Assembly: GCA_023246095.1 (NCBI GenBank)
Contig: JAHFJA010000001.1
Location: forward strand, 1,062-65,061
Direction of reading: 5' to 3'
DNA: 64,000 bases
From: a bacterium
GTDB taxonomy: Bacteria > Patescibacteriota > Patescibacteriia > JACQRZ01
Shown: one piece after another, positions 1 through 64,000 of the stretch
How the letters are laid out: every line of letters begins with the position of its first letter
Position numbering within the stretch: the stretch's first letter is position 1
Notes under the pieces: model-generated
Database searches by the model: none
What the model was told of the DNA's origin: nothing
What the model saw: the letters and a program-made list of their open reading frames with translations, nothing else
Program-made: the position numbers and the translations under genes

Positions 1-40
1 AAACTCCTCAGGCTTGATTTATTATACTTAACAGCGATTG

Positions 41-985
41 TTAGTTATTTCTCTTTTTCATGTTAGGAAAGAGCGTACTCATTGCAAAGCCTTTCATGTA
101 AGGCTGATCTTTTAAGGGCACTTGCTCATCAATATTCTTCAACAACGCATCAGCAAATAATGATTGTTGCCTTATATTTTTTTCATCCGTTGTTTGGGGA
201 GGTTCACCATATACTTTATCAAGTAGCGGTTCATACTCAGTATTAAATACTGCTTTAAAGCGTTCTTGATTTACATGTTTTGAACTCGGAAGTTTACCAT
301 TCCGAATTTCAATAATCGATGAAACGGTTTTTTTCATACGTTGTAATGCGACCTGATAACTTTCCCCTCCGTACTCTGCAAGTACTTTGTAGTTAAACTC
401 ATGGGCGCGCACTTCATCCAAAAAATATGCCTTTTCTTCAGGAGTATCAATGTCCTTATGAAGGATGAGCTGCTCATACGCATGGTATCCTTCGTGAGAA
501 AGAATGATTGCATTGGTCACTCTTGAATTCTTCGGTTCAGCTATGACCACTGTATGCTGATTAGAGTCATATATTGCAGTTGCAAATGAAAACGTTCCTT
601 CTTTAAGAAATCTCCATGATGTCGACTTCTTCAGAAAATTATCAGAGAAAGCAAGGATCGTTAGTGGACTTTTTTTCTTTCCTTGGTCCAACAAATAATA
701 ACCGCCTTCGCCATCATCATCAATAGGTACACTGACATCTGCTTGAAACAGCAAATCACGAACCGCTTGGAGATCTTTTGAGTGAACCTTCGTTGCGACC
801 AGATCAAAATCCTTTTTCCAAGATTCCCAAAGTTCCTTTACTTCCTTGTTTCGATCTATGGATACTGGTCTTAATTCTGGTAGCGTTGGAGGAGAGCTGG
901 GTTTTGGATTTACTTTTTCTTGAGACTTGAAGACAACAATGCATAATAACAACAAAATTCCGGCAACAATGAGTACTTTAGTCAT
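41..985 (-). CDS. Membrane-anchored hypothetical protein with an HExxH motif (HEGYHAYEQ); putative zinc metallopeptidase-like. Paralog of 55365..56159.
   Basis: N-terminal hydrophobic anchor (VLIVAGILLLLCIVVF). HExxH followed by E-rich helix and 'FLDEVRAHEF', shared with the 55365..56159 protein. Confidence 0.5.
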   Translation of the reverse strand: MTKVLIVAGILLLLCIVVFKSQEKVNPKPSSPPTLPELRPVSIDRNKEVKELWESWKKDFDLVATKVHSKDLQAVRDLLFQADVSVPIDDDGEGGYYLLDQGKKKSPLTILAFSDNFLKKSTSWRFLKEGTFSFATAIYDSNQHTVVIAEPKNSRVTNAIILSHEGYHAYEQLILHKDIDTPEEKAYFLDEVRAHEFNYKVLAEYGGESYQVALQRMKKTVSSIIEIRNGKLPSSKHVNQERFKAVFNTEYEPLLDKVYGEPPQTTDEKNIRQQSLFADALLKNIDEQVPLKDQPYMKGFAMSTLFPNMKKRNN

Positions 986-1083
986 CTTTATCCCCTTTCA
1001 ATGAGATTTTTAATAAATTTTAAGGTTCTGAAACCTGTGCTCAGGTTAGCATATTTTACTGTTTTTGTCAAGGTTAACGCCGT

Positions 1084-1188
1084 CAATTCGTTCTCCAAGT
1101 GCAACACCTCCCTAACTAAAAGGACATAGCGTTTTAGGGTACAGTAGAGGTTGTGATGGAATTCGTTCTCCAGGTGCAACAGTCCTAA
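1084..1188. repeat. Two imperfect 30-32 bp direct repeats, 75 bp apart, in the upstream region of the 41..985 gene.
   Basis: caattcgttctccaagtgcaacacctccctaa (1084-1115) vs gaattcgttctccaggtgcaacag-tcctaa (1159-1188). Confidence 0.5.
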
Positions 1189-1294
1189 TCCACGAGCGCG
1201 GCAAAGATGCCAAAGCCGCTTTGGGTGTTTACCTAGTTTCTTGCCCAAAAAAAGACTATTCCTCCAAAAAAACACAAAACAACACATATCTTTT

Positions 1295-1324
1295 AAAAAA
1301 TAAACCCCGCATTATTCAGCGGGG
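1295..1324 (-). terminator. Rho-independent terminator for the HicB-like gene.
   Basis: Stem ccccgc(1305-1310) / gcgggg(1319-1324) with an 8-nt loop. A-run 1295-1303 on plus strand gives a U-run on the minus transcript. Confidence 0.6.
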
Positions 1325-1515
1325 CCTTCCTTTGTTTCAATTATTTCGAAATGACCTGAAAGCGCTATGACTACTTTCCCCAGATTATCCTGGAGGAGAG
1401 CAGAGATAGCTCCTTCTTTTCTTTTGTCGACGCCTGTTACATTCGGCGAATCGGAAAAAAAGGCTTTCCACCCGCCGTACTTGGTGCGCGTTACCATGAT
1501 CTTTATCTTATCCAT
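1312..1515 (-). CDS. HicB-like / UPF0150-family small protein (putative type II antitoxin).
   Basis: 67 aa. Pattern Y-GGW-A-F-D-P-V-G-G...EA...L resembles the HicB N-terminal RNase-H-like fold. No HicA partner seen. Confidence 0.45.
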   Translation of the reverse strand: MDKIKIMVTRTKYGGWKAFFSDSPNVTGVDKRKEGAISALLQDNLGKVVIALSGHFEIIETKEGPAE

Positions 1516-1610
1516 TTTTTACCCTTTTTTTCCTAAATCAGAATTACGATATGTAATAAACTTTGACTTGTACCTCAAATAAATATCCCTCACTTCTATA
1601 CTATATAGCA

Positions 1611-2147
1611 TTACTCTTTACGGGCACGCACTCTCATTACATGGCGATTCCTCAACCACAACCTTAGATGGTCAAATGACTGGAAATACCATGCCAACAC
1701 TTCGACTGGCAGCTTTAATGTTACCTGCTTAATTTGATGCACGAAGGTTAAAGACTTTGCATCAAACTTCACGCCATGTATCTCGTAGTGCTTGAACAAT
1801 CTGCTCGCGTAGAATGCCATGGTAAATCTTCTGGAATATTCACAGAATATTACCAGCAGTTCCTCACTCACAAGAGATCCCATGCGTTCCATGTTGTCAC
1901 GAGCCGTAAAGGTATCCTCAATGAGAACGTATTCTACATCTGAAAAATCCCTCCGTCGCACAAACCAATTCAGCATTGCCCGGGCTTCGGTTAAATCAAG
2001 GCGATTAGTATAACCACCACAAAGATGCACTACACATTTCTCGGTTTGATGCGAATCAATAAACGTGCTCACCTCGCCGAGATAACGACAATAGTTACCG
2101 TCATCTACATTGTCCGTGGCACCGTAACCGTTAACAAATATCAACAT
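1611..2147 (-). CDS. DUF218 (YdcF/ElyC/SanA)-like protein.
   Basis: Motif VVHLCGGYTNRLDLTEARAMLNWF resembles the DUF218 core (vLVSGG...SEA.aM..yL). Confidence 0.4.
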   Translation of the reverse strand: MLIFVNGYGATDNVDDGNYCRYLGEVSTFIDSHQTEKCVVHLCGGYTNRLDLTEARAMLNWFVRRRDFSDVEYVLIEDTFTARDNMERMGSLVSEELLVIFCEYSRRFTMAFYASRLFKHYEIHGVKFDAKSLTFVHQIKQVTLKLPVEVLAWYFQSFDHLRLWLRNRHVMRVRARKE

Positions 2148-2511
2148 CGAACCCCCTCAGATCGTGACGATCTTCAACCTTGAGAACTATCAGATCGTTT
2201 TTTGATAGTCCCAGCATTTGCAAAAATGAATCAACATCACTCTCATACTTTTCTTGTTCATGTTTATATGCATCGATAGTATCCTTATCTGGTCCCTCTT
2301 CGGTGACACCCGCATCTTTTATGCTCTCAATAATCTGATTTTTTTCTACGGGAGTAATAAGACCATCCTTTTCCACCAACTCAAGTACTATTCGTGCGTA
2401 GTTGAGTGAAAATATCGGATCAGTGCACTTATCGTTGGTAAAATAAACATACCCGTGAGGTATGGCATTTCCACATTTACATACGCGGAATTCGTTTTTC
2501 TCAATGACCAT
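2131..2511 (-). CDS. Hypothetical protein; stop overlaps the start of 1611..2147 (translationally coupled).
   Basis: 126-aa ORF with a 17-bp overlap with the downstream gene. Confidence 0.4.
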   Translation of the reverse strand: MVIEKNEFRVCKCGNAIPHGYVYFTNDKCTDPIFSLNYARIVLELVEKDGLITPVEKNQIIESIKDAGVTEEGPDKDTIDAYKHEQEKYESDVDSFLQMLGLSKNDLIVLKVEDRHDLRGFDVDIC

Positions 2512-2658
2512 GACATTCTCCTTTTATTTTCAATAATGTACGCCACATTCAGCGCAATGAGCCAATTCCACCACAAAAACACTGCTTTGTCAACACCATT
2601 TGGGTGAAACCGAAGGTTATGTACGAAATACTTACAAAACGCCCTGTGACACTATCGC

Positions 2659-3114
2659 TTACCTATCTTTCATCAATTTCTCAATTGATTCATAGTGCTT
2701 AGTCTGCGAAACCTGACGTTCTGAGGATTTACGGTGGATAATATGGAGGTCCATAGTGCTCACTATCCTCTTCCATCCGATCGGTTGCTCGTGAATAGTT
2801 CCTTGATAACGAATTTTTTTATTGTTTTTGAAAAACCTGATTTGCCGATCAGGATATGCTGAAGTTTGTTTACCGTCAATATAGTTTTTACGGGGAAACG
2901 CAAAGGAGTCCGCTTTGATATTATTTTCGGTAAAATGCCGAAGCTCCTTCAGAAGCTTTTCCTCGTATACTTCATCTGCATCCATAACTAAAATCCAATC
3001 TCCTTTGGCGCGCTTCAGACTGATATTCCTTTGTTGAGAAAAATCCTCTTTCCACGGACGTACTATGATGTTTGCTCCAAATTTTTTTGCAATATCTACT
3101 GTTTTATCTTTAGT
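2659..3114 (-). pseudogene. 5'-truncated family-2 glycosyltransferase (GT2) remnant.
   Basis: Minus-strand frame reads TKDKTVDIAKKFGANIIVRPWKEDFSQQRNISLKRAKGDWILVMDADEV... (DxD motif). An in-frame stop lies immediately 5' at 3115-3117. No IPTYNE-type N-terminal Rossmann segment in any frame upstream. Confidence 0.55.
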
Positions 3115-3232
3115 TTACCGTACCAAATATTCATCAGACTCACAAGAACTCAAGCATTCCTTTTGCCTTCCCCGGCTAAAACAAACAAAAAGCACCGCAT
3201 ATTACTGGGTGCCTATTTATTCATCAAACGTT

Positions 3233-3649
3233 TTATTTCAAAAGCGCTATCGCTACCACACCGGCGGCAACTCCAGCCCACTGCTTGAGTGTAAGCCCTA
3301 CTCCGAGAATAGGGATACTCAATAGTGAAGCTGCCAATACGGAGCTGATTGAGACTAACGCTACAAACACACCGGCGGGAATACTCGGATCAGTAACCTT
3401 TTCCGAATATAGATAGCATCCTATCCCATTGAGTAGTCCTGCAAACACCAATATTAGAATTGCATTGCGAGAAATAGCCTGATGTCCAAATTGACCAGAT
3501 ACCAGCGACCAAATCGCAAGCGTACCGAAAGTTACAGCAAAGACGATTGTTCCCGTCCATGCGCCTCCAACCCCTGAAAAACGCGCAATGATAGGCCATG
3601 CGAAGCATGAACCGATTAATACCGCCCAACCAACAGTAGTTATACCCAT
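3233..3649 (-). CDS. Small multi-TM membrane protein, EamA/DMT-like.
   Basis: 138 aa, 4-5 predicted TM helices rich in G/A/L/V. Confidence 0.4.
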   Translation of the reverse strand: MGITTVGWAVLIGSCFAWPIIARFSGVGGAWTGTIVFAVTFGTLAIWSLVSGQFGHQAISRNAILILVFAGLLNGIGCYLYSEKVTDPSIPAGVFVALVSISSVLAASLLSIPILGVGLTLKQWAGVAAGVVAIALLK

Positions 3650-3668
3650 TTTTCTCCTCCTAAAAGCT

Positions 3669-4166
3669 TTACATTATAGAACCGTCATCTTCAAAATCAT
3701 TTGCGGAAAGTCGTCGAACCGCAATGCGAAGACATTTTTTATCAAAACCTTTCGTTAGCGGATGCAAAGTAAGCTGGGCAACACCATTATCTGTTTTCAG
3801 AACTACCACGCATAGCTCCCCGTTTCCATTAATGATTTTTTTACCAGGATTCACTAACCAGTGATCTTTAAATAGTTTTTCGGGGATTTGTAGCATTGTT
3901 GGTCCATCAGGCCAGTGTGACCACGAGGTATCATTAAACCAAGTGTCGCATTGTTCAGTCGTGTGGATTTCTATATCTATAGGGATAGCTTTGTAAATCA
4001 GTATTCCCAAGGACGGATCTCCGCAAAAATTTTCTTCGTTGATAGAGGGATCTATCACCTTCTTTGAGTCCTTGATTTGATCAAGAAACGGTAAGGTGTA
4101 ATCCACCCTAAACACTCTAGGGTCACTCCTAGAAACCTTCACTGGTCTTGTATCTACATCGAACAT
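3669..4166 (-). CDS. Hypothetical protein.
   Basis: 165-aa ORF with no recognised motif. Confidence 0.4.
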   Translation of the reverse strand: MFDVDTRPVKVSRSDPRVFRVDYTLPFLDQIKDSKKVIDPSINEENFCGDPSLGILIYKAIPIDIEIHTTEQCDTWFNDTSWSHWPDGPTMLQIPEKLFKDHWLVNPGKKIINGNGELCVVVLKTDNGVAQLTLHPLTKGFDKKCLRIAVRRLSANDFEDDGSIM

Positions 4167-4431
4167 TGTTTTTCCTCCTTTAGAAAAAACTTATAATTGT
4201 AAAGGTGCCTCTCTTGAGATGGTCTCCAAAAAAACTTTTGGTTCACCTTTTTCTTGTTTGGCAGTTTGCCATATTTATACCGTTTTGTCAAGCATACTCT
4301 CGACAGTCGATAGATGACCGTTTGTTGCATCATATACCTCGCTATCGCAATAATAATACTTTGAAGTGGCGTTGGATCCCAAAACAAAAAACACGCCTGA
4401 AGGGCGCATTTCTGCTAGCATCTGCTCACAA

Positions 4432-4576
4432 CTGTCTCTCTTGAACAAAATCCGAACTTTTTTTCAAGAGAATCCAGACGCGGAATTTTGATGCGCCTCC
4501 ATTATCCGCCAACTGGCGGAGACGGACGCCGGATTGGTACATGGCGGAATTCCCCCCACACCCCCCTTCCGCCATG
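4432..4576. repeat. IR-A: left copy of a 145-bp perfect inverted repeat; partner at 9917..10061.
   Basis: Reverse complement of 4432-4576 is identical to 9917-10061. Internal palindromes catggcggaa...ttccgccatg and ccgccagttggcgg; G6TGTG6 tract. Confidence 0.9.
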
Positions 4577-4642
4577 TTTTTGTATTACTAACAATATGCT
4601 TTTTGAGGAGAGTTTGCAAGAAGGCTATCAATGTTATTAAAA

Positions 4643-5260
4643 CTATCTACGCCATGGTGCAGGTGTCACGTCAAAAGTTGTCTGAGAGACGCCTCTTGGA
4701 AATTTCTCCATCATCGTTTTAAATATCACATCAAACACCTTTTCTGCCACATGTAAATTTAAATCATTAAAAATTTTATGTTCATCTTTATCAAGTTTAT
4801 TTTTTGTATTTTGAATATGAAGACGATTACGAACATCCCGCAAAAATTCTAGTGCTGTATAAAAATTTTTTGGTTGTTCAAAAAAATTATATTTCCTAGC
4901 TGTCGCTATGTAATGTTCAAATTTCTCAAGCTTCTTTTTTCGAAACTCAGCAACTTCTGTTTTGGTGACATTTGGTAGTTTGTCAGAAACATGTTCTTGA
5001 ATACGATCTACAAAATCATCCAGGAAGCACTCAATAATGGCGACAATCACCAGCATTATTGGTTTATTGAAATGCATCTTCCTTAAAGGAGGACTATCAT
5101 TTTTTGCATCATACAGCGTCCACAATATTTCCATATTATACAAAATGTTATCACCCTTTTTGAAGCTCCAAATAAAAGTAAAAATTGCTTTTGAAATTAA
5201 ATCTCGCTCTGATGATGTCATAAAATAAGTTAATGTGGTATAGAATACTATGTTTCTCAA
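4643..5260 (-). CDS. Hypothetical alpha-helical protein, possible HEPN-like (Rx6H: RDVRNRLH). Cargo of the IR-bounded element.
   Basis: 205-aa ORF, AT-rich. Motif LRDVRNRLHIQN. No other recognisable domain. Confidence 0.35.
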   Translation of the reverse strand: MRNIVFYTTLTYFMTSSERDLISKAIFTFIWSFKKGDNILYNMEILWTLYDAKNDSPPLRKMHFNKPIMLVIVAIIECFLDDFVDRIQEHVSDKLPNVTKTEVAEFRKKKLEKFEHYIATARKYNFFEQPKNFYTALEFLRDVRNRLHIQNTKNKLDKDEHKIFNDLNLHVAEKVFDVIFKTMMEKFPRGVSQTTFDVTPAPWRR

Positions 5261-5400
5261 GGCTTATCACACACATTATAAAGAAACTATCACGACAGGA
5301 ATAGACCACGGGTCTCTATATTGCTTATATACAACCGTGACAACTAAACTCTAGTTTAACCCTTATTTTATAAGCTTTTTTAACATTGCCTCTATTGCCT

Positions 5401-6882
5401 CTAAAAACCGAGTGTGTAATAAATATTGGTTGATGCACCGTGAGGTTTTATTACACCAGACTCTTTGAGATCCCGAAGGTCTTTATTTATGGTCGCTCTT
5501 GGTGTCTCCTTTAGAATCTTTTGACAATCACTAACTGTAAGCTTTCCCTTGATAAGCAATGAGTCAATAATTTTTATCTGACGTTCATTAATATTATGAT
5601 GTTTTGAACCAAGTAGTATTGCTTCAAAACTATTTACAGAATTTCTAAACAACGGCTCGGGTAAACCCCAATCAGACATTTTCTTTATGACTACATCAAT
5701 ACCACGACCATATTCTTCCAAATATCGCATATCTTTCAACCTCGCAGCAACCATGGAATTGCGACTGAATTGTGCTTCCTTAAGATTATCTACCGTGACA
5801 CCTGGAGGAAGTGAGCCAGGATTGGCAATTTCTATGCGATCTTGAAATACACGAATTTGTGTATATGTTTCAATAATTTTGTAATCACGATGAATAATAG
5901 CATTCGCTATTAACTCTCTAATAGCTTCTTCTGGGTATTCATACCGTTCAACACGTTTAGTACCCTCGATCACTGCATTTTTAGCAATATTTTTTAAAAC
6001 AAATTTATATACTTCATCAATTTGTGAATCAAGCGTACCAGCTATGTCTACTGCATCAATAATTTTAGAAGATGGATCACTACCAGCATAACGAATGCAA
6101 CGAATTACATAACGATCATATGGGCTTTTGTTTTGAGGTATCGCTTTTGCAAAAATCAGATAACCTCCGATAGTTGGTTTATATTGACCATCAAAAGATG
6201 CAATAATATTTAAATTTTCAAGCGTCACATCATCCACGGTAGGTGTAGCACCTCTTTGTATCTGTTCTTCACTTTGCTCGAGAAGTTTAATCACTTTTTC
6301 CTTTGCAATGTCTTCCTTGTTTGTATTCCGTGCCTCTGATAAATCAAATTGGAATTCCTTTGAAGTTGCAACGTAGGTCCTAAATTCATTATCAGTAATT
6401 TTCCTACTAGTATTACCCTCTCGAATATATGCACCATTAGGGAGCCCAATAGGACTAAAGTAACAGGGCATATAGTCTTTTGGACACTCAGGCACAAAGA
6501 CAGCTAATATAGTGACTCCTTCATACTCAATAACATGATATTCTGGCCGTAAAACAAAGCTCATTTTATCATTGAAATACTGCGTTAATTTCGTCTGCAT
6601 TTGGTCTAAATTCGTACAGCCAGTGACTTCATTTTTTTCTTGGTTCACTCCAAACACGACAAGACCCCCACCCCGACGATTAGCAAAAGCAGAGATAGTC
6701 CTCCAAATATCATTTGGAATATTATTTTTTGCGGTCTTAAACTCAAGGTCAGACAACTCACTTGATATTTCTAAACCGTATTTTATTTTTTTAAGTATTT
6801 CATCGTTTGTCATAAAACTATTTTTTGAACGTGCTATTTTTAGATGACCAATCCGTACACACAGAATGACCCGATCTGCCAA
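5401..6882 (-). CDS. AlbA_2 (Schlafen-like divergent AAA) + HATPase_c_4 + C-terminal wHTH protein; putative ATP-binding transcriptional regulator, RecG-C-terminal-like.
   Basis: N-terminus LEFKTAKNNIPNDIWRTISAFANRRGGGLVVFGV is typical of AlbA_2. Central GHKL-like region. C-terminal HTH (KLTVSDCQKILKETPRATINKDLRDLKESGVI). Confidence 0.65.
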   Translation of the reverse strand: MADRVILCVRIGHLKIARSKNSFMTNDEILKKIKYGLEISSELSDLEFKTAKNNIPNDIWRTISAFANRRGGGLVVFGVNQEKNEVTGCTNLDQMQTKLTQYFNDKMSFVLRPEYHVIEYEGVTILAVFVPECPKDYMPCYFSPIGLPNGAYIREGNTSRKITDNEFRTYVATSKEFQFDLSEARNTNKEDIAKEKVIKLLEQSEEQIQRGATPTVDDVTLENLNIIASFDGQYKPTIGGYLIFAKAIPQNKSPYDRYVIRCIRYAGSDPSSKIIDAVDIAGTLDSQIDEVYKFVLKNIAKNAVIEGTKRVERYEYPEEAIRELIANAIIHRDYKIIETYTQIRVFQDRIEIANPGSLPPGVTVDNLKEAQFSRNSMVAARLKDMRYLEEYGRGIDVVIKKMSDWGLPEPLFRNSVNSFEAILLGSKHHNINERQIKIIDSLLIKGKLTVSDCQKILKETPRATINKDLRDLKESGVIKPHGASTNIYYTLGF

Positions 6883-6884
6883 GA

Positions 6885-7493
6885 TTATTTATCATTGATA
6901 CTTTCTGACAGATCATGCATCAATATTACCAAATCTGCTACAGTTATAAAGGAAGGAAATACCTCCTTACCAGCTAGTGTATTGTCAATTGTCTTATTGC
7001 GCCAAATGACCGGGGCATCAAGACAATGTTCAAAATAAAAACTATTATTATGAGCCGATCCATTTCGAATATGCTTAACAAATCTAAAAATGTCCTCTTT
7101 GACCCAATATTTGTGATACTTGGAATACAAAGTTATATCAGATATACCCACCATCATCATTCTTGCCTGCCAATTTATTAATGGTGATAAGTCTGCCTGA
7201 ACCCTAGCACCAGCAAATTTAACGCTTGCCCTTACGTTAAAATCCTGAATTGCACTTTGTGCGGCATATTTTATGACAGGCAATCCATTAAAATCGACAG
7301 AAAGTCCGAGTTCTAACATCCCTCTCTCTTTTTTATGGTGGTCAACTAAAACCCTCTGAAAATCTTTCATAACCATCATATTCATGCCAACAAAAAAGAA
7401 TCTAAAATTTTCTTCAATTGGTCTGAATATCTCATGAATAAATATTTCTTTATCTTGTATACCTGACATAATTTTTACAAATACTCTACGCAT
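6885..7493 (-). CDS. Hypothetical protein with a HEPN-like Rx4H motif (HIRNGSAHNN).
   Basis: 202 aa. R-N-x3-H motif with a polar residue after Arg, as in HEPN RNases. Immediately downstream of the AlbA_2 gene, with a 3-bp gap. Confidence 0.4.
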   Translation of the reverse strand: MRRVFVKIMSGIQDKEIFIHEIFRPIEENFRFFFVGMNMMVMKDFQRVLVDHHKKERGMLELGLSVDFNGLPVIKYAAQSAIQDFNVRASVKFAGARVQADLSPLINWQARMMMVGISDITLYSKYHKYWVKEDIFRFVKHIRNGSAHNNSFYFEHCLDAPVIWRNKTIDNTLAGKEVFPSFITVADLVILMHDLSESINDK

Positions 7494-7515
7494 TGTCTCT
7501 CACCATTTATCGATG

Positions 7516-9780
7516 TTACAAATTCCCTGCTGGAATCTTTTCCAAGTCCTTATTTGTAATACCGATACTGTAATTACGCATTAACTTATAGGCTTCATCC
7601 CCATTTTTCAGATAATAACGCAATCCAGTTTTTGGATAGACGTACCATGCCTCTCCTTTTGATTGAACTTGAAGCAATATCTTCCCTTTTACATCTTTCA
7701 TTGTTGTTGGATAAGCTTTCTTTTCACCTACTTGTGGTAATCGTTTCAAGTCAGTATTCGTAATACCAACCCCAAATTTTCGCATCATGCTATAAGCAGA
7801 CGCACCATCTTTCATATAGTATCTTTTCCCATCTATCGGATTCACATACCATGCTTCACCTTTGGATTCGGTCTGAAGTAAAATATATCCTTTAAGTTTA
7901 TTTTGTAAGTTTTTATCAATGGATTTATTGTTTGTGCTAGCCGATGGATTATTTTGTCCTGACCCGTTACTATCGGCAATAAATAGATTCAATGAATTAA
8001 GAGTATTTAAATCAATATTTTCTAACACAGATGACACTCGTGAATAAGAATTACTACTGCCAGAGTCATAGACATAGCTAGATCCATTGATCCAGCTATT
8101 TACTTTATTTACAGACAAAAGATATCCCATAGAGTTAAGGCTACCTTTTACCACTGCCGATGGTATACCAATAAATGTGCCATTTTTAAGATAAGCACCG
8201 CCACCCGAATTGCCGTGTTCGATGATTGCAGTAGTTTTCAAGTAATTGCCATCAACACCACTAAAATCACCACTAGTATATGTTATTTTCGTACCAAACT
8301 TTGCTGGGTACCCATACGTTGTAATCTTGTCACCCAAACCAAGGTTACTACTGTTACTATTTCCAAGACTAATATAAGTAAGAATCCTATTTGTAGGATT
8401 TCTCAATTTTAATATTGCGACGTCTGTATCGCTTGATACTTTGTAAATATCGGCAATTTGTCTATCACCAAAGTACGGTTCATCATTGTAATTATCAATA
8501 AAACCAACCAAACATCCTGGAGTACCATCAACAACATGTTTATTTGTCAAAATTGTTCCGCTTGAATCAATAACCGTACCAGAACCCTGGCTTGCCATGG
8601 TTTTATCAATAGGACAAATAAGTTTGACAGTAGCTCTGATGATTGTACTTTGATTGGCAATTCCCAAATCTTCGGTCGGCGTTTGTAATTTTGGTTGATT
8701 TGGTGCAACACAGTATTGGGATGTTGGAGGCGATGCCGTTTCAACAGACGAACAATCAAATGTTTTAGTACAGCTTCTTGTTTGTATTCCTTGAGGTGAG
8801 CATGATCCCCAATCACCACATTGCCATGTATCTACAGAACAAGATGGCGCAGTATATGGCGGGACATAAGTGCAAGATTGAGTCGAAGAAGGCGAAGGTG
8901 TACCCCCTACACAATTTGATATTTTATTACAAGATCTGTTCTGAATTCCATTAGCGGCACAAGATCCCCAGCTACTACAAGACCAATCGTCTGTCGTACA
9001 GGTTAAAATAGGAGTACAACTTTGACTTAAAATTGGATTTCCACCTATACAACTAGACGGGGACGATGACACAACGGTGCGAGACTGTTGCCCCTGTGGA
9101 GAACATGCCCCCCAATCAGAATATTTAAAAGATCCGCACGCTGGTGCTAACACATTTACATCAAATGAAGGACTTTGGTAACCATTATTTTGATTACTAC
9201 TTCCGTAATATACCTTTAACGTGTTTGTTCCTATCTTAAAATAACTATTAGCCGTTGATAAAACAATCCTCGCATCCGACCAACTGGCTACAGGTAAAGC
9301 ACTTGCGTATCCTCCTACACTTAAATTTACCACTTTCCCTGCTTCAGAATTGTTAAATCCTTCTCCGTTTATTTCCAATTGATCACCAAGTGTGAGTTGT
9401 GAAGGATAAGAAGTGATCTTAAGTGAAACAAGTAGCTGGCTGGTTCCATAGACAACTCCGTCACTAGCAATAACCTTTATGTTGGCTAAACCCTCAACTT
9501 GAGGCGGGACAGTTACCGAGATAGAATCTTGTCCCCATGACGTGATTGTCGCAGGAGTATCATTTAATAAAACACTTCCTTGTGTTGTTCCAAATCCGTT
9601 TGGACATCCATTGTTATTAACTACATTAATATTAAAATCAGAGATTCTGCCAGTACCCCATGTTATATTATTTTCCGTGATAAACTGACATGGGGCTGCC
9701 ATTGCGGTTTTTGTAGCCACAGAACCAAGAGATATAAATATGATTCCGACAGCAAATAACAGAAAAAAATATTTTTTCAT
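7516..9780 (-). CDS. Secreted trypsin-like (S1) serine protease with three thrombospondin-type-1-like Cys repeats and two C-terminal ~55-aa tandem repeats.
   Basis: Signal peptide MKKYFFLLFAVGIIFISLGSVATKTAMA. Repeats W(G/S)xCSPQGxQxRxC x3. Catalytic triad contexts TNKHVV, DTDVAIL, GNSGGG. C-terminal repeats GEAWYVxPxxGxRYYxKxG...GITNxDLxxxP x2. Confidence 0.7.
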   Translation of the reverse strand: MKKYFFLLFAVGIIFISLGSVATKTAMAAPCQFITENNITWGTGRISDFNINVVNNNGCPNGFGTTQGSVLLNDTPATITSWGQDSISVTVPPQVEGLANIKVIASDGVVYGTSQLLVSLKITSYPSQLTLGDQLEINGEGFNNSEAGKVVNLSVGGYASALPVASWSDARIVLSTANSYFKIGTNTLKVYYGSSNQNNGYQSPSFDVNVLAPACGSFKYSDWGACSPQGQQSRTVVSSSPSSCIGGNPILSQSCTPILTCTTDDWSCSSWGSCAANGIQNRSCNKISNCVGGTPSPSSTQSCTYVPPYTAPSCSVDTWQCGDWGSCSPQGIQTRSCTKTFDCSSVETASPPTSQYCVAPNQPKLQTPTEDLGIANQSTIIRATVKLICPIDKTMASQGSGTVIDSSGTILTNKHVVDGTPGCLVGFIDNYNDEPYFGDRQIADIYKVSSDTDVAILKLRNPTNRILTYISLGNSNSSNLGLGDKITTYGYPAKFGTKITYTSGDFSGVDGNYLKTTAIIEHGNSGGGAYLKNGTFIGIPSAVVKGSLNSMGYLLSVNKVNSWINGSSYVYDSGSSNSYSRVSSVLENIDLNTLNSLNLFIADSNGSGQNNPSASTNNKSIDKNLQNKLKGYILLQTESKGEAWYVNPIDGKRYYMKDGASAYSMMRKFGVGITNTDLKRLPQVGEKKAYPTTMKDVKGKILLQVQSKGEAWYVYPKTGLRYYLKNGDEAYKLMRNYSIGITNKDLEKIPAGNL

Positions 9781-9916
9781 AATGTTATTAATATAGTTTA
9801 CTTGCTATTAATATGACACAAAAGATTGTCCAAGACAATAGCTCTACAATAGATTAGTGTGCCCGTTTCTTTCTTGCAAACTCTGCTCAAAAAGCATATC
9901 GTTAGTAATACAAAGA

Positions 9917-10061
9917 CATGGCGGAAGGGGGGTGTGGGGGGAATTCCGCCATGTACCAATCCGGCGTCCGTCTCCGCCAGTTGGCGGATAATGGAGGCGC
10001 ATCAAAATTCCGCGTCTGGATTCTCTTGAAAAAAAGTTCGGATTTTGTTCAAGAGAGACAG
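9917..10061. repeat. IR-A': right copy of the 145-bp perfect inverted repeat.
   Basis: Exact reverse complement of 4432-4576. Confidence 0.9.
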
Positions 10062-10185
10062 GTGTGTGTATATGCCCCCTCTTTCGCCCCCTTTGGGGGC
10101 TTGAGAGTTTTGAAACCCAATTGAACCCAACCCCATTTTTCCCCTGAATTCAAAAACAAAATCCCATGGTTTAGTAAAATCCACT
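10062..10185. repeat. IR-C: left copy of a ~124-bp near-perfect inverted repeat flanking the recombinase gene; partner at 11631..11753.
   Basis: Reverse complement matches 11631-11753 with about 3 mismatches or indels. Contains ccccctctttcgccccctttggggg. Confidence 0.85.
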
Positions 10186-10193
10186 TTCCGCCT

Positions 10194-11813
10194 ATGGCGG
10201 AAATATCCAAAGCGACACACAATATAATTCATATAGCCACCTCTAATATGAATACGTTCTTTCTCTACGCTCGCAAATCAACGGATGAACCTGACAGGCA
10301 GATCCTTTCCATTGAGGCACAAATAACCGAACTTCGTGAATTTGCCCAGCGAGAACATCTTGATATCGTGGATACCTTTATTGAATCGCAAACAGCCAAA
10401 GAACCAGGGCGCCCCATATTCAACAAAATGCTTGATCGTGTAGAGAAAGGCGGTGCTAATGGTATTTTGGCGTGGCATCCTGATAGACTTGCTCGCAACA
10501 GTGTGGACGGAGGGCGTGTAATCTATCTCACCGACACGAGAAAGCTTGTCGACCTCAAATTCCCCACCTTTTGGTTTGATGCCACGCCACAGGGCAAATT
10601 CATGCTCAATATCGCATTTGGACAGTCAAAGTACTATGTAGATAATCTCTCGGAGAATGTAAAACGAGGATTACGGCAAAAAGTACGGCGAGGCGAACAG
10701 GTCGGACGAGCACCGATGGGATATCTCAATGATCTTGTGACAAAGAAGATGATACCTGATCCCCAACACTGTCGCCTCATCCGAAAAGTATTTGAGCTGT
10801 ATGCGACAGGCAATTATTCTCTCAAATCCCTCCGAGAGATTATCTTTGACGAAGGATTGATGAGTGGAACAGGCAAAAAGCTCTCTATTTCCATGATACA
10901 AAAAATCCTCACCAATCCATTTTATTATGGTGCGTTTCTCTTTAACGGAGAGCTTTTTGCGGGTACTCATGAACCATGCGTGTCAAAGAAACTGTTTGGG
11001 CAAGTACAAGCAATCCTGACAAGCAAGACAAATCCGAAAAAACGAGGCGAGAAGCAGTATCCACTTCGAGGTTTATTTATCTGTGGCGAGTGCGGATGCA
11101 GTATCACATCAGAAACACACAAAGGACATGACTACTATCGTTGTACCAAGAAAAAGGATGTAAAATGCTCGCAAAAATATATTCGCGAAGAGCTTCTCGC
11201 CCAACAACTATCAGAGATGATACAATCAGTTTCTTTACCCACAGATTGGGCAGAAAATATGCTTGAACAACTGGAAACAGACGAAACAAGTACCGCCCAA
11301 TCTGATGTCCTTTTCGCTCAAACCATTAAGGATCAGATAAAAATGTGTGAAACAAAACTGGATACCCTGCTGGACGCGCACCTTGAGCAGGTCATAACAA
11401 GGGATGAATATACCAGCAAGAAAAACAAGGTGATGTCTCAAAAAATGGATTTGGAGCAAACACTAAATGAATTTGAGCGAAAGGGCAACGCATGGCTCGA
11501 ACGCACTCGTGCGTTCATAAATACCGCTAATCAAGCGGAAAAAGTCGCTTTGGATGAAAATTTGTTTGCAAAAAAAGATTTTCTAAAAAAACACGGCTCG
11601 AACCGCCTCCTCGCCGACAAAACGGCTCGGGTGGATTTTACCAAACCATGGGATTTTGTTTTTGAATTCAGGGAAAAAATGGGGTTGGGTTCAATTGGGT
11701 TTCAAAACTCTCAAGCCCCCAAAGGGGGCGAAAGAGGGGGCATATACACACACCTGCGGGACATGGACTCGAACCATGATACCATCCTCCAGAGGGATGT
11801 GTCCTACCATTAG
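10194..11813 (+). CDS. Large serine recombinase (resolvase/invertase catalytic domain + recombinase domain + zinc ribbon).
   Basis: YARKSTDEPDRQILSIEAQ catalytic Ser motif. LAWHPDRLARN. GRAPMGY recombinase domain. CGECGC...YYRC zinc ribbon. The ORF reads without a stop through IR-C' into the tRNA, so the true C-terminus is uncertain. The true start may be the internal MNTFFLYARKST. Confidence 0.85.
   Translation: MAEISKATHNIIHIATSNMNTFFLYARKSTDEPDRQILSIEAQITELREFAQREHLDIVDTFIESQTAKEPGRPIFNKMLDRVEKGGANGILAWHPDRLARNSVDGGRVIYLTDTRKLVDLKFPTFWFDATPQGKFMLNIAFGQSKYYVDNLSENVKRGLRQKVRRGEQVGRAPMGYLNDLVTKKMIPDPQHCRLIRKVFELYATGNYSLKSLREIIFDEGLMSGTGKKLSISMIQKILTNPFYYGAFLFNGELFAGTHEPCVSKKLFGQVQAILTSKTNPKKRGEKQYPLRGLFICGECGCSITSETHKGHDYYRCTKKKDVKCSQKYIREELLAQQLSEMIQSVSLPTDWAENMLEQLETDETSTAQSDVLFAQTIKDQIKMCETKLDTLLDAHLEQVITRDEYTSKKNKVMSQKMDLEQTLNEFERKGNAWLERTRAFINTANQAEKVALDENLFAKKDFLKKHGSNRLLADKTARVDFTKPWDFVFEFREKMGLGSIGFQNSQAPKGGERGGIYTHLRDMDSNHDTILQRDVSYH
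11631..11753. repeat. IR-C': right copy of the ~124-bp inverted repeat; ends exactly at the 3' end of tRNA-Gln.
   Basis: Reverse complement of 10062-10185. The terminal cacacacc abuts ctgcggg (tRNA 3' acceptor strand). Confidence 0.85.
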
Positions 11814-11824
11814 ACGATCCCGCA
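11754..11824 (-). tRNA. tRNA-Gln (anticodon CUG).
   Basis: Minus strand: UGCGGGA acceptor pairs with UCCCGCA. Anticodon stem CAUCC/GGAUG with loop CUCUGGA. T-arm CAUGG-UUCGAGU-CCAUG. Discriminator G; no encoded CCA. Confidence 0.85.
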
Positions 11825-11847
11825 GTTCTAAGTACATGCGATAATTT

Positions 11848-12930
11848 TTACTCTCTCATACACCCCTTCACGATGGCGACCTCAAGCGGCAATTGAGGTA
11901 ACGAAAACCATTTTGCGTCTTTTTGCGCTGACATCCAATGGCTAATCAGCGTTAATATCTCTCCCATAGAGAGAACTGATGAAAGCTCAATAAATTTCAA
12001 GTTTGCCACTTCATCAGCATCCACCAACCCTGCCACATTATTTTTGTACAACATGATGTTGCGAAGGTACTCTATCATATCCCCCACAAAGACATCAAGA
12101 TCTACCCCATTCTCAATCAATTGATCAACGAGTGTAAGGCCTTTATGCGAGTCTTTAACACTCAGTGCATCAGCCATAGCTAATACAAGCGCATGATCAG
12201 TGCGAGGTAATATCGCGGACGCATCTTTATAAGTGATCGCATCTCCCAGTGATAAGACTTGACCTAAGAGACTCTCTGCATCACGCTGACACCCTTGAGA
12301 AAGTCGAACAATATCCTGCAACACCTCTTTCTCAATTGTCTTTTTTTCACATTTCGTGATAAACGCCAAACGAGCAAACATTTCCTTTGCAGGAATTTTT
12401 TTGAAATCAAACCGTTCACATCGAGAAATAATTGTCGCGGGAACTTTATGGAGTTCAGTAGTAGCAAATATAAACACGACATGGGCTGGCGGTTCTTCAA
12501 GAAGTTTGAGTAGTGCATTAAAGGCCGAAGTGGAAAGCATGTGCACTTCATCGATAATGAATACCTTATTGACCAACTGAGCATTAGCCACTTTCGCCGC
12601 ACCTATTATATTCTCACGCACATTATCAACCCCCGTGTGTGATGCAGCATCGATTTCAATGACATCAAGAGTACGTCGATCCAAAATCGACCGACAAGGA
12701 TCACATTCGTTACATGGCTCAGCCGTCCCAGGTTTTCGTTTTATACAATTTATGGCACGCGCAAAAACACGTGCAGTTGTTGTCTTTCCCACTGCGCGAG
12801 GTCCGGAAAACATGTATGCATGGGCAATACCTCCCGCGATGATTTCGTTTTGCAACGTCAACTTGATCGGCTCTTGCCCGATGATGTCAGCAAAAAGCTG
12901 TGGACGATAGGTTCGGTAAATTGCGCTCAT
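11848..12930 (-). CDS. dnaX: DNA polymerase III subunit gamma/tau, short form (domains I-III).
   Basis: GPRAVGKTT Walker A. Zn module CNECDPC. FIIDEVHMLS. SRCERFDF. Confidence 0.85.
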   Translation of the reverse strand: MSAIYRTYRPQLFADIIGQEPIKLTLQNEIIAGGIAHAYMFSGPRAVGKTTTARVFARAINCIKRKPGTAEPCNECDPCRSILDRRTLDVIEIDAASHTGVDNVRENIIGAAKVANAQLVNKVFIIDEVHMLSTSAFNALLKLLEEPPAHVVFIFATTELHKVPATIISRCERFDFKKIPAKEMFARLAFITKCEKKTIEKEVLQDIVRLSQGCQRDAESLLGQVLSLGDAITYKDASAILPRTDHALVLAMADALSVKDSHKGLTLVDQLIENGVDLDVFVGDMIEYLRNIMLYKNNVAGLVDADEVANLKFIELSSVLSMGEILTLISHWMSAQKDAKWFSLPQLPLEVAIVKGCMRE

Positions 12931-12932
12931 TG

Positions 12933-13853
12933 TTAGAATTTTTTAATAATATTTTCTACCGCTGCCCATCGTGATGGTTTATCGCGTGGAACCAGTATGA
13001 CAACTTCGTCACCAATCACCCCTTTGAAGTATGTCACACTTGCAGTGATCACGCGCCATGAACGCCCTTCTCCTGTGACCATGAATGTATGAGTCTCAGG
13101 ATCAGTTTCGAGAATCCCTACAACACGACGACGTGCGGCAGGTCCTATCTGCTTATATATAAACGAGCCATTGTGACTGATATTGAGTTTAAGTACGTCT
13201 CCTTCAACCAGCTTTGATTTGGATGCGTAGTTTGGTGGAATTGAATACTGTTTTCCATCCGGTCCCACCATCCCCTGTCCATCAAAAATTCCCTCAATAG
13301 CATTCTCATCATCTTCCCCCACTTCATGTTCGTGAGATGGTGTGTGATGAGGAGGAACATTTGTTGGATGATACGTATGGCGCGTCGTATCAATCGCCAT
13401 ACCGGGCACTAATTGAGACAATGGATGATTGTCTCTGTCCGGATGAGGAGCTAGGTGGCCTCCTTGTTCGTCATGTATCAGATCAATCGCTTTTTGAACG
13501 TTTCTTTTTATATCTTCAAGAGTATGTTTCAAAAGCTCAAGACGAGGGCTGGGATGCGAAGGCGCTTGCTCATGAGGATGTTCGTGATGGTCATGGAGGG
13601 GTGCCGGCTTCTCTTCTGGCACGGCCACCGTGGGCATATCATGTTCAATCTCAAGAAGCGCTTCATCGAGGCTTCTCATGCCTGATTCCTGAGTGGCAGC
13701 GACCGGTTGTGGGGGCAACGAAGTGGATACAGACGGCGCCAATTCCTCAACGCGTTCAGGCTCGGGGACTATTGATGCGGTAGGCGATACATTATCAGAT
13801 ACTGAACTTTGAACATTTTGCTGTTTAGGAAAAAACCAGAAGGAGTCCGACAT
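12933..13853 (-). CDS. Hypothetical protein, His/Pro-rich low-complexity N-half and a ~120-aa C-terminal globular domain.
   Basis: 306-aa ORF whose stop overlaps the dnaX start. HDHHEHPHEQAPSHP tracts. Confidence 0.45.
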   Translation of the reverse strand: MSDSFWFFPKQQNVQSSVSDNVSPTASIVPEPERVEELAPSVSTSLPPQPVAATQESGMRSLDEALLEIEHDMPTVAVPEEKPAPLHDHHEHPHEQAPSHPSPRLELLKHTLEDIKRNVQKAIDLIHDEQGGHLAPHPDRDNHPLSQLVPGMAIDTTRHTYHPTNVPPHHTPSHEHEVGEDDENAIEGIFDGQGMVGPDGKQYSIPPNYASKSKLVEGDVLKLNISHNGSFIYKQIGPAARRRVVGILETDPETHTFMVTGEGRSWRVITASVTYFKGVIGDEVVILVPRDKPSRWAAVENIIKKF

Positions 13854-13939
13854 ATCTTTTTTGTTATATTTTAGCCTTTTTGTTATTGTTTTGATCCTAG
13901 CACAGTGATGATTTTGGTCAACACCTCCCTTTTAAAATA

Positions 13940-16456
13940 CTAAAGAACGGTTTGCTTTGCACGATCAAGTATTTCTTGCTCCACGATAGTCCTATCCCGA
14001 CCATGTTTGAGACGAGATAATTGACGAATTGCCTCTGCAACGTCAAGACTACCATGAGCAGGAGCAAACGTGCGCATGTTAAACGGGCGCGCAGCAGTAC
14101 CATTGATAAGCAATCTGACATACGCATGAGTTCGTTCAATGTTTATCACGTCAAATTGATTGAACACGGGCGCCATCTGTTTTGAGACCAGCTCAGCATC
14201 ATCTACACCAACGCGAAAGTTCACAATCGTACCCACGTTTCCAAAGACTGCATCTCGTACTTTCGTATCCCCTGCTTTTGGTGTCAACTGTGCAATATAT
14301 TGGTGACCCATGGTCAGACATAACCGATATTTTCGCGCCTCAGAAAGAATCACTGCGATACTGTCGGTAATAAAGTTTTGGAACTCGTCGATATAGAGAA
14401 AGAAATCATGTCTCTCACTTTCTGGTATTTCACCGCGCGATAGTGCAGCCATGGTAATCTTACTCACCATGATGAGTCCCAACAAGTACGCATTCAAATC
14501 TCCCAATTTACCTTTACTCAATTTGACTAACAAAATCTTTTTCTCATCCATGAGTTCACGAATATTGAATGCACTGTTTTGCTGACCTATAATAGGACGC
14601 ATGATGTCATTGGCAACAAACTGGTTCAACTTTGAAGTAATATACGGCACCATATTAGCCAGTGCTGCCTCTCCTCCCGCCTTTTGCGCCTCCTTAACCC
14701 AAAAATCATGTACGACCGGATTTTTACACTTGGAAAGTTTGTATTTACGAAACTCTTCATCGGCCAACACTTTTGAGACTTCCATCAACGTAGACCCGGA
14801 CTCTGGGTCTTCCATGATCAAAAGCAACGCATTTCGCAAATATTGTTCAAACATTGGACCACCCGTCGAACGCAAATCATACAACTTATCCAATATCATG
14901 ATAAATTCATTGATAACAAACGTTTTTTGTTCAGGAAATCGAGGATCAAATTCCAATAAGTTTAAACCCTTTGGTCGTTCGTAATCAGCCGGATCAAACA
15001 AAACAACATCATCAGCGCGTTCAGGAGGGATAGTGCTCAGGATGTGATCAATTGCTTCGCCGTGAGGATCAATGAAACAGCAACCTTCACCATTACGAAT
15101 ATCTTGAACGATCATATTTTGCATGAGCGTAGTCTTTCCCGATCCTGTCATACCAATCACATACATGTGACGCCTTCGATCATCCGCACGTATGTGGACA
15201 GGAGTAATAATGCCACGATAGAGGTTTTCTCCCAGCAAGACTCCTTCCGTCGGCATATTTTGTGGTGGGGGTGCGCTTCGTGATTTGAGCCATTCAATAT
15301 TCGGCGTTTCTGTGGTGCTCAAAGGCAAATGAAAGAGACTTGCCAATTCTTCCGCATTAAGAATGAATGACTGACGATTGTCAAAATGCCGATAAATTGA
15401 GTGTTGCACGACAGACGGTTTTTTCGCTCGCTTAATTTTAATTATGGCTACCCCTGATTCCGGCCCAGTATATTGAGCAAAGGCGTTGGTTACATTGTAT
15501 ACCTGCATATCCGCAAGAGCTTGCGTTTGTGCTGAGCCAATGACACGAATATTGGTTTGAAAACCTGCCTTTGACCCTTTTTCCTCAACAGCTTTTACCA
15601 AATCCTGCTCGAGTGGAGACATACGATGCTCTGTGGGGCCGGATTTATCGCTGGATGACTTCAACGTATCCATAGTGGCCGATCCCGTCTTTTTTAAAAC
15701 TCCCCAAGCAAGATCACCCGCCGAGCCAATATTGGCAGCACTCATTGCTTTTTTTACCGTCTTGCCGTGCTGCATTTCCTTGGCAAACGCCTGTCCTTTT
15801 GATCTCCACGATGGCGGTGCGGTGCGTATCGTCATCTGAATCACAACACCTTGCCCCTGCGCTACTTGGCTCAACGCATTTGTTAGAGCATTTAATGGAT
15901 CGGAGTCCATTTTACGGTAGGTGCGTAAAGGAAAAATCCAATGTTTACTAAGTTGTAGTGCGGCTGCACTGACACCCCCATGAGGGAGAAAAATATTATA
16001 ATCAGCGGTCTCTTCAACATATGCTGACGGGTACTGAGCAAGTAATTGTTGTTCAAAAAAAGATTGAAGATAGTCGGGAACGATGACAAAAAACTTTATC
16101 AGTCCATCAATAGCAACTATTTCAAAAGTAATCTCATCTTCTCGTCCAAAAAAATATGCTTTCCATTTGTCACGGGGACGCAATGAGCCCAGTGAAAGAT
16201 ACAGCGATTCTGCAACTGCCACTACCTCTTTATATTCTCCTTTTCCCCCTTTTTCTTCCTCTTCTTCCCGCGACCCCTCTTTTGGCACTTTTATTTGAAG
16301 TATTTTTTTCTGTAAGGCATTGTGTTCGACATATCGTTGCGTGAGCACAGATCGGAGTACGGACAGCCCTAGCACTGCCACTAATGCGGCAACACCGCCC
16401 CACCATAAAACAGACAGAAGGATGTTACCCGCAATGAGGGAAATAATAATATCCAT
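13940..16456 (-). CDS. Membrane-anchored P-loop ATPase of the TraG/VirD4/TrwB (type IV coupling protein, FtsK/HerA superfamily)-like family.
   Basis: Two N-terminal TM helices. Walker A GMTGSGKTT. DPHGE. Walker B FFLYIDEFQNF. 838 aa. Confidence 0.6.
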   Translation of the reverse strand: MDIIISLIAGNILLSVLWWGGVAALVAVLGLSVLRSVLTQRYVEHNALQKKILQIKVPKEGSREEEEEKGGKGEYKEVVAVAESLYLSLGSLRPRDKWKAYFFGREDEITFEIVAIDGLIKFFVIVPDYLQSFFEQQLLAQYPSAYVEETADYNIFLPHGGVSAAALQLSKHWIFPLRTYRKMDSDPLNALTNALSQVAQGQGVVIQMTIRTAPPSWRSKGQAFAKEMQHGKTVKKAMSAANIGSAGDLAWGVLKKTGSATMDTLKSSSDKSGPTEHRMSPLEQDLVKAVEEKGSKAGFQTNIRVIGSAQTQALADMQVYNVTNAFAQYTGPESGVAIIKIKRAKKPSVVQHSIYRHFDNRQSFILNAEELASLFHLPLSTTETPNIEWLKSRSAPPPQNMPTEGVLLGENLYRGIITPVHIRADDRRRHMYVIGMTGSGKTTLMQNMIVQDIRNGEGCCFIDPHGEAIDHILSTIPPERADDVVLFDPADYERPKGLNLLEFDPRFPEQKTFVINEFIMILDKLYDLRSTGGPMFEQYLRNALLLIMEDPESGSTLMEVSKVLADEEFRKYKLSKCKNPVVHDFWVKEAQKAGGEAALANMVPYITSKLNQFVANDIMRPIIGQQNSAFNIRELMDEKKILLVKLSKGKLGDLNAYLLGLIMVSKITMAALSRGEIPESERHDFFLYIDEFQNFITDSIAVILSEARKYRLCLTMGHQYIAQLTPKAGDTKVRDAVFGNVGTIVNFRVGVDDAELVSKQMAPVFNQFDVINIERTHAYVRLLINGTAARPFNMRTFAPAHGSLDVAEAIRQLSRLKHGRDRTIVEQEILDRAKQTVL

Positions 16457-16459
16457 ATC

Positions 16460-16945
16460 TTATTCTTTTGCGTTGAGAAATAATATTTTCTCCGCTTTTA
16501 TTTTTGACTCCTGCTCAATGAAGTAATAATTCACGCCAGGAAGAAGCGTTAACCATCGACGAATCAAATATACAAGATACGAAATCTTCATGGTCGCTTG
16601 GCCCATCAAGTACTCGATACGAGAGGCTGTCAGGTCACCTTGTTGTCGAAATATGACTCTCCTTTCGGGAGGAAGTTCCAAATACAAAAATTTAAGATCT
16701 TCTTCAAGGACCTTTTCAATATTGCGTCGAACGGGAGATTTCACGATAGGTGCCACCAAGGCAGTGGAGGTCGAGACAGCAGGAACTTCTTGCGTCGGCG
16801 TTGCTTCCTGCGCTTCTTGTGACACTTCTATCGATTTTTCAACGTTAACCGCAGGCTTTTCGTTGTGCTCGGTCACCTCAGGCGAGCGTATGACTTCAGG
16901 AATTGAAGGCATAACTTCAGCCACAGGACGAGCGAGATCAGGCAT
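16460..16945 (-). CDS. Hypothetical protein.
   Basis: 161-aa ORF, 4 bp downstream of the ATPase gene. Confidence 0.4.
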   Translation of the reverse strand: MPDLARPVAEVMPSIPEVIRSPEVTEHNEKPAVNVEKSIEVSQEAQEATPTQEVPAVSTSTALVAPIVKSPVRRNIEKVLEEDLKFLYLELPPERRVIFRQQGDLTASRIEYLMGQATMKISYLVYLIRRWLTLLPGVNYYFIEQESKIKAEKILFLNAKE

Positions 16946-16961
16946 AATGATTATCTTTATT

Positions 16962-17483
16962 TTATTTCTCAGCCTTTTTCCTCATGAATAACATTGCAAA
17001 AATCGGACCCAACATCCATATCGAACGCGGGAGAGGTGAGGTAAAAAACTGCGTTGCGACAGGACTATTGAGTGATTCCTGGGGAAGAAACATCAAAATA
17101 CTACTCATCAGTAACCCAACCTGAAACGCACTAAGGATGATGGCATGAATCCAGGAATGTCCGCCATCCGCCCGAAGCGCCATATTGTGGGAAAACAAAA
17201 CATATAATGTCAAAAATCCCACAACAAAGATGCCTAACTGATACATGAAAAACTGTGCGGGCTGTACCACAGAGAGCCAATCCTTAATCGCAGGGGTGAG
17301 CATGGTGACAGCTAAGGCAGAATAGATACTGATGAGTACAACCGTCAGACGCTCGCGACTTGCGAAAAAAGAATAAATAACTACCGCCAAGAAATAAAAC
17401 AAAATTAAAAATGTGTCCCAACTGGGATTACTGAGATTGATCAATGCCGAGTTCACGTTAACGTTCACCAGCGGCGTAAGCAT
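16962..17483 (-). CDS. Multi-pass membrane protein, hypothetical.
   Basis: 173 aa with 4-5 hydrophobic helices. Confidence 0.45.
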   Translation of the reverse strand: MLTPLVNVNVNSALINLSNPSWDTFLILFYFLAVVIYSFFASRERLTVVLISIYSALAVTMLTPAIKDWLSVVQPAQFFMYQLGIFVVGFLTLYVLFSHNMALRADGGHSWIHAIILSAFQVGLLMSSILMFLPQESLNSPVATQFFTSPLPRSIWMLGPIFAMLFMRKKAEK

Positions 17484-17556
17484 GATAGTAGCAGAAAATG
17501 ATTTTTGTACCTATATAGTATATCATGGACAACAAACAATGTGATATCCACACCTC

Positions 17557-19227
17557 CTAATATGAAATCAACAACCCAAAACCTGTAGTATCTCCCGTTA
17601 TCTTCAAAGTTTTTAATAGCGGCGCAGTCATGACCTCACCTGCCAATTTATGTAAACCATCAAACGTTACTGGATTGTGTTTTGTATCAAATGTAATTTC
17701 AAAAGAGTGCGTTCCCACGTCCCCTCTTCCTGCCCTTTGTGTCAAATAAAACGTATGGAGCAAAGACCCGTTTCCACTTTGGTCTGAATCAAGATACTGT
17801 CTCAACCCGGCATCTTCCCTATCGAAGGTAAATCCCGCCAACGCAGTGAGTAACGTCGCATACTGATTTCGTTCAGATGACTGTAAGGTTTCAATAAAAC
17901 TTCCGCCTTCTTTTTTTACCATATAATCTTTGAGGGTGTCGCGATAGATTAAAACTGTATATTCTGTCGCACCCATCCGATCGAGCCCCAGACCCAGAAA
18001 CAGCCGATCTATAGGTGTCAAATGATGATCGTTAAGCAAGTTCACTTGCTCCTGAAGATACGGCTCCCCCAGTGAGGCAAGGCCAAATGCCGACTGTGCA
18101 CGCAGCGACGCAGTGGAATTAGGTGAAAAATATATTGACCGAAAATACGCTTTAAGATCCTCGGCGGGCAACCATGTCGGATCAGTATACGCAATCAATG
18201 CAAGTAGCTCTGTGATAGACAGATCATTATCCGAATAAAAAACCGATGGTAGTTGTTCTGTGTCTGTTGATTGTGTGTCGGACACCGACACTGGTTGTGT
18301 AAGCCTTGATGTCCCTGTTCCGACATGCTCAAAAAACGCTTTCATGACATGAGCAGAAACAATACCATGCACATCATCTCGATCTTGAAAATGCAGCAAT
18401 GCCCGTTCCCATAATGATGAAATACTCTTGGGAATGATAAAAATATCCATATCTGAAAGCAGAGGCAAGCGATCAAACGGAATTGCGTCAACAAGTGATA
18501 ATGGCACAACACCATGATTTTGATCCTCATTGAGGGGAGGCGGAGAATTCAGTGGCTTACTTACGGGATAGAATCTGAATGTATCTTGTGCGAGCCTTTG
18601 TTGTGCTTCACGACTTACATCTTGAGTACTTGCATTTTCTGAAGCAATAGATGGGTGTATTGCTTCATATCCCCACTTATACAGCCTATTTACCTGGGTA
18701 TCTCCCACCTTATATGAGGTCGGCAATCGAAAATGATAAATATTCCCCTCAATAAAAGGTTCCTTTGGTTTTATCCGTATCTCACGCGGAGTAGTAGAAA
18801 CGACATCATACGCAAACACGGGATCAAGTACAAGACGAAACAACACTGCCTCAGTATCCATATCCACTTTACTAGTAAGAGAAATCTCGGACTGCAATCC
18901 CATGCCTTTTTCATCAAATTCGACTGGTTTTAAATAGAAATTATCTTCCCCTACTTCTTTGGGCACCACAACATCACCAATCTTTTTTTCGACAGGGACA
19001 GGAGTGGGAACAACAGGCTCAATGGAAGGAACAAATGGCACTGACGCCGTTTTTTTAGGTAACAAAAAAAGAAGCTGTGAACTTCCCAATATAACACCAA
19101 CGACAATTACCACGAGTACACTAATCCCCACCAAGACAACAACAACATTTCTCTTCCACCAATGGCGAGAAATAAGATTAGGTGCAGGAGTGTGAGGCCC
19201 TTGCACAGGAGGAGGTGTTGACAGCAT
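17557..19227 (-). CDS. N-terminally anchored large extracytoplasmic hypothetical protein.
   Basis: TM VVVVLVGISVLVVIVVGVILG followed by a Pro/Val-rich linker. 556 aa. Confidence 0.5.
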   Translation of the reverse strand: MLSTPPPVQGPHTPAPNLISRHWWKRNVVVVLVGISVLVVIVVGVILGSSQLLFLLPKKTASVPFVPSIEPVVPTPVPVEKKIGDVVVPKEVGEDNFYLKPVEFDEKGMGLQSEISLTSKVDMDTEAVLFRLVLDPVFAYDVVSTTPREIRIKPKEPFIEGNIYHFRLPTSYKVGDTQVNRLYKWGYEAIHPSIASENASTQDVSREAQQRLAQDTFRFYPVSKPLNSPPPLNEDQNHGVVPLSLVDAIPFDRLPLLSDMDIFIIPKSISSLWERALLHFQDRDDVHGIVSAHVMKAFFEHVGTGTSRLTQPVSVSDTQSTDTEQLPSVFYSDNDLSITELLALIAYTDPTWLPAEDLKAYFRSIYFSPNSTASLRAQSAFGLASLGEPYLQEQVNLLNDHHLTPIDRLFLGLGLDRMGATEYTVLIYRDTLKDYMVKKEGGSFIETLQSSERNQYATLLTALAGFTFDREDAGLRQYLDSDQSGNGSLLHTFYLTQRAGRGDVGTHSFEITFDTKHNPVTFDGLHKLAGEVMTAPLLKTLKITGDTTGFGLLISY

Positions 19228-19248
19228 GGGAGTGAAAAAATTCTTCCC

Positions 19249-20316
19249 TTAAAGCTTTTCGTTGCGTAATTTCTCTAAGAGTGAACGTTGAGAACGAGAA
19301 ATGTGCTTGGGCACAATGATGTCGGTATGTACCAACAAGTCACCTCGCCCACTGCGGTTGGTGTAGGGTACCCCAAGACCTCGCAAGCGGAACATCGTAC
19401 CCGTTGCTGTCCCTGCGGGAATCTGAACTTCATACGTTCCATCGGGCGCTGATACGTTTATTGTATCACCTAACACTGCTTGGGTAAACGCAATCGGAAC
19501 ACGTGTTATCAAATCGTTACCTTGGCGAGTAAAAATTTTATCAGGTCTCACGCGGATTGTCAGATACAAATCACCAGCAGCTGCACCATACAATCCTGCA
19601 TTTCCTTGACCCACCAATCGCAATAGTGAACCATCGGCAATACCAGCAGGAATATTTACTTCCAATGAAGAACGATCACGGGTCACTCCTGGACCATTAC
19701 ATATCTTGCACACCTGTTTTGGTTTGCGACCTTGGCCTTTACAGTCGGGGCAAGGAGTCGCTGTTTGGATATTTCCAATAAATGTCCGGTGAATACCTAT
19801 AATCTGTCCCGATCCTTGGCATCGACTACACGTTTCAATCGGTGTCCCCGGTTCGGCTCCTCGTCCTTCGCAATGTTTGCACGCAATCGTTCTCACTGCG
19901 CCCACTTCTCTTTTTGCGCCAAACAAAGAATCACGGAAATCGATTGTTAATTCCATAGCCAAGTCTTCTCCTTTGGGAACTCCTTGTTTTTTACGTCCTC
20001 CACCAAATCCAAAAAAATCTCCAAACATGTCGCCCAGATCATTCATATCCACATTAAATCCTTGACCCCCCATATCGCCCCATGGCGAAGCACCCGCACT
20101 CCCTTGCGAGAATGCGGCGTGGCCATATTGGTCGTACTGAGCCCGTTTCTGTGTATCCGAAAGTACTTGGTACGCTTCATTCAACTCTTTGAACTTAGCC
20201 TCATCTCCTCCCTTTTTATCGGGATGATGTTTATGGGCTTGCGTACGAAATGCTTTTTTTACCTCATCAGCAGATGCGGATTTTGAAACGCCAAGAATTT
20301 CGTAATAGTCTTTCAT
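19249..20316 (-). CDS. dnaJ: Chaperone DnaJ.
   Basis: J-domain YYEILGV...HPDK. G/F region. Four CxxCxGxG zinc-finger repeats. Confidence 0.9.
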
Positions 20317-22253
20317 TATTCTTCTTTTTTCGTAAATTCAGCGTCTACTGCTTCGTTTGGATTAGCTTGACCTTGCGCGCCTGGCTCTGGATTAGCCTGG
20401 GCAGAACCGTCTGTCGTGTTTTCCGCCCCTGGAGGAGGTGTCTGAGTTGCGGCATCTTGCTTATACATAGCCTCACCTACTTTTGACAACACTTCATTGA
20501 GCTGGTCAGATGCCGCGGCGATTGCAGCTCCATCAGTCCCTTCTTTCAGCGTTTTGAGATTGTCGATCTTTTCTTGTACTGCTTTTCGAATATCTTCCGG
20601 AACTTTTTCGCCGTGTTCCTTCATTACTTTTTCGGCTTGATATACAAGACTCTCTGCATTGTTTTTCGCTTCGATAAGTTCGCGCTTCTGTTTATCTTCC
20701 TCGGCATGAAGTTCTGCCTCTTGAGTCATGCGCTGTACTTCCTGATCAGAAAGTGATGTTGATGCGGTGATGGTAATTTTTTGTTCTTTACCTGTTGTCT
20801 TTTCTTTCGCTGAAACGTTCAATATACCGTTTGCGTCGATATCAAATGAAACTTCAACCTGTGGTACGCCACGCGGTGAAGGAGGAATGCCATCAAGAAT
20901 AAATCTCCCCAACGTTTTGTTGTCAGCTGCCATTTCGCGTTCACCTTGAACGACATTGATTTCAACCGATGTTTGGTTATCAGCCGCAGTAGAAAATATC
21001 TGAGACTTGGATGTCGGGATTGTCGTATTGCGTTCAATGATTTTTGTCGCAACTCCTCCCAATGTTTCAAGACCGACAGAAAGCGGCGTAACGTCGAGTA
21101 AAAGTACATCACGCACTTCTCCTTGTAATACACCTGCCTGTACTGCGGCACCGATTGCTACCACTTCGTCAGGGTTTACTGATGAATTCGGCTTCTTGCC
21201 AAAAAATTCTTCTACCATCTGCTGAATCAATGGCATACGTGTCATTCCACCAACCAAAATTACTTCATTGATATCTTTGTTTGTAAGTCCAGCGTCTTTA
21301 AGCGCATTACGGCACGGTTCAAGTGATTTTTGAACAAGCTCGCGAACCAATTCTTCCAACTTTGCGCGAGTCATCGTAAGTACCAAGTGCTTTGGACCGG
21401 CTGCATCAGAAGTGATAAAGGGCTGATTGATCTCAGTCTGCATCGACGATGAAAGCTCATGTTTTGCTTTTTCTGCAGCTTCCTTAAGACGTTGCAATGA
21501 AAGCTGATCCTTTGAAAGATCAATACCGTGCTCCTTTTTAAATTCATCAATAATCCAATGAATAATACGCTGGTCAAAATCATCACCACCAAGATGCGTA
21601 TCACCATTAGTCGCCTTAACCTCTACGGTGTCGGCTGCCACTTCAAGGACTGATACGTCAAATGTTCCACCTCCCATGTCATAGACAACAATCTTTTCGT
21701 CTTTTTTCTTGTTAAATCCATACGCAAGTGCTGCGGCGGTTGGTTCATTGATGATACGTTTCACATCAAGACCCGCAATTTTCCCCGCATCCTTGGTTGC
21801 TTGGCGCTGTGAGTCGTCAAAATAAGCAGGTACGGTGATGACCGCTTCGGTGATTTTTTCACCCAGACGTTCTTCGGCATCGCTCTTTAATTTTTGTAAA
21901 ATCATTGCTGAAAGTTCCTGTGGTGAATATTCTTTTCCTCCCATGGCAACCTTCAATGCATCACCGCTCTTTACTATTTTGTAAGACATCAAAGCAAGAT
22001 CCTTTTGTACTTCTGGGTCTTCAAAACGGCGTCCGATTAAACGCTTCACCGATGCAATAGTATTTTCAGGATTCGTTACCGCCTGGCGCTTGGCAAGCAA
22101 CCCAACCATGCGTTCTCCTGCTTTGGTTACCGCAACAACCGATGGAGTAGTGCGATTACCTTCTTTATTCTCAATAACGCGAGGCTCTCCTCCTTCGATC
22201 ACGGCCATACATGAATTCGTAGTACCGAGATCGATTCCGAGTATCTTTGACAT
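20316..22253 (-). CDS. dnaK: Chaperone DnaK (Hsp70).
   Basis: [24 protein letters not shown] signature blocks. Confidence 0.95.
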
Positions 22254-22350
22254 ACAGTCGTGTTAGATTACTAGTTAATGAAAACCTTGATTATGGTCGA
22301 TAGGTTCTCGATCCGAGAGGCATCAAACGATTCCTCCCGTGTTCGAGCTC

Positions 22351-22818
22351 CTATTTCTTTCCTTTCTTCAATGTTGGCTGCGTTTTCAATGCGACTTTTT
22401 TTACTTCGATCTTCTTTGCTTTTACTTGAGCAGCTTTTGGCATCGTGACTTTCAACACTCCATTTTCAAACTGCGCTTCAGTTTTGTCTCCCATCACATG
22501 GGTAGGTAATGCAATCTGTCGATAAAAACTTCCGGTATGCACTTCCTTGCGCCAATAATCCTTCTCCTGTACTTCGGATTTCTTTTCCATACTTCCTTTA
22601 ATCGTCAGGACGTCATTTTCAATGGAGATATCAACATCATCAGGGTCAACACCCGCGAGAGGCGTCTCTACCACCACACTATCATCTGTTTGATAAAGAT
22701 CGATATCGGGCACGAATCCCTTTTGTGACACCAAACCCTCGCTTTTTGGAAAGTCGCGCATCATGCGCTCCATCTCCTCGTCGAACGGCCACATGGGTGA
22801 CCAGCGAATTAACGCCAT
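22351..22818 (-). CDS. Hsp20/alpha-crystallin small heat-shock protein.
   Basis: ACD core: VPDIDLYQTDDSVVVETPLAGV...GSFYRQIALP...AQFENGVLKVTMPK. Confidence 0.85.
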   Translation of the reverse strand: MALIRWSPMWPFDEEMERMMRDFPKSEGLVSQKGFVPDIDLYQTDDSVVVETPLAGVDPDDVDISIENDVLTIKGSMEKKSEVQEKDYWRKEVHTGSFYRQIALPTHVMGDKTEAQFENGVLKVTMPKAAQVKAKKIEVKKVALKTQPTLKKGKK

Positions 22819-22829
22819 ATTATAATAAA

Positions 22830-23363
22830 TTAGGAATTAGCATGGGGATTATTAATAACCACCTTTGCCGGTGCCACCGTCCTCCCGTGGACACTATATC
22901 CTGCATTAACTTCTTTGAGAATAATACCTTCCTCTTTTGTTGGATCGACTTCCTGCGCGACCGCTTCGTGACGCATGGGGTCAAACGGCATCCCTTCTAT
23001 GCCCGTCTCTTGCTCAACACCCAACGTCTTCATCGACTCTTGTAGCTGCTTATAGATCTGCTCCACACCCTTTACCCAATCAGAGTCTGCTGTTTCCGGC
23101 GGTACATGAGAAAAAGCAAGACGAAAGCTTTCCATAACAGGAATTATTTTTACAATAGCGGAAAGACTTGCAAACTGGACCAACTCCTTCGAGCGTTTCT
23201 CTTGCTCGTTTTTATAGTTGATAAAATCGGCCTTTGCACGCTTCCAGCCGTCAAGGTAATCTTGAGCCTCTTTTTTAGCTTTTTCAAGCTCGGAAACCTC
23301 ATCCGCAACTGCCGCTGCCGGCACGTCAGATGGCTCGTCCGGAATAATAGTATTCTCTTCCAT
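22830..23363 (-). CDS. grpE: Nucleotide exchange factor GrpE.
   Basis: Coiled-coil N-terminus. DWKRAKADFINYKNE. C-terminal GVEQETGIEGMPFDPMRHEAV. Confidence 0.85.
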   Translation of the reverse strand: MEENTIIPDEPSDVPAAAVADEVSELEKAKKEAQDYLDGWKRAKADFINYKNEQEKRSKELVQFASLSAIVKIIPVMESFRLAFSHVPPETADSDWVKGVEQIYKQLQESMKTLGVEQETGIEGMPFDPMRHEAVAQEVDPTKEEGIILKEVNAGYSVHGRTVAPAKVVINNPHANS

Positions 23364-23368
23364 ACGTA

Positions 23369-24052
23369 CTAAGTATTAATAATCGTATATACTCCCTCTA
23401 GTAGTGCTTTATTAAACGCGTAATTCATACGCATTGGCCCTAAAATTCCCAAAATGCACGCGGTATTGTCCAGAGTATACCGCATCACGAGGGTACTGCA
23501 AGCACTCCCAAATCCGCTTTCAGAGCCAATATACAACGATACACCCTCTGATTGCTTCTGTAATACTCCCTCAACGACTGAATCAAGATGGTCAATGAGG
23601 CGACTAATATCGGCCAAAAGCTCCTGTTCAGCAAATTCAGGCTTCTGAACAAGGTTCGCAAGACCCGTATAATACGTATCATGCTTACCAAATGCCGCGT
23701 ACATCATTTCACCGCTACTTTCCGCCAAGTACTGTGCAAGAGATTTTACATGTTGGCGATCAAGCTCCTCTATATATGAAGCGCACTCTTGAGTTCTCTT
23801 TGTCGAAAGAGGTCGACATACGAGCTCTTTCACATATGCTCTGTATCCTTTTTCACTCGGTATGCGTCCCGCAGATGTGTGGGGCTGTTCGAGATATCCC
23901 TGTTCCTCGAGTTGTGCAAGCTCATTGCGTACCGTTGCAGGGCTTACGCTGGGCTGATGGACCGTCGCCAAATATCCGGAAGAAATAGGCTGTCCGGTAG
24001 CGATATAATGCTCAATAAGCTCAGTAAGAAGAGAATCGTGTCGAGGAGTCAT
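23369..24052 (-). CDS. hrcA: Heat-inducible transcription repressor HrcA (short form).
   Basis: N-terminal wHTH LLTELIEHYIATGQPISSGYLA. Likely start ATG at 24050-24052, or GTG at 24059-24061 inside CIRCE. Confidence 0.75.
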   Translation of the reverse strand: MTPRHDSLLTELIEHYIATGQPISSGYLATVHQPSVSPATVRNELAQLEEQGYLEQPHTSAGRIPSEKGYRAYVKELVCRPLSTKRTQECASYIEELDRQHVKSLAQYLAESSGEMMYAAFGKHDTYYTGLANLVQKPEFAEQELLADISRLIDHLDSVVEGVLQKQSEGVSLYIGSESGFGSACSTLVMRYTLDNTACILGILGPMRMNYAFNKALLEGVYTIINT

Positions 24053-24054
24053 AT

Positions 24055-24081
24055 TTAGCACTCTTAGTATTCGACTGCTAA
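24055..24081. promoter_or_regulatory. CIRCE operator (HrcA binding site) upstream of and overlapping the hrcA start.
   Basis: TTAGCACTC-N9-GACTGCTAA; one mismatch to TTAGCACTC-N9-GAGTGCTAA. Confidence 0.75.
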
Positions 24082-24174
24082 GTGTATGATAATAGGAATG
24101 AGAGGAGGTGTCAAGAGGGGTAGAAATAATAAAAACCCCGTTTATTGGGGTTTACCATCCGTGTTTATAATGAC

Positions 24175-25212
24175 TTATTCCTCTTCAATGACCTGTAATG
24201 CTTCCACAAGTTTTGCCTTTAATGCAGGGCTTGCTTCTAATTGTTTTTTTAATGCATCCATCTTAATTTCGAGATTCTTGTATTGAGTATCGGTAGAGGC
24301 GCATTTTTCTTCTGCCACAAGTGCTCGCAGCTTCCAATATGCGCACTTGCGTATCAATTTGTCGATAATAGCAACCGCTTCGTCATTGTCGTCCTGAACA
24401 GCATTCTCAGGCCCAGACGACAGAAACTTCGAAACCGCATCCAAGGAGACAGTATCCTGCTTTTGTGCAGTATCTGGTGATGAAGGAGTCGTAGATTTTC
24501 CAGGAAAGAATATCGTCGCAGGTTTAACAACCTTCTTCAACTTTTCTTCTCGCAAAAGTTGCTTCTCAAAATTCTGAAGATCATTTTGATCGTCATTCTC
24601 CTTCTTTTCCTCATCGAGAACAATATCATCCTCATTACTATCCAAAAAATCAACCTTAACTTTCTCTTTCTCTTTGGTCGGCTCTTTCTTTGCAGGAATA
24701 GATGGAGCGACTTTCTTTATGATAACCGGCGAACTTTTATGATCATCATTGAGAACTGGATTACCCGTGACTATTGGAGTTACTTTTGCAGAACCAGTTA
24801 CCTTAGGCGTACGCTGTCTAACAAGATCGCGTATTGCCTCCGGTTTTACTATATCCTTGAGATCAAACTTCTTCTGCAACGTATCACAGATCGAGTTGAG
24901 ATACACTGCCCCTCGTTTCTGAATCGAATCTTTATCATTATGTTCTTTCACTGCATCTTCGATAGAATATCCTGAGACACAAATATTAAGTAATATTACC
25001 TGTTCTGCGGGTATAAACCAACCCTTTAGGTGAGTCAAAGTATCGCTGATGTAACTTCGCACCCTTGTCTTTTCATCCCCTGTAAGTTCTTCCCGTTCTT
25101 TCTTTTCCCCCAAATCTTTCTTTGTTTTTTCTTCCTTTCCCTTTTCTTTCTTTTTACTCCTGTCGCCCACTGAACACCTCTCTTTCTTAATAATAATTTG
25201 TACAAGGTACAT
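24175..25212 (-). CDS. Lys/Glu-rich low-complexity hypothetical protein.
   Basis: 345-aa ORF with KEK/EEK repeats; ordered domains only at the termini. Confidence 0.35.
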   Translation of the reverse strand: MYLVQIIIKKERCSVGDRSKKKEKGKEEKTKKDLGEKKEREELTGDEKTRVRSYISDTLTHLKGWFIPAEQVILLNICVSGYSIEDAVKEHNDKDSIQKRGAVYLNSICDTLQKKFDLKDIVKPEAIRDLVRQRTPKVTGSAKVTPIVTGNPVLNDDHKSSPVIIKKVAPSIPAKKEPTKEKEKVKVDFLDSNEDDIVLDEEKKENDDQNDLQNFEKQLLREEKLKKVVKPATIFFPGKSTTPSSPDTAQKQDTVSLDAVSKFLSSGPENAVQDDNDEAVAIIDKLIRKCAYWKLRALVAEEKCASTDTQYKNLEIKMDALKKQLEASPALKAKLVEALQVIEEE

Positions 25213-25382
25213 GCCGCTAGACTATGATATCTTCGAAAGAATGTCAATCGTTCTCTGTGATCCAATAAATTAAAGACCCCTATTCATGTAGAGCTAAAAA
25301 ACCACTTTAAAAAATAAACCCCAAATTTGCAACAATTGCAGATCTGGGGTTTATTAATTTGCGACAAAATTTTTGCTGTCCC

Positions 25383-25928
25383 CTACTCTACCTCCTCAAA
25401 CTTCTTTTTCTGTGCAATGCCTTCCAAAAACTTTTTCACCCCCAAGCCATCGTGCTTGTCAGCACGGAGAAGTTGGGTATACAATTCCTTTGCTTTTTCT
25501 GGGTGGGCTGATCGATAGCTCAAATGCGCAAGCCCGAATAAAGTGCGTATGATAGGCCGGTCTTCTTTTTTTGACCAGTCGAGTCGTTTTGGTAATCGAC
25601 CTTCAAAATGCCGATCAAGCATGTACTGAGCTTCGTGATACCAACGCGTCGCATCAAAAAAATCTTTGTGAGCCAGACTGATCGCGCCCATACCGTTATG
25701 CGCTTCGATCACATCAAAAAACCCGATCTTGGGATCATCTTCATTGTTGAGCACTTCCTGAAAATGCTCTTCTGCCCTCTCATAGTTGCCCACTTCATAA
25801 GCCCCCCATCCTTCGGCAACTATATGGCCATATTTTGTAATAAGTAGTGCAGCAAACATATCGTAGATCGTAGGTATGTCCTTTTGGATAATATCTGTTA
25901 GTATATCACTAATATATTCACTATGCAC
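25383..25928 (-). CDS. Hypothetical protein (helical, TPR-like?).
   Basis: 181-aa ORF. Confidence 0.4.
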   Translation of the reverse strand: MHSEYISDILTDIIQKDIPTIYDMFAALLITKYGHIVAEGWGAYEVGNYERAEEHFQEVLNNEDDPKIGFFDVIEAHNGMGAISLAHKDFFDATRWYHEAQYMLDRHFEGRLPKRLDWSKKEDRPIIRTLFGLAHLSYRSAHPEKAKELYTQLLRADKHDGLGVKKFLEGIAQKKKFEEVE

Positions 25929-26465
25929 ATTGTCGATAAACTATGGGTGGATAACCACCTCGACACACTCCTCTCTGCCATAAAACGCGGCGATATTCTG
26001 ATATATCCAACCGACACGATCTATGGTATCGGTTGCGACGCCTTTAATACCACAAGCATTGAAACTCTTCGTGCATTAAAGCAACGCCCTGACAAACCTT
26101 TTTCCATCATCGCGCCCTCCAAGAAATGGGTTGACGAGCATTTTTTCGTTCCCCAAGAAGCGCTCGATATGCTTCCTGGCCCTATTACACTTATTCTTGA
26201 ACCAAAAGACACCGCAATGTTTTCCCCAGCGATCAATCCAAATGGCAACAGTATTGGCGTCCGCATTCCCGATCATTGGTTTAGTGAAATCATTCAAAAA
26301 ACAGGTATCCCTTTCATCACCACGTCGGTCAACTTGTCCGATAATCCTCACATGACTTCTCTTGATGATATCCCAGCTTCTTTTCAAAAATCTGTTACCT
26401 TTTGTGTTTATGAGAGCCCAATAAACGGTGTGTCGAGTAAAAAATTTGATTTCACAAATTGCTAG
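25923..26465 (+). CDS. tsaC: L-threonylcarbamoyladenylate synthase, YrdC/TsaC family.
   Basis: ILIYPTDTIYGIGCDA motif. About 180 aa. Confidence 0.7.
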   Translation: MHIVDKLWVDNHLDTLLSAIKRGDILIYPTDTIYGIGCDAFNTTSIETLRALKQRPDKPFSIIAPSKKWVDEHFFVPQEALDMLPGPITLILEPKDTAMFSPAINPNGNSIGVRIPDHWFSEIIQKTGIPFITTSVNLSDNPHMTSLDDIPASFQKSVTFCVYESPINGVSSKKFDFTNC

Positions 26466-26517
26466 CAAATAATAAAGCACCATCCTATTTCAAGACAGTG
26501 CTTTTGCATTTTCACTT

Positions 26518-27021
26518 TCAAAGCCAATTTTTTCTCTTACCCATAATGAATTCTAAAATCTTCTCTAAAGTGCCTTTATAGGTGGAACTTGCATGATGCT
26601 CAGGACGCTCATAGATGAAATCTATTACCGCATGTATCTTTCTAGATTCCAGATACTCCATGACTTCATCAATCCGAACCTGGTCCCCGTTCATATACTC
26701 AACAACCACAGGTTTGATAGGTGCGGCATCAAGATACGGCATTGTCTGTTTAATTACATCAATGGTGTATTCTTCATGATTGGAAGAGTATAACGCCATT
26801 ATACGAAGCTGTATTTCGTTGAATGTTTCGATGATGATGGGAACCTCTCCTGCGTGTGGCTTAGCCGCTCGCATGAGGCGCAAAAGAGCAAATAAATCTT
26901 TTGGTTTATTCTCTGCGTCAAGCAGTACTTTCCTCAAAAAGGACAATTGTGGTGGATCGTGCTTATCGACTTCAAATATCTTTGGGTATTCCTGAATTAG
27001 ATTCAGTAGTTGGGCTTTCAT
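26518..27021 (-). CDS. Hypothetical protein.
   Basis: 167-aa ORF. Confidence 0.4.
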   Translation of the reverse strand: MKAQLLNLIQEYPKIFEVDKHDPPQLSFLRKVLLDAENKPKDLFALLRLMRAAKPHAGEVPIIIETFNEIQLRIMALYSSNHEEYTIDVIKQTMPYLDAAPIKPVVVEYMNGDQVRIDEVMEYLESRKIHAVIDFIYERPEHHASSTYKGTLEKILEFIMGKRKNWL

Positions 27022-27116
27022 TGTTGTTCTCCCTTTTCAATGTTCTGCCATTACATTGGTTCTACTTATAACACAAAAACTAGGTACAGTCAACACCACC
27101 TCTGGGGCACTATCAC

Positions 27117-27539
27117 CTAACTTCCTATCTCTTTCAGTAGCTCAGATAACTGAAGGACCATGGAGTGCTTAGACTCAGGAATGACTTCCTCAGAAAGGAG
27201 TTCTGCTTTTTCAATCTTCTCTAACAGCAGACGTCGTCCACCCGGAGCCATTGAAACGTAACTTACTCGTGCGTCTCTAGAGTCGGTCTCTCTTGCAATT
27301 AAGCCAATCTTTTCCATGGGAGCAAGAAGGCGTGTTACGCCCGACGCAGTAAGTCCTATCTTGTCAGCCAGATCAACCCTTCTGAGTTTTCCATCTTCGG
27401 CCTGACTAAGATAATAAAGAATCATAAAATCACTAAAACCGATTCCACCGCCAAGCCTACTATCAAACCGACGAGACATGACTGACTCAGCTCTAGAGAG
27501 ATCTAACAAACATTGCAATGATGGTTTTATTGGAGACAT
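27117..27539 (-). CDS. MarR-family transcriptional regulator.
   Basis: wHTH DLADKIGLTASGVTRLLAPMEKIGLIARETDSRDARV. Confidence 0.7.
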   Translation of the reverse strand: MSPIKPSLQCLLDLSRAESVMSRRFDSRLGGGIGFSDFMILYYLSQAEDGKLRRVDLADKIGLTASGVTRLLAPMEKIGLIARETDSRDARVSYVSMAPGGRRLLLEKIEKAELLSEEVIPESKHSMVLQLSELLKEIGS

Positions 27540-27629
27540 AATACAAATAATTGATATATACTTGACATATCAAGTATATCACCACCTTGATACATATGTA
27601 AAGCCGATTAGCGGGAAAATGTACTCAGA

Positions 27630-29399
27630 CTATTTCAGAGGAAAATTAAGAATAGTACTAAACGGTGTATCTTTTTTATATTTATCCACCGAAGAAAATA
27701 ATGCATTCAAATGAGTCTGTTTTTCAATCCCCCTCATGAGAAATGGTTTCATCGCGTGAAAACCAATAGGTGACGGCACAAGATCAAGTCCCGTATCAGT
27801 AAATTTACCTGATACAATCAATCCATACTGGGTGGTCGCCGGGGTTACTTGGTCAAAGATAAAATTACCGAGCGAATATATAATAGGACGTCCATGATAG
27901 GCTTCCATGTCTTGCACAACATGCGGGTGAGTACCTATTATGGCGTCAGCACCGGCGTCAATCCACGAATGCGCCAGGCTCTCTTGTAGTGGAGAATGTT
28001 TGAGTGCATACTCAATACCCCAATGAGGGTATATGAGCACCTTATTTGTCGGATCTTTTTTTATTGTCTTAATCTGGTCAATTAAATCTTTCTGTAAAAA
28101 AGTACTTTCATTGATGGCAAGAACGCCGATAAGGTATAAATGATATCCTTGTCCATCGACGTGCACAATCTTGATATCCTTTGTTGCGCGAGGATCACCA
28201 AACGACATAACGTTGGCATTGCGCAACACCTGACGAGAAAGCTCGAGTCCTTTTTGTTCATCATTGAGTGCATGATTATTCGCAAGACTCACAGCCCGTA
28301 AATGGAGATACTTCAACGCCGCAAGGGCTTGTTTTGGAAAAATAAATGTGAGATCACTCGCGACTTTTTTTGAAATAGAAGTTTGATCGGTGATCGCCCC
28401 TTCGAGATTGGCAAATGGCGCATCAACACCCCAAAACACTCGATCACCTAGCTCCGCAAATAGTGATTGATAATTCGAGCCAAATTTTGTTGCCACACCC
28501 CGTGCCAGCATGATATCCCCCGCCACAGTAAACGTTACGGAGTTATCAGGAACAGTAGGTTTACCTGTCTCATACCAACCAAAAACATGGGTGGTTGTTT
28601 CAATGTCGGGATTATTAAGAAGTACACCGCTATTTGTGTGACCATAGAGATTAAAATGCTTTGTATTGTGCAATGTCGCCCAACGAGAAAGTAAATAGAG
28701 CGCTTGAGGTGAGTCAACTTCCGTTTTGTTCAGTAGTGTGTCCCCATCAACATTTTCCAAGGCCCGGACAGAAACAGTATCGTGAATGTCAGATAACGCG
28801 GCTGGTTGATAATGAGAAAAATCGACCGAAGCAATCATCAGACACGAGGGGCATGTCGTATTCAGAGATATATCAAGTGAGTCAATGGTAGTTTGGGGTG
28901 CATCCTGCCTGACAATAATAGGTACGATCTGCGCGTGGGGAAATACTGCATGAATATCGGCAAGCACATAACGTATACCATGATCATCTGTCACATCTTT
29001 GGGCTGGTCATCAGCGATATGATCGCGCAACAATGCCTCAACAGTGATTTTGTCCGGTTCCATTGTTCCTTTGGCAAGCATCCATGTCTTTGTCGTTGTC
29101 TGAATAGCTGCCTTTCCTGCACTAAAATGATTCGGCGATACAATGATAACAGTCGGAGGCTCTGATTGAGCAAAAAATGCATCTCGCACGTGAGCCAAGA
29201 ACTCTTGGCGTTTTATTTTCACAATATCGTGATGAGGAATCACGATACCCGAAATACCGACGGACTGGACCGACGGTGATAGAATAATAGCAGTTGGCGA
29301 TACACCAACATTCCCTCCCCACAAATGAGTGAAGAGGGAAAAGATGGCAAAAAGTTCTTTCACGAAATTATTTTTGTAATAACCCGCCCCATTCGACAA
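27630..29399 (-). CDS. Fusion protein: N-terminal MEMO1/AmmeMemoRadiSam-B-like domain + C-terminal CapA/PGA_cap metallophosphatase domain.
   Basis: N-half: VIPHHD, IVSPNHF, ASVDFSHY. C-half: VAGDIMLARGV, ANLEGAIT, SLANNHALN, GADAIIGTHPHVVQ, SLGNFIFDQ. Confidence 0.5.
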   Translation of the reverse strand: MSNGAGYYKNNFVKELFAIFSLFTHLWGGNVGVSPTAIILSPSVQSVGISGIVIPHHDIVKIKRQEFLAHVRDAFFAQSEPPTVIIVSPNHFSAGKAAIQTTTKTWMLAKGTMEPDKITVEALLRDHIADDQPKDVTDDHGIRYVLADIHAVFPHAQIVPIIVRQDAPQTTIDSLDISLNTTCPSCLMIASVDFSHYQPAALSDIHDTVSVRALENVDGDTLLNKTEVDSPQALYLLSRWATLHNTKHFNLYGHTNSGVLLNNPDIETTTHVFGWYETGKPTVPDNSVTFTVAGDIMLARGVATKFGSNYQSLFAELGDRVFWGVDAPFANLEGAITDQTSISKKVASDLTFIFPKQALAALKYLHLRAVSLANNHALNDEQKGLELSRQVLRNANVMSFGDPRATKDIKIVHVDGQGYHLYLIGVLAINESTFLQKDLIDQIKTIKKDPTNKVLIYPHWGIEYALKHSPLQESLAHSWIDAGADAIIGTHPHVVQDMEAYHGRPIIYSLGNFIFDQVTPATTQYGLIVSGKFTDTGLDLVPSPIGFHAMKPFLMRGIEKQTHLNALFSSVDKYKKDTPFSTILNFPLK

Positions 29400-31041
29400 G
29401 AGTAAATCCGTTACGAGCAGGTGCGCTCAATATCTGCGGATCAATCGCGACAGGCGATTCGAGTCCTTTGAAGTCGAGGAAAATGCGAATCATAGTATCT
29501 GGTTTAGGAGAAACAGTGAGCGGTGCAAGGGCGTTCATATCGCGTGTGGAAAGCCATGACAGGCGGACATACGGAGTACTTGGCATTTTTGGCAACCAGA
29601 AGGCAAGGAAATCTGAGCTTTCTTTTTTATTGAGGCCCATGGTGGCGAGTTGCGATTTCAATGTAGTCTCGATATCCTTGCGAGCCACCACAAATCCCTT
29701 ATCGATGGTTGGGTAATAACCATGACCAATCCCCTCCCAAAACAGTGAATCATAGTGAGAACCATCCGCCATGGTGAGATCACCGTTTGGTTGAGCAACC
29801 ACGTTCCACCCATCGTTATATGCAGGTTCTGATTTTGTAATTGACGCATCAACACTGACACTCACTTGAGTTGTTTTTGTAGGATAGAGATACACAACCG
29901 GTTTTCCACATTCGGCAGATGGACCATATTTTGTGTTATTCAACAAAAGGTAGCGCCCAAGTTTGTCTTTAATAACCACCAGAGAGTGACTTCTTAAAAA
30001 AAGGTCATAGGTCATCTCTCCGTAGTTGCTCGGTATTTGCTCGTACAGGTTTTTCAAGAGTGGGTGATTAGTATCGCTTATTTCATAAATTGTACTGCGA
30101 TTATCATAAGCGTGCAGATCACCCCAATCTAAGGTACCTGTTTCTTTAAGAGCCGGCACTTTCCCATCAGCAAAAATACTTACATATCCTCCCATACCAC
30201 AGCCACGTGTGTTTAAGTACTGGTACGTATCTTTGTTGCTTTCAGAAGCCCCTGCCCACGTCGCGTTTAAAACGCTATCATCTCCATACAATCGCGGGGT
30301 GTACTGATACTGTTGAAGGACGCCGTCCAATTTCTTAAGGATAAAAATCTGACTCACCACCGACTCGATGTCTCCACTCGCAACCGTGTTGTACAAGATT
30401 CCATTAGGGTACGTCTTTACTTCTTTCATCACGTCTTTTACGTCACCAAGGTGCGCACCTGATAGATATTCCTCACCAACTATATCGAGGGGTACGGTGT
30501 AGGCAACATAATCCGGTGATATAATCGATGAGTATTTTTTCTCTTTGTTGATCGTTACATTACTGGCAAAACCTCCTCCTCCATAAGTGAATCCTCCTTT
30601 ATCGTCAAATCGACTGGGTGTCATCGAGCTAAGTACATCGTATGATGTATCGCTTTGCTTCACGAAATATAGAAGAAAATCATTAGTTGGATCATCTGGT
30701 GGTACGTCGGCAATAATTACTTCCTTACCGTTATCGGTACCGATTTTATAATACTCAATTGGCGATCGAACAGTTGATCCATCTAGTGAGATACTTGCAT
30801 CAATAAGCTTCAAATCACCAAGTTTCTGTGGCTCAACAAGCCACGAGACACCAGATTCCAAGATAGTCGGTTCTGGAGCAGGCGCAGCAGGTTGTTGCAC
30901 GACAGGTGTTTCCACCACCGGCGCAACGACAGGCGCAAGTGCCGTCTTTGTCTTTACCGAATAATACGTGACCCCAACACTGACGACCGCAACAGCTACC
31001 AGCCCCACAACAATGAGGAGATAACGAGATGATTTATCCAT
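29368..31041 (-). CDS. Signal-anchored extracytoplasmic hypothetical protein.
   Basis: N-terminal TM LLIVVGLVAVAVVSVGVTYY. 557 aa. Confidence 0.5.
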   Translation of the reverse strand: MDKSSRYLLIVVGLVAVAVVSVGVTYYSVKTKTALAPVVAPVVETPVVQQPAAPAPEPTILESGVSWLVEPQKLGDLKLIDASISLDGSTVRSPIEYYKIGTDNGKEVIIADVPPDDPTNDFLLYFVKQSDTSYDVLSSMTPSRFDDKGGFTYGGGGFASNVTINKEKKYSSIISPDYVAYTVPLDIVGEEYLSGAHLGDVKDVMKEVKTYPNGILYNTVASGDIESVVSQIFILKKLDGVLQQYQYTPRLYGDDSVLNATWAGASESNKDTYQYLNTRGCGMGGYVSIFADGKVPALKETGTLDWGDLHAYDNRSTIYEISDTNHPLLKNLYEQIPSNYGEMTYDLFLRSHSLVVIKDKLGRYLLLNNTKYGPSAECGKPVVYLYPTKTTQVSVSVDASITKSEPAYNDGWNVVAQPNGDLTMADGSHYDSLFWEGIGHGYYPTIDKGFVVARKDIETTLKSQLATMGLNKKESSDFLAFWLPKMPSTPYVRLSWLSTRDMNALAPLTVSPKPDTMIRIFLDFKGLESPVAIDPQILSAPARNGFTLVEWGGLLQK

Positions 31042-31127
31042 AAAGTCAGAAAGATAAGAATAGTACTGTTACTATAGTCATTTTTGGGTTAGATAGCAAG
31101 AAGGTACTATCCAGCAATAACAATAAT

Positions 31128-31457
31128 TTGTGCTACTATAATCTTACTTATAATGAACTATTACATATGGATGCCCTCACTTTAAAAAAACATCTGAATG
31201 AAGGAGCTAGTATCTTACTGTTAGATGTCAGAGAAGCAGCTGAATACGAGCAAAGCGATAAAATAGAAGGTTCTATAAACATACCGATGACAAGAGTACT
31301 TGCCGAAGTAAATATGGGAACAATACCAAAAAACATGCCGATAGTTACGATATGCAGAAGTGGCGCCAGAGCCGAGATGGTTGCACAAGTACTTAAGCAA
31401 AAAGGCTATAATATAGAATCACTTGAGGGCGGAATGGATGCGTGGAGTGAAGTATAA
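31128..31457 (+). CDS. Single-domain rhodanese-like sulfurtransferase.
   Basis: LLDVREAAEY...CRSGARA active-site Cys loop. Confidence 0.75.
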   Translation: MCYYNLTYNELLHMDALTLKKHLNEGASILLLDVREAAEYEQSDKIEGSINIPMTRVLAEVNMGTIPKNMPIVTICRSGARAEMVAQVLKQKGYNIESLEGGMDAWSEV

Positions 31458-31514
31458 GGCCGTGGTGGAGTGGGGGCAAAAGAAAAGAGGGTTGAATACA
31501 CCCCAAAATAGTTA

Positions 31515-31853
31515 TTAGGCGATCGGAATTTGCTTCAAAAATTCAAGCGTCGCTTTTACAGAAAGATTATCGGTATGCAAAAAATGAAGTTTATTACCCC
31601 ATTGCTCTGCCAAGGGTGTAACAAATTCATCCGCCCAAGAAGGTGTAAGTACTTTAACACCTTCAAAATCAAGTTCAATCATGTCTGCTTCATCCTTTGA
31701 AGGAAATATATATGCCTGCGCGGACAGATACGCCTCTTTTCCTGATGGACGGGAAGAAAGAAAATCACCAAAATTTTTCATTATAATTTTCATAGATATC
31801 AAAACGTTAATATGGCAACCATACCCTTCAATCCATCGTCCGCCATTGTGCAT
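31515..31853 (-). CDS. STAS-like DUF4325-type small protein (likely partner of the adjacent GHKL kinase).
   Basis: ELDFEGVKVLTPSWADEF motif. Probable true start at MKIIMKNF. Confidence 0.4.
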   Translation of the reverse strand: MHNGGRWIEGYGCHINVLISMKIIMKNFGDFLSSRPSGKEAYLSAQAYIFPSKDEADMIELDFEGVKVLTPSWADEFVTPLAEQWGNKLHFLHTDNLSVKATLEFLKQIPIA

Positions 31854-32374
31854 GCAGACGCACTGGCGTCAATCACATACGTACCACAACCTGAACGATA
31901 TTCTAACTTCCATTGTTGTTCTTGCACAACCTTTGCCACGAGTTTTAAACCATTGCCTCGTCGTTCTGGGGCACGGCCAGAAAGAGTCTCAGTAAAAGCC
32001 ACCGTCAACGCTTCGCAATCATCGGCAATACTGGGTCGAACCTGACGCAGAGTAGCGAGAATTCCTTGGCCTCGGTCAGCAATTACCACCATCCTTTGAT
32101 CGGCATTATATACAAAATACGCACCTCTTTCATCGCGCCAATTACCAAGATTGTGATCAAACGTATTATTCCCTATCTCACCTATCACAAGTCCAAGAAG
32201 ATATGCATTCTCGCCAATGGAACGATCACTGGCACACTCAATAACTAATTTATCCGCTCTTGCTTGAAAAATATCCCGCGTAGGACAATGCTCGTCAGGC
32301 AACAAAAAACCCACACCATTATCCATAGAAACCCAATCAAAGGCTTTTTGAATTTGCGGAATCAGTTCTTTCAT
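31799..32374 (-). CDS. GHKL/HATPase_c-type ATP-binding protein (anti-sigma-factor/serine-kinase-like).
   Basis: IGEIGNNTFDHN (N-box), ADRGQGI (G1), GNGLK (G2). Confidence 0.5.
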   Translation of the reverse strand: MKELIPQIQKAFDWVSMDNGVGFLLPDEHCPTRDIFQARADKLVIECASDRSIGENAYLLGLVIGEIGNNTFDHNLGNWRDERGAYFVYNADQRMVVIADRGQGILATLRQVRPSIADDCEALTVAFTETLSGRAPERRGNGLKLVAKVVQEQQWKLEYRSGCGTYVIDASASACTMADDGLKGMVAILTF

Positions 32375-32488
32375 ATATGGTCAATCTATCACAGAGCTCC
32401 CATAATTTCAAGCAATAACCAGAATAAATGGGTCGGAAATAGGGGGTTTTAAGCAACTAACAGCCAATGAACCTAATTTGTACACGCT

Positions 32489-32812
32489 TTATGTAATGTC
32501 CTTTTGTATTGTGCCAAAAGAGAATTCTGGGATGTGAACTTTTGCAGGTATTTCGTAGTAAGACCCTTCCACTCTTTGAATATATGCGTATCGAAGTAAT
32601 CGGCCGTACTTATCCTTATCTCCTTGAGTATGATCGCTTTCAAGGCGCACTTTTTTATTCAACAGCATCTCTTTTGCCTTGTTTGAAGCCTCCTTGCCAA
32701 AACATTGGACAGTCTTGCGAGGGTCAACCGTCTCTGGTGTGTCGATACCGATAGAACGTGGAAGTCGAAAACATACCCCCAAAACCGAGCGCAAGCGCCA
32801 GCGGAGTGACAA
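32489..32812 (-). CDS. Thermonuclease (SNase-like) domain protein, probably frameshifted at its N-terminus.
   Basis: LPRSIGIDTPE...YGRLLRY core. A signal-peptide-like MMNQIVTPLALALGFGGMFS is in a different frame immediately upstream, at a G5 run at 32767-32771. Confidence 0.5.
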   Translation of the reverse strand: MSLRWRLRSVLGVCFRLPRSIGIDTPETVDPRKTVQCFGKEASNKAKEMLLNKKVRLESDHTQGDKDKYGRLLRYAYIQRVEGSYYEIPAKVHIPEFSFGTIQKDIT

Positions 32813-32914
32813 TTTGATTCATCATAAGGTAGAGAGATTAACCCCCATTCTGCATTATACGGTGTATCTGATCGATACTTCTTTATACCCACTTCCAATA
32901 TAACACTCCTCTCC

Positions 32915-34135
32915 TTAAAACGTTATTTTCTCCTCCCGATATCGAGTACGTTCCTTATTGGGTGACCGGAGTCGGAAATAGCGCGAAGGCATTTTTACGT
33001 GAAGTAGCGCTGATATTTTTTCTATCATTTGCAAAAATTCTTTGTTGGGCGTTTCAAAAGGAAAATTCAATTGCAGATCGATGGAATTTGTATTCTCTAA
33101 CAAGAGAATTATGCCGCTCTCCTCGATGAAATCAAATGGTTTTAATACGTTGGATATTGGCGATAAATGCTTCCAGCGAAAGTTCAAATAACAAGTAATC
33201 CACGATACGCAATCCCTCGTATATTCTTGACCATGAGCCGTATTTGCATATTTAGGAAATGGCTTCTCAGCTTCAAGAAAATCAATGCACTGTTCAAGCA
33301 TACTAAAAGGCAGTTGCCAATTTAGCTGTGAACGAAGAGGGCCTTTACTTATGAATTTTGGTTCTCCAAATAGAGCGATTGCCCTCTTGCATAGGGGTTT
33401 TGTGCTTTGGCCATTTGTATCTTTATCAGTTTCCACTATATGGAACTGAACTGCCTCGCTGTCGTCAACGAGGGTAGCAAATTCTTCAAAAAATGTATCC
33501 AATTCTTTGATTAGTTTCTTCTTATCACGCATATATACCGCCTGAAATCCATCCGCATGAGTGCTATAAGTGAGAAACGTAGGGAACGTATATTGGAATG
33601 GCGCAGGATTTTTGACGTTCAAGAAAAATTCCAGTCGTGCACCGTGTAATATCGTATTAAATCTAGCCCCATTCTTTAATTTATATCCATCAAGATCGGA
33701 AGGAGACCGTAACACTGTCTTTATGGCTTCAGCAGTTTTCAATTCATAAAGGCTTGGCAAAACATGCTCTGTGAGCGCATTCTTCAATCTTTGAATACTT
33801 TCCTTTTCGGTACAGTTGTAGATTTCGAATATCTCAATAGCTTCCTTTCGAAGCATTACCTCTTCCGCGCGTGCTCTCATATGACATTCATACTCATGCG
33901 GCCATTCAGGGACGGTGACTAATGTCACTGGCGGAAGACATCGAATATAGACACTCGCATTGAGATAATGGCTACCTCCGATACCCGTCTGAAAATTTAC
34001 AATAAGTATTGTTTCTGGAGTATGAAGATACCATGTCGAAGCGATTTTTTTGAATCCCTTTGGCTTCAATACTTCATGAATAGCTTGACGATACTTGTTG
34101 TGAATTGGGTCTGATGCCATATATATGCTGTACAT
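32915..34135 (-). CDS. Hypothetical protein, DUF4304-like N-terminus.
   Basis: 406-aa ORF; N-terminus IHNKYRQAIHEVLKPKGFKKIASTWYLH. Confidence 0.35.
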   Translation of the reverse strand: MYSIYMASDPIHNKYRQAIHEVLKPKGFKKIASTWYLHTPETILIVNFQTGIGGSHYLNASVYIRCLPPVTLVTVPEWPHEYECHMRARAEEVMLRKEAIEIFEIYNCTEKESIQRLKNALTEHVLPSLYELKTAEAIKTVLRSPSDLDGYKLKNGARFNTILHGARLEFFLNVKNPAPFQYTFPTFLTYSTHADGFQAVYMRDKKKLIKELDTFFEEFATLVDDSEAVQFHIVETDKDTNGQSTKPLCKRAIALFGEPKFISKGPLRSQLNWQLPFSMLEQCIDFLEAEKPFPKYANTAHGQEYTRDCVSWITCYLNFRWKHLSPISNVLKPFDFIEESGIILLLENTNSIDLQLNFPFETPNKEFLQMIEKISALLHVKMPSRYFRLRSPNKERTRYREEKITF

Positions 34136-34209
34136 TCAAGTGTTACTACGTTATTGCTGATAATACTGGCAGCTTCCAGGGTGAAAAGCAAATAATGTAC
34201 AAGGAAAGA

Positions 34210-34872
34210 TTAGATTTGGATAAAGTATCCAACACAACGAGAAACCTTTGCTACTTCCGTTCCACTGAGGGTGGTATTTCTATTTGTGAGCCATTTAGAG
34301 AGCTTATCTTTACCAAAGACTTTTTCAATACACTTCTTGGCACCTGATTTTTGACTGTTATAAAACGAATAGAACGTATCGCTTTGAGAAATTGCCGTGC
34401 TCACCGGCTTGATCATATCCGTAACAGAGCTTTTTTTATTTTTTTTGCTAGTCGCACTGGTTTTTTTTACTGACGTCGACAACACAGTCTGAACACCAAC
34501 TCCAAGTTTCTTTCCTTCACGTAATAACAATTTCCATGTGGTCGGTCCCACATATCCATAACCAGTACTATCAGCTGTTCCTTGACACGCAATATCGTGT
34601 GCACACTGAAAACGCTTGAGTGCCGCAAGAGTGCCAGAGCTGAATGTGTCGGTTTCATGCCCCGGTGACCCTTCACCTGTTCGTGAAATAATAAACCCAT
34701 CGTTATTTAGTATTTTTTGCAGCACCATGACCTCAGAACCTCGTGTACCTATACCCATTCCTGACGAGGCGGCATATACATTTTGCCCAAGTGCTATCGC
34801 ACAGATTATGACAATAATAACCAATAAACGGCCCATATAGAGTAGTAATAATTTCACCATACAGTCTATCAC
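34210..34872 (-). CDS. Secreted protein with a peptidoglycan-binding (PG_binding_1-like) domain.
   Basis: Signal or anchor. GSEVMVLQKILNNDGF...GTLAALKRFQ. Confidence 0.5.
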   Translation of the reverse strand: MIDCMVKLLLLYMGRLLVIIVIICAIALGQNVYAASSGMGIGTRGSEVMVLQKILNNDGFIISRTGEGSPGHETDTFSSGTLAALKRFQCAHDIACQGTADSTGYGYVGPTTWKLLLREGKKLGVGVQTVLSTSVKKTSATSKKNKKSSVTDMIKPVSTAISQSDTFYSFYNSQKSGAKKCIEKVFGKDKLSKWLTNRNTTLSGTEVAKVSRCVGYFIQI

Positions 34873-34944
34873 TTTCCTTGTATATCAAAAACACCCCAAA
34901 GTGTTAGTAAATAAAGCCGACCCAGCATTCTGAATTCTCGCCGT

Positions 34945-35907
34945 GTGCGCTATAATAACTACATGAAAAAGATTAGTCTTACAGCCATAGTGACCGCGAG
35001 TATCATTCTACTTATGGGTGTAAGTTTTCTCTATCTCAAGAAAAAAGAAATCGCATCGCCAAACAACATTGCCTGTACCCAAGAAGCAAAGCAATGTCCC
35101 GATGGTAGTTATGTTGGTCGTACAGGGAAAAATTGCGAATTTACTGATTGCCCCGCTATAGCACCCAAAACAATACCACCAACCCCGCAACAACCACCCT
35201 CAACACCGCCCCCTACACCAGTGCCAACACCAGTGCCCTTACCTAAACCAGCCCCAACACCAACACCTCCCCCAAGCGGAGTAAGTGAATGCACATCAGA
35301 CAAAGACTGTCCCTCGTCGCTCGTTTGTCACGCCGGCACGTGTACTGAACCGATAACTGCTCAGTGTAGTGGACCTGACGACACGAGCTGTTCCCCTGGT
35401 TATCGCTGTATTCAGAGCTGCGGCCCTCCTGTTGCAAGAATAGGAGACCCTCCCCCACCATATTATTGTGAACTCGAAGAAGTAGCCTCAAAACCTCGCA
35501 ACTGTCCTATTTGTTTAGCCTCAAACACAGAAGTTGCTACACCAACCGGTAATCATAATGTCAAAGATATAAAAATGGGAATGCTTATATGGTCGCTTAA
35601 CAAAAATGGAGAAAAGGTTGCAAGTACCGTAATAAAAATATCACACACTCCTGTTCCAAGAACACATCGAGTAATACATCTTACACTTTCAGATAAAAGA
35701 GAAGTATGGGTATCACCTAATCATCCGACTGTAGATGGCAGAACGATTCAAGAACTACAGAAGGGAGACCTGTATGATAGATCATACGTTCAATCGACAG
35801 AGCTGATTCCTTATTGGGATACCAATACCTACGACATCCTATCAGATAGCGATACTGGTTATTACTGGGCGAATGGAATTTTATTAGGAAGCACACTTAA
35901 AAAATAA
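34945..35907 (+). CDS. Membrane-anchored Cys/Pro-rich protein with a C-terminal Hint (Hedgehog/intein-like) domain.
   Basis: TM anchor. PTPxP linker. Cys-rich modules. Hint block CLASNTEVATPTG...VSPNHP...YWANGILLGS. Confidence 0.55.
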   Translation: MRYNNYMKKISLTAIVTASIILLMGVSFLYLKKKEIASPNNIACTQEAKQCPDGSYVGRTGKNCEFTDCPAIAPKTIPPTPQQPPSTPPPTPVPTPVPLPKPAPTPTPPPSGVSECTSDKDCPSSLVCHAGTCTEPITAQCSGPDDTSCSPGYRCIQSCGPPVARIGDPPPPYYCELEEVASKPRNCPICLASNTEVATPTGNHNVKDIKMGMLIWSLNKNGEKVASTVIKISHTPVPRTHRVIHLTLSDKREVWVSPNHPTVDGRTIQELQKGDLYDRSYVQSTELIPYWDTNTYDILSDSDTGYYWANGILLGSTLKK

Positions 35908-35964
35908 ACAAAGATCACCACTCTTTGCAATGATGACTCTCTTGGTAGAGCTATCGTACATTGT

Positions 35965-36011
35965 CTTCCCATGGGCAACAGGTGGTCAACGATTAGACAC
36001 CGAGTGGGGAG
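35965..36011. repeat. Direct-repeat copy 1 (~45 bp, imperfect) flanking the dsRBD module.
   Basis: cttcccatgggcaacaggtggtcaacgattagacaccgagtggggag vs 41045-41086. Confidence 0.6.
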
Positions 36012-36028
36012 ATGAAGATACGCGAAGA

Positions 36029-36064
36029 TAAAAAAATTCTACTGTTTTTACAGTAGAATTTTCA
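36029..36064. terminator. Bidirectional rho-independent terminator between convergent genes.
   Basis: Perfect 10-bp stem aattctactg / cagtagaatt with loop ttttta. A-run 5' and T-run 3'. Confidence 0.7.
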
Positions 36065-36166
36065 ATTATCCTCCTTTCTTCAAATAACAATTATCATATT
36101 TCAGTCGACTTCTTCCGATTCAATATTCTGTGAAAAAATCCGATTGGAAATTCTTATCATCTCCCC

Positions 36167-38614
36167 TCACCCACAAAGTAGTGGCATTACAAGAATAAGT
36201 TGCTCATACAACATAACACACGCTAAACGTCGGGCCTTTTTGTAACTCGCATGAGCTATGGGATCCGACCGCACCACGCTACCATTAATGTTCGCTTGAG
36301 CGATTACTTCTGTAAAATTTCCAACTGCTTTTTCTTCATACACAACATCAAATCTATAGGTCTTTTTTAGATTATCCAATAAATTAAGATTCTGTTTGAA
36401 GGTTGGCGAGTCATAAAATAGATTTTCATCATTTGCTGTATATGCTCGTAATATTGCCAGTAGTTGTACTGAAGCCAGTTTGCGTGCAGTTACTGAATTT
36501 CCCCCATAAACAATATCTGTTTGAAATTGGTTTCCCATAAATGTCATGGAGGCCTGACCTGCAAAGATATCAGGCTGACCAAACTGAACCCGCGGATTTA
36601 CTTCAATCAAAGGTATAACACCAAAATGATTTAAAGCAAATGTATTGAGTTTACCAATGGGATCTTCTTCGAACACTTGTTTGGGAGCGTTAATTCTTTC
36701 AACTTTCATTGAACCAACTAACTGTGGTTGTTTAGTTTCAACTGATTGCTTTGAAAGATCGTCAACATCTGTTTTTCCTTTATCGGTCTTCTCTGTCTGC
36801 AAACCAGCTCTTTCCATAGCCCCCAAAAACATGTTCATTGTTGCCTGTGTTATTGTTTCTGACTCGAGGGAAAGTACTGATTGGATCATGTGTTTTCCTG
36901 TATGAAAAACACCAAATTGACGCCGCAGAAATCCCTCAAATATAGTTTTTTCACCGGAAATATATTTTAACCGCGAAATACTATACCCCCGCTCCTCCAG
37001 CTCCTCTTTTGCAAGTTTGAGCATTTCTCCTTTATTCCCAAGGGCAATCGTATAACGTACCTCTCTTTTTTCAACAAATGAAACCTCAATTTTTGCCCGT
37101 GTTACAATGTCTTTATTTGTAATCGTACTTTGTGATTCATTCGATCGAGCTGTTTTTAGGCTTTCCACAAGATACGGAGCTCTCATACGCTCTTCGTGGG
37201 TCAATGATTGAAGGATCTTTTCCCATGTCATCCCCAAAAAACGCATTGAAAGAATTTTTTGTTCTACGGCGTGATAGTACTGTGGAGCAGCGATAAGCCC
37301 ACCATTAAATACACAATATTGACCAAATATTCCCAAGACACTTGCAAGATTATGACGCCTACTCTGGAATACACCATCAACGACCAACAAATCTTCATTG
37401 GGTACACCTGAAAATCGCATTCCACGGCCAAGCGCTTGTTTCATTTTCCATTCAGAACCCAAACCGTATGGACGCAGCATTATGACAAGATTTATGTTTG
37501 GTATATTCAAACCCTCTCCGAGTTTTTCACAACTAAACATGAGAGTAATTTCGCCCTCCCTGAATTTTCTCATCTGTTCATCGAACGTCTCACGATCCAT
37601 ACTTCCGTCAACATATGATGCGCAAAAATGTTTTTGAGGTCCATACACCCTGTGTATAGCCGGCATAAGTTCTTTGTTGCACATGTCTGCATAGTATTGC
37701 GCGTCCGCCACGCAAACCGTAAACCCAATACCTTTGCGATCTATCACCCCAGTAGCCCCTAAATCACGTAACAATCGATCATCGCTAAGATATATCTCTT
37801 TGAGGACCTCAAATCCTAAATGAGGATTTTTACCAATGATTCTAGAAACGGAAACTTCATTAAGGATTGTTTGCGCTCCCCAACGCACAGCATCGGCTCC
37901 CGATATATCTATCTTTGTCCTTGCCTCGATCCAACGAACAGGTTTTAGTTGACCTTCTTGAATCAACTCAACCATGCTTTTGTGATAACTCAAAAACCTT
38001 TTGTAGTTTGCTCCAACCACTTGTACACCCTGATCTTCATCGGATACGACAGGATCAAAGAAAAAGTAAGGAGAACGCATTAAAGGACCTTGCACTGTTC
38101 CACTTACCCCGATACAAAATGCCGACGTTTTGTTAATGAGATCAGCAACACGTTCCGTAACATTGTGACATTCATCCAACAAAATCAAACCAATATTCTT
38201 CTTAAAGTTTTCAACAAACGTTTTCTCATTAAATCCATAATAGGTCATAAATGTAACAAGCGGATCTTTTACAAGTTCATCGCGATACTCTCTGGAAGTC
38301 AGGTTTCCACTCACCAGAGTTCTTATACTTGTATCCGGTATATCCTTTAACCAGAGACGCGCCTCACCAATATCCAATCCTGCACCATCGTTTTCCTCAT
38401 CAGATACTTCGTCAGGAGTAAAGAGAAACTGTTTTACTAGGTTCGTTCTTGAGGTAAGAACAAGAACTTGCTGTGTTAAACCATGTCGACGTATTGTATT
38501 TATGTAGGCGCGAACAAGTGCTCCTAGTAGCATAGATTTCCCTGCACCTGTTGGTATTTCAGCTGCCGGGCGTGTATAGCCCCGACGAAATACTTCACAC
38601 ACAGCTAAGATCAT
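36167..38614 (-). CDS. SF2 DEAH-type helicase with two tandem C-terminal dsRNA-binding domains.
   Basis: Motif I IPTGAGKS. II LLDECHNV. III VSGTVQ. VI QALGRGMR. C-terminal dsRBD-like blocks ending GGNSVTARKLASVQLLAIL and SYKKARRLACVMLYEQL. Confidence 0.6.
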   Translation of the reverse strand: MILAVCEVFRRGYTRPAAEIPTGAGKSMLLGALVRAYINTIRRHGLTQQVLVLTSRTNLVKQFLFTPDEVSDEENDGAGLDIGEARLWLKDIPDTSIRTLVSGNLTSREYRDELVKDPLVTFMTYYGFNEKTFVENFKKNIGLILLDECHNVTERVADLINKTSAFCIGVSGTVQGPLMRSPYFFFDPVVSDEDQGVQVVGANYKRFLSYHKSMVELIQEGQLKPVRWIEARTKIDISGADAVRWGAQTILNEVSVSRIIGKNPHLGFEVLKEIYLSDDRLLRDLGATGVIDRKGIGFTVCVADAQYYADMCNKELMPAIHRVYGPQKHFCASYVDGSMDRETFDEQMRKFREGEITLMFSCEKLGEGLNIPNINLVIMLRPYGLGSEWKMKQALGRGMRFSGVPNEDLLVVDGVFQSRRHNLASVLGIFGQYCVFNGGLIAAPQYYHAVEQKILSMRFLGMTWEKILQSLTHEERMRAPYLVESLKTARSNESQSTITNKDIVTRAKIEVSFVEKREVRYTIALGNKGEMLKLAKEELEERGYSISRLKYISGEKTIFEGFLRRQFGVFHTGKHMIQSVLSLESETITQATMNMFLGAMERAGLQTEKTDKGKTDVDDLSKQSVETKQPQLVGSMKVERINAPKQVFEEDPIGKLNTFALNHFGVIPLIEVNPRVQFGQPDIFAGQASMTFMGNQFQTDIVYGGNSVTARKLASVQLLAILRAYTANDENLFYDSPTFKQNLNLLDNLKKTYRFDVVYEEKAVGNFTEVIAQANINGSVVRSDPIAHASYKKARRLACVMLYEQLILVMPLLCG

Positions 38615-38638
38615 CTCTTTTTGAACAGGCCTCCAGGT

Positions 38639-38938
38639 TCAATTAATGCCAAATCTCATTGGATATTGAATATGTTGCAACTGTTCCAAAAAAACATTCA
38701 TGAGCGGTATTATCATTTGCTGATAGTTCTTTTTAAAATCAGAATAGACTTTCGATTTACCGCTTACATTTTGAGGCTTGTTTGCGTTTTCCAATATAAT
38801 ATTGGCGATCTCGTACAGTTTCCTGTCACCTCGTATATCAAAGCCATAACCCGCGGATACCCGCACTAAATTTGTCAATGCACTAATGTTATTACCCAGT
38901 AGAGCCATGCAAAAAACCTCCTTCACGATATATACCAC
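38639..38938 (-). CDS. Small hypothetical protein between the exoribonuclease and helicase genes.
   Basis: 99-aa ORF, same strand, 25-bp gap to the helicase. Confidence 0.35.
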   Translation of the reverse strand: MVYIVKEVFCMALLGNNISALTNLVRVSAGYGFDIRGDRKLYEIANIILENANKPQNVSGKSKVYSDFKKNYQQMIIPLMNVFLEQLQHIQYPMRFGIN

Positions 38939-39069
38939 AAATTACCCCTAAAGGGCGCTCACACAATACCATACTTTTCAGAAAAGTCAAGTGGCATCGA
39001 ACAAAAAAAGAGTGTGTTATATACACACTCTCGTCGTTATTTTTCTACATTTTAAGACAAATAGAGGCA

Positions 39070-40878
39070 TTAATGCGGCGGAAGCATTGAGAGCACTGAC
39101 TCCGCTGCAAAATGTTCTGCATTTTTTTTCGTACCAGCAGAACAGGGGTTTGATTGATATCGTTTTTCAGGCGTAGAGACAGTCACCACAATAGTAAAAA
39201 TCGACCGATGTGGAGATCCTTTTTGTGAAATCACTTCGTACGCAGGACGGTTCCATTTTTTCTGTTGACATAATTCCTCCAATCGACCCTTAAAGTTGTC
39301 GGATGGCGGTGTGTTAAGTGATGGTAAAACTTCTGGAATCAAAAAATCATTTTTATTGTCTTCTTTTTCACTTTCAACACCAATTATTGTACCGATTAAA
39401 CTCACGGCGGCAGATTGCCGAGAATTTTTTAATGTATTTCCAATACACACCTTCGAACTGCACATATTGTCATTAAAAACTATACTTGCCATACTGGAAA
39501 ATCCTCCAACAACCTCATATGATTCGTATTCTAAATTGGCAAAGGGGATAGATTTATCCTGACAAGCCATTACGAGTGTCGAGACGGCTTTTTCTTTATG
39601 ATTCATCAAATGCGAAAATATCTCACTACGTATACGTTTCCACACTAAAGAATCAAATTGCAAGGTTTTAAACAATATGAAGTAAATATCTTGCACAGGC
39701 AAATCTCCTGTGTTAAGACGCCTAATTACTTCATCTTCCAGAGGTTGAGGTGGCTCAACGTTTTCGCATGCAACACGGACTACCCTATGAAACTCAACGG
39801 TACTTGCATCCTGAATTTGACTATCCTGTAAGAGCTGTTCTCCCTGCTCGCGCCTCTTAAATGCAAAATGTTCGTCTTTTTTCATGCGTTCCTGATCCAT
39901 CAACGTATTCAGATTTATCGCAAGTGTATCCAATTCTTCCGGTCTATAGGGAGTAGGATCATTTTGCAGAACTGCAAGCAAAATCCTTTGATTTACCAAA
40001 TCAGCATACCTACGGATAGGTGATGTAAAATGGCAATACACAGGAAGGTTTAACGCAAAATGGCCACGTACAAAAGAATCATAAGTCGCTCTGTTCAGAA
40101 TCAGACTGAATCGATGGCGCAAAGTCTCCGGATTCGATATAACAGAGCAAGCCCCCATGGATGCCAAATCTTCTCTCAGTATATCTCGATCTGACGCCAC
40201 AACATGTGCTGTGTGATTTCTATACAATGCTTGTGTTCTTTTCTGTACTAAATATTCTGCCACCATTTGATTGGTCAGAATCATAAACTCCTGAATAATC
40301 TGATATGCATTTATGGAATCAGGGGTATTTAGACGAATTAGTTGTCCATCCTCATTGCACACCCATCCATCCTGCATATCATACATCACAAGTGCTCCAG
40401 ATTCAGAACGTTTTCGTGCTAATCCTTTTGCAAGGGTATTCGCCACATGCAACATTGCATAGAACTCAAATGTAGTATCCTTAAGACTCTCATTCACTTG
40501 TTTATAATTTAACTTTGCCACACTCTTTCCATGTGTTTGCTGTATATCTACAGAACGACACACAAAATCTTTATCAATACCCATAGTCACCTGAAAAACG
40601 CGCTTTGAGTCGTCAGGTAGTAAACTTAACTCTCCCTCGGATAGTTCCCTTGGAAGCATTGGACTACTCCCAGCTGAAGAATACCTTGTGAACCCCTTTC
40701 TTGAAGCTTTCATGTCAATCAATGTCCCCTTCTTCACAGCAAAAGCAACATTCGCAATGGAGACGGAAAGACAATAGCGCCATCCGTCCACATTTTCTTC
40801 AACCCAGATAGCATCATCAAGATCTTTTGACGACTCACCGTCTATAGTTACCCCAATAACATTTACGTCTTCTGTCAT
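39070..40878 (-). CDS. RNase II/R-family (RNB domain) exoribonuclease with two tandem C-terminal dsRBDs; no N-terminal cold-shock or S1 domains.
   Basis: RNB motifs DLDDAIWVE and HFTSPIRRYADLVNQR. dsRBD-1 ends GNTLKNSRQSAAVSLIGTI. dsRBD-2 is LCQQKKWNRPAYEVISQKGSPHRSIFTIVVTV...GTKKNAEHFAAESVLSML. Confidence 0.7.
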   Translation of the reverse strand: MTEDVNVIGVTIDGESSKDLDDAIWVEENVDGWRYCLSVSIANVAFAVKKGTLIDMKASRKGFTRYSSAGSSPMLPRELSEGELSLLPDDSKRVFQVTMGIDKDFVCRSVDIQQTHGKSVAKLNYKQVNESLKDTTFEFYAMLHVANTLAKGLARKRSESGALVMYDMQDGWVCNEDGQLIRLNTPDSINAYQIIQEFMILTNQMVAEYLVQKRTQALYRNHTAHVVASDRDILREDLASMGACSVISNPETLRHRFSLILNRATYDSFVRGHFALNLPVYCHFTSPIRRYADLVNQRILLAVLQNDPTPYRPEELDTLAINLNTLMDQERMKKDEHFAFKRREQGEQLLQDSQIQDASTVEFHRVVRVACENVEPPQPLEDEVIRRLNTGDLPVQDIYFILFKTLQFDSLVWKRIRSEIFSHLMNHKEKAVSTLVMACQDKSIPFANLEYESYEVVGGFSSMASIVFNDNMCSSKVCIGNTLKNSRQSAAVSLIGTIIGVESEKEDNKNDFLIPEVLPSLNTPPSDNFKGRLEELCQQKKWNRPAYEVISQKGSPHRSIFTIVVTVSTPEKRYQSNPCSAGTKKNAEHFAAESVLSMLPPH

Positions 40879-41044
40879 TTATTATTCCTCCATCACACAT
40901 TTTAAATGTACTCATTCACACACGAGCCTAGCAGAAAATATATAAAAAGTCAAGAGTTTGCATGAGACTAAAAACACAGTACTAGAACGTGAACGAGTTT
41001 CTTGGTCACTACCACAGCCAGTTAATTTTTACCTCTTTTCATCA

Positions 41045-41086
41045 CTTCTTGGGCAACCGGTGGTCAACCGGACACTGAGTGGGAAG
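41045..41086. repeat. Direct-repeat copy 2 flanking the dsRBD module.
   Basis: cttcttgggcaaccggtggtcaaccggacactgagtgggaag; about 80% identical to copy 1. Confidence 0.6.
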
Positions 41087-41197
41087 TAATGGAATATTAA
41101 AAAAGCTCACTATTTTATTAGTGGCTTTTTATATTTTGTTTTTTACTTATTCGTCGTACCCTATAGCTACTTAGATATCTAGAGATCTATAACCAGC

Positions 41198-41845
41198 TTA
41201 ATATTGGTCTGGAAGTCTCTTTTTTATCTCCTTATATGTAATATCTATAAGAGAAAAAATCTCATTTTCAACAGCATTTAAAAGTGTACTTACGAGAATA
41301 GGTATTGTCTCTTCCCCTGGTTTAAACTCTGCAAATTGATACAGCTTTAATCTATTAACAATTTGATTTTTATATTTATCTACTTCCTTTATCCAGCCTT
41401 TAATAATAGGAATGTCCGTAAACAACATTGAACGATAATCAATCTTAAGTGTCTTTTCTATTAATGAATTGTCGGGATAAAAATCCAATCGCTCCACAAA
41501 ATCAGAAAAAATTACACCTTGTTGACGTAACTCACCATATGACACGTGTTCACTTGTGGTAACGAAGAATTTTCCATAGCCATGCCAACATCTCCATGTC
41601 CTAGCTCCAAGTTCATAGATATCACTAAAATGATAAATAAGAATGTGATTGCTTAGCTTGTGTATTTTTCTCAGTAGATGTAGAGCTTCAAAGACTTCCA
41701 CATTTGCAATGTCTAAGAGTATAACATCAGATTGTGTTACATCTTCAAAGGAATCTGAAACAGTTTTTCTTATACACTCATGACCTTCATGTGTTGTACT
41801 CGTATTTCCACTTGGTTTGGACGTAACAACAATAAACTTTCTCAT
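41198..41845 (-). CDS. Hypothetical protein in an AT-rich tract.
   Basis: 215-aa ORF; weak hairpin plus T-run downstream (~41100-41135). Confidence 0.4.
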   Translation of the reverse strand: MRKFIVVTSKPSGNTSTTHEGHECIRKTVSDSFEDVTQSDVILLDIANVEVFEALHLLRKIHKLSNHILIYHFSDIYELGARTWRCWHGYGKFFVTTSEHVSYGELRQQGVIFSDFVERLDFYPDNSLIEKTLKIDYRSMLFTDIPIIKGWIKEVDKYKNQIVNRLKLYQFAEFKPGEETIPILVSTLLNAVENEIFSLIDITYKEIKKRLPDQY

Positions 41846-42092
41846 TTATTATCCTCCTTCGTAAGGAAACTTATAATTGTATATTTTTCAAAGGTCTTTT
41901 TTGTTTTCTACCCAAAACACCAAAATCAACCTTCCATGGCCATAAGTATACCATAAAACTATAAATAAGTCAAGCGTTTTATAGACATTTTTTCCTTATA
42001 AATGTAGCCTTTTCTGCAATTAACGTATTTGCTTGTAAATATAAAAAACAGACTAAAGGGCTGCGAAATCAACGGTTTTGACGATTTTTGAT

Positions 42093-42116
42093 CAAAAAAC
42101 AGGGCTTTAAACCCTG
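42093..42116 (-). terminator. Terminator downstream of tRNA-Glu.
   Basis: Stem caggg / ccctg with a 7-nt loop; A7 on plus strand gives a U-run on the minus transcript. Confidence 0.5.
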
Positions 42117-42127
42117 CTTCTCGAAAT

Positions 42128-42197
42128 AGTCCCACGGGGAATCGAACCCCGATTTGGTCCGTGAGAGGGACCCGTCCTAACCGTTAGACGATGGGAC
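42128..42197 (-). tRNA. tRNA-Glu (anticodon CUC).
   Basis: Acceptor GUCCCAU / GUGGGAC. Anticodon stem GGUCC/GGACC with loop CUCUCAC. T-arm CGGGG-UUCGAUU-CCCCG. Confidence 0.85.
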
Positions 42198-42202
42198 CAA
42201 AT

Positions 42203-43495
42203 TTACGCCCACTCGGACGTTTGTCGCACCAACAACTCACTTGCTTTCTCTGGCTCTGCCATTACCTCTTTTACCACATACTCCATCCGCATTCCTTGGG
42301 AACCCTTCACCAACACAACGTCTCCTTTTTTCATGAGATTTTGAACCGTTTTACGCGCGTCAACCGATGTATCAAAACACAAGACTGATGATTTGTCAAA
42401 GCCTGCCTGTGTTGCTGAGTCGGCAATAATGCGACCAAACGATCCGACAGTCACCAGCTTATCAATTCCCAAAGACGCAATGAGCTCCCCTATCTCTTTA
42501 TGCGAGCTTTCTGTAAAACTACCCAACTCAAGCATATCCCCCAATACGGCAATTTTGCGTGCGCCCTGCACGACCTGAAAACCCGCCAAGGTTTCCAACG
42601 CTGCTCGTAGAGCCAAGGGGGACGAGTTATATGTATCATCAATCAATAAGGTGTGCTTGATTCCTGATAAAACATTCATGCGACCCGGTGGACTTTGATA
42701 TCCTCGCAAGCTCGAAGCAATTTCAGAAAGAGACATGTCATAGACGACCCCTACGCACGCAGCTGCCGCAATACCATACACATGCTGCATACCGATAATA
42801 TTAGGGAGATCCACGTCAGCGTCCTGCCCTTTATAGGACAGCTTCGCGACCATACCAATAAGCTGCTTATCATCGGGGTCAAACGAATTGTGTTGATGAA
42901 CGTGTTCGATCTTCATGTCCGCATTTGCGGATGAGCCAAACGTCATTACTCGTGCTTTGGTTGTCGGCTCCAAAGCCATAACTTTCTCATCATCAGCGTT
43001 AAGAATCGCCCATGACTGCGAGTTGGACAACTTTTTTATCAATGTCCCTTTTTCTTTAATTAGTTTTTCTAAGGTACCGAACCCTTCAAGGTGTGCAGGC
43101 GCAATCGTTGTCATCACCGCAACTTTCGGCATAGCGATATCCATCAAATATGCAATATCTCCGGGCTTGTCTGCACCCATTTCAAGGATAAGAATCCAAG
43201 GATAATTTTTTGCATAGTGAAATAACAACCCCAATCCTTTCCACAGCAATGAAATCCATTTAGACACCGATCGCCCTGCCGTGGACGAACCAAGAATGAC
43301 TAATGGCAAACCGATCTCGTTGTTATAGTTCCTCGATGCAGCACGCACGAGGTAATTCGTCTTCAATACTGTAGCAATCGCTTCTTTTGCGATTGTTTTA
43401 CCCACACTTCCAGTAATACCAACGATATCAGGCTTATACTTGCGTAATATCGCTCGACTCAAACTAAACAGTAATCGTTGGATGATTGTTTTCAT
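42203..43495 (-). CDS. murF: UDP-N-acetylmuramoyl-tripeptide--D-alanyl-D-alanine ligase.
   Basis: VGITGSVGKT P-loop; Mur ligase middle and C-terminal blocks. Confidence 0.85.
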   Translation of the reverse strand: MKTIIQRLLFSLSRAILRKYKPDIVGITGSVGKTIAKEAIATVLKTNYLVRAASRNYNNEIGLPLVILGSSTAGRSVSKWISLLWKGLGLLFHYAKNYPWILILEMGADKPGDIAYLMDIAMPKVAVMTTIAPAHLEGFGTLEKLIKEKGTLIKKLSNSQSWAILNADDEKVMALEPTTKARVMTFGSSANADMKIEHVHQHNSFDPDDKQLIGMVAKLSYKGQDADVDLPNIIGMQHVYGIAAAACVGVVYDMSLSEIASSLRGYQSPPGRMNVLSGIKHTLLIDDTYNSSPLALRAALETLAGFQVVQGARKIAVLGDMLELGSFTESSHKEIGELIASLGIDKLVTVGSFGRIIADSATQAGFDKSSVLCFDTSVDARKTVQNLMKKGDVVLVKGSQGMRMEYVVKEVMAEPEKASELLVRQTSEWA

Positions 43496-45342
43496 TTGTT
43501 TTTTTGATGAATAGGAGGTACGTCTTCTTGATAATCGTACGGAACCTCATAGTAGGTAAGTAAAAATTTTGCGAGATCCCCAAACAACGGTGCGGCGGAA
43601 CTCTCAGCCCACGTAACATCTCTTGGGTGATCGATTTTGACCAACATCGCAAAACGAGGGTTATTTACCGGCGCAAAACCCGCAAAAGAACCGATCGTTA
43701 CTCCTGATTGATACCCCCGACCATCGGCGCGCGCAACTTCTGCTGTTCCCGTCTTTCCCGCCACATAATAATGCTTTACCGCTGCTTGTTTACCATGTCC
43801 TTTTTCGACTACAGTCACCATCATACCCCCTGTCAACGCAGCAGTACGAGTAGATATGACGCGACCGCTACATTTTCCATCTTTGTCTTTTACCCTGCAT
43901 GCTTCTTTTGGCTCAGTTTTTACTTTCGTGCCATCTGGCTTGATTACTTCATCAACAATATATGGTTGCATCATGACTCCGCCATTTGCAATTGTAGAAA
44001 ATGCGCTGGTAATCTGTAATGGTGTCATACTGATTCCCTGACCAAACGACGCAGTAGCAAGATAGATTTCAGGTTTTTCATCGAGCGATGCAATATTGCC
44101 TCCAACCTCTGAATCAAGTTCGATACCGGTTGGCGCCCCAAAGCCATATGATTTTAAATATTTTCTAAAATCTTCCAGACCAACCAACTTCGAAATAAAC
44201 GCAGTGCCAGTGTTGAGAGACTTATCGAGCACATCGGTCATCGTCTGAATTCCGTGAGCCTTTCGATCGGAGTTGCGGATCGTATACTTTCCAAACACTA
44301 ATTCACCGGTATCATTGTAGGTAGTATCAGGCGACACTTTACCCAAATCAATACCAATAGACACTGTTATCGGTTTAAAAATAGAGCCCGGTTCATAAGG
44401 GGTGAAAATCGCAGGATTAGGCAATGTCGACAAAGGCACCTTTCCATACTCACTAGGATCAAAATCAGGCGTACTACACATAGCTACGATGGCACCAGTC
44501 TGAGGATTCATTATGACAACACTTCCCCCATCAGCTCCATGTTGCTTTACCCATGCTTTAAGCTTAGTACAAGCCGTCGTCTGAACTACACGATCAATAG
44601 TCAACACTAAATCACTACCATCGACCGCCTCGGTAACGTGTTTCTCCCCAATCGGAATAAGCGCACCCACCACGTCCGTTTCAAATTTCAACGATCCTTC
44701 TCGTCCTTTTAAAATGTCGTTGTAATATCCTTCCAGACCGTACTTTCCTTTATTCTTATCAGCATTACTCACGTACCCAAAAATCTGTCCCCCTAGTTCA
44801 TTTTCAGGATAAAATCGATATGTTTCTTCACTAAAGTACAATCCTGTTAAATTCAATGCTTTGATCTGATCTACTTGTTCGTCGGTGAGCTTTTTTTTTA
44901 AAATGATATAGGGTACATCAGGTTTCGAAAGCTTATCTTTAAGTTCATTGGTATCCACCTGAAGGATCGACGCGAGACTATTTGCCATGCCTTGAGGGTC
45001 GGAAATAATACGCGGATTAGCGGTAAGCATTTGGTACTGCCGATCAGTCACGGCAGGAAACAATCGTTCCCCTGCAACACTTAACAAGTAAGGCTGGTCA
45101 GACTGCTCACTGCCTCGTTCACGAAGGTAAATATTGCCACGCTTTGGATACAATTTTTGAAAAAAAACATGCTCCCCGTCCGCCAACGCTTTATATTCGG
45201 TATAACTCAAGACCTGGAGATTGAATAATCGCAAACCAAGCAAACAAGCGATCACCACAACAAACGCCTTGAGTGCACTCAAACGATCAACAGAAAACCA
45301 CCTCTTCTTTGGCTTCGATGTGGTAGTAGATTCCTCAGGCAT
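43492..45342 (-). CDS. ftsI: Penicillin-binding protein 2 / FtsI-type D,D-transpeptidase.
   Basis: N-terminal TM, dimerisation domain, transpeptidase domain. Confidence 0.8.
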   Translation of the reverse strand: MPEESTTTSKPKKRWFSVDRLSALKAFVVVIACLLGLRLFNLQVLSYTEYKALADGEHVFFQKLYPKRGNIYLRERGSEQSDQPYLLSVAGERLFPAVTDRQYQMLTANPRIISDPQGMANSLASILQVDTNELKDKLSKPDVPYIILKKKLTDEQVDQIKALNLTGLYFSEETYRFYPENELGGQIFGYVSNADKNKGKYGLEGYYNDILKGREGSLKFETDVVGALIPIGEKHVTEAVDGSDLVLTIDRVVQTTACTKLKAWVKQHGADGGSVVIMNPQTGAIVAMCSTPDFDPSEYGKVPLSTLPNPAIFTPYEPGSIFKPITVSIGIDLGKVSPDTTYNDTGELVFGKYTIRNSDRKAHGIQTMTDVLDKSLNTGTAFISKLVGLEDFRKYLKSYGFGAPTGIELDSEVGGNIASLDEKPEIYLATASFGQGISMTPLQITSAFSTIANGGVMMQPYIVDEVIKPDGTKVKTEPKEACRVKDKDGKCSGRVISTRTAALTGGMMVTVVEKGHGKQAAVKHYYVAGKTGTAEVARADGRGYQSGVTIGSFAGFAPVNNPRFAMLVKIDHPRDVTWAESSAAPLFGDLAKFLLTYYEVPYDYQEDVPPIHQKNK

Positions 45343-45451
45343 GTTAAAAAAACGTCAGTGAATAACAGGGTAGAATACCACGAGGACTATATTTGAGCAA
45401 AAATAAAAGAACTGCCTTTTACAGTTCTCTTTAATATTATTATATTGGTGT

Positions 45452-46063
45452 TTAATCGTCACCAAGAAGAGATGTCATTGCGACAAGGAAGCCAAGTGGG
45501 CCGAGGACTTCAAGTAATTCATGGCCCTTGCATTGTGCTCTACCACAACCTGGACAGACGTCTCCTGAAGTAGTTACAAGTTGCCATTTTTCATTAATTG
45601 AAAAAGCTTTTGCATTAACCACTGTTTCATCATCAAGAGTCGCAATCTGACTCAAAACAATATCAGCCTGAACAAGTTCGTCAACAATCTTCTTTTGATG
45701 CATCAGACTTCTTATTTCTCTTGCCTGTGAGATTCCAAAAGCTAATTTTTGCTTTTCAAACTCATTTTTGGTAAGAGTATAAGAAAGTTTTTCATCAAAT
45801 ACTTTTTGCTTAAGTGTTCCTAATTCTTCACTTAAGCTCCAGGATATGCCAACAAGTTGTTTTTGCTTTTCGGATAGTGTGCCAAGTACTTTTTCACCAT
45901 CCACAGCAGCGAGAGTAGGTGTTGCTTTTACAATAATTTCTGGTGTGACTTTGTCACACAATTTTTCCAACCAGTCAAAGACCATTATGTTCTCCATTTC
46001 GTACTTCCGTACTACTTTAATATCGATATAAAAACACACTACCACATTAATAAATTCTGTCAA
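45452..46063 (-). CDS. Hypothetical protein.
   Basis: 203-aa ORF with C-terminal CPGCGRAQCKGH. Confidence 0.4.
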   Translation of the reverse strand: MTEFINVVVCFYIDIKVVRKYEMENIMVFDWLEKLCDKVTPEIIVKATPTLAAVDGEKVLGTLSEKQKQLVGISWSLSEELGTLKQKVFDEKLSYTLTKNEFEKQKLAFGISQAREIRSLMHQKKIVDELVQADIVLSQIATLDDETVVNAKAFSINEKWQLVTTSGDVCPGCGRAQCKGHELLEVLGPLGFLVAMTSLLGDD

Positions 46064-46153
46064 GTCTTACACGACAAACAAAACAAGCAGCCTACAGAAA
46101 AGGGCTGCTTGTGTCGATAGGCGAAGAGTATTCTTAGATACGAAAACCTTGGT

Positions 46154-46513
46154 CTATCGAACGGCGACGGGTTGATCGGTGGAAATAAAGTCCAATTTAT
46201 CAGTAGAAACGAGTTTCATGCCATTCATCCTCTGTTGAACGTTTGACATAGACTGCTTTTCAATTGCATGAAGCTGCAGTTTTTCATTGTCTGCCTGCAG
46301 TTTTTCTACATTTCGCTGAAGTTCCTTTATACGATACCCCTTCGTCGACAAACCATTCACCTGCACGAGATACACTATCCCGAGGGTGGCGCTTGTCAAG
46401 AGAAGAATCGCATTAAGACGAGTTAATTTTTCACGAGAAATATGAGCCTTTCGAAGTTGAACAAGAGAAGAGGTAATTTGGCGCGCTTTTATTTTATAAA
46501 ACGAGTTTGACAT
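46154..46513 (-). CDS. FtsL-like cell-division protein.
   Basis: Single TM plus coiled coil (LQRNVEKLQADNEKLQL); sits between rsmH and ftsI. Confidence 0.5.
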   Translation of the reverse strand: MSNSFYKIKARQITSSLVQLRKAHISREKLTRLNAILLLTSATLGIVYLVQVNGLSTKGYRIKELQRNVEKLQADNEKLQLHAIEKQSMSNVQQRMNGMKLVSTDKLDFISTDQPVAVR

Positions 46514-46552
46514 GGCATGGGTATTTAATTTTTGAATTTGATGTAACTTTTT

Positions 46553-47431
46553 TTAGAGCCACTCGATCGCGCGCAGTTTTGCGCTTCGAGAAGGAGAGTT
46601 TTTGAGTATTTCCTGTCGAGTCGGAACAATCACTTTTTTCGTCAATACTGTCGCCCGTTTTTCCTTGCCCCAATCTCTGAACACATTTTTTACGATGCGA
46701 TCTTCCAGGGAATGGAATGTAAGGAATACCACCCGACTTCCTTTGTGGAGGATTTGAGGGAGATCTTCCATACTTCGCTGCAGTACCCCCAACTCATCAT
46801 TGACAACCATTCGTAATGCCTGAAAGGTTTTGGTTGCAGGATGTGATTTACCGTGCCGAGAAAGAACTGATTCGATGACAGTGACAAGGTCAAATGTCGT
46901 TTCGAGTCGTTTCTTACGTCGAGTCAATACGATGGCGTTTGCGATACGTCGAGACGCTCGCTCCTCCCCGTACTGGTAGATCGCATCGGCAATCTCTTTT
47001 TCCTTCCAGCTATTAACAATATCGCTGGCTGTCAGATCTTGCTCCGGATCAAGACGCATATCAAGCGGTTCATCCACTTGAAAGGAAAATCCTCGACCGC
47101 TGCTTTTCAGCAGATCCATCGAGAGACCTAAATCATAGAGAACACCGTCTACTTGACCAAACCCATGCCTGGTAGCCAAGGAAACAACGTCTCTAAAATT
47201 ACCCTGTGCAAGAACGACTCTTCTTCCATACTCTTTGAGATGGATAGCCGCCTGCGCAAGCGCGTCCGGATTGGCATCGATCCCCAAGACTCTCCCTTTG
47301 GGACCGTTGCGTTCCAAGATCATTGTCGTATGCCCCGCTCCTCCGAGCGTGCAATCGATATACTCTGCGTTGGAATGAACATCCAAATACTCGATCACCT
47401 CTTGTGGCATCACCGATTGGTGAGTTGTCAT
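46553..47431 (-). CDS. rsmH: 16S rRNA (cytosine1402-N4)-methyltransferase RsmH (MraW).
   Basis: TLGGAGHT SAM motif; family-typical length. Confidence 0.85.
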   Translation of the reverse strand: MTTHQSVMPQEVIEYLDVHSNAEYIDCTLGGAGHTTMILERNGPKGRVLGIDANPDALAQAAIHLKEYGRRVVLAQGNFRDVVSLATRHGFGQVDGVLYDLGLSMDLLKSSGRGFSFQVDEPLDMRLDPEQDLTASDIVNSWKEKEIADAIYQYGEERASRRIANAIVLTRRKKRLETTFDLVTVIESVLSRHGKSHPATKTFQALRMVVNDELGVLQRSMEDLPQILHKGSRVVFLTFHSLEDRIVKNVFRDWGKEKRATVLTKKVIVPTRQEILKNSPSRSAKLRAIEWL

Positions 47432-47859
47432 ACGCCCAGTTGCCCCAACTGTTCAGCAATCTGCTCGCTTTGACTCTCTGTGTGCTTCTTATATGTTTGC
47501 CACACTTCCTCTGACCATATCTCGATGCGATTATACAACCCCGCAACGACGACTTTTTTTCCGAGGCTGCCATATGCTCGGAGATAGTCTGGCAAAATAA
47601 TTCGACCTTGTTTGTCCAACGATACATCCATTGCCCCCGCAAGCATGTGTCGGGCGAATGCACGATTATTGGACTGCGTGATGGAAAGCGCTGATACGTC
47701 AGCAGCAATCTTTTCCCATTCTTTTGCGGTGTAGAGAACCAAACAGTTCTCTAAGCCCTTCGTGACCACCGCTCCTTTTGCTAATTCTTTACGATATTTC
47801 ACCGGTACCGCCATGCGGCCCTTTTCGTCAACAGAGTGATAGTATTCGCCGATAAACAT
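47428..47859 (-). CDS. mraZ: Transcriptional regulator MraZ.
   Basis: Duplicated DxxxR-type halves (VDEKGRMAVP / LDKQGRIILP). Confidence 0.85.
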   Translation of the reverse strand: MFIGEYYHSVDEKGRMAVPVKYRKELAKGAVVTKGLENCLVLYTAKEWEKIAADVSALSITQSNNRAFARHMLAGAMDVSLDKQGRIILPDYLRAYGSLGKKVVVAGLYNRIEIWSEEVWQTYKKHTESQSEQIAEQLGQLGV

Positions 47860-48143
47860 ACTTAGGCGAAAAATTGGTTAACGAAAACCGAAGCGTAGCT
47901 GAGAACTACGTCCTTGTGGTGGAACATCGTGAGAACAAGCTGGAACATGGGAACACTCGTTATGGATTATTTGAGGTGAACTATGCACTGATACAGTGGG
48001 GTTATCCCCACTTTTTCCCACTTTTCACCTCACAATTGGTATTATACACCACTTTAAATGCTTTTTCTAGGGGTTTATGCACAGTCCGAAGGTGCCCTTT
48101 GGGTAATCAACACCATATGACCAAAGAAATTTTTGAGAAAAAG

Positions 48144-48171
48144 AAAAAACCGCTCTTTTGAAAAGCGATTT
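48144..48171. terminator. Bidirectional hairpin terminator downstream of msrA.
   Basis: cgctcttttg / aaaagcg stem with a one-base bulge, flanked by A/T runs on both strands. Confidence 0.5.
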
Positions 48172-48180
48172 TCGTATCTA

Positions 48181-48732
48181 TTACTCTTCCCCGTGCGTCT
48201 TGAGCAACTCTTTTAACTCTTTCTTTGCTTTCGTAAGCTTTGGATTTATGACGAGCTGACAGTAAGGTTGTGAAGAGTTACGTTCGTAATAATCCTTGTG
48301 ATACGTTTCCGCTTCATAGAAGTGTTCAAGAGATTTTACTTCAGTTACAATGCACCCACCCTCTTTTGAAGTATTATTAAGCTCTCGGATATAATCATTT
48401 GCTTCTTTTCCTTGCTGATCGGTCGTGTATAAAATAATAGATCGGTACTGAGTACCTATATCAGCCCCCTGTCGATTGAGGGTCGTCGCATCATGAGAAG
48501 TAAAAAATATTGTCAAAAGTTGCTTGAAAGAGATAATCGTAGGATCATATTCAACTTGAATCACCTGAGCATGTCCTGTTTTTCCTGTCTCGATTGAATA
48601 ATAATCAGGATTTTTGGTGTGACCACCCGCATATCCAGGAGTCACCATGATCACCCCACGAAACATTTTAAAAACCGCTTCAGTACACCAAAAGCACCCT
48701 CCCCCAAACACTGCTATTTCTGTTAGTGGCAT
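48181..48732 (-). CDS. msrA: Peptide methionine sulfoxide reductase MsrA.
   Basis: GGGCFWC active-site motif. Confidence 0.85.
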   Translation of the reverse strand: MPLTEIAVFGGGCFWCTEAVFKMFRGVIMVTPGYAGGHTKNPDYYSIETGKTGHAQVIQVEYDPTIISFKQLLTIFFTSHDATTLNRQGADIGTQYRSIILYTTDQQGKEANDYIRELNNTSKEGGCIVTEVKSLEHFYEAETYHKDYYERNSSQPYCQLVINPKLTKAKKELKELLKTHGEE

Positions 48733-48734
48733 AA

Positions 48735-49148
48735 TTATCTATTTTTCGGTTTAGAAATATTCGGTTCACTTCCATACTCCGGAGAAACAATGTCCCACAC
48801 TTTCGCTTTTTTAACTTCTATAATTCCTAATGCTGCCGATTGAGCAACTGGCCGTTCATCGTGCATAGGAATACCCACAATAGGGATACCAAGACCAAAC
48901 GACAAAGTATTACCCACGACTATCCCACTACGCAACGAAGAAAACGACCCAGGACCACTATTCACGACAATCCCCTTTAAAGACTCAAGGGTGATACTAT
49001 TTTCTTTTAAAGCTCGCTGGATACCCACAAGCGGATCCATGTGTCCATTTTGCTCTGGCACAACAGACACAACACTAGCCACCCCTTCTTCATTCGCAAG
49101 GGCTATCCACGCTTTGTCCTTATATGCAGTATTTATTATCAGATACAT
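48735..49148 (-). CDS. tsaB: TsaB/YeaZ-like t6A biosynthesis protein (short form).
   Basis: MYLIINTA...ALA start; 137 aa with an ASKHA-like N-terminal half. Confidence 0.55.
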   Translation of the reverse strand: MYLIINTAYKDKAWIALANEEGVASVVSVVPEQNGHMDPLVGIQRALKENSITLESLKGIVVNSGPGSFSSLRSGIVVGNTLSFGLGIPIVGIPMHDERPVAQSAALGIIEVKKAKVWDIVSPEYGSEPNISKPKNR

Positions 49149-49149
49149 A

Positions 49150-49941
49150 TTATTTTTTAGCCTTTCTCACCGCGAGTGGGAATTCAACAGTCGCCGTAAC
49201 GATACGCCTCCATCGACGAATCGGTGAGTTGAGCAATCGGAACAACCACTCCAATCCCAACGTTCGCATCCAACGCGATGCTCGGGGAACAACGCCCGCG
49301 GCATAATCAAGCGCACCACCAACCCCCATAGCAATTTTTACCGATGGGAGTTCTTTAAGATACTGTGCAATCCACATATCTTGTTTCGGTGCACCGTACG
49401 CAACCAATAATACATCTGGAGCAGCCTTTCGAATCTCATCCAACAGTGCCTTCATCTCTGCGTCTTTAAAAAATTCCTTAAAGTAAGGCTCTTTACTTCC
49501 CTCCTTTGATACTCCCGCCCGCATGCCGACAATATGAAGCTCTGGATATGCACGACGAAATGCAATCCCTGCCTTTTGTGCCACTTCGTCAGACCGTGCG
49601 CCCAATAAGTACATCTTCTTGCCCTGCGCTGCGCATAGTCGGGCGAGTTCCCAACTAAAATCAGTGCCCGTAATGCGGGTAACTTGACCTTGCATGCCAT
49701 ATAATTTCTTCGACGCCCATACGATCCCTGCACCATCGGCGATTGCAATATCAGCATTATTGAGTACCTGAGCAAAATGTGGATCCCGCTTGGCCGCCAT
49801 CACATACTCAGGATTGACCGTCACAATATGATGTGAAGTCGGAGTCGCTACAGTGAGCCATTCTAAACAAAGCTTTCGCAATTGATCCAAAGAAATCTGA
49901 TGAACCCGCACTCCTAAAATGTCCCGAGTTTGGATAGGCAT
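49150..49941 (-). CDS. WecB/TagA/CpsF-family (GT26) glycosyltransferase.
   Basis: VTVNPEYVM...DGAGIVW...LLVAYGAPKQD. Confidence 0.75.
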   Translation of the reverse strand: MPIQTRDILGVRVHQISLDQLRKLCLEWLTVATPTSHHIVTVNPEYVMAAKRDPHFAQVLNNADIAIADGAGIVWASKKLYGMQGQVTRITGTDFSWELARLCAAQGKKMYLLGARSDEVAQKAGIAFRRAYPELHIVGMRAGVSKEGSKEPYFKEFFKDAEMKALLDEIRKAAPDVLLVAYGAPKQDMWIAQYLKELPSVKIAMGVGGALDYAAGVVPRASRWMRTLGLEWLFRLLNSPIRRWRRIVTATVEFPLAVRKAKK

Positions 49942-49947
49942 AACGAT

Positions 49948-52506
49948 CTAAAATTGATATTTCCTATAAAAAAGTCTCTTCATCCCTTCAACTAACAACA
50001 GATACAGAACCACCAACCCCGCAATGACAAACAATACCTGAACAGGGGGAGGTGAAAAACCGAACAACGCTCCCAGCGGAGTGTATGGTATTAACCAACC
50101 AATTGCAACCGCCCCAACCGTACTGATTGTTAACAATTTACTTGCGTTACTCTGTACAAACGGCAACTGCCTCGTACGAATAATATGGATCACCAACGCC
50201 TGTGTCGCCAAAGATTCCATAAACCACCCTGTTTGAAATGACGCTTCACCCAAGTGAAATAGCGAAAATAAGACAAAAAAAGTCAGAAGGTCAAACACCG
50301 AGCTAATCGGCCCAAAAACATACATAAACTTTTTTATAAACGGTAAATTCCAACGTCTTGGCTTCTTTATCCAATCTTCGTCCACAGAATCCCAAGGAAT
50401 GGTGACCTGAGAACAATCATATATGAAGTTATTGAGCAATATTTGGACCGGAAGCATCGGCAAAAATGGAATGTAGAAAAGAGCCCCGATGACGCTGAAC
50501 ATGTTGCCAAAATTGGAGCTCAACCCCATCATGATGTACTTCATTGTATTACCAAATGCACGCCTGCCTTCAATAACCCCTTCGAGTATGGGAGCCAGAT
50601 GTTTCTTCGTCAAAATAATATCAGCTGTTTCCTTTGCGATATCAACCGCATTGTCTACCGAAATACCGACATCCGCAGCTTTAAGAGAAGGTGCATCGTT
50701 TATCCCGTCACCCATAAACCCCACCACATGCTTCCGTCCACGCAGTACCGAAACCACACGCTTTTTTTCGTCAGGTGAGAACCGTGCAAATATAGTCGCT
50801 TTTTCAGCACGAACAGCAAGGGCGTCATCAGACAATGTCGCAATATCTTTTCCTAACATTATGCCACGGACTTTCAAACCCACCTCCTGACAGATCTTTT
50901 TTGTAACGAGCTCATTATCCCCTGTTATCACTTTCACTTCGACTCCATATTCCTTTAATTTAGCTAATACATTACTCACATCCTTTTTTGCCGGATCAAG
51001 AAACGCTACAAACCCCATCAATACGAGATCATCCTCATCCTTCACGGTGTAGTTCTTCTTTTCAGGAAGATTATATTTGGTTGCCAATGCAAGGACACGA
51101 TATCCTTGAGTACTTAAATCACGATAATACGTGAGCGCATCCTCGCGTATTTTTGGGGTAAATGGAAATTCCTTAGCACCTTTCTTATATACACTACACT
51201 TCTTTATAACTTCCTCCGGAGCTCCTTTTGTGATCAAAATTCTTCCCTCGGGGCCCAAAACTGCGATGCTCATCATTTTACGCACAAAATCAAAGGGAAT
51301 CTCTTCTGTTTTTACATAGGCGTCCATGTCTGCTTTTTTATATTCCAATACCGCTTTATCCAAAGGATTTTTGACGCCCGTTTGATACACGCTATTCAAA
51401 TACGTATAGAGAAAAACTTTTTCATCGTTTTTTCCGGCAATATCCGTATATGTCACTAATTGGATATTATCTTCGGTTAATGTACCTGTCTTGTCAGTAC
51501 ACAATATATCCATACTGCCAAAATTCGGGATAGACGAGAGCTTTTTAACAATGACCCCGGATTTTGACATCCGCTTCGAACTGCGTGCCATCGTGATAGA
51601 CATAATGACCGGCAAAAGCTCCGGAGTGACTCCCACCGCGATCGCCACAGCAAATATGAATGACTGCAGAATATCTCGGTGTACCAAAGCATTACCCAAA
51701 AATATGATGAGCACGATCGCCATGATAATCTTCATGATAAGAAAACCAAACTGGGTGATACCGAGCTCAAACTCGCTTTTGTCATCTTTCTCCAAAATAC
51801 TTGCCGCAATTTTGCCAAATTCAGTCGCAGCACCGATTTGGTATACCACCGCCAAAGCAGTTCCGCTGACGATACCTGAACCAAGAAATAGAATATTACT
51901 TTTGCTCGCATCTGAGGTATTAGTGTCCCCCTGAATCTCAGCAAATTTTTCACCAGGAAATGACTCCCCTGTTAAGGCTGATTGATTAACAAAACAATCA
52001 TCCGCCTCAATAATTCTCGCATCAGCAGGAACCAGGTCTCCGGAACTAAGAAAAATAATATCTCCAATACATACTTCCGAGGATTTGATTTCTGCTTTTT
52101 TGCCCCCTCGCACCACCGTTGTCGTAATACTCACCTTCTCTTTTAATTTCTTAGCGGCATTATTTGCACTATGTTCTTCAATAAAATCAAGTATCACCCC
52201 CGCTCCGACCATTATAACGATCACGACAAAATTCTTAACTTCACCAAGATACGCAGAAATGGACGCAGCAGCAAGAAGTATCAACACCAACGGATTATTG
52301 AAATGCGATAAAAATTCCAGCACAACACCGACCTCTTTCTTTTCGGAAATCATGTTTTTCCCAAACTGCTTTTGCCGCGCGATAACTTCGCTCGGTGACA
52401 GGCCGTTTTTTGTTGTTTTTAACTTTCTAAAAATTTTGTCTACCGGTTGTGATGAGAAAAACTCAAGATTTTTTGACATAGATAATGAAAACAAAGGGAT
52501 TCCCAT
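49948..52506 (-). CDS. mgtA: Mg2+-importing P-type ATPase (MgtA-like).
   Basis: CTDKTGTLT phosphorylation motif; GDGINDAPSLKAADVGI; 10 TM segments. Confidence 0.85.
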   Translation of the reverse strand: MGIPLFSLSMSKNLEFFSSQPVDKIFRKLKTTKNGLSPSEVIARQKQFGKNMISEKKEVGVVLEFLSHFNNPLVLILLAAASISAYLGEVKNFVVIVIMVGAGVILDFIEEHSANNAAKKLKEKVSITTTVVRGGKKAEIKSSEVCIGDIIFLSSGDLVPADARIIEADDCFVNQSALTGESFPGEKFAEIQGDTNTSDASKSNILFLGSGIVSGTALAVVYQIGAATEFGKIAASILEKDDKSEFELGITQFGFLIMKIIMAIVLIIFLGNALVHRDILQSFIFAVAIAVGVTPELLPVIMSITMARSSKRMSKSGVIVKKLSSIPNFGSMDILCTDKTGTLTEDNIQLVTYTDIAGKNDEKVFLYTYLNSVYQTGVKNPLDKAVLEYKKADMDAYVKTEEIPFDFVRKMMSIAVLGPEGRILITKGAPEEVIKKCSVYKKGAKEFPFTPKIREDALTYYRDLSTQGYRVLALATKYNLPEKKNYTVKDEDDLVLMGFVAFLDPAKKDVSNVLAKLKEYGVEVKVITGDNELVTKKICQEVGLKVRGIMLGKDIATLSDDALAVRAEKATIFARFSPDEKKRVVSVLRGRKHVVGFMGDGINDAPSLKAADVGISVDNAVDIAKETADIILTKKHLAPILEGVIEGRRAFGNTMKYIMMGLSSNFGNMFSVIGALFYIPFLPMLPVQILLNNFIYDCSQVTIPWDSVDEDWIKKPRRWNLPFIKKFMYVFGPISSVFDLLTFFVLFSLFHLGEASFQTGWFMESLATQALVIHIIRTRQLPFVQSNASKLLTISTVGAVAIGWLIPYTPLGALFGFSPPPVQVLFVIAGLVVLYLLLVEGMKRLFYRKYQF

Positions 52507-52651
52507 TCCCGTTTAACCAAAGAAAATGGTATAGTCACTATTATGTAATTATTATACCAGCTCAGTACTACTATTGACATCTTCTCATGGCGCGATATAG
52601 TAGTATTAGCAGTCACTCATGTAGAGTGCTAATCAACAAAAACTCCTTACG

Positions 52652-55295
52652 CTACCCTATTATGATGAACAACAAATTCACCACGCGCGCACAGGAAACA
52701 TTGCAAGCGGCACAAATGCTGTGCGCCGATAAAAATCACCAAGAACTTACCCCCACCCACCTTCTCTATTCTCTCGTCAGCCATGCGGAAGGAGTAGTCG
52801 TAAGTATTTTGCAAAAACTGGAAATTTCCAGTACCGATCTCCAAGAAAAACTTGAAGGAGAATTACAGCTTCTCCCGTTAGCACCCATGGAAATGGGCGG
52901 ACAGGTTTATGTATCCCAAGAATTTGCCCGAGTGATGAGCCAAGCGGACCGCGAAGCAAAAAATCTTGGTGACGAATATATCAGCACCGAGCATATTTTT
53001 CTTGCACTGATCCAAGTCCCATCAGTTGCACAATACATATTGCGTACTATGAACGTCGAATACGATGCGGTGCTCAAGACATTAGCCGAAGTACGAGGCA
53101 ACCACAAAATCACTGATCCCGATCCTGAAAGCAAATACCAAGTATTTGAAAAATACACCGTAAACATGACTGACCTTGCTCGTCGTGAAAAACTTGATCC
53201 CGTCATCGGTCGTGACGAAGAAATCCGTCGCGTCATGCAAGTGCTCTCTCGTCGCACCAAAAACAACCCCGTTCTTATTGGAGAGGCAGGGGTAGGTAAA
53301 ACCGCCATCGTCGAAGGACTTGCTCAACGCATCGCATCAGGCGACGTGCCTGAATCGCTCAAAGACAAAGAACTTCTTTCTTTGGATATTGGCGCGTTGG
53401 TAGCAGGGACAAAATTCCGCGGTGATTTTGAAGACAGACTCAAAGCAGTAATGAAAGAAGTAAAAAATGCCGCAGGAAAAGTTATTATGTTTGTCGATGA
53501 ACTCCATACTTTGGTGGGAGCTGGTGGCGCTGAAGGTGCCATTGATGCGTCCAATCTCCTCAAACCAGCTCTCGCTCGTGGTGAATTGAGTATGATTGGA
53601 GCGACAACGTTTAAAGAATATAGAAAGTATATTGAAAACGACGCCGCGTTCGAACGACGATTCCAACATGTTTATGTTTATGAACCAAGCGTAGATGATG
53701 CAATTGCCATTTTGCGTGGTATCAAGGAAAAATATGAAGTCCATCACGGGGTCCGCATCACTGACGCCGCTATTGTTGCTGCTGCGCAACTTTCCCATCG
53801 GTATATTTCCGATCGTTATCTCCCTGACAAAGCCATTGACCTTATTGACGAAGCCACTTCTGCTATCCGACTTCAAATCGACAGCCAACCGGTCGAGCTC
53901 GATACATTGAAACGAAATATTATAAAACGCGAAATTGAAAAACAAGCACTCCAACAAGAATCAGATGCGCATTCAAAGAAACGGCTCAAAGAGCTCCAAA
54001 AAGAACTTGCCGAAATCAAAGAGGAATCAAACCAACTTGAACTCGCATGGAAAAACGAAAAAGAACTTATCACCAGCGTACGCAACCATCGCAAAGAGAT
54101 CGAACAACTCAAACAAGAAGCTGACATCGCCGAACGTCAAGTCAATCTTTCTCGTGTAGCCGAAATCCGTTACGGTAAAATTCCTCAAATTCAAAAGGAA
54201 GTAGAAAAAGCTGAAGGAAAACTTAATGCGATGCAAAAAGATCACCGTTTCTTACGAGAGGAAGTCACGGAAGCTGATATCGCCGCTATTGTTCAACGAT
54301 GGACCGGTATCCCAGCATCGCGAATGCTTCAAAGCGAGTCAGAAAAACTCTCCCACGCAGAAAAATATCTTGCTCAACGTGTCGTAGGACAACAAACCGC
54401 CATTCAAGCAGTATCAAACGCACTCCGCCGTTCTCGTGCTGGACTTTCCGAGGAAAGCCGCCCTATAGGTTCCTTTATTTTCATCGGTCCTACTGGTGTT
54501 GGTAAAACAGAATTAGCTAAAACACTTGCCAATTTCATGTTCAATGATCCTCAGGCATTGATCCGCATCGACATGAGCGAATACGGAGAAAAGCATGCAG
54601 TCAGCCGTCTCATCGGTTCCCCTCCTGGATATGTCGGATATGATGAAGGAGGTCAGCTCACTGAACAAATCCGCCGAAAACCATACAGCGTCGTCCTTTT
54701 TGACGAAATAGAAAAAGCGCATCCGGAAATGTTTAACCTTTTGCTGCAAATTCTTGACGAAGGACATCTCACCGACTCAAAGGGACGCAAAGTAAACTTC
54801 AAAAATACGATTATTATCATGACCTCCAACCTTGGGGGCGATCTCATCCGCTCTGTTGACATGGGGTTTTCGGAAGGTGACAAGGTTAAAGCTCGCATTG
54901 ACGTTAAAGACATGGAGGCACGCATCCACACCCTCTTGCAACAGCAGTTCAAACCGGAATTCCTCAACCGTATTGATGAAGTGATCACCTTTCACCCTCT
55001 TGAACAAGAACACATCGACCATATTGTTGAGCTCCAACTTCACAACGTCGTTGCTCGTCTCGCAAAACAGGACATCACCGTAAAGTATTCAAAGAAACTG
55101 GTAGAGTTACTTGCAAAACGAGGCTTTGACCAATATTATGGCGCTCGTCCTCTCAAGCGAGTAATCCAACAAACCATTCTAGACCCTCTCGCCCTCAAGA
55201 TCGTTGATAACGAAATTAAAGAAGGAGGTAAAGTTAAACTCGACGTAAAGGATGACCAAATTATCATTCAAAACGGAAAAGAGAACGGGGCATAG
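52652..55295 (+). CDS. clpB: ATP-dependent chaperone ClpB.
   Basis: Two AAA+ modules ([16 protein letters not shown]) and a long M-domain coiled coil. The true start is probably [12 protein letters not shown] at 52652, not the upstream ORF start. Confidence 0.9.
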
Positions 55296-55315
55296 TAAAA
55301 CTCAGGTATTAAAAA

Positions 55316-55348
55316 ACTCCTCTTTGGATTTCCGAGAGGAGTTTTTTG
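55316..55348 (+). terminator. Rho-independent terminator after clpB.
   Basis: Stem actcctct / agaggagt with an 11-nt loop, followed by T6. Confidence 0.7.
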
Positions 55349-55364
55349 TATTATTACGTTTCAG

Positions 55365-56159
55365 CTATTTGCTACAAGGTACAGGCTCAACGCCTTTATG
55401 TAAATCGGTGATGAAGTTAACCCAACAAAAGCTTTTAGAGTCTTTGTTGCATTTTTTATAATTATCCCAAACAAATCGATTAAACGATTCTGCGAGAATA
55501 CTCTTTTCTCTTCCTTTTTGGATCATGATATTCATCAATCCTAGCTCATAGCTCCAAGCTTTCAACTCATAATCAAGAAATACTGCGCGAGTCTCGACAA
55601 CGTGACTATCACTACCCTCATGTTCGTAGTGATAAAATTCATGGAGTATGGTCAAAAGAAAACGATCTTTAAATGCTTCTGCATCAAGAGTTTTTCTCCC
55701 TTTGATCCAATTTTTCGCAGAAATACTGAAAATAGAATGTCCATCGCACCGACTAAATGAAGCCAACACATTGTCTCGAACCGGATCCATATTTAACTGT
55801 ATCCTCCCTGATTTACCTTCTATAGCAAACCGGTTATACGGTTCACGCAGTTCTTTTATGGGATAGTGTTCCAATTCAGTAAGAAGACCAAAAAAGTCTT
55901 TTTCAATATTTCTTTTCTCCTCTTCTGAGACAATAAGGGGTATTGAAGTCGCTGCCGAGATGGGCTTGCTTGCTGTAACTTCGTTGTTTTGTACTACAGA
56001 TGAGATATCACTCACTGTCGTATGTTGCATTTGTAACTTCACCTGAGCAAAAAATGCCAATACTACAACAATAATCCCAAAAATTATTTCTACCTTTTTC
56101 ATTGTACTTTTCTCCTGTGTTTGATTTAAAATAACGATAACTTGCCCCGAATATAGCAT
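55365..56159 (-). CDS. Membrane-anchored HExxH protein (HEFYHYEHE); paralog of 41..985.
   Basis: TM IIFGIIVVVLAFFAQ. HExxH then FLDYELKAWSYELG, parallel to the 41..985 protein. True start likely at MKKVEII. Confidence 0.5.
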   Translation of the reverse strand: MLYSGQVIVILNQTQEKSTMKKVEIIFGIIVVVLAFFAQVKLQMQHTTVSDISSVVQNNEVTASKPISAATSIPLIVSEEEKRNIEKDFFGLLTELEHYPIKELREPYNRFAIEGKSGRIQLNMDPVRDNVLASFSRCDGHSIFSISAKNWIKGRKTLDAEAFKDRFLLTILHEFYHYEHEGSDSHVVETRAVFLDYELKAWSYELGLMNIMIQKGREKSILAESFNRFVWDNYKKCNKDSKSFCWVNFITDLHKGVEPVPCSK

Positions 56160-56285
56160 ATTTTACCTATTTTGTCAAGGTTACGCCTGTCAAAATCCTT
56201 TAACTATAAGAAAAGGGAGTCAATACAAGACAAATCGCCTCCATATTGTTGTCCTAACCCTCTTTTTGTGCTATAATAGTCGCAT

Positions 56286-57716
56286 ATGAAATATCATGCT
56301 TATTCCTCAAAAAAAGGGGTATTTACTTCAATTACCGTACTTGTCGCCATGGTTTTCGCTCTTGCCGCCCCCCTTCAACCGACATACGCACTATCTTTCA
56401 ATCCTAATAAAATCATCTCTGATGGTGAATTTTTTGATACAAATGCACTGGATACAAGTGCCATTCAATCATTCCTTGAACAAAAAGGATCATCACTGGC
56501 TTCAATGACGTTTCCAGACATTGACGGCCAGATAAAACGCGCATCCGATATAATAGAAAATGCAGCCATTCAATATCATATCAACCCAAAAGTTCTGCTT
56601 GTTCTGCTTCAAAAAGAACAAAGCCTTATCGAAAATCCCACACCTCGCCAATACAACTACGACTGGGCTACGGGATATGCGGTGTGTGACAGTTGTTCCC
56701 CTACTGACCCTAAGATTCAAAAATATAAAGGCTTTGCTAACCAAGTTGAAAGTGCCGCCTATCAAAAAGTGTATTACACAACAAATCCCGATAAATTTAG
56801 CTATAGGATCGGTTCTCCTGCAGACATCGATGGACAACTAGTGATTCCAGAAAATAACGCCACCGCTGCACTCTACAACTACACCCCCCACCTTCATGGA
56901 AACGAAAACTTCTGGAAACTATGGACTCGTTATTTTGGAAAGTTTTATCCTGACGGTACCGTCGTTCAAGAAGATGGCTCTACAGCAGTATGGTTACTGC
57001 AAGATGGCAAAAAAAGACTTTTTGCCTCAGTTGGCGCTCTTATGTCTCGTTATAGCACCAGTCAAATTGTCCACATCAAAAAAGGTGACATCGATAAGTA
57101 TTCAACTGGTGATCCTATTAAGTTTGCTCAATATTCCCTGCTCAAATCACCAAAAGGTGCGATTTTCTTAATTGTTGATGATAAGAGATACGGCATCACA
57201 TCAAAAAAAGTATTCGGGCAAATTGGATTCAATCCTGAAGAAGTATCCAAAGCCTCAGATAAAGACCTTGCGGACATACCCCTAGGTGGCTTGATTACAA
57301 AGGCAGATGACAGTCCTCGTGGACAACTGTTTCAAGACAAAAAAACTGGTGGTATATTCTTTGTCAAACAAGGAATCAAGCATCCAATTTGGGCGCCTGA
57401 AATTCTTGCTGTCAACTTTCCGTACGATAAAAAAATCGCGAAGACCACCAAACAATTGGACGCAATCCCAACAGGAGAACCTACTATATTTGAAGATGGC
57501 ACCATCATCACCTCACCAGGAAGCCCTTCTATCTACATCATTTCAAATGGTCTAAAACGACCTATCGCTTCTAAGGCAGCATTTGACACTTTGGGATTCC
57601 AACAAGAAAATGTTGTTCACACATCTGACCGCGCGTTAAGTCTCCATCTCGACGGTGATCCAATCGATGTAGGAACCGATACAACCACAACGGTTACCAG
57701 CGCAACCCTTCATTAA
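56286..57716 (+). CDS. Secreted hypothetical protein with internal repeats.
   Basis: Signal peptide ending LAAPLQPTYA; 476 aa. Confidence 0.5.
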   Translation: MKYHAYSSKKGVFTSITVLVAMVFALAAPLQPTYALSFNPNKIISDGEFFDTNALDTSAIQSFLEQKGSSLASMTFPDIDGQIKRASDIIENAAIQYHINPKVLLVLLQKEQSLIENPTPRQYNYDWATGYAVCDSCSPTDPKIQKYKGFANQVESAAYQKVYYTTNPDKFSYRIGSPADIDGQLVIPENNATAALYNYTPHLHGNENFWKLWTRYFGKFYPDGTVVQEDGSTAVWLLQDGKKRLFASVGALMSRYSTSQIVHIKKGDIDKYSTGDPIKFAQYSLLKSPKGAIFLIVDDKRYGITSKKVFGQIGFNPEEVSKASDKDLADIPLGGLITKADDSPRGQLFQDKKTGGIFFVKQGIKHPIWAPEILAVNFPYDKKIAKTTKQLDAIPTGEPTIFEDGTIITSPGSPSIYIISNGLKRPIASKAAFDTLGFQQENVVHTSDRALSLHLDGDPIDVGTDTTTTVTSATLH

Positions 57717-57720
57717 CTAT

Positions 57721-58512
57721 ATGCCTCTTGTTTACGCGGCAATCCTACCTCACACTCCTCTCCTACTTCCAACCATTGGAAAAGATAAACGTGAGGAGAT
57801 GTCTCAAACTCTGGCGTCGCTCGCGACCATAAAGCAGCACATTGAAGAGCATTCTATCGATACTATCGTTATCCTCGCACCACACGCACCACACAACGAC
57901 AACGCATTTCAGCTACACCACAGCATGACGTATACCGCATCTTTCGAAGAATTCGGAGATATTGCGACAAAAAAGACATATAAACCAAACCATACCCTCA
58001 TCGATTATCTCAAACACCATTTCGATGGTTCCATTATCCCTTGGATCTATCACTCGGATGAACGGATTGAATATGCTGCATCAGTGCCTCTTATTACTCT
58101 GGGAATAGGGAGTGGCCTTCCTATTGTCATTATATATCCACCTATTTCAGCAAGCCTTTCTGATCTTGCTCGTGCAGGCGCAGGGCTGTATGATGCACTC
58201 GCAAGCCACCCAAAACGCATTGCTCTTCTTTCATCAGGGGATCTATCTCACGCGCTCTCAGAAGACGCTCCGGGGGGATATCACAAAGACGCAAAAAAAT
58301 TCGACAAACGTGTCATTTCGATGTTTGAAAAAAAAGATTCCGCAAAGCTATTAAAAACAACTCACGAAATGATCGATAATGTTAAAGTGTGCTCAATGCC
58401 CACGATAGCTGTATTGTCAGGCATCTTGAAGAATCTTTCTTATGAGCCGAAAATGCTTTCATATGAGGCCCCACTGGGAGTAGGCCACCTTATTATGGAG
58501 TATATCCTCTAA
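57721..58512 (+). CDS. Class III extradiol dioxygenase / MEMO-like (LigB superfamily) protein.
   Basis: AAILPHTP, ILAPHAPHND, SSGDLSHAL motifs. Confidence 0.5.
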   Translation: MPLVYAAILPHTPLLLPTIGKDKREEMSQTLASLATIKQHIEEHSIDTIVILAPHAPHNDNAFQLHHSMTYTASFEEFGDIATKKTYKPNHTLIDYLKHHFDGSIIPWIYHSDERIEYAASVPLITLGIGSGLPIVIIYPPISASLSDLARAGAGLYDALASHPKRIALLSSGDLSHALSEDAPGGYHKDAKKFDKRVISMFEKKDSAKLLKTTHEMIDNVKVCSMPTIAVLSGILKNLSYEPKMLSYEAPLGVGHLIMEYIL

Positions 58513-58515
58513 CAC

Positions 58516-60426
58516 ATGTTACTACGAATTACTGTCATTCCGTGTTTGAGACTTCCCAGACAGCTGGGTTTTTTTGACTATACATACGACCATGGCACAA
58601 CATGCCCCCTTTCCGTTGGTGAATTTGTTGACATCCCATTTCGCAATAAGACAGTCGTGGGTGTTGTGACACATATTTCTTCGGAAGGAATAACTGAAAA
58701 ACTAAAACCCATTGCGCGCCCAAGACCTGAGTTGGTGTCCCTTCCCAGCGAAGAAATTCAATACATCATTGCCATCGCTCGATGGTATTGCGTTTCCCCT
58801 GCCACCATCTTACGTATCGCCTATCCACTTACACTCACAAAACAATCAAAACGGAAAAGTATCGTTGCAACACAACCACCCCGTAAAGCACGTCGCCAAC
58901 TCCCTCTCAACACAACAATACACCCCACACTCTTTCATTATAAATCCCAAAATGACTGCGTTTCATATTACCGTTCCCTCACACAAGCATCTCGCAAAAA
59001 TAGTGAACAAATAATTATCGTCACCCCCAATGATGAGCGAACCGACTATCTTGCATCCCTTCTCCCAAAAACTAAAGATCTCATCATTTCTCGATCGAGT
59101 GATGGGGTACGAATAACAAAGGCAACTCGTGAAAGGGCACAAAATTCAAATTTCACTGTCCTTATTGGCACCCGTCAAGTGCTCACTATGCCTTATAAAA
59201 ATCTCAATACTATTATCGTTGACCAAAGCGATCATCGCAATCATAAATTACATGAAGGCTCGCCATTGATCGATTCCAATACGACAGCTTATCACAAAGC
59301 TTATTCGTACCGCGCACGTCTCATATATGCGTCGAATGCTCCGCGACTTGAAGAATATTCATATATCGCCTGTACTCACCCACAAAGTCCATACTCATTT
59401 TCTTCTACGCTAGTTTCTCTTCACGATGAATTTCGGGGAGGAAATACTACCCATATTTCTGATCGATTACGAGAAGAAATCACTGCATGTTTACAACGCA
59501 AAAAAGATGTGATCCTTTCACTCAACCACACAGGTATGAGCAAGTATATTTTGTGCAAAGGATGCAAAACGATATTTTCTTGTCCCACGTGCGCTGAGCC
59601 TCTGCGATATACCCAAAAAGGTCAATTACTTTCCTGCCCGACCTGTACATATACTCAATTACCCCCTGACCAGTGCCCTGTATGTCAAGATGTCAATTTT
59701 GTTTTCCCCGGCTTAGGAATTGAAAAAATTGCACAACAACTGGCGAAGGAATACTCAAACTTCCCTATAATTTTGGTCGATGCACAAAGCCCTACAATGC
59801 CACCTCCGACTGAAAGCCCCGCGATTATCATTGGAACATCCTACCTACCAAATCACTATCCCAACAGAGTATCCAACGCGGGGCTCATAGGTCTCATTGC
59901 GGTAGATCCCATTATTTCCATGGAGCAATTCCGCTCGCTCGAACACCAATGGCAAGACAATGCCTATCTCGTTTCTCTTGCATCCAACACAACCACCTGC
60001 ATAATCCAAGCATTCAATACAGACCATCCGTTTGTACAATCTCTCGCAACGTTTAATTATCATCGTTTTGCCGATACCGAATGTATGCTGCGCGCGCGTC
60101 ATTCCTTCCCTCCCGCCCGACGCCATATAGTATGTATATATAGAGGCCAACCAGGAAAAGAGCGAACAGAGATTGATTCGTTATTTAAAGCACTTAAAAA
60201 CACTATTGATTCTCCTCTCGACGCATCTACCTCAACCATTGACATTTCGCAAAAATTGCCTATAATAACGGTAATTAAGAAATCGCTGGTTCGCCCTCAC
60301 TCACAGATACTCATTAGTATTCCCGAAAAGTATAACCCGTCTCAAAACATGCCGGAAGCGATACATGAAATACTTATGAAATTATCGGTGGATTGGCTCA
60401 TTGACCCTGATCCCCGTATACTATAA
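58516..60426 (+). CDS. priA: PriA-like primosomal protein with degenerate helicase motifs (Walker A and DExH lost).
   Basis: N-terminal 3'BD-like (GEFVDIPFRNKTVVGVV). Walker-A position TLFHYKSQNDCVSYY. Motif II position IIVDQSDH. Cys4 cluster CKGCK...CPTC...CPTC...CPVC retained. Confidence 0.55.
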   Translation: MLLRITVIPCLRLPRQLGFFDYTYDHGTTCPLSVGEFVDIPFRNKTVVGVVTHISSEGITEKLKPIARPRPELVSLPSEEIQYIIAIARWYCVSPATILRIAYPLTLTKQSKRKSIVATQPPRKARRQLPLNTTIHPTLFHYKSQNDCVSYYRSLTQASRKNSEQIIIVTPNDERTDYLASLLPKTKDLIISRSSDGVRITKATRERAQNSNFTVLIGTRQVLTMPYKNLNTIIVDQSDHRNHKLHEGSPLIDSNTTAYHKAYSYRARLIYASNAPRLEEYSYIACTHPQSPYSFSSTLVSLHDEFRGGNTTHISDRLREEITACLQRKKDVILSLNHTGMSKYILCKGCKTIFSCPTCAEPLRYTQKGQLLSCPTCTYTQLPPDQCPVCQDVNFVFPGLGIEKIAQQLAKEYSNFPIILVDAQSPTMPPPTESPAIIIGTSYLPNHYPNRVSNAGLIGLIAVDPIISMEQFRSLEHQWQDNAYLVSLASNTTTCIIQAFNTDHPFVQSLATFNYHRFADTECMLRARHSFPPARRHIVCIYRGQPGKERTEIDSLFKALKNTIDSPLDASTSTIDISQKLPIITVIKKSLVRPHSQILISIPEKYNPSQNMPEAIHEILMKLSVDWLIDPDPRIL

Positions 60427-60444
60427 CTATATCCAATACACAAT

Positions 60445-60951
60445 ATGGCACGTCTCACTCTTGCGGCCGCGAACGATCCGGTCGTGCGAACCAAAACTCC
60501 CCTTATCGATATTGCAACGATTGCAGATCCTGATTTTCAAACTCTGATCGATAATATGATCCAAACGATGTACGAAACCAACGGCATCGGTCTTGCTGCT
60601 ACTCAAGTTGGCAAATCACTTCGACTTGCCACGCTGGTGCCTGACCCGGAACGCTTTGATTTTTATGATAAAGGATCTCGTGAAGCAATCGTTATTATCA
60701 ATCCTACTATTGATAGCCATTCTCTACGCACGTCGTCTTCTGAAGAAGGGTGCTTGTCAGTGCCCGGATATATGGGATTAGTAAAAAGATTTAGCGGTGT
60801 AACCGTCTCTTTTACTGACCGCACTGGTGCCCCCAAAACGATAAAGGCACGCGGATTACTCGCTCGCGTCTATCAACACGAGATTGATCATCTTGAAGGT
60901 ATTTTATTTGTCGATCGTGCTGAGAAGATATTCAAGATTCAACACATTTAA
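60445..60951 (+). CDS. def: Peptide deformylase.
   Basis: GIGLAATQVG, EGCLSVPG, HEIDHLEG motifs. Confidence 0.85.
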   Translation: MARLTLAAANDPVVRTKTPLIDIATIADPDFQTLIDNMIQTMYETNGIGLAATQVGKSLRLATLVPDPERFDFYDKGSREAIVIINPTIDSHSLRTSSSEEGCLSVPGYMGLVKRFSGVTVSFTDRTGAPKTIKARGLLARVYQHEIDHLEGILFVDRAEKIFKIQHI

Positions 60952-60955
60952 ACTT

Positions 60956-61897
60956 ATGCGCATTATATTTTTTGGTACCCCCGCCTACTCCGTTGGCTTT
61001 CTGTATAGCCTCATAGCAGCCGATATGTCACCTATAGCTGTCGTATCACAGCCAGATCGTCCTGTTGGCAGAGACAAAGAAGTCTTCCCTACTCCCGTAA
61101 AAGAATTAGCTGAAGCAAACAATATCCCTGTCCTTCAACCTGAAAATGTCAATAACCCAGAATGGATTTCAAAAATAAAAGCATTACAACCTGACCTTAT
61201 TGTCGTCGTTGCGTTTGGTCAAATTATTTCAAAAGAAATTATTGATATACCCAAATACGGATGCATCAATGTGCACCCATCAATGTTGCCATTACTCCGA
61301 GGCGCAACCCCTCTCCAAGGTGCAATTTTACAGGGACTTTCAGAGACTGGTATTACCATCATGCTCATGGATGAAAAGATGGATCACGGCCCTATCCTCG
61401 CCCAACTCCGTCTCCCTCTAGAGGAAGACGAGACATATGTTTCACTCGCAGAAAAAACAATTGACCTTGGACGAACTCTTCTGATTGATACGATTAAAAA
61501 ATGGGTGGCGGCCACGATCACTCCCCAAGTTCAAGACCACACAAAAGCGACATTTACAAAACTTTTAAAAAAGGACACAGGAAAAATTACTCCTGACATG
61601 TCAGTCATGCAAGCACAGCGTATGATTCGTGCGTTGCTTCCGTGGCCCGGAGTCTGGATGGAATATGAAAGGAAACGACTTAAAATTCTTTCGATCGGAC
61701 AAATTATCGCAAACTCAGACCAACTCGCTGGCACTCTGTTTTCCAACACATCGCTAGGAAATGCCGTATGGTATGCTGCGACCGACGGTGCGATAGAACT
61801 AATCTCCGTTCAACCTGAAGGGAAAAGCGTCATGTCAGGAGAAGAATTTGCTCGCGGATACATCCGTTCAAACACAAACGACGCAACTACAATATAA
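60956..61897 (+). CDS. fmt: Methionyl-tRNA formyltransferase.
   Basis: MRIIFFGTP start (ATG at 60956), NVHPSLLP, C-terminal domain. The listed ORF start at 60884 is an upstream out-of-context extension. Confidence 0.85.
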   Translation: MRIIFFGTPAYSVGFLYSLIAADMSPIAVVSQPDRPVGRDKEVFPTPVKELAEANNIPVLQPENVNNPEWISKIKALQPDLIVVVAFGQIISKEIIDIPKYGCINVHPSMLPLLRGATPLQGAILQGLSETGITIMLMDEKMDHGPILAQLRLPLEEDETYVSLAEKTIDLGRTLLIDTIKKWVAATITPQVQDHTKATFTKLLKKDTGKITPDMSVMQAQRMIRALLPWPGVWMEYERKRLKILSIGQIIANSDQLAGTLFSNTSLGNAVWYAATDGAIELISVQPEGKSVMSGEEFARGYIRSNTNDATTI

Positions 61898-63975
61898 GCA
61901 ATCCCGAGAGGATGATTCAAATATGGGGTAAAAAAATGAGTGACGATCACCGTAATTAGCCCCAACCACAAACCAACTGTCCATGCGTACGCCATACCGT
62001 TGTTATTTTTTTGTATATTCGAGATGGCACGCCAACCAATAAATAGTACGTATCCTAAAAAGGCTCCATAGAGTGCAAATCCCACGATACCCACCTTAAG
62101 TAGTATTTCTAAATATCCCCATTCAAACGCATACGTGGTGTATTCTCCCGTGGGGTTATTTTCTAGTATGCGAGGATCTTGTGAATTATACGTAAGAGTT
62201 TTGCCATACCCAAACCCTATAAGCGGGCTTTTTGTAATTTCATGCGCCATCACTGGCAACAGGCTCCATCGTGACCCCACAGCCGCTTCATTCGCAAATC
62301 GTCCAGAAACAGAGTTAAGACCAAGATCAGCACTTGTCGAAGGAAACGGAAAGCGTATGACGCTGATGATAATGAGAAGACTACACAGAACTATCAGTAC
62401 ACCTTTGCCAACCCAAGCACCATATCCCCTCACCATTGACCGGCGCAATCCCATCATGGCCAAAAATAAACCCGCAAATGCAAGCGCTACCCAAAAACTG
62501 CGCGACTGACCAACAATGATCCCCGCACACACAAATCCCCCTGCCCATATCGCTCGCCCTGTATATTTGGAAGCATACGACGGCTTTCCTTCTGACCCCC
62601 AACGGAGATACGCAAGAATCCCGAGAAAAAATGGCAAGAGATATATCTGACTTTGCAAAAACGTCCGATATACATTTTGACTCACCATTGTTACCTCGCC
62701 TACCCCTGTGTCACGAACCCATCGATACAGTGCAATCGTAATTTCATACCCAATACCTGGGTGCGACATAGCATAGATAAGAAAGAACGTCTTTGTGAGT
62801 TGAGCTGCAATCGCAACGCTCGTTAATCGCGCAACACGACTCAATACGCCTTTTTTTGAAAGTGCATCGTACACAATAGGCGCGATAAAAAAGTAATACC
62901 AGGCATTCGCATCTGCGAACACCAACCCAGGAGTATTTCTCATTAACCCATATACCGTGCCCGCGAGAATCAATGCACCCATAGCGGCATACCACCAACG
63001 AAATAATGAATGACGGATAACAAGAAAACCTTCCGGCAATAATGTTTTAGCGGAAATACCCGCCGCACAATACCGCAATACCCACGCGATGGCTAGAGCA
63101 GTAAAAATAATGATCCGAACGTTAATTTCATGACTGCCTATCACAAACGAGAACAGACCCCCTTTTGATCCGATAACCAATTCTGCTAATGCGATCATCA
63201 CCGCATATTCAAGTCGATACAACCCAAGTATAAAAGTCACTATTCCAATCACCCAAAACATCACATCATTTGCAGCGGGAGTAGACCATCCGACAAAGGA
63301 CAGAACTTCCACCGCCATAATTGTCAAAAATGACCACAGCCAGAATGGCAGATGGATACCTTTATTACTCTGTAATATCAGCTTTTGATTTTTTAGCCAA
63401 ACAAATAGCGTTCCTAACGGATACACTGCCAAAATGGCCAGCCACGCGAATATCCCCTTGTGCTTATAGATATATCGTCGACAACTTGCACTAAACATTC
63501 GATGCTTGGTCATTGATTCCGCTTGTGCAAAACTTGCGCCACCAACGTGAATAATTTCAGTAGTGGGAGTATACACTATTTGTATACCTGCATCAGCAAT
63601 CCGTTTGAGAAGATCTACCTCTTCAAACCATATAAAGAACTTTTCATCAAACAACCCTATCTGATCAAGCACTTTTTTTCGTATCATCATGCACGCACCC
63701 ATAATCTGCTGGACATCTTGCTCTTTTTTGTAGTCAAAATCAGCCGCAAGGTACTTACGGAATACCTTTAATTTTGGAAAAAGAAATTGCACTTTGAGCG
63801 ACGCCAGCCATTGCGATAAGAAATCAGGAAAGCGTCGAACCGAAGGTTGTAAACTCCCGTCCACATTCAAAATCTTCGGCCCAACAACCCCAACGTCAGA
63901 GTGGGTATCAAGATAATTGATCATTATGTCCAATGAGCCTTCTTTTACTTGCGCATCATCATTGAATACAAGCAC
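61810..63975 (-). CDS. GT2 glycosyltransferase domain fused to a large polytopic membrane domain (O-antigen ligase/Wzy-like); 5' end probably beyond the window edge.
   Basis: The N-terminal part matches only the C-terminal half of a GT2 fold, followed by 10+ TM helices. The ORF reaches within 25 nt of the window end. Confidence 0.5.
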   Translation of the reverse strand: MLVFNDDAQVKEGSLDIMINYLDTHSDVGVVGPKILNVDGSLQPSVRRFPDFLSQWLASLKVQFLFPKLKVFRKYLAADFDYKKEQDVQQIMGACMMIRKKVLDQIGLFDEKFFIWFEEVDLLKRIADAGIQIVYTPTTEIIHVGGASFAQAESMTKHRMFSASCRRYIYKHKGIFAWLAILAVYPLGTLFVWLKNQKLILQSNKGIHLPFWLWSFLTIMAVEVLSFVGWSTPAANDVMFWVIGIVTFILGLYRLEYAVMIALAELVIGSKGGLFSFVIGSHEINVRIIIFTALAIAWVLRYCAAGISAKTLLPEGFLVIRHSLFRWWYAAMGALILAGTVYGLMRNTPGLVFADANAWYYFFIAPIVYDALSKKGVLSRVARLTSVAIAAQLTKTFFLIYAMSHPGIGYEITIALYRWVRDTGVGEVTMVSQNVYRTFLQSQIYLLPFFLGILAYLRWGSEGKPSYASKYTGRAIWAGGFVCAGIIVGQSRSFWVALAFAGLFLAMMGLRRSMVRGYGAWVGKGVLIVLCSLLIIISVIRFPFPSTSADLGLNSVSGRFANEAAVGSRWSLLPVMAHEITKSPLIGFGYGKTLTYNSQDPRILENNPTGEYTTYAFEWGYLEILLKVGIVGFALYGAFLGYVLFIGWRAISNIQKNNNGMAYAWTVGLWLGLITVIVTHFFTPYLNHPLGIAYIVVASFVFERMYPRANSSPDMTLFPSG

Positions 63976-64000
63976 GTACTCTCCCTTTGCTTGTCGTATG

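What the first reader, a model, noticed from the sequence alone, without database searches (positions are those of the whole stretch)
35965..41086. Imperfect ~45-bp direct repeats bracket the dsRBD module
cttcccatgggcaacaggtggtcaacgattagacaccgagtggggag (35965-36011) and cttcttgggcaaccggtggtcaaccggacactgagtgggaag (41045-41086) are about 80% identical direct repeats. They lie just outside the 3' end of the helicase gene and just upstream of the RNB gene. Copy 1 is followed by a perfect bidirectional terminator. The interval to tRNA-Glu (41100-42127) is very AT-rich and holds one orphan ORF. This looks like att-like scars of an insertion at tRNA-Glu, or a shared regulatory or structured RNA motif. 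Both copies have ccgg/ggtgg-centred partial dyads.
Basis: seen in the sequence. Interest (0 to 1): 0.55.

Follow-up and report, generated by a model that had tools for sequence, protein, structure and literature searches.

The report
Paired hairpin-terminator repeats flanking gene block
Two diverged copies of a roughly 100-base hairpin-plus-terminator unit bracket a three-gene nuclease/helicase block in a variable island beside tRNA-Glu of a Patescibacteria genome; the repeat is real but low-copy, matches nothing catalogued, and is not a classical tRNA attachment-site scar.

Summary
Copy W1 (35965-36011) and copy W2 (41045-41086) share an exact core, TGGGCAACNGGTGGTCAAC, that no shuffle of the window reproduced twice. 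The similarity continues more weakly through a linker and an intrinsic terminator, so the repeated unit is about 100 bp. Upstream flanks are unrelated.

Each copy folds into a long imperfect hairpin. Its non-Watson-Crick pairs are nearly all G.U on the + strand.

The host is a Patescibacteria (CPR) metagenome-assembled genome. The repeats lie in a 15.7-kb variable island between tRNA-Glu and a Sua5/YrdC gene. A relative has only 4 kb there. Relatives carry a large serine recombinase, or its remnant, against tRNA-Glu.

The repeats are not related to tRNA-Glu or its flank, and no recombinase lies between them. No match turned up in Rfam, phages, plasmids, 185,579 species genomes or JGI metagenomes. 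One borderline third copy sits beside the recombinase remnant in the relative.

Best reading, at 0.4 confidence: a lineage-specific, REP-like or small-RNA-like 3'-end element acting as + strand RNA, with copies marking block boundaries in the island. A recombination scar and a neutral duplication remain live rivals. Interest is low to moderate.

The parts
35965..36011 (+). W1: repeat core. Imperfect hairpin with outer stem CUUCCCAU/GUGGGGAG and inner stem GGUG/CACC. The stem is extended by unrelated flanks to 35961-36015.
   Evidence: Folds at -20.3 kcal/mol on + (z -2.4) against -10.7 on - (z +0.1).
36012..36068 (.). W1 linker and bidirectional intrinsic terminator. A-tract 36030-36036, stem 36032-36063, T-tract. 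It ends the helicase gene on the - strand and the Hint-like gene on the + strand.
   Evidence: Weak but non-random similarity to the segment after W2 (38/5000 shuffles).
41045..41086 (+). W2: repeat core. Outer stem CUUCUU(G)/(U)GGGAAG. The stem is extended by flanks UUUCAU/AUGGAA to 41037-41094.
   Evidence: An identical copy is in the independent Logan assembly L009.
41087..41145 (.). W2 linker and A-tract/stem/T-tract terminator (stem about 41100-41130). It lies 68 nt beyond the stop of the orphan ORF on the - strand.
36167..40878 (-). The bracketed block: SF2 helicase (36167-38614), small ORF (38639-38938) and RNB + dsRBD ribonuclease (39070-40878).
   Evidence: Relatives of the RNB-dsRBD protein elsewhere have no helicase neighbour.
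34945..35907 (+). Secreted Pro-rich protein with a weak Hint-domain match. It converges on W1, so W1 would lie in its 3' UTR, 58 nt after the stop.
41198..41845 (-). Orphan 215-aa ORF in the AT-rich stretch between W2 and tRNA-Glu.
42126..42199 (-). tRNA-Glu (CUC). It forms the conserved edge of the variable island and is the target of large serine recombinase elements in relatives.
26444..42114 (.). The variable island between tRNA-Glu and Sua5/YrdC. It holds both repeat copies.
   Evidence: tblastx synteny with L023. Gene content.

Best explanation
W1 and W2 are two diverged paralogous copies of a roughly 100-bp intergenic unit. The unit is a long imperfect hairpin with a sequence-conserved interior, followed 10-20 nt later by an intrinsic terminator, read on the + strand.

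I read it as a lineage-specific, low-copy, REP-like or small-RNA-like 3'-end element of this Patescibacteria lineage.

**Shown:**
- The repeat is real and the unit includes the terminator.
- The hairpin is kept in every copy, and stems are lengthened by non-homologous flanks.
- Folding favours the + strand.
- The copies sit in the gaps between consecutive gene blocks of a variable island.

**Inferred:**
- The unit is transcribed at the end of + strand RNAs. For W1 that is the 3' UTR of the Hint-like gene. For W2 it is an antisense or independently started short RNA.
- The hairpin plus terminator forms a stable 3' end that blocks 3'-5' exonucleases or insulates the neighbouring, oppositely oriented genes.
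- Because the unit recurs at block boundaries, it may also have supplied the short homology at which the RNB/helicase block was joined in. That would explain the bracketing without a tRNA-type att mechanism.
For: - **Repeat significance:**
- **Unit includes the terminator:** linker plus terminator are more alike than chance (38/5000), while the 60 nt upstream are not (4518/5000).
- **Interior better kept than terminator:** within the unit, the hairpin interior matches at 37 of 42 aligned bases. The terminator part matches much less well. This points to constraint on the hairpin's sequence.
- **Outer stem:** 100% of cells pair in three copies, and four pairs vary on one side only without breaking. 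The whole structure pairs at 92%, against 50-57% when partners are slid.
- **Stem extension by unrelated flanks:** UUGU/AUGA in W1 and UUUCAU/AUGGAA in W2.
- **Strand asymmetry:** W1 folds at -20.3 kcal/mol on + against -10.7 on -. By my own count on the sequences, non-Watson-Crick stem pairs are about 14 G.U to 2 A.C on the + strand.
- **Terminators:** each copy is followed by a terminator on +.
- **Possible third copy:** same orientation, in the tRNA-Glu-proximal island of a relative whose MurF is only 72% identical (nhmmer E 0.09, full length, best non-self hit).
Against: - Only two certain copies exist, both inside 5 kb. nhmmer --max found no further copy in the 64-kb window or about 57 kb of related loci.
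- An exact-pattern scan of 185,579 species genomes and of JGI metagenomes gave only chance hits in high-GC DNA.
- No pair in the outer stem shows a change on both sides. Shuffle controls with 3 sequences are uninformative.
- No shared promoter lies upstream, and there is no + strand gene upstream of W2.
- W2 folds about as well on the - strand.
- The L023 copy lacks a terminator, folds no better than shuffles, and is statistically borderline (blastn E 0.56).
- There is no expression data.
Confidence: 0.4

Rival explanations
1. Recombination scars. The RNB/helicase block entered, or can leave, as a circle by site-specific or hairpin-directed recombination at W, leaving one copy on each side. 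The enzyme would be encoded elsewhere, for example a serine recombinase or an HUH/IS200-type enzyme that recognises hairpins.
For: - The copies are in direct orientation and bracket the block exactly.
- The setting is an integration hot spot: the island varies between relatives, and relatives have a large serine recombinase or its remnant at tRNA-Glu.
- The possible L023 copy directly abuts the breakpoint of the truncated recombinase gene.
- The window encodes one intact large serine recombinase 25 kb away.
- The RNB-dsRBD gene looks horizontally acquired, with its best relative at 39% identity.
Against: - No recombinase or transposase lies in the block or the island.
- W has no similarity to tRNA-Glu or its flank, and there is no third copy at the tRNA.
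- Loci of recombinase homologues L028 and L029 have no W.
- Identity is only about 80%, with two indels, and the similarity runs on into the terminator. An att core would not do that.
- attL and attR of serine integrases are hybrids and are not expected to be this alike (established knowledge).
- No empty-site or alternative junction was found in any assembly.
Confidence: 0.25
2. A neutral leftover. An old segmental duplication of an ordinary intergenic 3' end (hairpin plus terminator), or of the 3' UTR of a lost paralogue, occurred during gene turnover in the island. The unit has no function beyond termination.
For: - The copy number is very low and confined to one island.
- No homologues exist anywhere else.
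- The unit includes a generic terminator.
- No compensatory double changes are seen in the outer stem.
Against: - The core is much better conserved than the adjoining terminator.
- Stem deviations are almost all G.U on one strand.
- Stems are extended by non-homologous flanks.
- If the L023 copy is real, it has survived a divergence at which all surrounding island DNA has been replaced.
Confidence: 0.22
3. A coding sequence. The copies are C-terminal ends of small or decayed genes in the + frame WATGGQ(RL/P)DTEW(G/E). W1 could encode a 33-aa hydrophobic peptide, MMTLLVELSYIVFPWATGGQRLDTEWGDEDTRR, resembling a type I toxin.
For: - Two of the three substitutions are synonymous third positions in this frame, and the internal indel is 3 nt.
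- A stop codon and then a terminator follow in both copies.
Against: - W2 has no start codon (ATG, GTG or TTG) after the preceding stop, and W1 has no ribosome-binding site.
- A phmmer search of 1.84 billion representative proteins gave only two low-complexity repeat proteins.
- In L023 the frame has no start and overlaps the divergent Gmad2 promoter region.
- Three substitutions are too few for a codon-position argument.
Confidence: 0.05
4. A DNA-level regulatory site. Read on the - strand, the motif (TTGACCACC.GTTGCCCA) would be an operator or promoter element upstream of the RNB operon, or a regulator-binding site.
For: - W2 lies 167 nt upstream of the RNB start.
- The reverse complement holds a -35-like TTGACC.
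- The L023 copy lies 50-100 nt upstream of Gmad2, on that gene's strand.
- A MarR-type regulator is encoded in the island.
Against: - W1 has no co-oriented gene downstream on the - strand. It faces the 3' end of the Hint-like gene.
- No consistent -10 box is found in the three copies. This is my own reading of the sequences and is only weak evidence.
- A better promoter candidate for RNB (TTGACT-17-TAGGCT) lies closer to the gene.
- On the - strand both copies lie just downstream of terminators.
Confidence: 0.08

Closest known systems
REP/BIME-type extragenic palindromic repeats (Enterobacteria, Pseudomonas) and similar intergenic hairpin repeats
   Same: Short imperfect palindromes, outside genes, at 3' ends and between convergent genes, next to or combined with terminators. 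They act as RNA 3'-end stabilisers against RNase II-type exonucleases, and can be hot spots for recombination and insertion.
   Different: REPs occur in tens to hundreds of copies and are linked to RAYT (HUH) transposases. Here only 2-3 copies are known and no RAYT was seen. The best-conserved part is the roughly 30-nt interior, not the stem.
Direct-repeat att scars of genomic islands integrated at tRNA genes
   Same: Direct repeats bracketing horizontally acquired genes in a variable island that starts at a tRNA gene. Recombinase genes sit at the same tRNA in relatives.
   Different: The repeat is not a copy of the tRNA 3' end or its flank. There is no copy at the tRNA and no integrase in the bracketed DNA. 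Identity is only about 80%, and the repeat continues into a terminator.
Terminator-bearing bacterial small RNAs, including 3'-UTR-derived sRNAs
   Same: A unit of about 100 nt with a 5' hairpin, a conserved less-paired sequence and a Rho-independent terminator. One copy lies in a 3' UTR.
   Different: No promoter, no expression evidence, no identifiable target and no Rfam family.
Hairpin recombination sites: integron attC, and IS200/IS605 subterminal hairpins
   Same: Directly oriented, structurally conserved hairpins flanking gene cassettes, recognised as single strands. G.T-tolerant folding on one strand would fit.
   Different: The attC R''/R' boxes (RYYYAAC...GTTRRRY) are absent. No IntI or TnpA was found. 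The bracketed unit holds three genes with their own promoter region.

Membership tests
tRNA-gene att site (attL/attR of an integrative island) | The repeats reproduce the 3' part of the target tRNA gene or its immediate flank, with one copy at the tRNA | tested here: not met
   Local alignments of W1, W2 and the L023 copy against tRNA-Glu, tRNA-Gln and the 280-nt flank did not beat shuffles (for example 468/2000 and 1305/3000).
tRNA-gene att site (attL/attR of an integrative island) | An integrase or recombinase gene lies inside the bracketed element, next to one repeat | tested here: not met
   Pfam on every ORF of 35965-41086 and on the rest of the island found a helicase, RNB+dsrm, and unknowns, but no recombinase. 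The only recombinase in the window is at 10194-11813.
tRNA-gene att site (attL/attR of an integrative island) | The bracketed DNA is present or absent as a unit in related genomes, with a single copy at the empty site | tested here: inconclusive
   Relative L023 lacks the block and has one borderline copy (E 0.09), but the rest of its island differs too. No same-species assembly with another junction was found.
Integron attC | Terminal R'' RYYYAAC and R' GTTRRRY boxes that pair in a hairpin, with an IntI integrase nearby | tested here: not met
   GGTCAAC and GGGCAAC only partly fit RYYYAAC. No GTT... partner is present in either copy. No tyrosine recombinase was seen.
REP-like extragenic palindrome | An imperfect palindrome outside genes at 3' ends or next to terminators | tested here: met
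REP-like extragenic palindrome | Many dispersed copies per genome, and a cognate RAYT | tested here: inconclusive
   Only 2 copies in 64 kb. The rest of the genome could not be fetched. No RAYT turned up among the ORFs scanned.
Any Rfam family (riboswitch, sRNA, leader) | A covariance-model match at or near the gathering score | tested here: not met
   Only the two tRNAs pass gathering. The best local hits are 15-21 bits, against thresholds of 42-150, and are to unrelated eukaryotic families.
Riboswitch or attenuator | A downstream co-oriented gene and an alternative anti-terminator pairing | tested here: not met
   The genes after both terminators are on the opposite strand. By my reading of the fold outputs, no sequence complementary to a terminator arm lies upstream.
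DGR template/variable repeat | Repeats differ at adenines of the template, the variable repeat lies inside a target gene's 3' end, and a reverse transcriptase is nearby | tested here: not met
   The differences are A/C, C/T and G/A plus indels. Both copies lie outside genes. No RT is in the annotated neighbourhood.
Small protein or type I toxin gene | A start codon with a ribosome-binding site, and homologous peptides elsewhere | tested here: not met
   W2 has no start. There are no real homologues among 1.84 billion representatives.

The most novel reading that the evidence does not exclude
The W hairpin RNAs are dedicated non-coding partners of the block they bracket. One version: they are structured substrates, decoys or guides for the RNB-dsRBD exonuclease and helicase, in an RNA-sensing or RNA-targeting system of a CPR bacterium. 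Another version: they are single-strand hairpin recombination sites that let such blocks be captured as cassettes next to tRNA-Glu by an enzyme encoded elsewhere.
Probability: 0.08. Interest if true: 0.7.

Novelty: new member of a known kind. Interest (0 to 1): 0.27.

Why it matters
- If the RNA reading is right, this would be one of very few structured non-coding elements described for Patescibacteria, whose regulatory RNA repertoire is almost unknown.
- It would also show how gene blocks in their small genomes are insulated and shuffled beside tRNA genes.
- If it is a recombination site, it would point to a way of capturing cassettes without an integrase in the captured DNA.
- As the evidence stands, this is a modest, lineage-restricted repeat. 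Its main value is as a marker of block boundaries in a tRNA-Glu island.

Tried and rejected
1. **tRNA-derived origin.** By eye the motif resembled the acceptor and D arms of tRNA-Glu. Shuffle tests showed this is chance.
2. **Fragment of the serine recombinase gene.** The L023 copy reads in frame into a recombinase remnant. But intact homologues (L026 and window 10194-11813) have unrelated sequence at that position, so the motif abuts the breakpoint rather than belonging to the gene.
3. **Feature of the serine-recombinase elements in general.** Two homologue loci, L028 and L029, have no motif.
4. **Coding remnant.** A search of 1.84 billion proteins gave only low-complexity junk.
5. **Exact-pattern scans.** GGGCAACNNNNNGTCAACN{5,25}GAGTGGG against species genomes and JGI metagenomes, and the 18-mer against viral contigs, gave only chance hits.
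6. **Conservation of the three-gene block elsewhere.** RNB-dsRBD relatives P0002, P0018 and P0054 have no helicase neighbour and no motif.
7. **More of the source genome.** Look-ups gave only about 1 kb of new DNA, and none gave an alternative junction.
8. **Seed-target search.** Complements of the conserved loop occur no more often than chance.
9. **Phage and plasmid BLAST.** Nothing was found.
10. **Covariance model.** None was built. MAFFT mis-registers the 2-nt indel in the 5' arm, and with two sequences nhmmer --max was judged equivalent.
Full report
**Observation**

- The shared core TGGGCAACNGGTGGTCAAC occurs exactly twice in the 64-kb window, both on the + strand. With up to three mismatches allowed, no dinucleotide shuffle gave two matches.
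- A global alignment of the 47- and 42-nt cores scored 23, against a shuffle mean of 3.4 (0 of 5000). They share 37 identical positions, with a 2-nt indel in the 5' arm and a 3-nt indel in the interior.
- The 60 nt upstream of the two copies are unrelated (4518/5000 shuffles do as well).
- The roughly 60 nt downstream, a linker plus an intrinsic terminator, are more alike than chance (38/5000).
- So the repeated unit is about 100 bp: 35965 to about 36068, and 41045 to about 41145.
- Both copies, not only copy 1, are followed by an A-tract/stem/T-tract terminator.

**Anatomy**

- **Shape:** each core folds into a long imperfect hairpin.
  - W1 has outer stem CUUCCCAU/GUGGGGAG. W2 has CUUCUU(G)/(U)GGGAAG.
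  - A short inner stem (GGUG/CACC in W1, CGGUG/CACUG in W2) sits in a roughly 30-nt interior, which holds the best-conserved sequence.
- **Stem extension:** in each copy the outer stem is lengthened by flanking bases that are not homologous between copies. These are UUGU/AUGA in W1 and UUUCAU/AUGGAA in W2.
- **Pair counts:** on an alignment of W1, W2 and a candidate third copy, all cells of the outer stem pair.
  - Four of its eight pairs vary on one side only without breaking.
  - The whole structure pairs at 92%, against 50-57% when partners are slid.
  - No outer-stem pair shows a change on both sides, and three sequences are too few for the shuffle control to mean anything.
- **Strand asymmetry:** W1 folds at -20.3 kcal/mol on the + strand (z -2.4) but only -10.7 on the - strand (z +0.1). 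W2 folds about equally on both. By my count on the sequences, non-Watson-Crick pairs in the stems are about 14 G.U to 2 A.C on the + strand. That is what selection on a + strand RNA, or a top single strand, would leave.

**Surroundings**

- **On the - strand:** tRNA-Glu(CUC) at 42126-42199, an orphan 215-aa ORF, then RNB+dsRBD ribonuclease, a small ORF and an SF2 helicase.
- **On the + strand:** a secreted Pro-rich protein with a weak Hint match converges on W1.
- **Position of the copies:** on the - strand each copy lies just beyond the terminator of a gene block (orphan, then W2; RNB to helicase, then W1). On the + strand, W1 is in the 3' UTR of the Hint-like gene. W2 has no + strand gene before it.

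**Host and island**

- **Host:** close relatives of the MurF protein next to the tRNA are named Patescibacteria (Falkowbacteria, Parcubacteria and others). The source is a metagenome-assembled genome seen in only three assemblies.
- **Conserved backbone:** against relative L023 (MurF 72% identical), mraZ to murF and tRNA-Glu are conserved. Synteny resumes at Sua5/YrdC, then HrcA, GrpE and DnaK.
- **Variable stretch between them:** the window has 15.7 kb and L023 has 4 kb, with no shared genes. L026 and L027 differ again.
- **Recombinase at the tRNA:** in L026 a large serine recombinase gene runs into the 3' end of tRNA-Glu. L023 keeps three fragments of that gene.

**A possible third copy**

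- **Location:** L023 holds a 47-nt sequence at 11834-11788 (- strand, the same orientation relative to the tRNA). It has the same ends (CTTCC..TGGGCAA ... GTGGGGAG) and the same length as W1.
- **Statistics:** it is the best non-self hit of an nhmmer profile of W1+W2, and it is full length, but only at E 0.09 in 121 kb. Its blastn E is 0.56.
- **Context:** it has no terminator and folds no better than shuffles. It directly abuts the breakpoint of the truncated recombinase gene. Intact homologues have unrelated sequence at that position.
- I treat it as probable, not proven.

**What the repeat is not**

- **Not tRNA-derived:** alignments to tRNA-Glu, tRNA-Gln and the flank downstream of tRNA-Glu do not beat shuffles. 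No copy lies at the tRNA.
- **No recombinase nearby:** none lies in the bracketed 5 kb or the rest of the island. The leftmost 7.5 kb of the window has none either. The only recombinase in the window is 25 kb away.
- **Not a general feature of these recombinase elements:**
- **Not in any catalogue searched:** no Rfam family matches. The motif is absent from phages and plasmids. An exact-pattern scan of 185,579 species genomes, JGI metagenomes and viral contigs gave only chance hits.
- **Coding frame unsupported:** a + strand frame (WATGGQ..DTEW) looks tidy, with two synonymous changes and an in-frame indel. But W2 has no start codon, and 1.84 billion representative proteins hold no real homologue.
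- **Not a riboswitch:** the downstream genes are on the other strand and no anti-terminator is apparent.
- **The bracketed "module" is not a conserved unit elsewhere:** RNB-dsRBD relatives (39% identity or less) stand alone beside housekeeping genes in archaea and other lineages.

**Interpretation**

- **Best supported (0.4):** a lineage-specific hairpin-plus-terminator 3'-end element that acts as + strand RNA, REP-like or small-RNA-like. Its copies sit at the joints between gene blocks in the island. Recombination between such units could have brought in the RNB/helicase block, which would explain the bracketing.
- **Recombination scar (0.25):** kept alive by the setting and by the L023 junction. 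It fails the tRNA-att tests.
- **Neutral duplicated 3' end (0.22):** cannot be excluded with two copies.
- **Coding sequence (0.05) and DNA operator (0.08):** both unlikely.

**Verdict**

The feature is real, small and not catalogued. Its mechanism is unresolved, and interest is modest.

Noticed in passing
window 10059-11825: A 539-aa large serine recombinase (10194-11813, +) whose 3' end overlaps tRNA-Gln (11753-11825, -). It is flanked by 126-bp inverted repeats that are 98% complementary (10059-10184 and 11631-11756). Homologues are abundant in Patescibacteria, often on 1.7-1.95-kb contigs with up to 131 member sequences, and sit against the 3' ends of tRNA-Arg, tRNA-Glu and tRNA-Gln. This may be a compact IS-like serine-recombinase element that targets tRNA genes.
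   Followed up: partly
window 39070-40878 (-): The RNB+dsRBD ribonuclease has no relative above 39% identity. Its homologues include archaeal proteins (Nanoarchaeia, Methanocella) that stand alone beside ribosomal-protein and tRNA-synthetase genes, with no helicase. The gene looks horizontally acquired, and its pairing with a helicase looks local to this genome.
   Followed up: partly
L026 2320-3582 (-) and L023 11310-11800 (-): The recombinase reading frame runs on through the tRNA-Glu sequence in L026. L023 keeps only three short fragments of the gene: codons from about 125 on, a middle piece, and the C-terminus. It is a heavily deleted pseudogene.
   Followed up: yes
L023 2720-4087: A bAvd-like gene lies next to a reverse transcriptase (RVT_1). 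This suggests a diversity-generating retroelement in the relative, upstream of its mraZ cluster.
   Followed up: no
window 26518-35907: The rest of the island holds a MarR regulator, a Memo+PGA_cap protein, a 557-aa unknown, a rhodanese, DUF4325, an SNase-like nuclease, DUF4304, a peptidoglycan-binding protein and the Hint-like secreted protein. None is shared with the relative's island.
   Followed up: partly
window 5401-6882 (-): A Schlafen AlbA_2 + HATPase_c_4 + winged-helix protein. It lies among several ORFs with no Pfam match at 41-5260.
   Followed up: no
window 9900-10060: A G+C-rich stretch with G-runs and short palindromes just upstream of the recombinase's left inverted repeat. No long ORF and no Rfam match.
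   Followed up: no
L025 9070-9080: The contig of the closest relative (MurF 84% identical) ends 10 bp after tRNA-Glu. That is consistent with strain variation or a repeat at this hot spot breaking the assembly.
   Followed up: no

Follow-up and report, generated by a model that had tools for sequence, protein, structure and literature searches.

Exoribonucleases of the RNase II/R family carry cold-shock domains ahead of the RNB catalytic domain and an S1 domain behind it. Some RNB nucleases work with a separate SF2 helicase: Helicobacter pylori RNase R is without unwinding features and relies on the RhpA helicase (PMC8136821), and in mtEXO of yeast mitochondria the RNB nuclease Dss1 is coupled with the SF2 helicase Suv3 (PMC5758563). 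In the interferon-induced human protein HELZ2, ATP-dependent duplex displacement and RNB 3'-5' degradation of structured RNA are united in a single polypeptide (PMC10516660).

In the window, by which we mean the whole 64,000-nucleotide stretch that was analysed, two genes on the minus strand specify an RNB nuclease and a helicase, each with predicted double-stranded RNA-binding domains (dsRBDs) at its C-terminus (Table 1). We tentatively propose, with slightly less than even confidence, that in this uncultured, probably CPR-like bacterium each gene is transcribed on its own and serves the metabolism of duplex or structured RNA, the nuclease being an exonuclease of duplex RNA with which a helicase is occasionally partnered. 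As the first-pass annotation had supposed, no described system with a dsRBD-tailed RNB nuclease and a dsRBD helicase was found in the searchable literature.

Table 1. Features of the nuclease-helicase locus, in window coordinates
Feature	Position	Strand	Remarks
Terminator-like hairpin, 14-bp stem	36032..36063	-	Downstream of helicase
Complete helicase gene, 913 codons, one in-frame TGA	36167..38908	-	ATG at 38908, GGAGG upstream
Helicase dsRBD-like unit B, ORF aa 737-814	36173..36406	-	Structure model, Foldseek, hhalign; YKKARR opening alpha2
Helicase dsRBD-like unit A, ORF aa 652-728	36431..36661	-	Structure model, Foldseek, hhalign
Post-core mostly helical region, ORF aa ~431-651	36662..37324	-	Family-specific; low-confidence model
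SF2 helicase core, ResIII + Helicase_C	37325..38614	-	Pfam; phrog_16 DNA helicase 1.5e-34
In-frame TGA	38639..38641	-	Arg in three closest relatives
Helicase N-terminal 89 codons (earlier "99-aa unknown protein")	38642..38908	-	Aligns to P0122, P0123 and P0124 N-termini
Promoter-like site TTGACT, 16 nt, TG-TATTGT	38963..38990	-	Ahead of helicase start; consensus match only
Intrinsic terminator-like hairpin, 10-bp stem + T-run	39008..39032	-	38 nt past RNB stop codon
RNB-dsRBD exoribonuclease gene, 602 aa	39070..40878	-	ATG at 40878, GGAGG 8 nt upstream, TAA stop
Nuclease dsRBD2, aa ~529-598	39085..39294	-	Pfam dsrm E=4.9e-13 (aa 530-598), AlphaFold2, Foldseek; canonical
Nuclease dsRBD1, aa ~428-499	39382..39597	-	AlphaFold2, hhalign, Foldseek; divergent
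All-helical linker, aa ~313-426	39601..39942	-	AlphaFold2, pLDDT above 90
RNB catalytic domain, aa 10-306	39961..40851	-	Pfam RNB E=4.9e-63; alignment to RNase R 5xgu, RNase II 2id0
tRNA-Glu(CTC)	42126..42199	-	Flanked by murF and 215-aa ORF; context only

The nuclease is a member of a widespread RNase II/R branch that is still uncharacterised. Its RNB domain (motifs DxxxxxDxDD and HFTSPIRRY) is homologous to those of E. coli RNase R (E=5.7e-29) and RNase II (E=4.4e-22) and retains all motif I aspartates; the motifs TIDGESSKDLDDAIW and HFTSPIRRYADL, earlier read by eye as canonical, do align with both enzymes. It differs from RNase R in scoring 199.8 bits against an NCBIfam equivalog cut-off of 597.85, and from both enzymes in that the segment aligned to the tri-helix wedge is some 18-20 residues shorter, and in having no HTH, CSD1, CSD2, S1 or K/R-rich tail; Pfam found no CSD or S1 domain in the 602 residues. 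The place of the S1 domain is occupied by a helical linker with no Pfam match. Residues 310-602 were modelled by AlphaFold2 (pLDDT 92) as a helical domain followed by two alpha-beta-beta-beta-alpha units, and the best Foldseek matches were the tandem-dsRBD proteins TARBP2, DCL4, Loqs and R2D2. Where the first-pass annotation expected Pfam to return RNB and two dsrm domains, RNB and only the second dsrm were returned, but dsRBD1 was recognised from the model and by hhalign, which pairs it with dsRBD2 at 99.4% probability. The first unit keeps a partial basic alpha2 motif (LKNSR) and is without the GPxH loop; the second has a GSPH loop and KKNAE opening alpha2. dsRBD2 also matches the RNase III model TIGR02191 (E=2.7e-10, aa 522-597). 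Like RNase III, the protein joins a nuclease to a canonical C-terminal dsRBD, but catalysis is assigned to an RNB exonuclease domain where RNase III has an endonuclease domain, and it has two dsRBDs instead of one. From sequence and structure models, then, this is a predicted RNB exoribonuclease with intact-looking catalytic motifs, in which the linker and two dsRBDs stand in for the cold-shock domains at the N-terminus and the S1 domain at the C-terminus; the minimal protein first described is upheld. The dsRBDs probably anchor the enzyme to A-form stretches of duplex, so that a 3' end close by would enter the RNB channel and be digested 3'->5'.

RNB and dsrm domains occurred together in 93 of the best 120 nuclease matches (counted manually), from cyanobacteria, rhizobia, actinobacteria, Methanocella and Nanoarchaeia. 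Such nucleases are found in CPR-like bacteria, in archaea and on plasmids of Acaryochloris and Rhodococcus, and in 43 plasmid records 80% or more of the query was matched.

The helicase gene is interrupted. The 815-aa ORF (36167..38614, minus strand) is the downstream part of the 913-codon gene, and the 99-aa ORF, taken at first for the middle member of a three-gene module, is in frame with it and matches the N-termini of its homologues; there are therefore two genes, not three, and the supposed separate protein is the helicase N-terminus, cut off by a single TGA. With an intact orthologue as tblastn query the alignment runs across this stop, which directly precedes a conserved W-R-x-x-Q-x-E stretch. 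TGA is a normal stop in the host genome, the codon is identical in the Logan assembly, and the ENA assembly shows the same split; on this sequence evidence the interruption is a genuine stop codon. Since it divides the helicase into 89 and 815 residues, the gene may be a recent pseudogene, or its product may be a split protein or arise by leaky read-through, and the nuclease evidently works without an intact partner.

The helicase family is very rare (12 representatives among 1.84 billion; about 10 clusters). The window copy contains Walker A (PTGAGKS), motif II (DECH) and motif VI (QALGRGMR); it is thus an SF2 helicase as first annotated, but DExH and not literally DEAH. The DECH motif is also seen in RIG-I-like helicases. 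The C-terminus was modelled as two alpha-beta-beta-beta-alpha units (pLDDT 70-91), for which the best Foldseek matches were the tandem dsRBDs of TARBP2, DRB4, MLE, Loqs and NF90 (E=2e-6 to 6e-4), among them the MLE dsRBD1/2 structure 5ztm (E=1.6e-5). Against the Pfam-validated dsRBD2 profile of the nuclease, hhalign gave 97.0% and 92.9% (97.5% and 96.2% on a re-run). The earlier statement that the helicase ends in two dsRBDs holds for the folds, but Pfam found no dsrm in the window copy; its threshold was passed by two relatives, P0165 and P0158. The GPxH loop and the full KKxAK motif are absent from both units. By sequence and model, we consider the protein to be a lineage-specific DExH (ResIII-type) helicase with a helical region and two divergent dsRBD-fold units.

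An SF2 DExH helicase with tandem dsRBDs recalls DHX9/MLE and Dicer/RIG-I-like proteins. In DHX9/MLE, however, the dsRBDs are N-terminal and the DEAH/RHA core is accompanied by HA2 and OB domains, while RIG-I-like receptors and Dicer possess Hel2i insertions and CTD, PAZ or RNase III domains; Pfam found none of these accessory domains in the window helicase. The core does not resemble those of RIG-I, Dicer or DEAH/RHA helicases, so that the Dicer/RIG-I-like logic first suggested is not supported; it resembles DNA helicases of the ResIII type. The family profile scored best against the DNA-acting RadD (1.5e-10) and SauUSI (9.4e-10), with LGP2, MDA5 and eIF4A below them, and the closest solved relatives are RadD, SauUSI, HsdR (type I R subunit), UvrB and XPB. 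Together with the phrog_16 match, the non-canonical dsRBD units and the position of plasmid RNB-dsRBD copies beside recA and a RecD-like helicase, this could point to a helicase of DNA or RNA:DNA hybrids (R-loops, primers), whose dsRBD-like units recognise A-form hybrids and whose released RNA is removed by the nuclease. We think this very unlikely: only the RecA2 motif region aligns with the solved helicases, so that the substrate cannot be read from the core match, and every structural neighbour of the C-terminal units binds dsRNA.

An operon had been assumed from spacing but is unlikely, since the interval between the genes contains a strong terminator and a promoter-like site; nor is co-expression obvious. 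This separation, and the nonsense codon in the helicase beside an intact nuclease, would also suit unrelated neighbours: a stand-alone RNase, perhaps the RNase R/II substitute of a small genome, and an independent, decaying helicase that serves DNA or RNA metabolism, with adjacency and dsRBD tails coincidental or due to local domain exchange. The helicase is normally absent beside RNB-dsRBD genes (none within 8-10 kb of eight other loci), and in L049 it likewise lies downstream of murF with a different adjoining gene. The two genes are nonetheless adjacent again in the P0123 lineage, in reverse order, between different flanks and each at about 35% identity to its window counterpart. With some 10 helicase clusters, and genomes that carry no more than one or two copies of the nuclease, chance is unlikely to have put the two side by side twice (rough estimate below 1e-3); tandem dsRBDs, otherwise rare in prokaryotes, are moreover common to both proteins. 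Coincidence is thus a rather doubtful explanation, though the co-occurrence that the first-pass annotation proposed to search for extends to few loci, and the pair is rare rather than a widespread housekeeping combination.

Under the occasional partnership that we favour, an intact helicase would probably unwind RNA for whichever nuclease adjoins, as RhpA does for RNase R or Suv3 for Dss1; recurrent adjacency and the shared, unusual dsRBD tails are what suggest such cooperation. These systems, in which an accessory-reduced RNB exonuclease acts with a separate SF2 helicase on structured RNA, serve as our proposed functional model. RhpA is a DEAD-box and Suv3 a Ski2-like/DExH RNA helicase, whereas the window helicase is ResIII-type with C-terminal dsRBD folds, and its gene is neither evidently co-transcribed nor consistently linked with that of the nuclease. 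HELZ2, compared through its RNB domain only, differs in its SF1-type helicase domains, its zinc fingers and its lack of dsRBDs.

The helicase neighbours vary: at the loci examined, RNB was found at two (the window and P0123), an uncharacterised protein, X, at two and an SNase at one, with none of the three at P0122 and none detected in the fragmentary downstream region of P0158. As two of these neighbours are nucleases, a surveillance or anti-phage role may be imagined, in which a dsRBD sensor helicase detects replication intermediates, convergent transcripts and the like as duplex RNA, its swappable effector being the RNB-dsRBD nuclease, the SNase or X. The SNase matches the PADLOC candidate model SNc+LTD (1.2e-11), the P0123 locus adjoins an OLD-family TOPRIM nuclease and a serine recombinase, the P0124 helicase and X are inserted within the S10 ribosomal operon, and Acaryochloris plasmids and Rhodococcus megaplasmids carry several copies of RNB-dsRBD genes, with toxin-antitoxin and transposase genes close by; the pairing of activities in interferon-induced HELZ2 fits as well. 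On the other hand, no PADLOC model matched the RNB protein or X, the helicase matched by its generic core only, its core is akin to DNA-type helicases, and the window copy is inactivated. Housekeeping genes dominate the neighbourhoods, and between the window and L049 the helicase (31% identity) has diverged much like its flanks (MurF 41%, RsmH 41%, MraZ 38%, FtsI 31%) while keeping its place after murF, which looks like vertical inheritance and not a mobile defence island. We therefore regard this role as improbable, and the antiviral or anti-dsRNA-phage system first envisaged for the nuclease and helicase is not supported.

No att-like repeats or integrase were found at the nuclease-helicase locus with its tRNA-Glu. 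The tRNA gene, described as adjacent, does lie upstream, but 1.25 kb from the RNB gene with the 215-aa ORF in the gap. The AT-rich tract first reported is modest over the two genes (GC 0.39-0.41 vs ~0.42 for the whole window), a drop to 0.33 being confined to 41-42 kb.

The minus strand between nucleotides 36167 and 40878 carries the open reading frames described in the first-pass annotation. By its sequence, the window holds one intact nuclease, which belongs to an uncharacterised branch of the RNase II/R family and whose predicted RNA-binding module differs from the canonical one. Its RNB domain (aa 10–306, E=4.9e-63) covers nearly the whole Pfam model (positions 10–326 of 326). The four aspartates of motif I (TIDGESSKDLDDA) and the stretch HFTSPIRRY, with the motif IV arginine, align residue for residue to E. 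coli RNase R and RNase II, so that the protein, rightly taken as an RNB enzyme with canonical motifs, looks catalytically competent. Its wedge segment is approximately 18–20 residues shorter than in the two E. coli enzymes. Canonical RNase II and RNase R possess N-terminal CSD1/CSD2 and C-terminal S1 domains, whereas here RNB begins at residue 10 and is followed by a helical domain and two dsRBDs. As had been noted from the sequence, neither CSD1/CSD2 nor S1 was found by Pfam, and the protein scores under the equivalog cut-offs for both RNase R and RNase II.

The C-terminal part of the nuclease (aa 310–602) was modelled using AlphaFold2 with an alignment of 59 sequences (pLDDT 92). The model contains a helical domain (aa 313–426) and the two alpha-beta-beta-beta-alpha units that had been predicted (approximately aa 428–499 and 529–598). 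Foldseek analysis against the PDB gave tandem-dsRBD proteins as the best matches (TARBP2 at 3.5e-7, followed by DCL4, TRBP, Loqs and R2D2), with TM values against single dsRBDs of up to 0.81 (Xlrbpa, 1di2). The second unit, dsRBD2, matches dsrm (PF00035; aa 530–598, E=4.9e-13) and is canonical in carrying a GSPH loop and KKNAE. The divergent dsRBD1, for which a second dsrm domain had been expected, gave no Pfam match and is recognized through the model and through hhalign (99.4% probability against the dsRBD2 profile). The assignment of two C-terminal dsRBDs to the nuclease is upheld by these methods.

Proteins of this kind are numerous. The nuclease query returned thousands of matches, and by our own count 93 of the best 120 contain RNB plus dsrm; these derive from cyanobacteria (Acaryochloris, Scytonema), Agrobacterium, Neorhizobium, Glycomyces, Methanocella and a Nanoarchaeia MAG, and are annotated only as "RNB domain-containing ribonuclease" or "ribonuclease R". 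Matches with at least 80% query coverage occur in 43 plasmid records of PLSDB, notably many Acaryochloris plasmids and Rhodococcus megaplasmids, while phage records gave RNB-core matches only. Our literature search for a description of RNB joined to dsRBDs found nothing relevant, in keeping with the earlier statement that no bacterial system of this architecture has been described. To our knowledge dsRBDs, RNase III aside, are rarely discussed in prokaryotes. We regard these proteins as a broad, apparently unstudied branch of RNase II/R whose members have tandem dsRBDs in place of the cold-shock and S1 domains and are encoded in bacteria, in archaea and on large plasmids.

Downstream of the nuclease, the first-pass annotation had listed two further genes, for a 99-aa unknown protein and an 815-aa helicase. 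The helicase ORF (38614..36167) opens abruptly at motif I, and its few relatives are 989–1090 aa in length. The 99-aa ORF shares this frame and aligns with the N-termini of these relatives, with one TGA (38641–38639) and eight sense codons between it and the helicase ORF. At the junction, GIN*TWRPVQKE, the alignment to GILRSWRPTQKE, GIDRDWRQTQRE and GISRQWRKTQDE of the relatives shows that the TGA takes the place of a conserved Arg, directly before a conserved W-R-x-x-Q-x-E upstream of motif I. Decoding of this TGA under an alternative genetic code is ruled out, since TGA is an ordinary stop in this genome, closing 5 of 46 long ORFs (including the one at the ftsI/murF ATGA overlap), and the relatives have Arg at this position. 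Assembly error is an unlikely source, since a Logan assembly has an identical base and an ENA assembly an identical split, both possibly from the same sample. The orthologues are uninterrupted, and the one at the syntenic locus L049 aligns straight over the stop (tblastn). There are therefore two genes rather than three, the second carrying a premature stop, and the helicase of the window has recently become a pseudogene, is made by read-through or is a split protein. The ATG after the stop has GGAGG 15 nt upstream, a candidate re-initiation site only.

Features of the nuclease and helicase genes in the window
Feature	Position	Strand	Description
Nuclease ORF	40878..39070	(-)	602 aa; GGAGG 8 nt before ATG; own upstream region ~320 nt
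Terminator hairpin	39032-39008	(-)	10-bp stem and T-run, 38 nt past nuclease stop; pattern match
Promoter-like site	38990-38963	(-)	extended -10, ahead of helicase ATG 38908; consensus scan
Second terminator	downstream of helicase	(-)	pattern match

Based upon these pattern matches, the terminators and the promoter-like site argue against a single nuclease-helicase operon. Two of them intervene between the genes and the gene order is reversed in another lineage (see P0123 below), and hence the co-transcribed module proposed earlier is not favoured by the consensus scans.

Among Pfam domains the helicase core contains ResIII (E=6.3e-9) and Helicase_C (E=1.9e-11), with DEAD as the only other match. 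Motifs I (PTGAGKS), II (DECH, the protein having been described as a DEAH helicase) and VI (QALGRGMR) are invariant across the family alignment, and the assignment to SF2 stands. The best profile match is to phrog_16 "DNA helicase" (1.5e-34). When the family profile was compared to PDB sequences, RadD (1.5e-10), SauUSI (9.4e-10), a type I R subunit, UvrB and XPB came on top, with eIF4A, LGP2 (1.8e-3) and MDA5 (7e-3) below them; since the alignment spans the RecA2 motif region only, this ranking says little about the substrate. By Pfam, the window helicase has no Hel2i, RLR C-terminal domain or Dicer PAZ/RNase III, and no HA2 or OB_NTP_bind. The ranking and the missing accessory domains argue against membership in either the RIG-I/Dicer or the DEAH/RHA group, and the Dicer/RIG-I-like character originally suggested is not borne out. 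DHX9/MLE, of the DEAH/RHA group, carry N-terminal dsRBDs together with HA2 and an OB-fold, whereas the units found here are C-terminal. We know of SF2 helicases with tandem dsRBDs otherwise only from eukaryotic DHX9/MLE and Dicer-type proteins.

The AlphaFold2 model of helicase ORF residues 430–815, built from a shallow alignment of 5 sequences, was poor overall (pLDDT 63). Its last 165 residues reached pLDDT 70–91 and form two alpha-beta-beta-beta-alpha units, A (aa 652–728) and B (aa 737–814), as the first-pass annotation had anticipated. The top Foldseek matches of the tail were tandem-dsRBD proteins (TARBP2 at 2.2e-6, then DRB4, MLE, Loqs and NF90), and hhalign of family sub-alignments against the profile of nuclease dsRBD2 gave 97.0% and 92.9% for the two units (97.5% and 96.2% when re-run). 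The expected pair of dsrm domains stayed below the Pfam threshold in the window copy, only the core being returned; the relatives P0165 (24.1 bits) and P0158 (25.2 bits) lie over the dsrm cut-off of 23. The model, Foldseek, hhalign and these two relatives support the assignment of the dsRBD fold. Of the canonical dsRNA-contact motifs (a Glu in alpha1, the GPxH loop, and KKxAK at the N-terminus of alpha2), GPxH is absent and KKxAK degenerate, so that binding of dsRNA is not to be inferred from the units; unit A retains one family-conserved Lys, and the YKKARR of unit B in the window copy is not conserved by the relatives. The longest relatives, P0122 and P0123, have about 200 extra C-terminal residues (alignment columns ~1080–1285), in which two more dsRBD-like repeats were discerned by eye, and may total four units versus the two of the window.

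This is a very rare SF2 helicase family with tandem dsRBD folds. Four close relatives were located among 5.8 billion clusters, and a profile search gave no further close ones; exhaustive HMMER analysis, using the post-core region as query, gave 12 representatives among 1.84 billion. Alignment-based scans of viral and JGI metagenome contigs returned distant helicase cores and no close relatives.

The linkage of helicase and nuclease is real but partial: the neighbours of the helicase vary, and the nuclease is usually alone. Adjoining helicase P0123 is a 589-aa gene (RNB and a marginal dsrm) whose product shares 35% identity with the nuclease of the window (E=1e-82). It lies on the same strand, downstream of the helicase, and the pair is a second, rearranged occurrence of the helicase-RNB adjacency at deep divergence. 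On that contig an OLD-family ATPase/TOPRIM nuclease and a serine recombinase (3860–6899) are situated 2–5 kb upstream of the pair, suggesting that this part of that genome is variable or of defence type. At the other helicase loci the picture differs. The P0159 locus, L049, is syntenic with the window (mraZ-rsmH-ftsI-murF) and its helicase is intact; the slot between murF and the helicase is filled by a 604-aa non-RNB gene (L049:6084–7898), for which orthology to the RNB gene is ruled out by the lack of any tblastn or Pfam match. Helicase P0124 lies within an S10 ribosomal operon (locus L005), convergent with the gene for a 437-aa protein (L005:4856–6169). The 604- and 437-aa proteins form a family, protein X (23% identity, E=1e-22), which thus adjoins the dsRBD helicase in two lineages; it had no Pfam, PDB sequence or PADLOC match, and dsRBD-like units or internal repeats in it were rejected at hhalign probabilities below 1%. 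Helicase P0165 is arranged tail-to-tail, with a 3-nt gap, with the gene for a 381-aa SNase-domain protein (L051:11309–12454, also L052; Pfam 1.1e-19, PADLOC candidate SNc+LTD 1.2e-11). The P0122 locus has no nuclease neighbour, and those of P0157, P0125 and P0158 were uninformative on neighbours. Conversely, none of eight RNB-dsRBD loci, drawn from MAGs, archaea and plasmids, has a related helicase within 8–10 kb. Scanning genome contigs with a single protein as query gave 2 loci only.

Two of these loci have further features. The insertion between rplB (L2) and rpsS (S19) in the conserved S10 operon of L005 comprises four genes (L005:1253–6169), namely a 105-aa ORF, DAGK, helicase P0124 and X. 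Past P0158, gene calls at L048:3546–11546 are short fragments, e.g. a 54-aa Pep_deformylase and a 67-aa Inositol_P; this contig may contain pseudogenes, be poorly assembled or use another genetic code.

The helicases of the window and of L049 are 31% identical, as compared with 41% for MurF, 41% for RsmH, 38% for MraZ and 31% for FtsI. Since the helicase has diverged in step with these core genes and kept its place beside murF, vertical descent within a clade is suggested. A genomic island anchored at tRNA-Glu was considered and rejected: no att-like direct repeats flank the locus, there is no integrase nearby, and the GC content dips only mildly. The two genes, at 0.39–0.41 against approximately 0.42, are slightly low in GC, so that the AT-rich tract noted earlier holds in direction and is slight in extent. 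Rfam located only the two tRNAs, and the remaining window is ordinary (DnaK, ClpB, PriA, dcw cluster). Hints toward mobility come from elsewhere, namely the OLD-TOPRIM nuclease and the recombinase that neighbour the P0123 pair, the S10-operon insertion of P0124 and the multi-copy plasmid nucleases.

Accessory domains have been described to gate access, and a tri-helix wedge to unwind (PMC5714204), from which we infer that an RNB-dsRBD enzyme should attack duplex RNA. Devoid of CSD and S1 and tethered to duplexes by its dsRBDs, the nuclease would degrade structured RNA or duplexes, starting at the 3' end; the shorter wedge could limit its intrinsic unwinding and make a helicase useful. Precedents for helicase-assisted RNB enzymes are RNase R-RhpA of H. 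pylori (PMC8136821) and mtEXO (PMC5758563). In these complexes helicase and RNB nuclease are coupled physically and functionally; for the pair described here the evidence is indirect, an adjacency in two of the lineages represented by the examined helicase loci. This recurrent adjacency and the common dsRBD tails would fit a helicase-assisted nuclease. With a terminator between the genes, a helicase that is interrupted here and so many nucleases standing alone, the partnership can be no more than facultative. If the two proteins do cooperate, this would be a new bacterial way to degrade structured RNA. The RNB-dsRBD branch is directly testable as a duplex-targeted 3'-5' exonuclease, and it bears on the existence of RNase R-like enzymes in cyanobacteria, left open in a review of RNA decay in that group (PMC10989914). 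The window itself offers something more modest, an intact nuclease of an uncharacterised family beside a helicase gene with a premature stop.

Perhaps the helicase is instead the sensor of a new prokaryotic system for surveillance of duplex RNA in CPR-like lineages, its dsRBDs serving recognition and its adjacent effectors being interchangeable; we think this improbable. The RNB-dsRBD exonuclease, the SNase nuclease or protein X would be the effectors recruited, the whole a prokaryotic counterpart to the helicase-plus-dsRBD logic of Dicer, RIG-I or DHX9, and the stand-alone RNB-dsRBD nucleases, multi-copy and on cyanobacterial and actinobacterial plasmids, would represent a related activity, directed against dsRNA or used in competition between plasmids. 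Should the helicase prove to be a sensor whose effectors can be exchanged, this would bear on how dsRNA-based immunity evolved. In PADLOC-DB 2.0 the RNB protein had no match, the helicase relatives and X nothing specific, and the window helicase generic core matches only (mREase_IV 7.4e-7, typeIV_DinG 1.9e-5, PbeA). With nothing specific in PADLOC and a broken helicase, a defence or surveillance role for this locus has a low probability; the domain reading of the first-pass annotation was good, and its antiviral, dsRNA-surveillance module overreached.

Elsewhere in the window a large serine recombinase (10194–11825; Resolvase, Recombinase and Zn_ribbon_recom) overlaps at its 3' end tRNA-Gln (11753–11825, opposite strand). 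The neighbouring stretch, at 4–8 kb of the window, has a low GC (0.35–0.37) and includes a Schlafen AlbA_2/HATPase_c_4 protein (5401–6882), and this region may be an integrated element. An 838-aa protein (13940–16456) has TrwB/VirD4-type coupling-protein and HerA-like ATPase signatures. A 215-aa ORF (41198–41845) sits between tRNA-Glu and the RNB gene, within the kilobase where GC is lowest in the region (0.33); it has no family match and is conserved only in assemblies of the same genome. Downstream of the helicase (32915–35907) are an opposite-strand 320-aa Pro-rich protein with a weak Hint domain, a PG_binding_1 protein and a 406-aa DUF4304 protein, which bear no resemblance to the partners at other helicase loci. 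On the Acaryochloris plasmids pMB07 and pREB1 (A. marina) the RNB-dsRBD gene is located about 1 kb or less from a plasmid recA copy, with a RecD-like helicase nearby on pREB1 and HicAB and transposases on pMB07.
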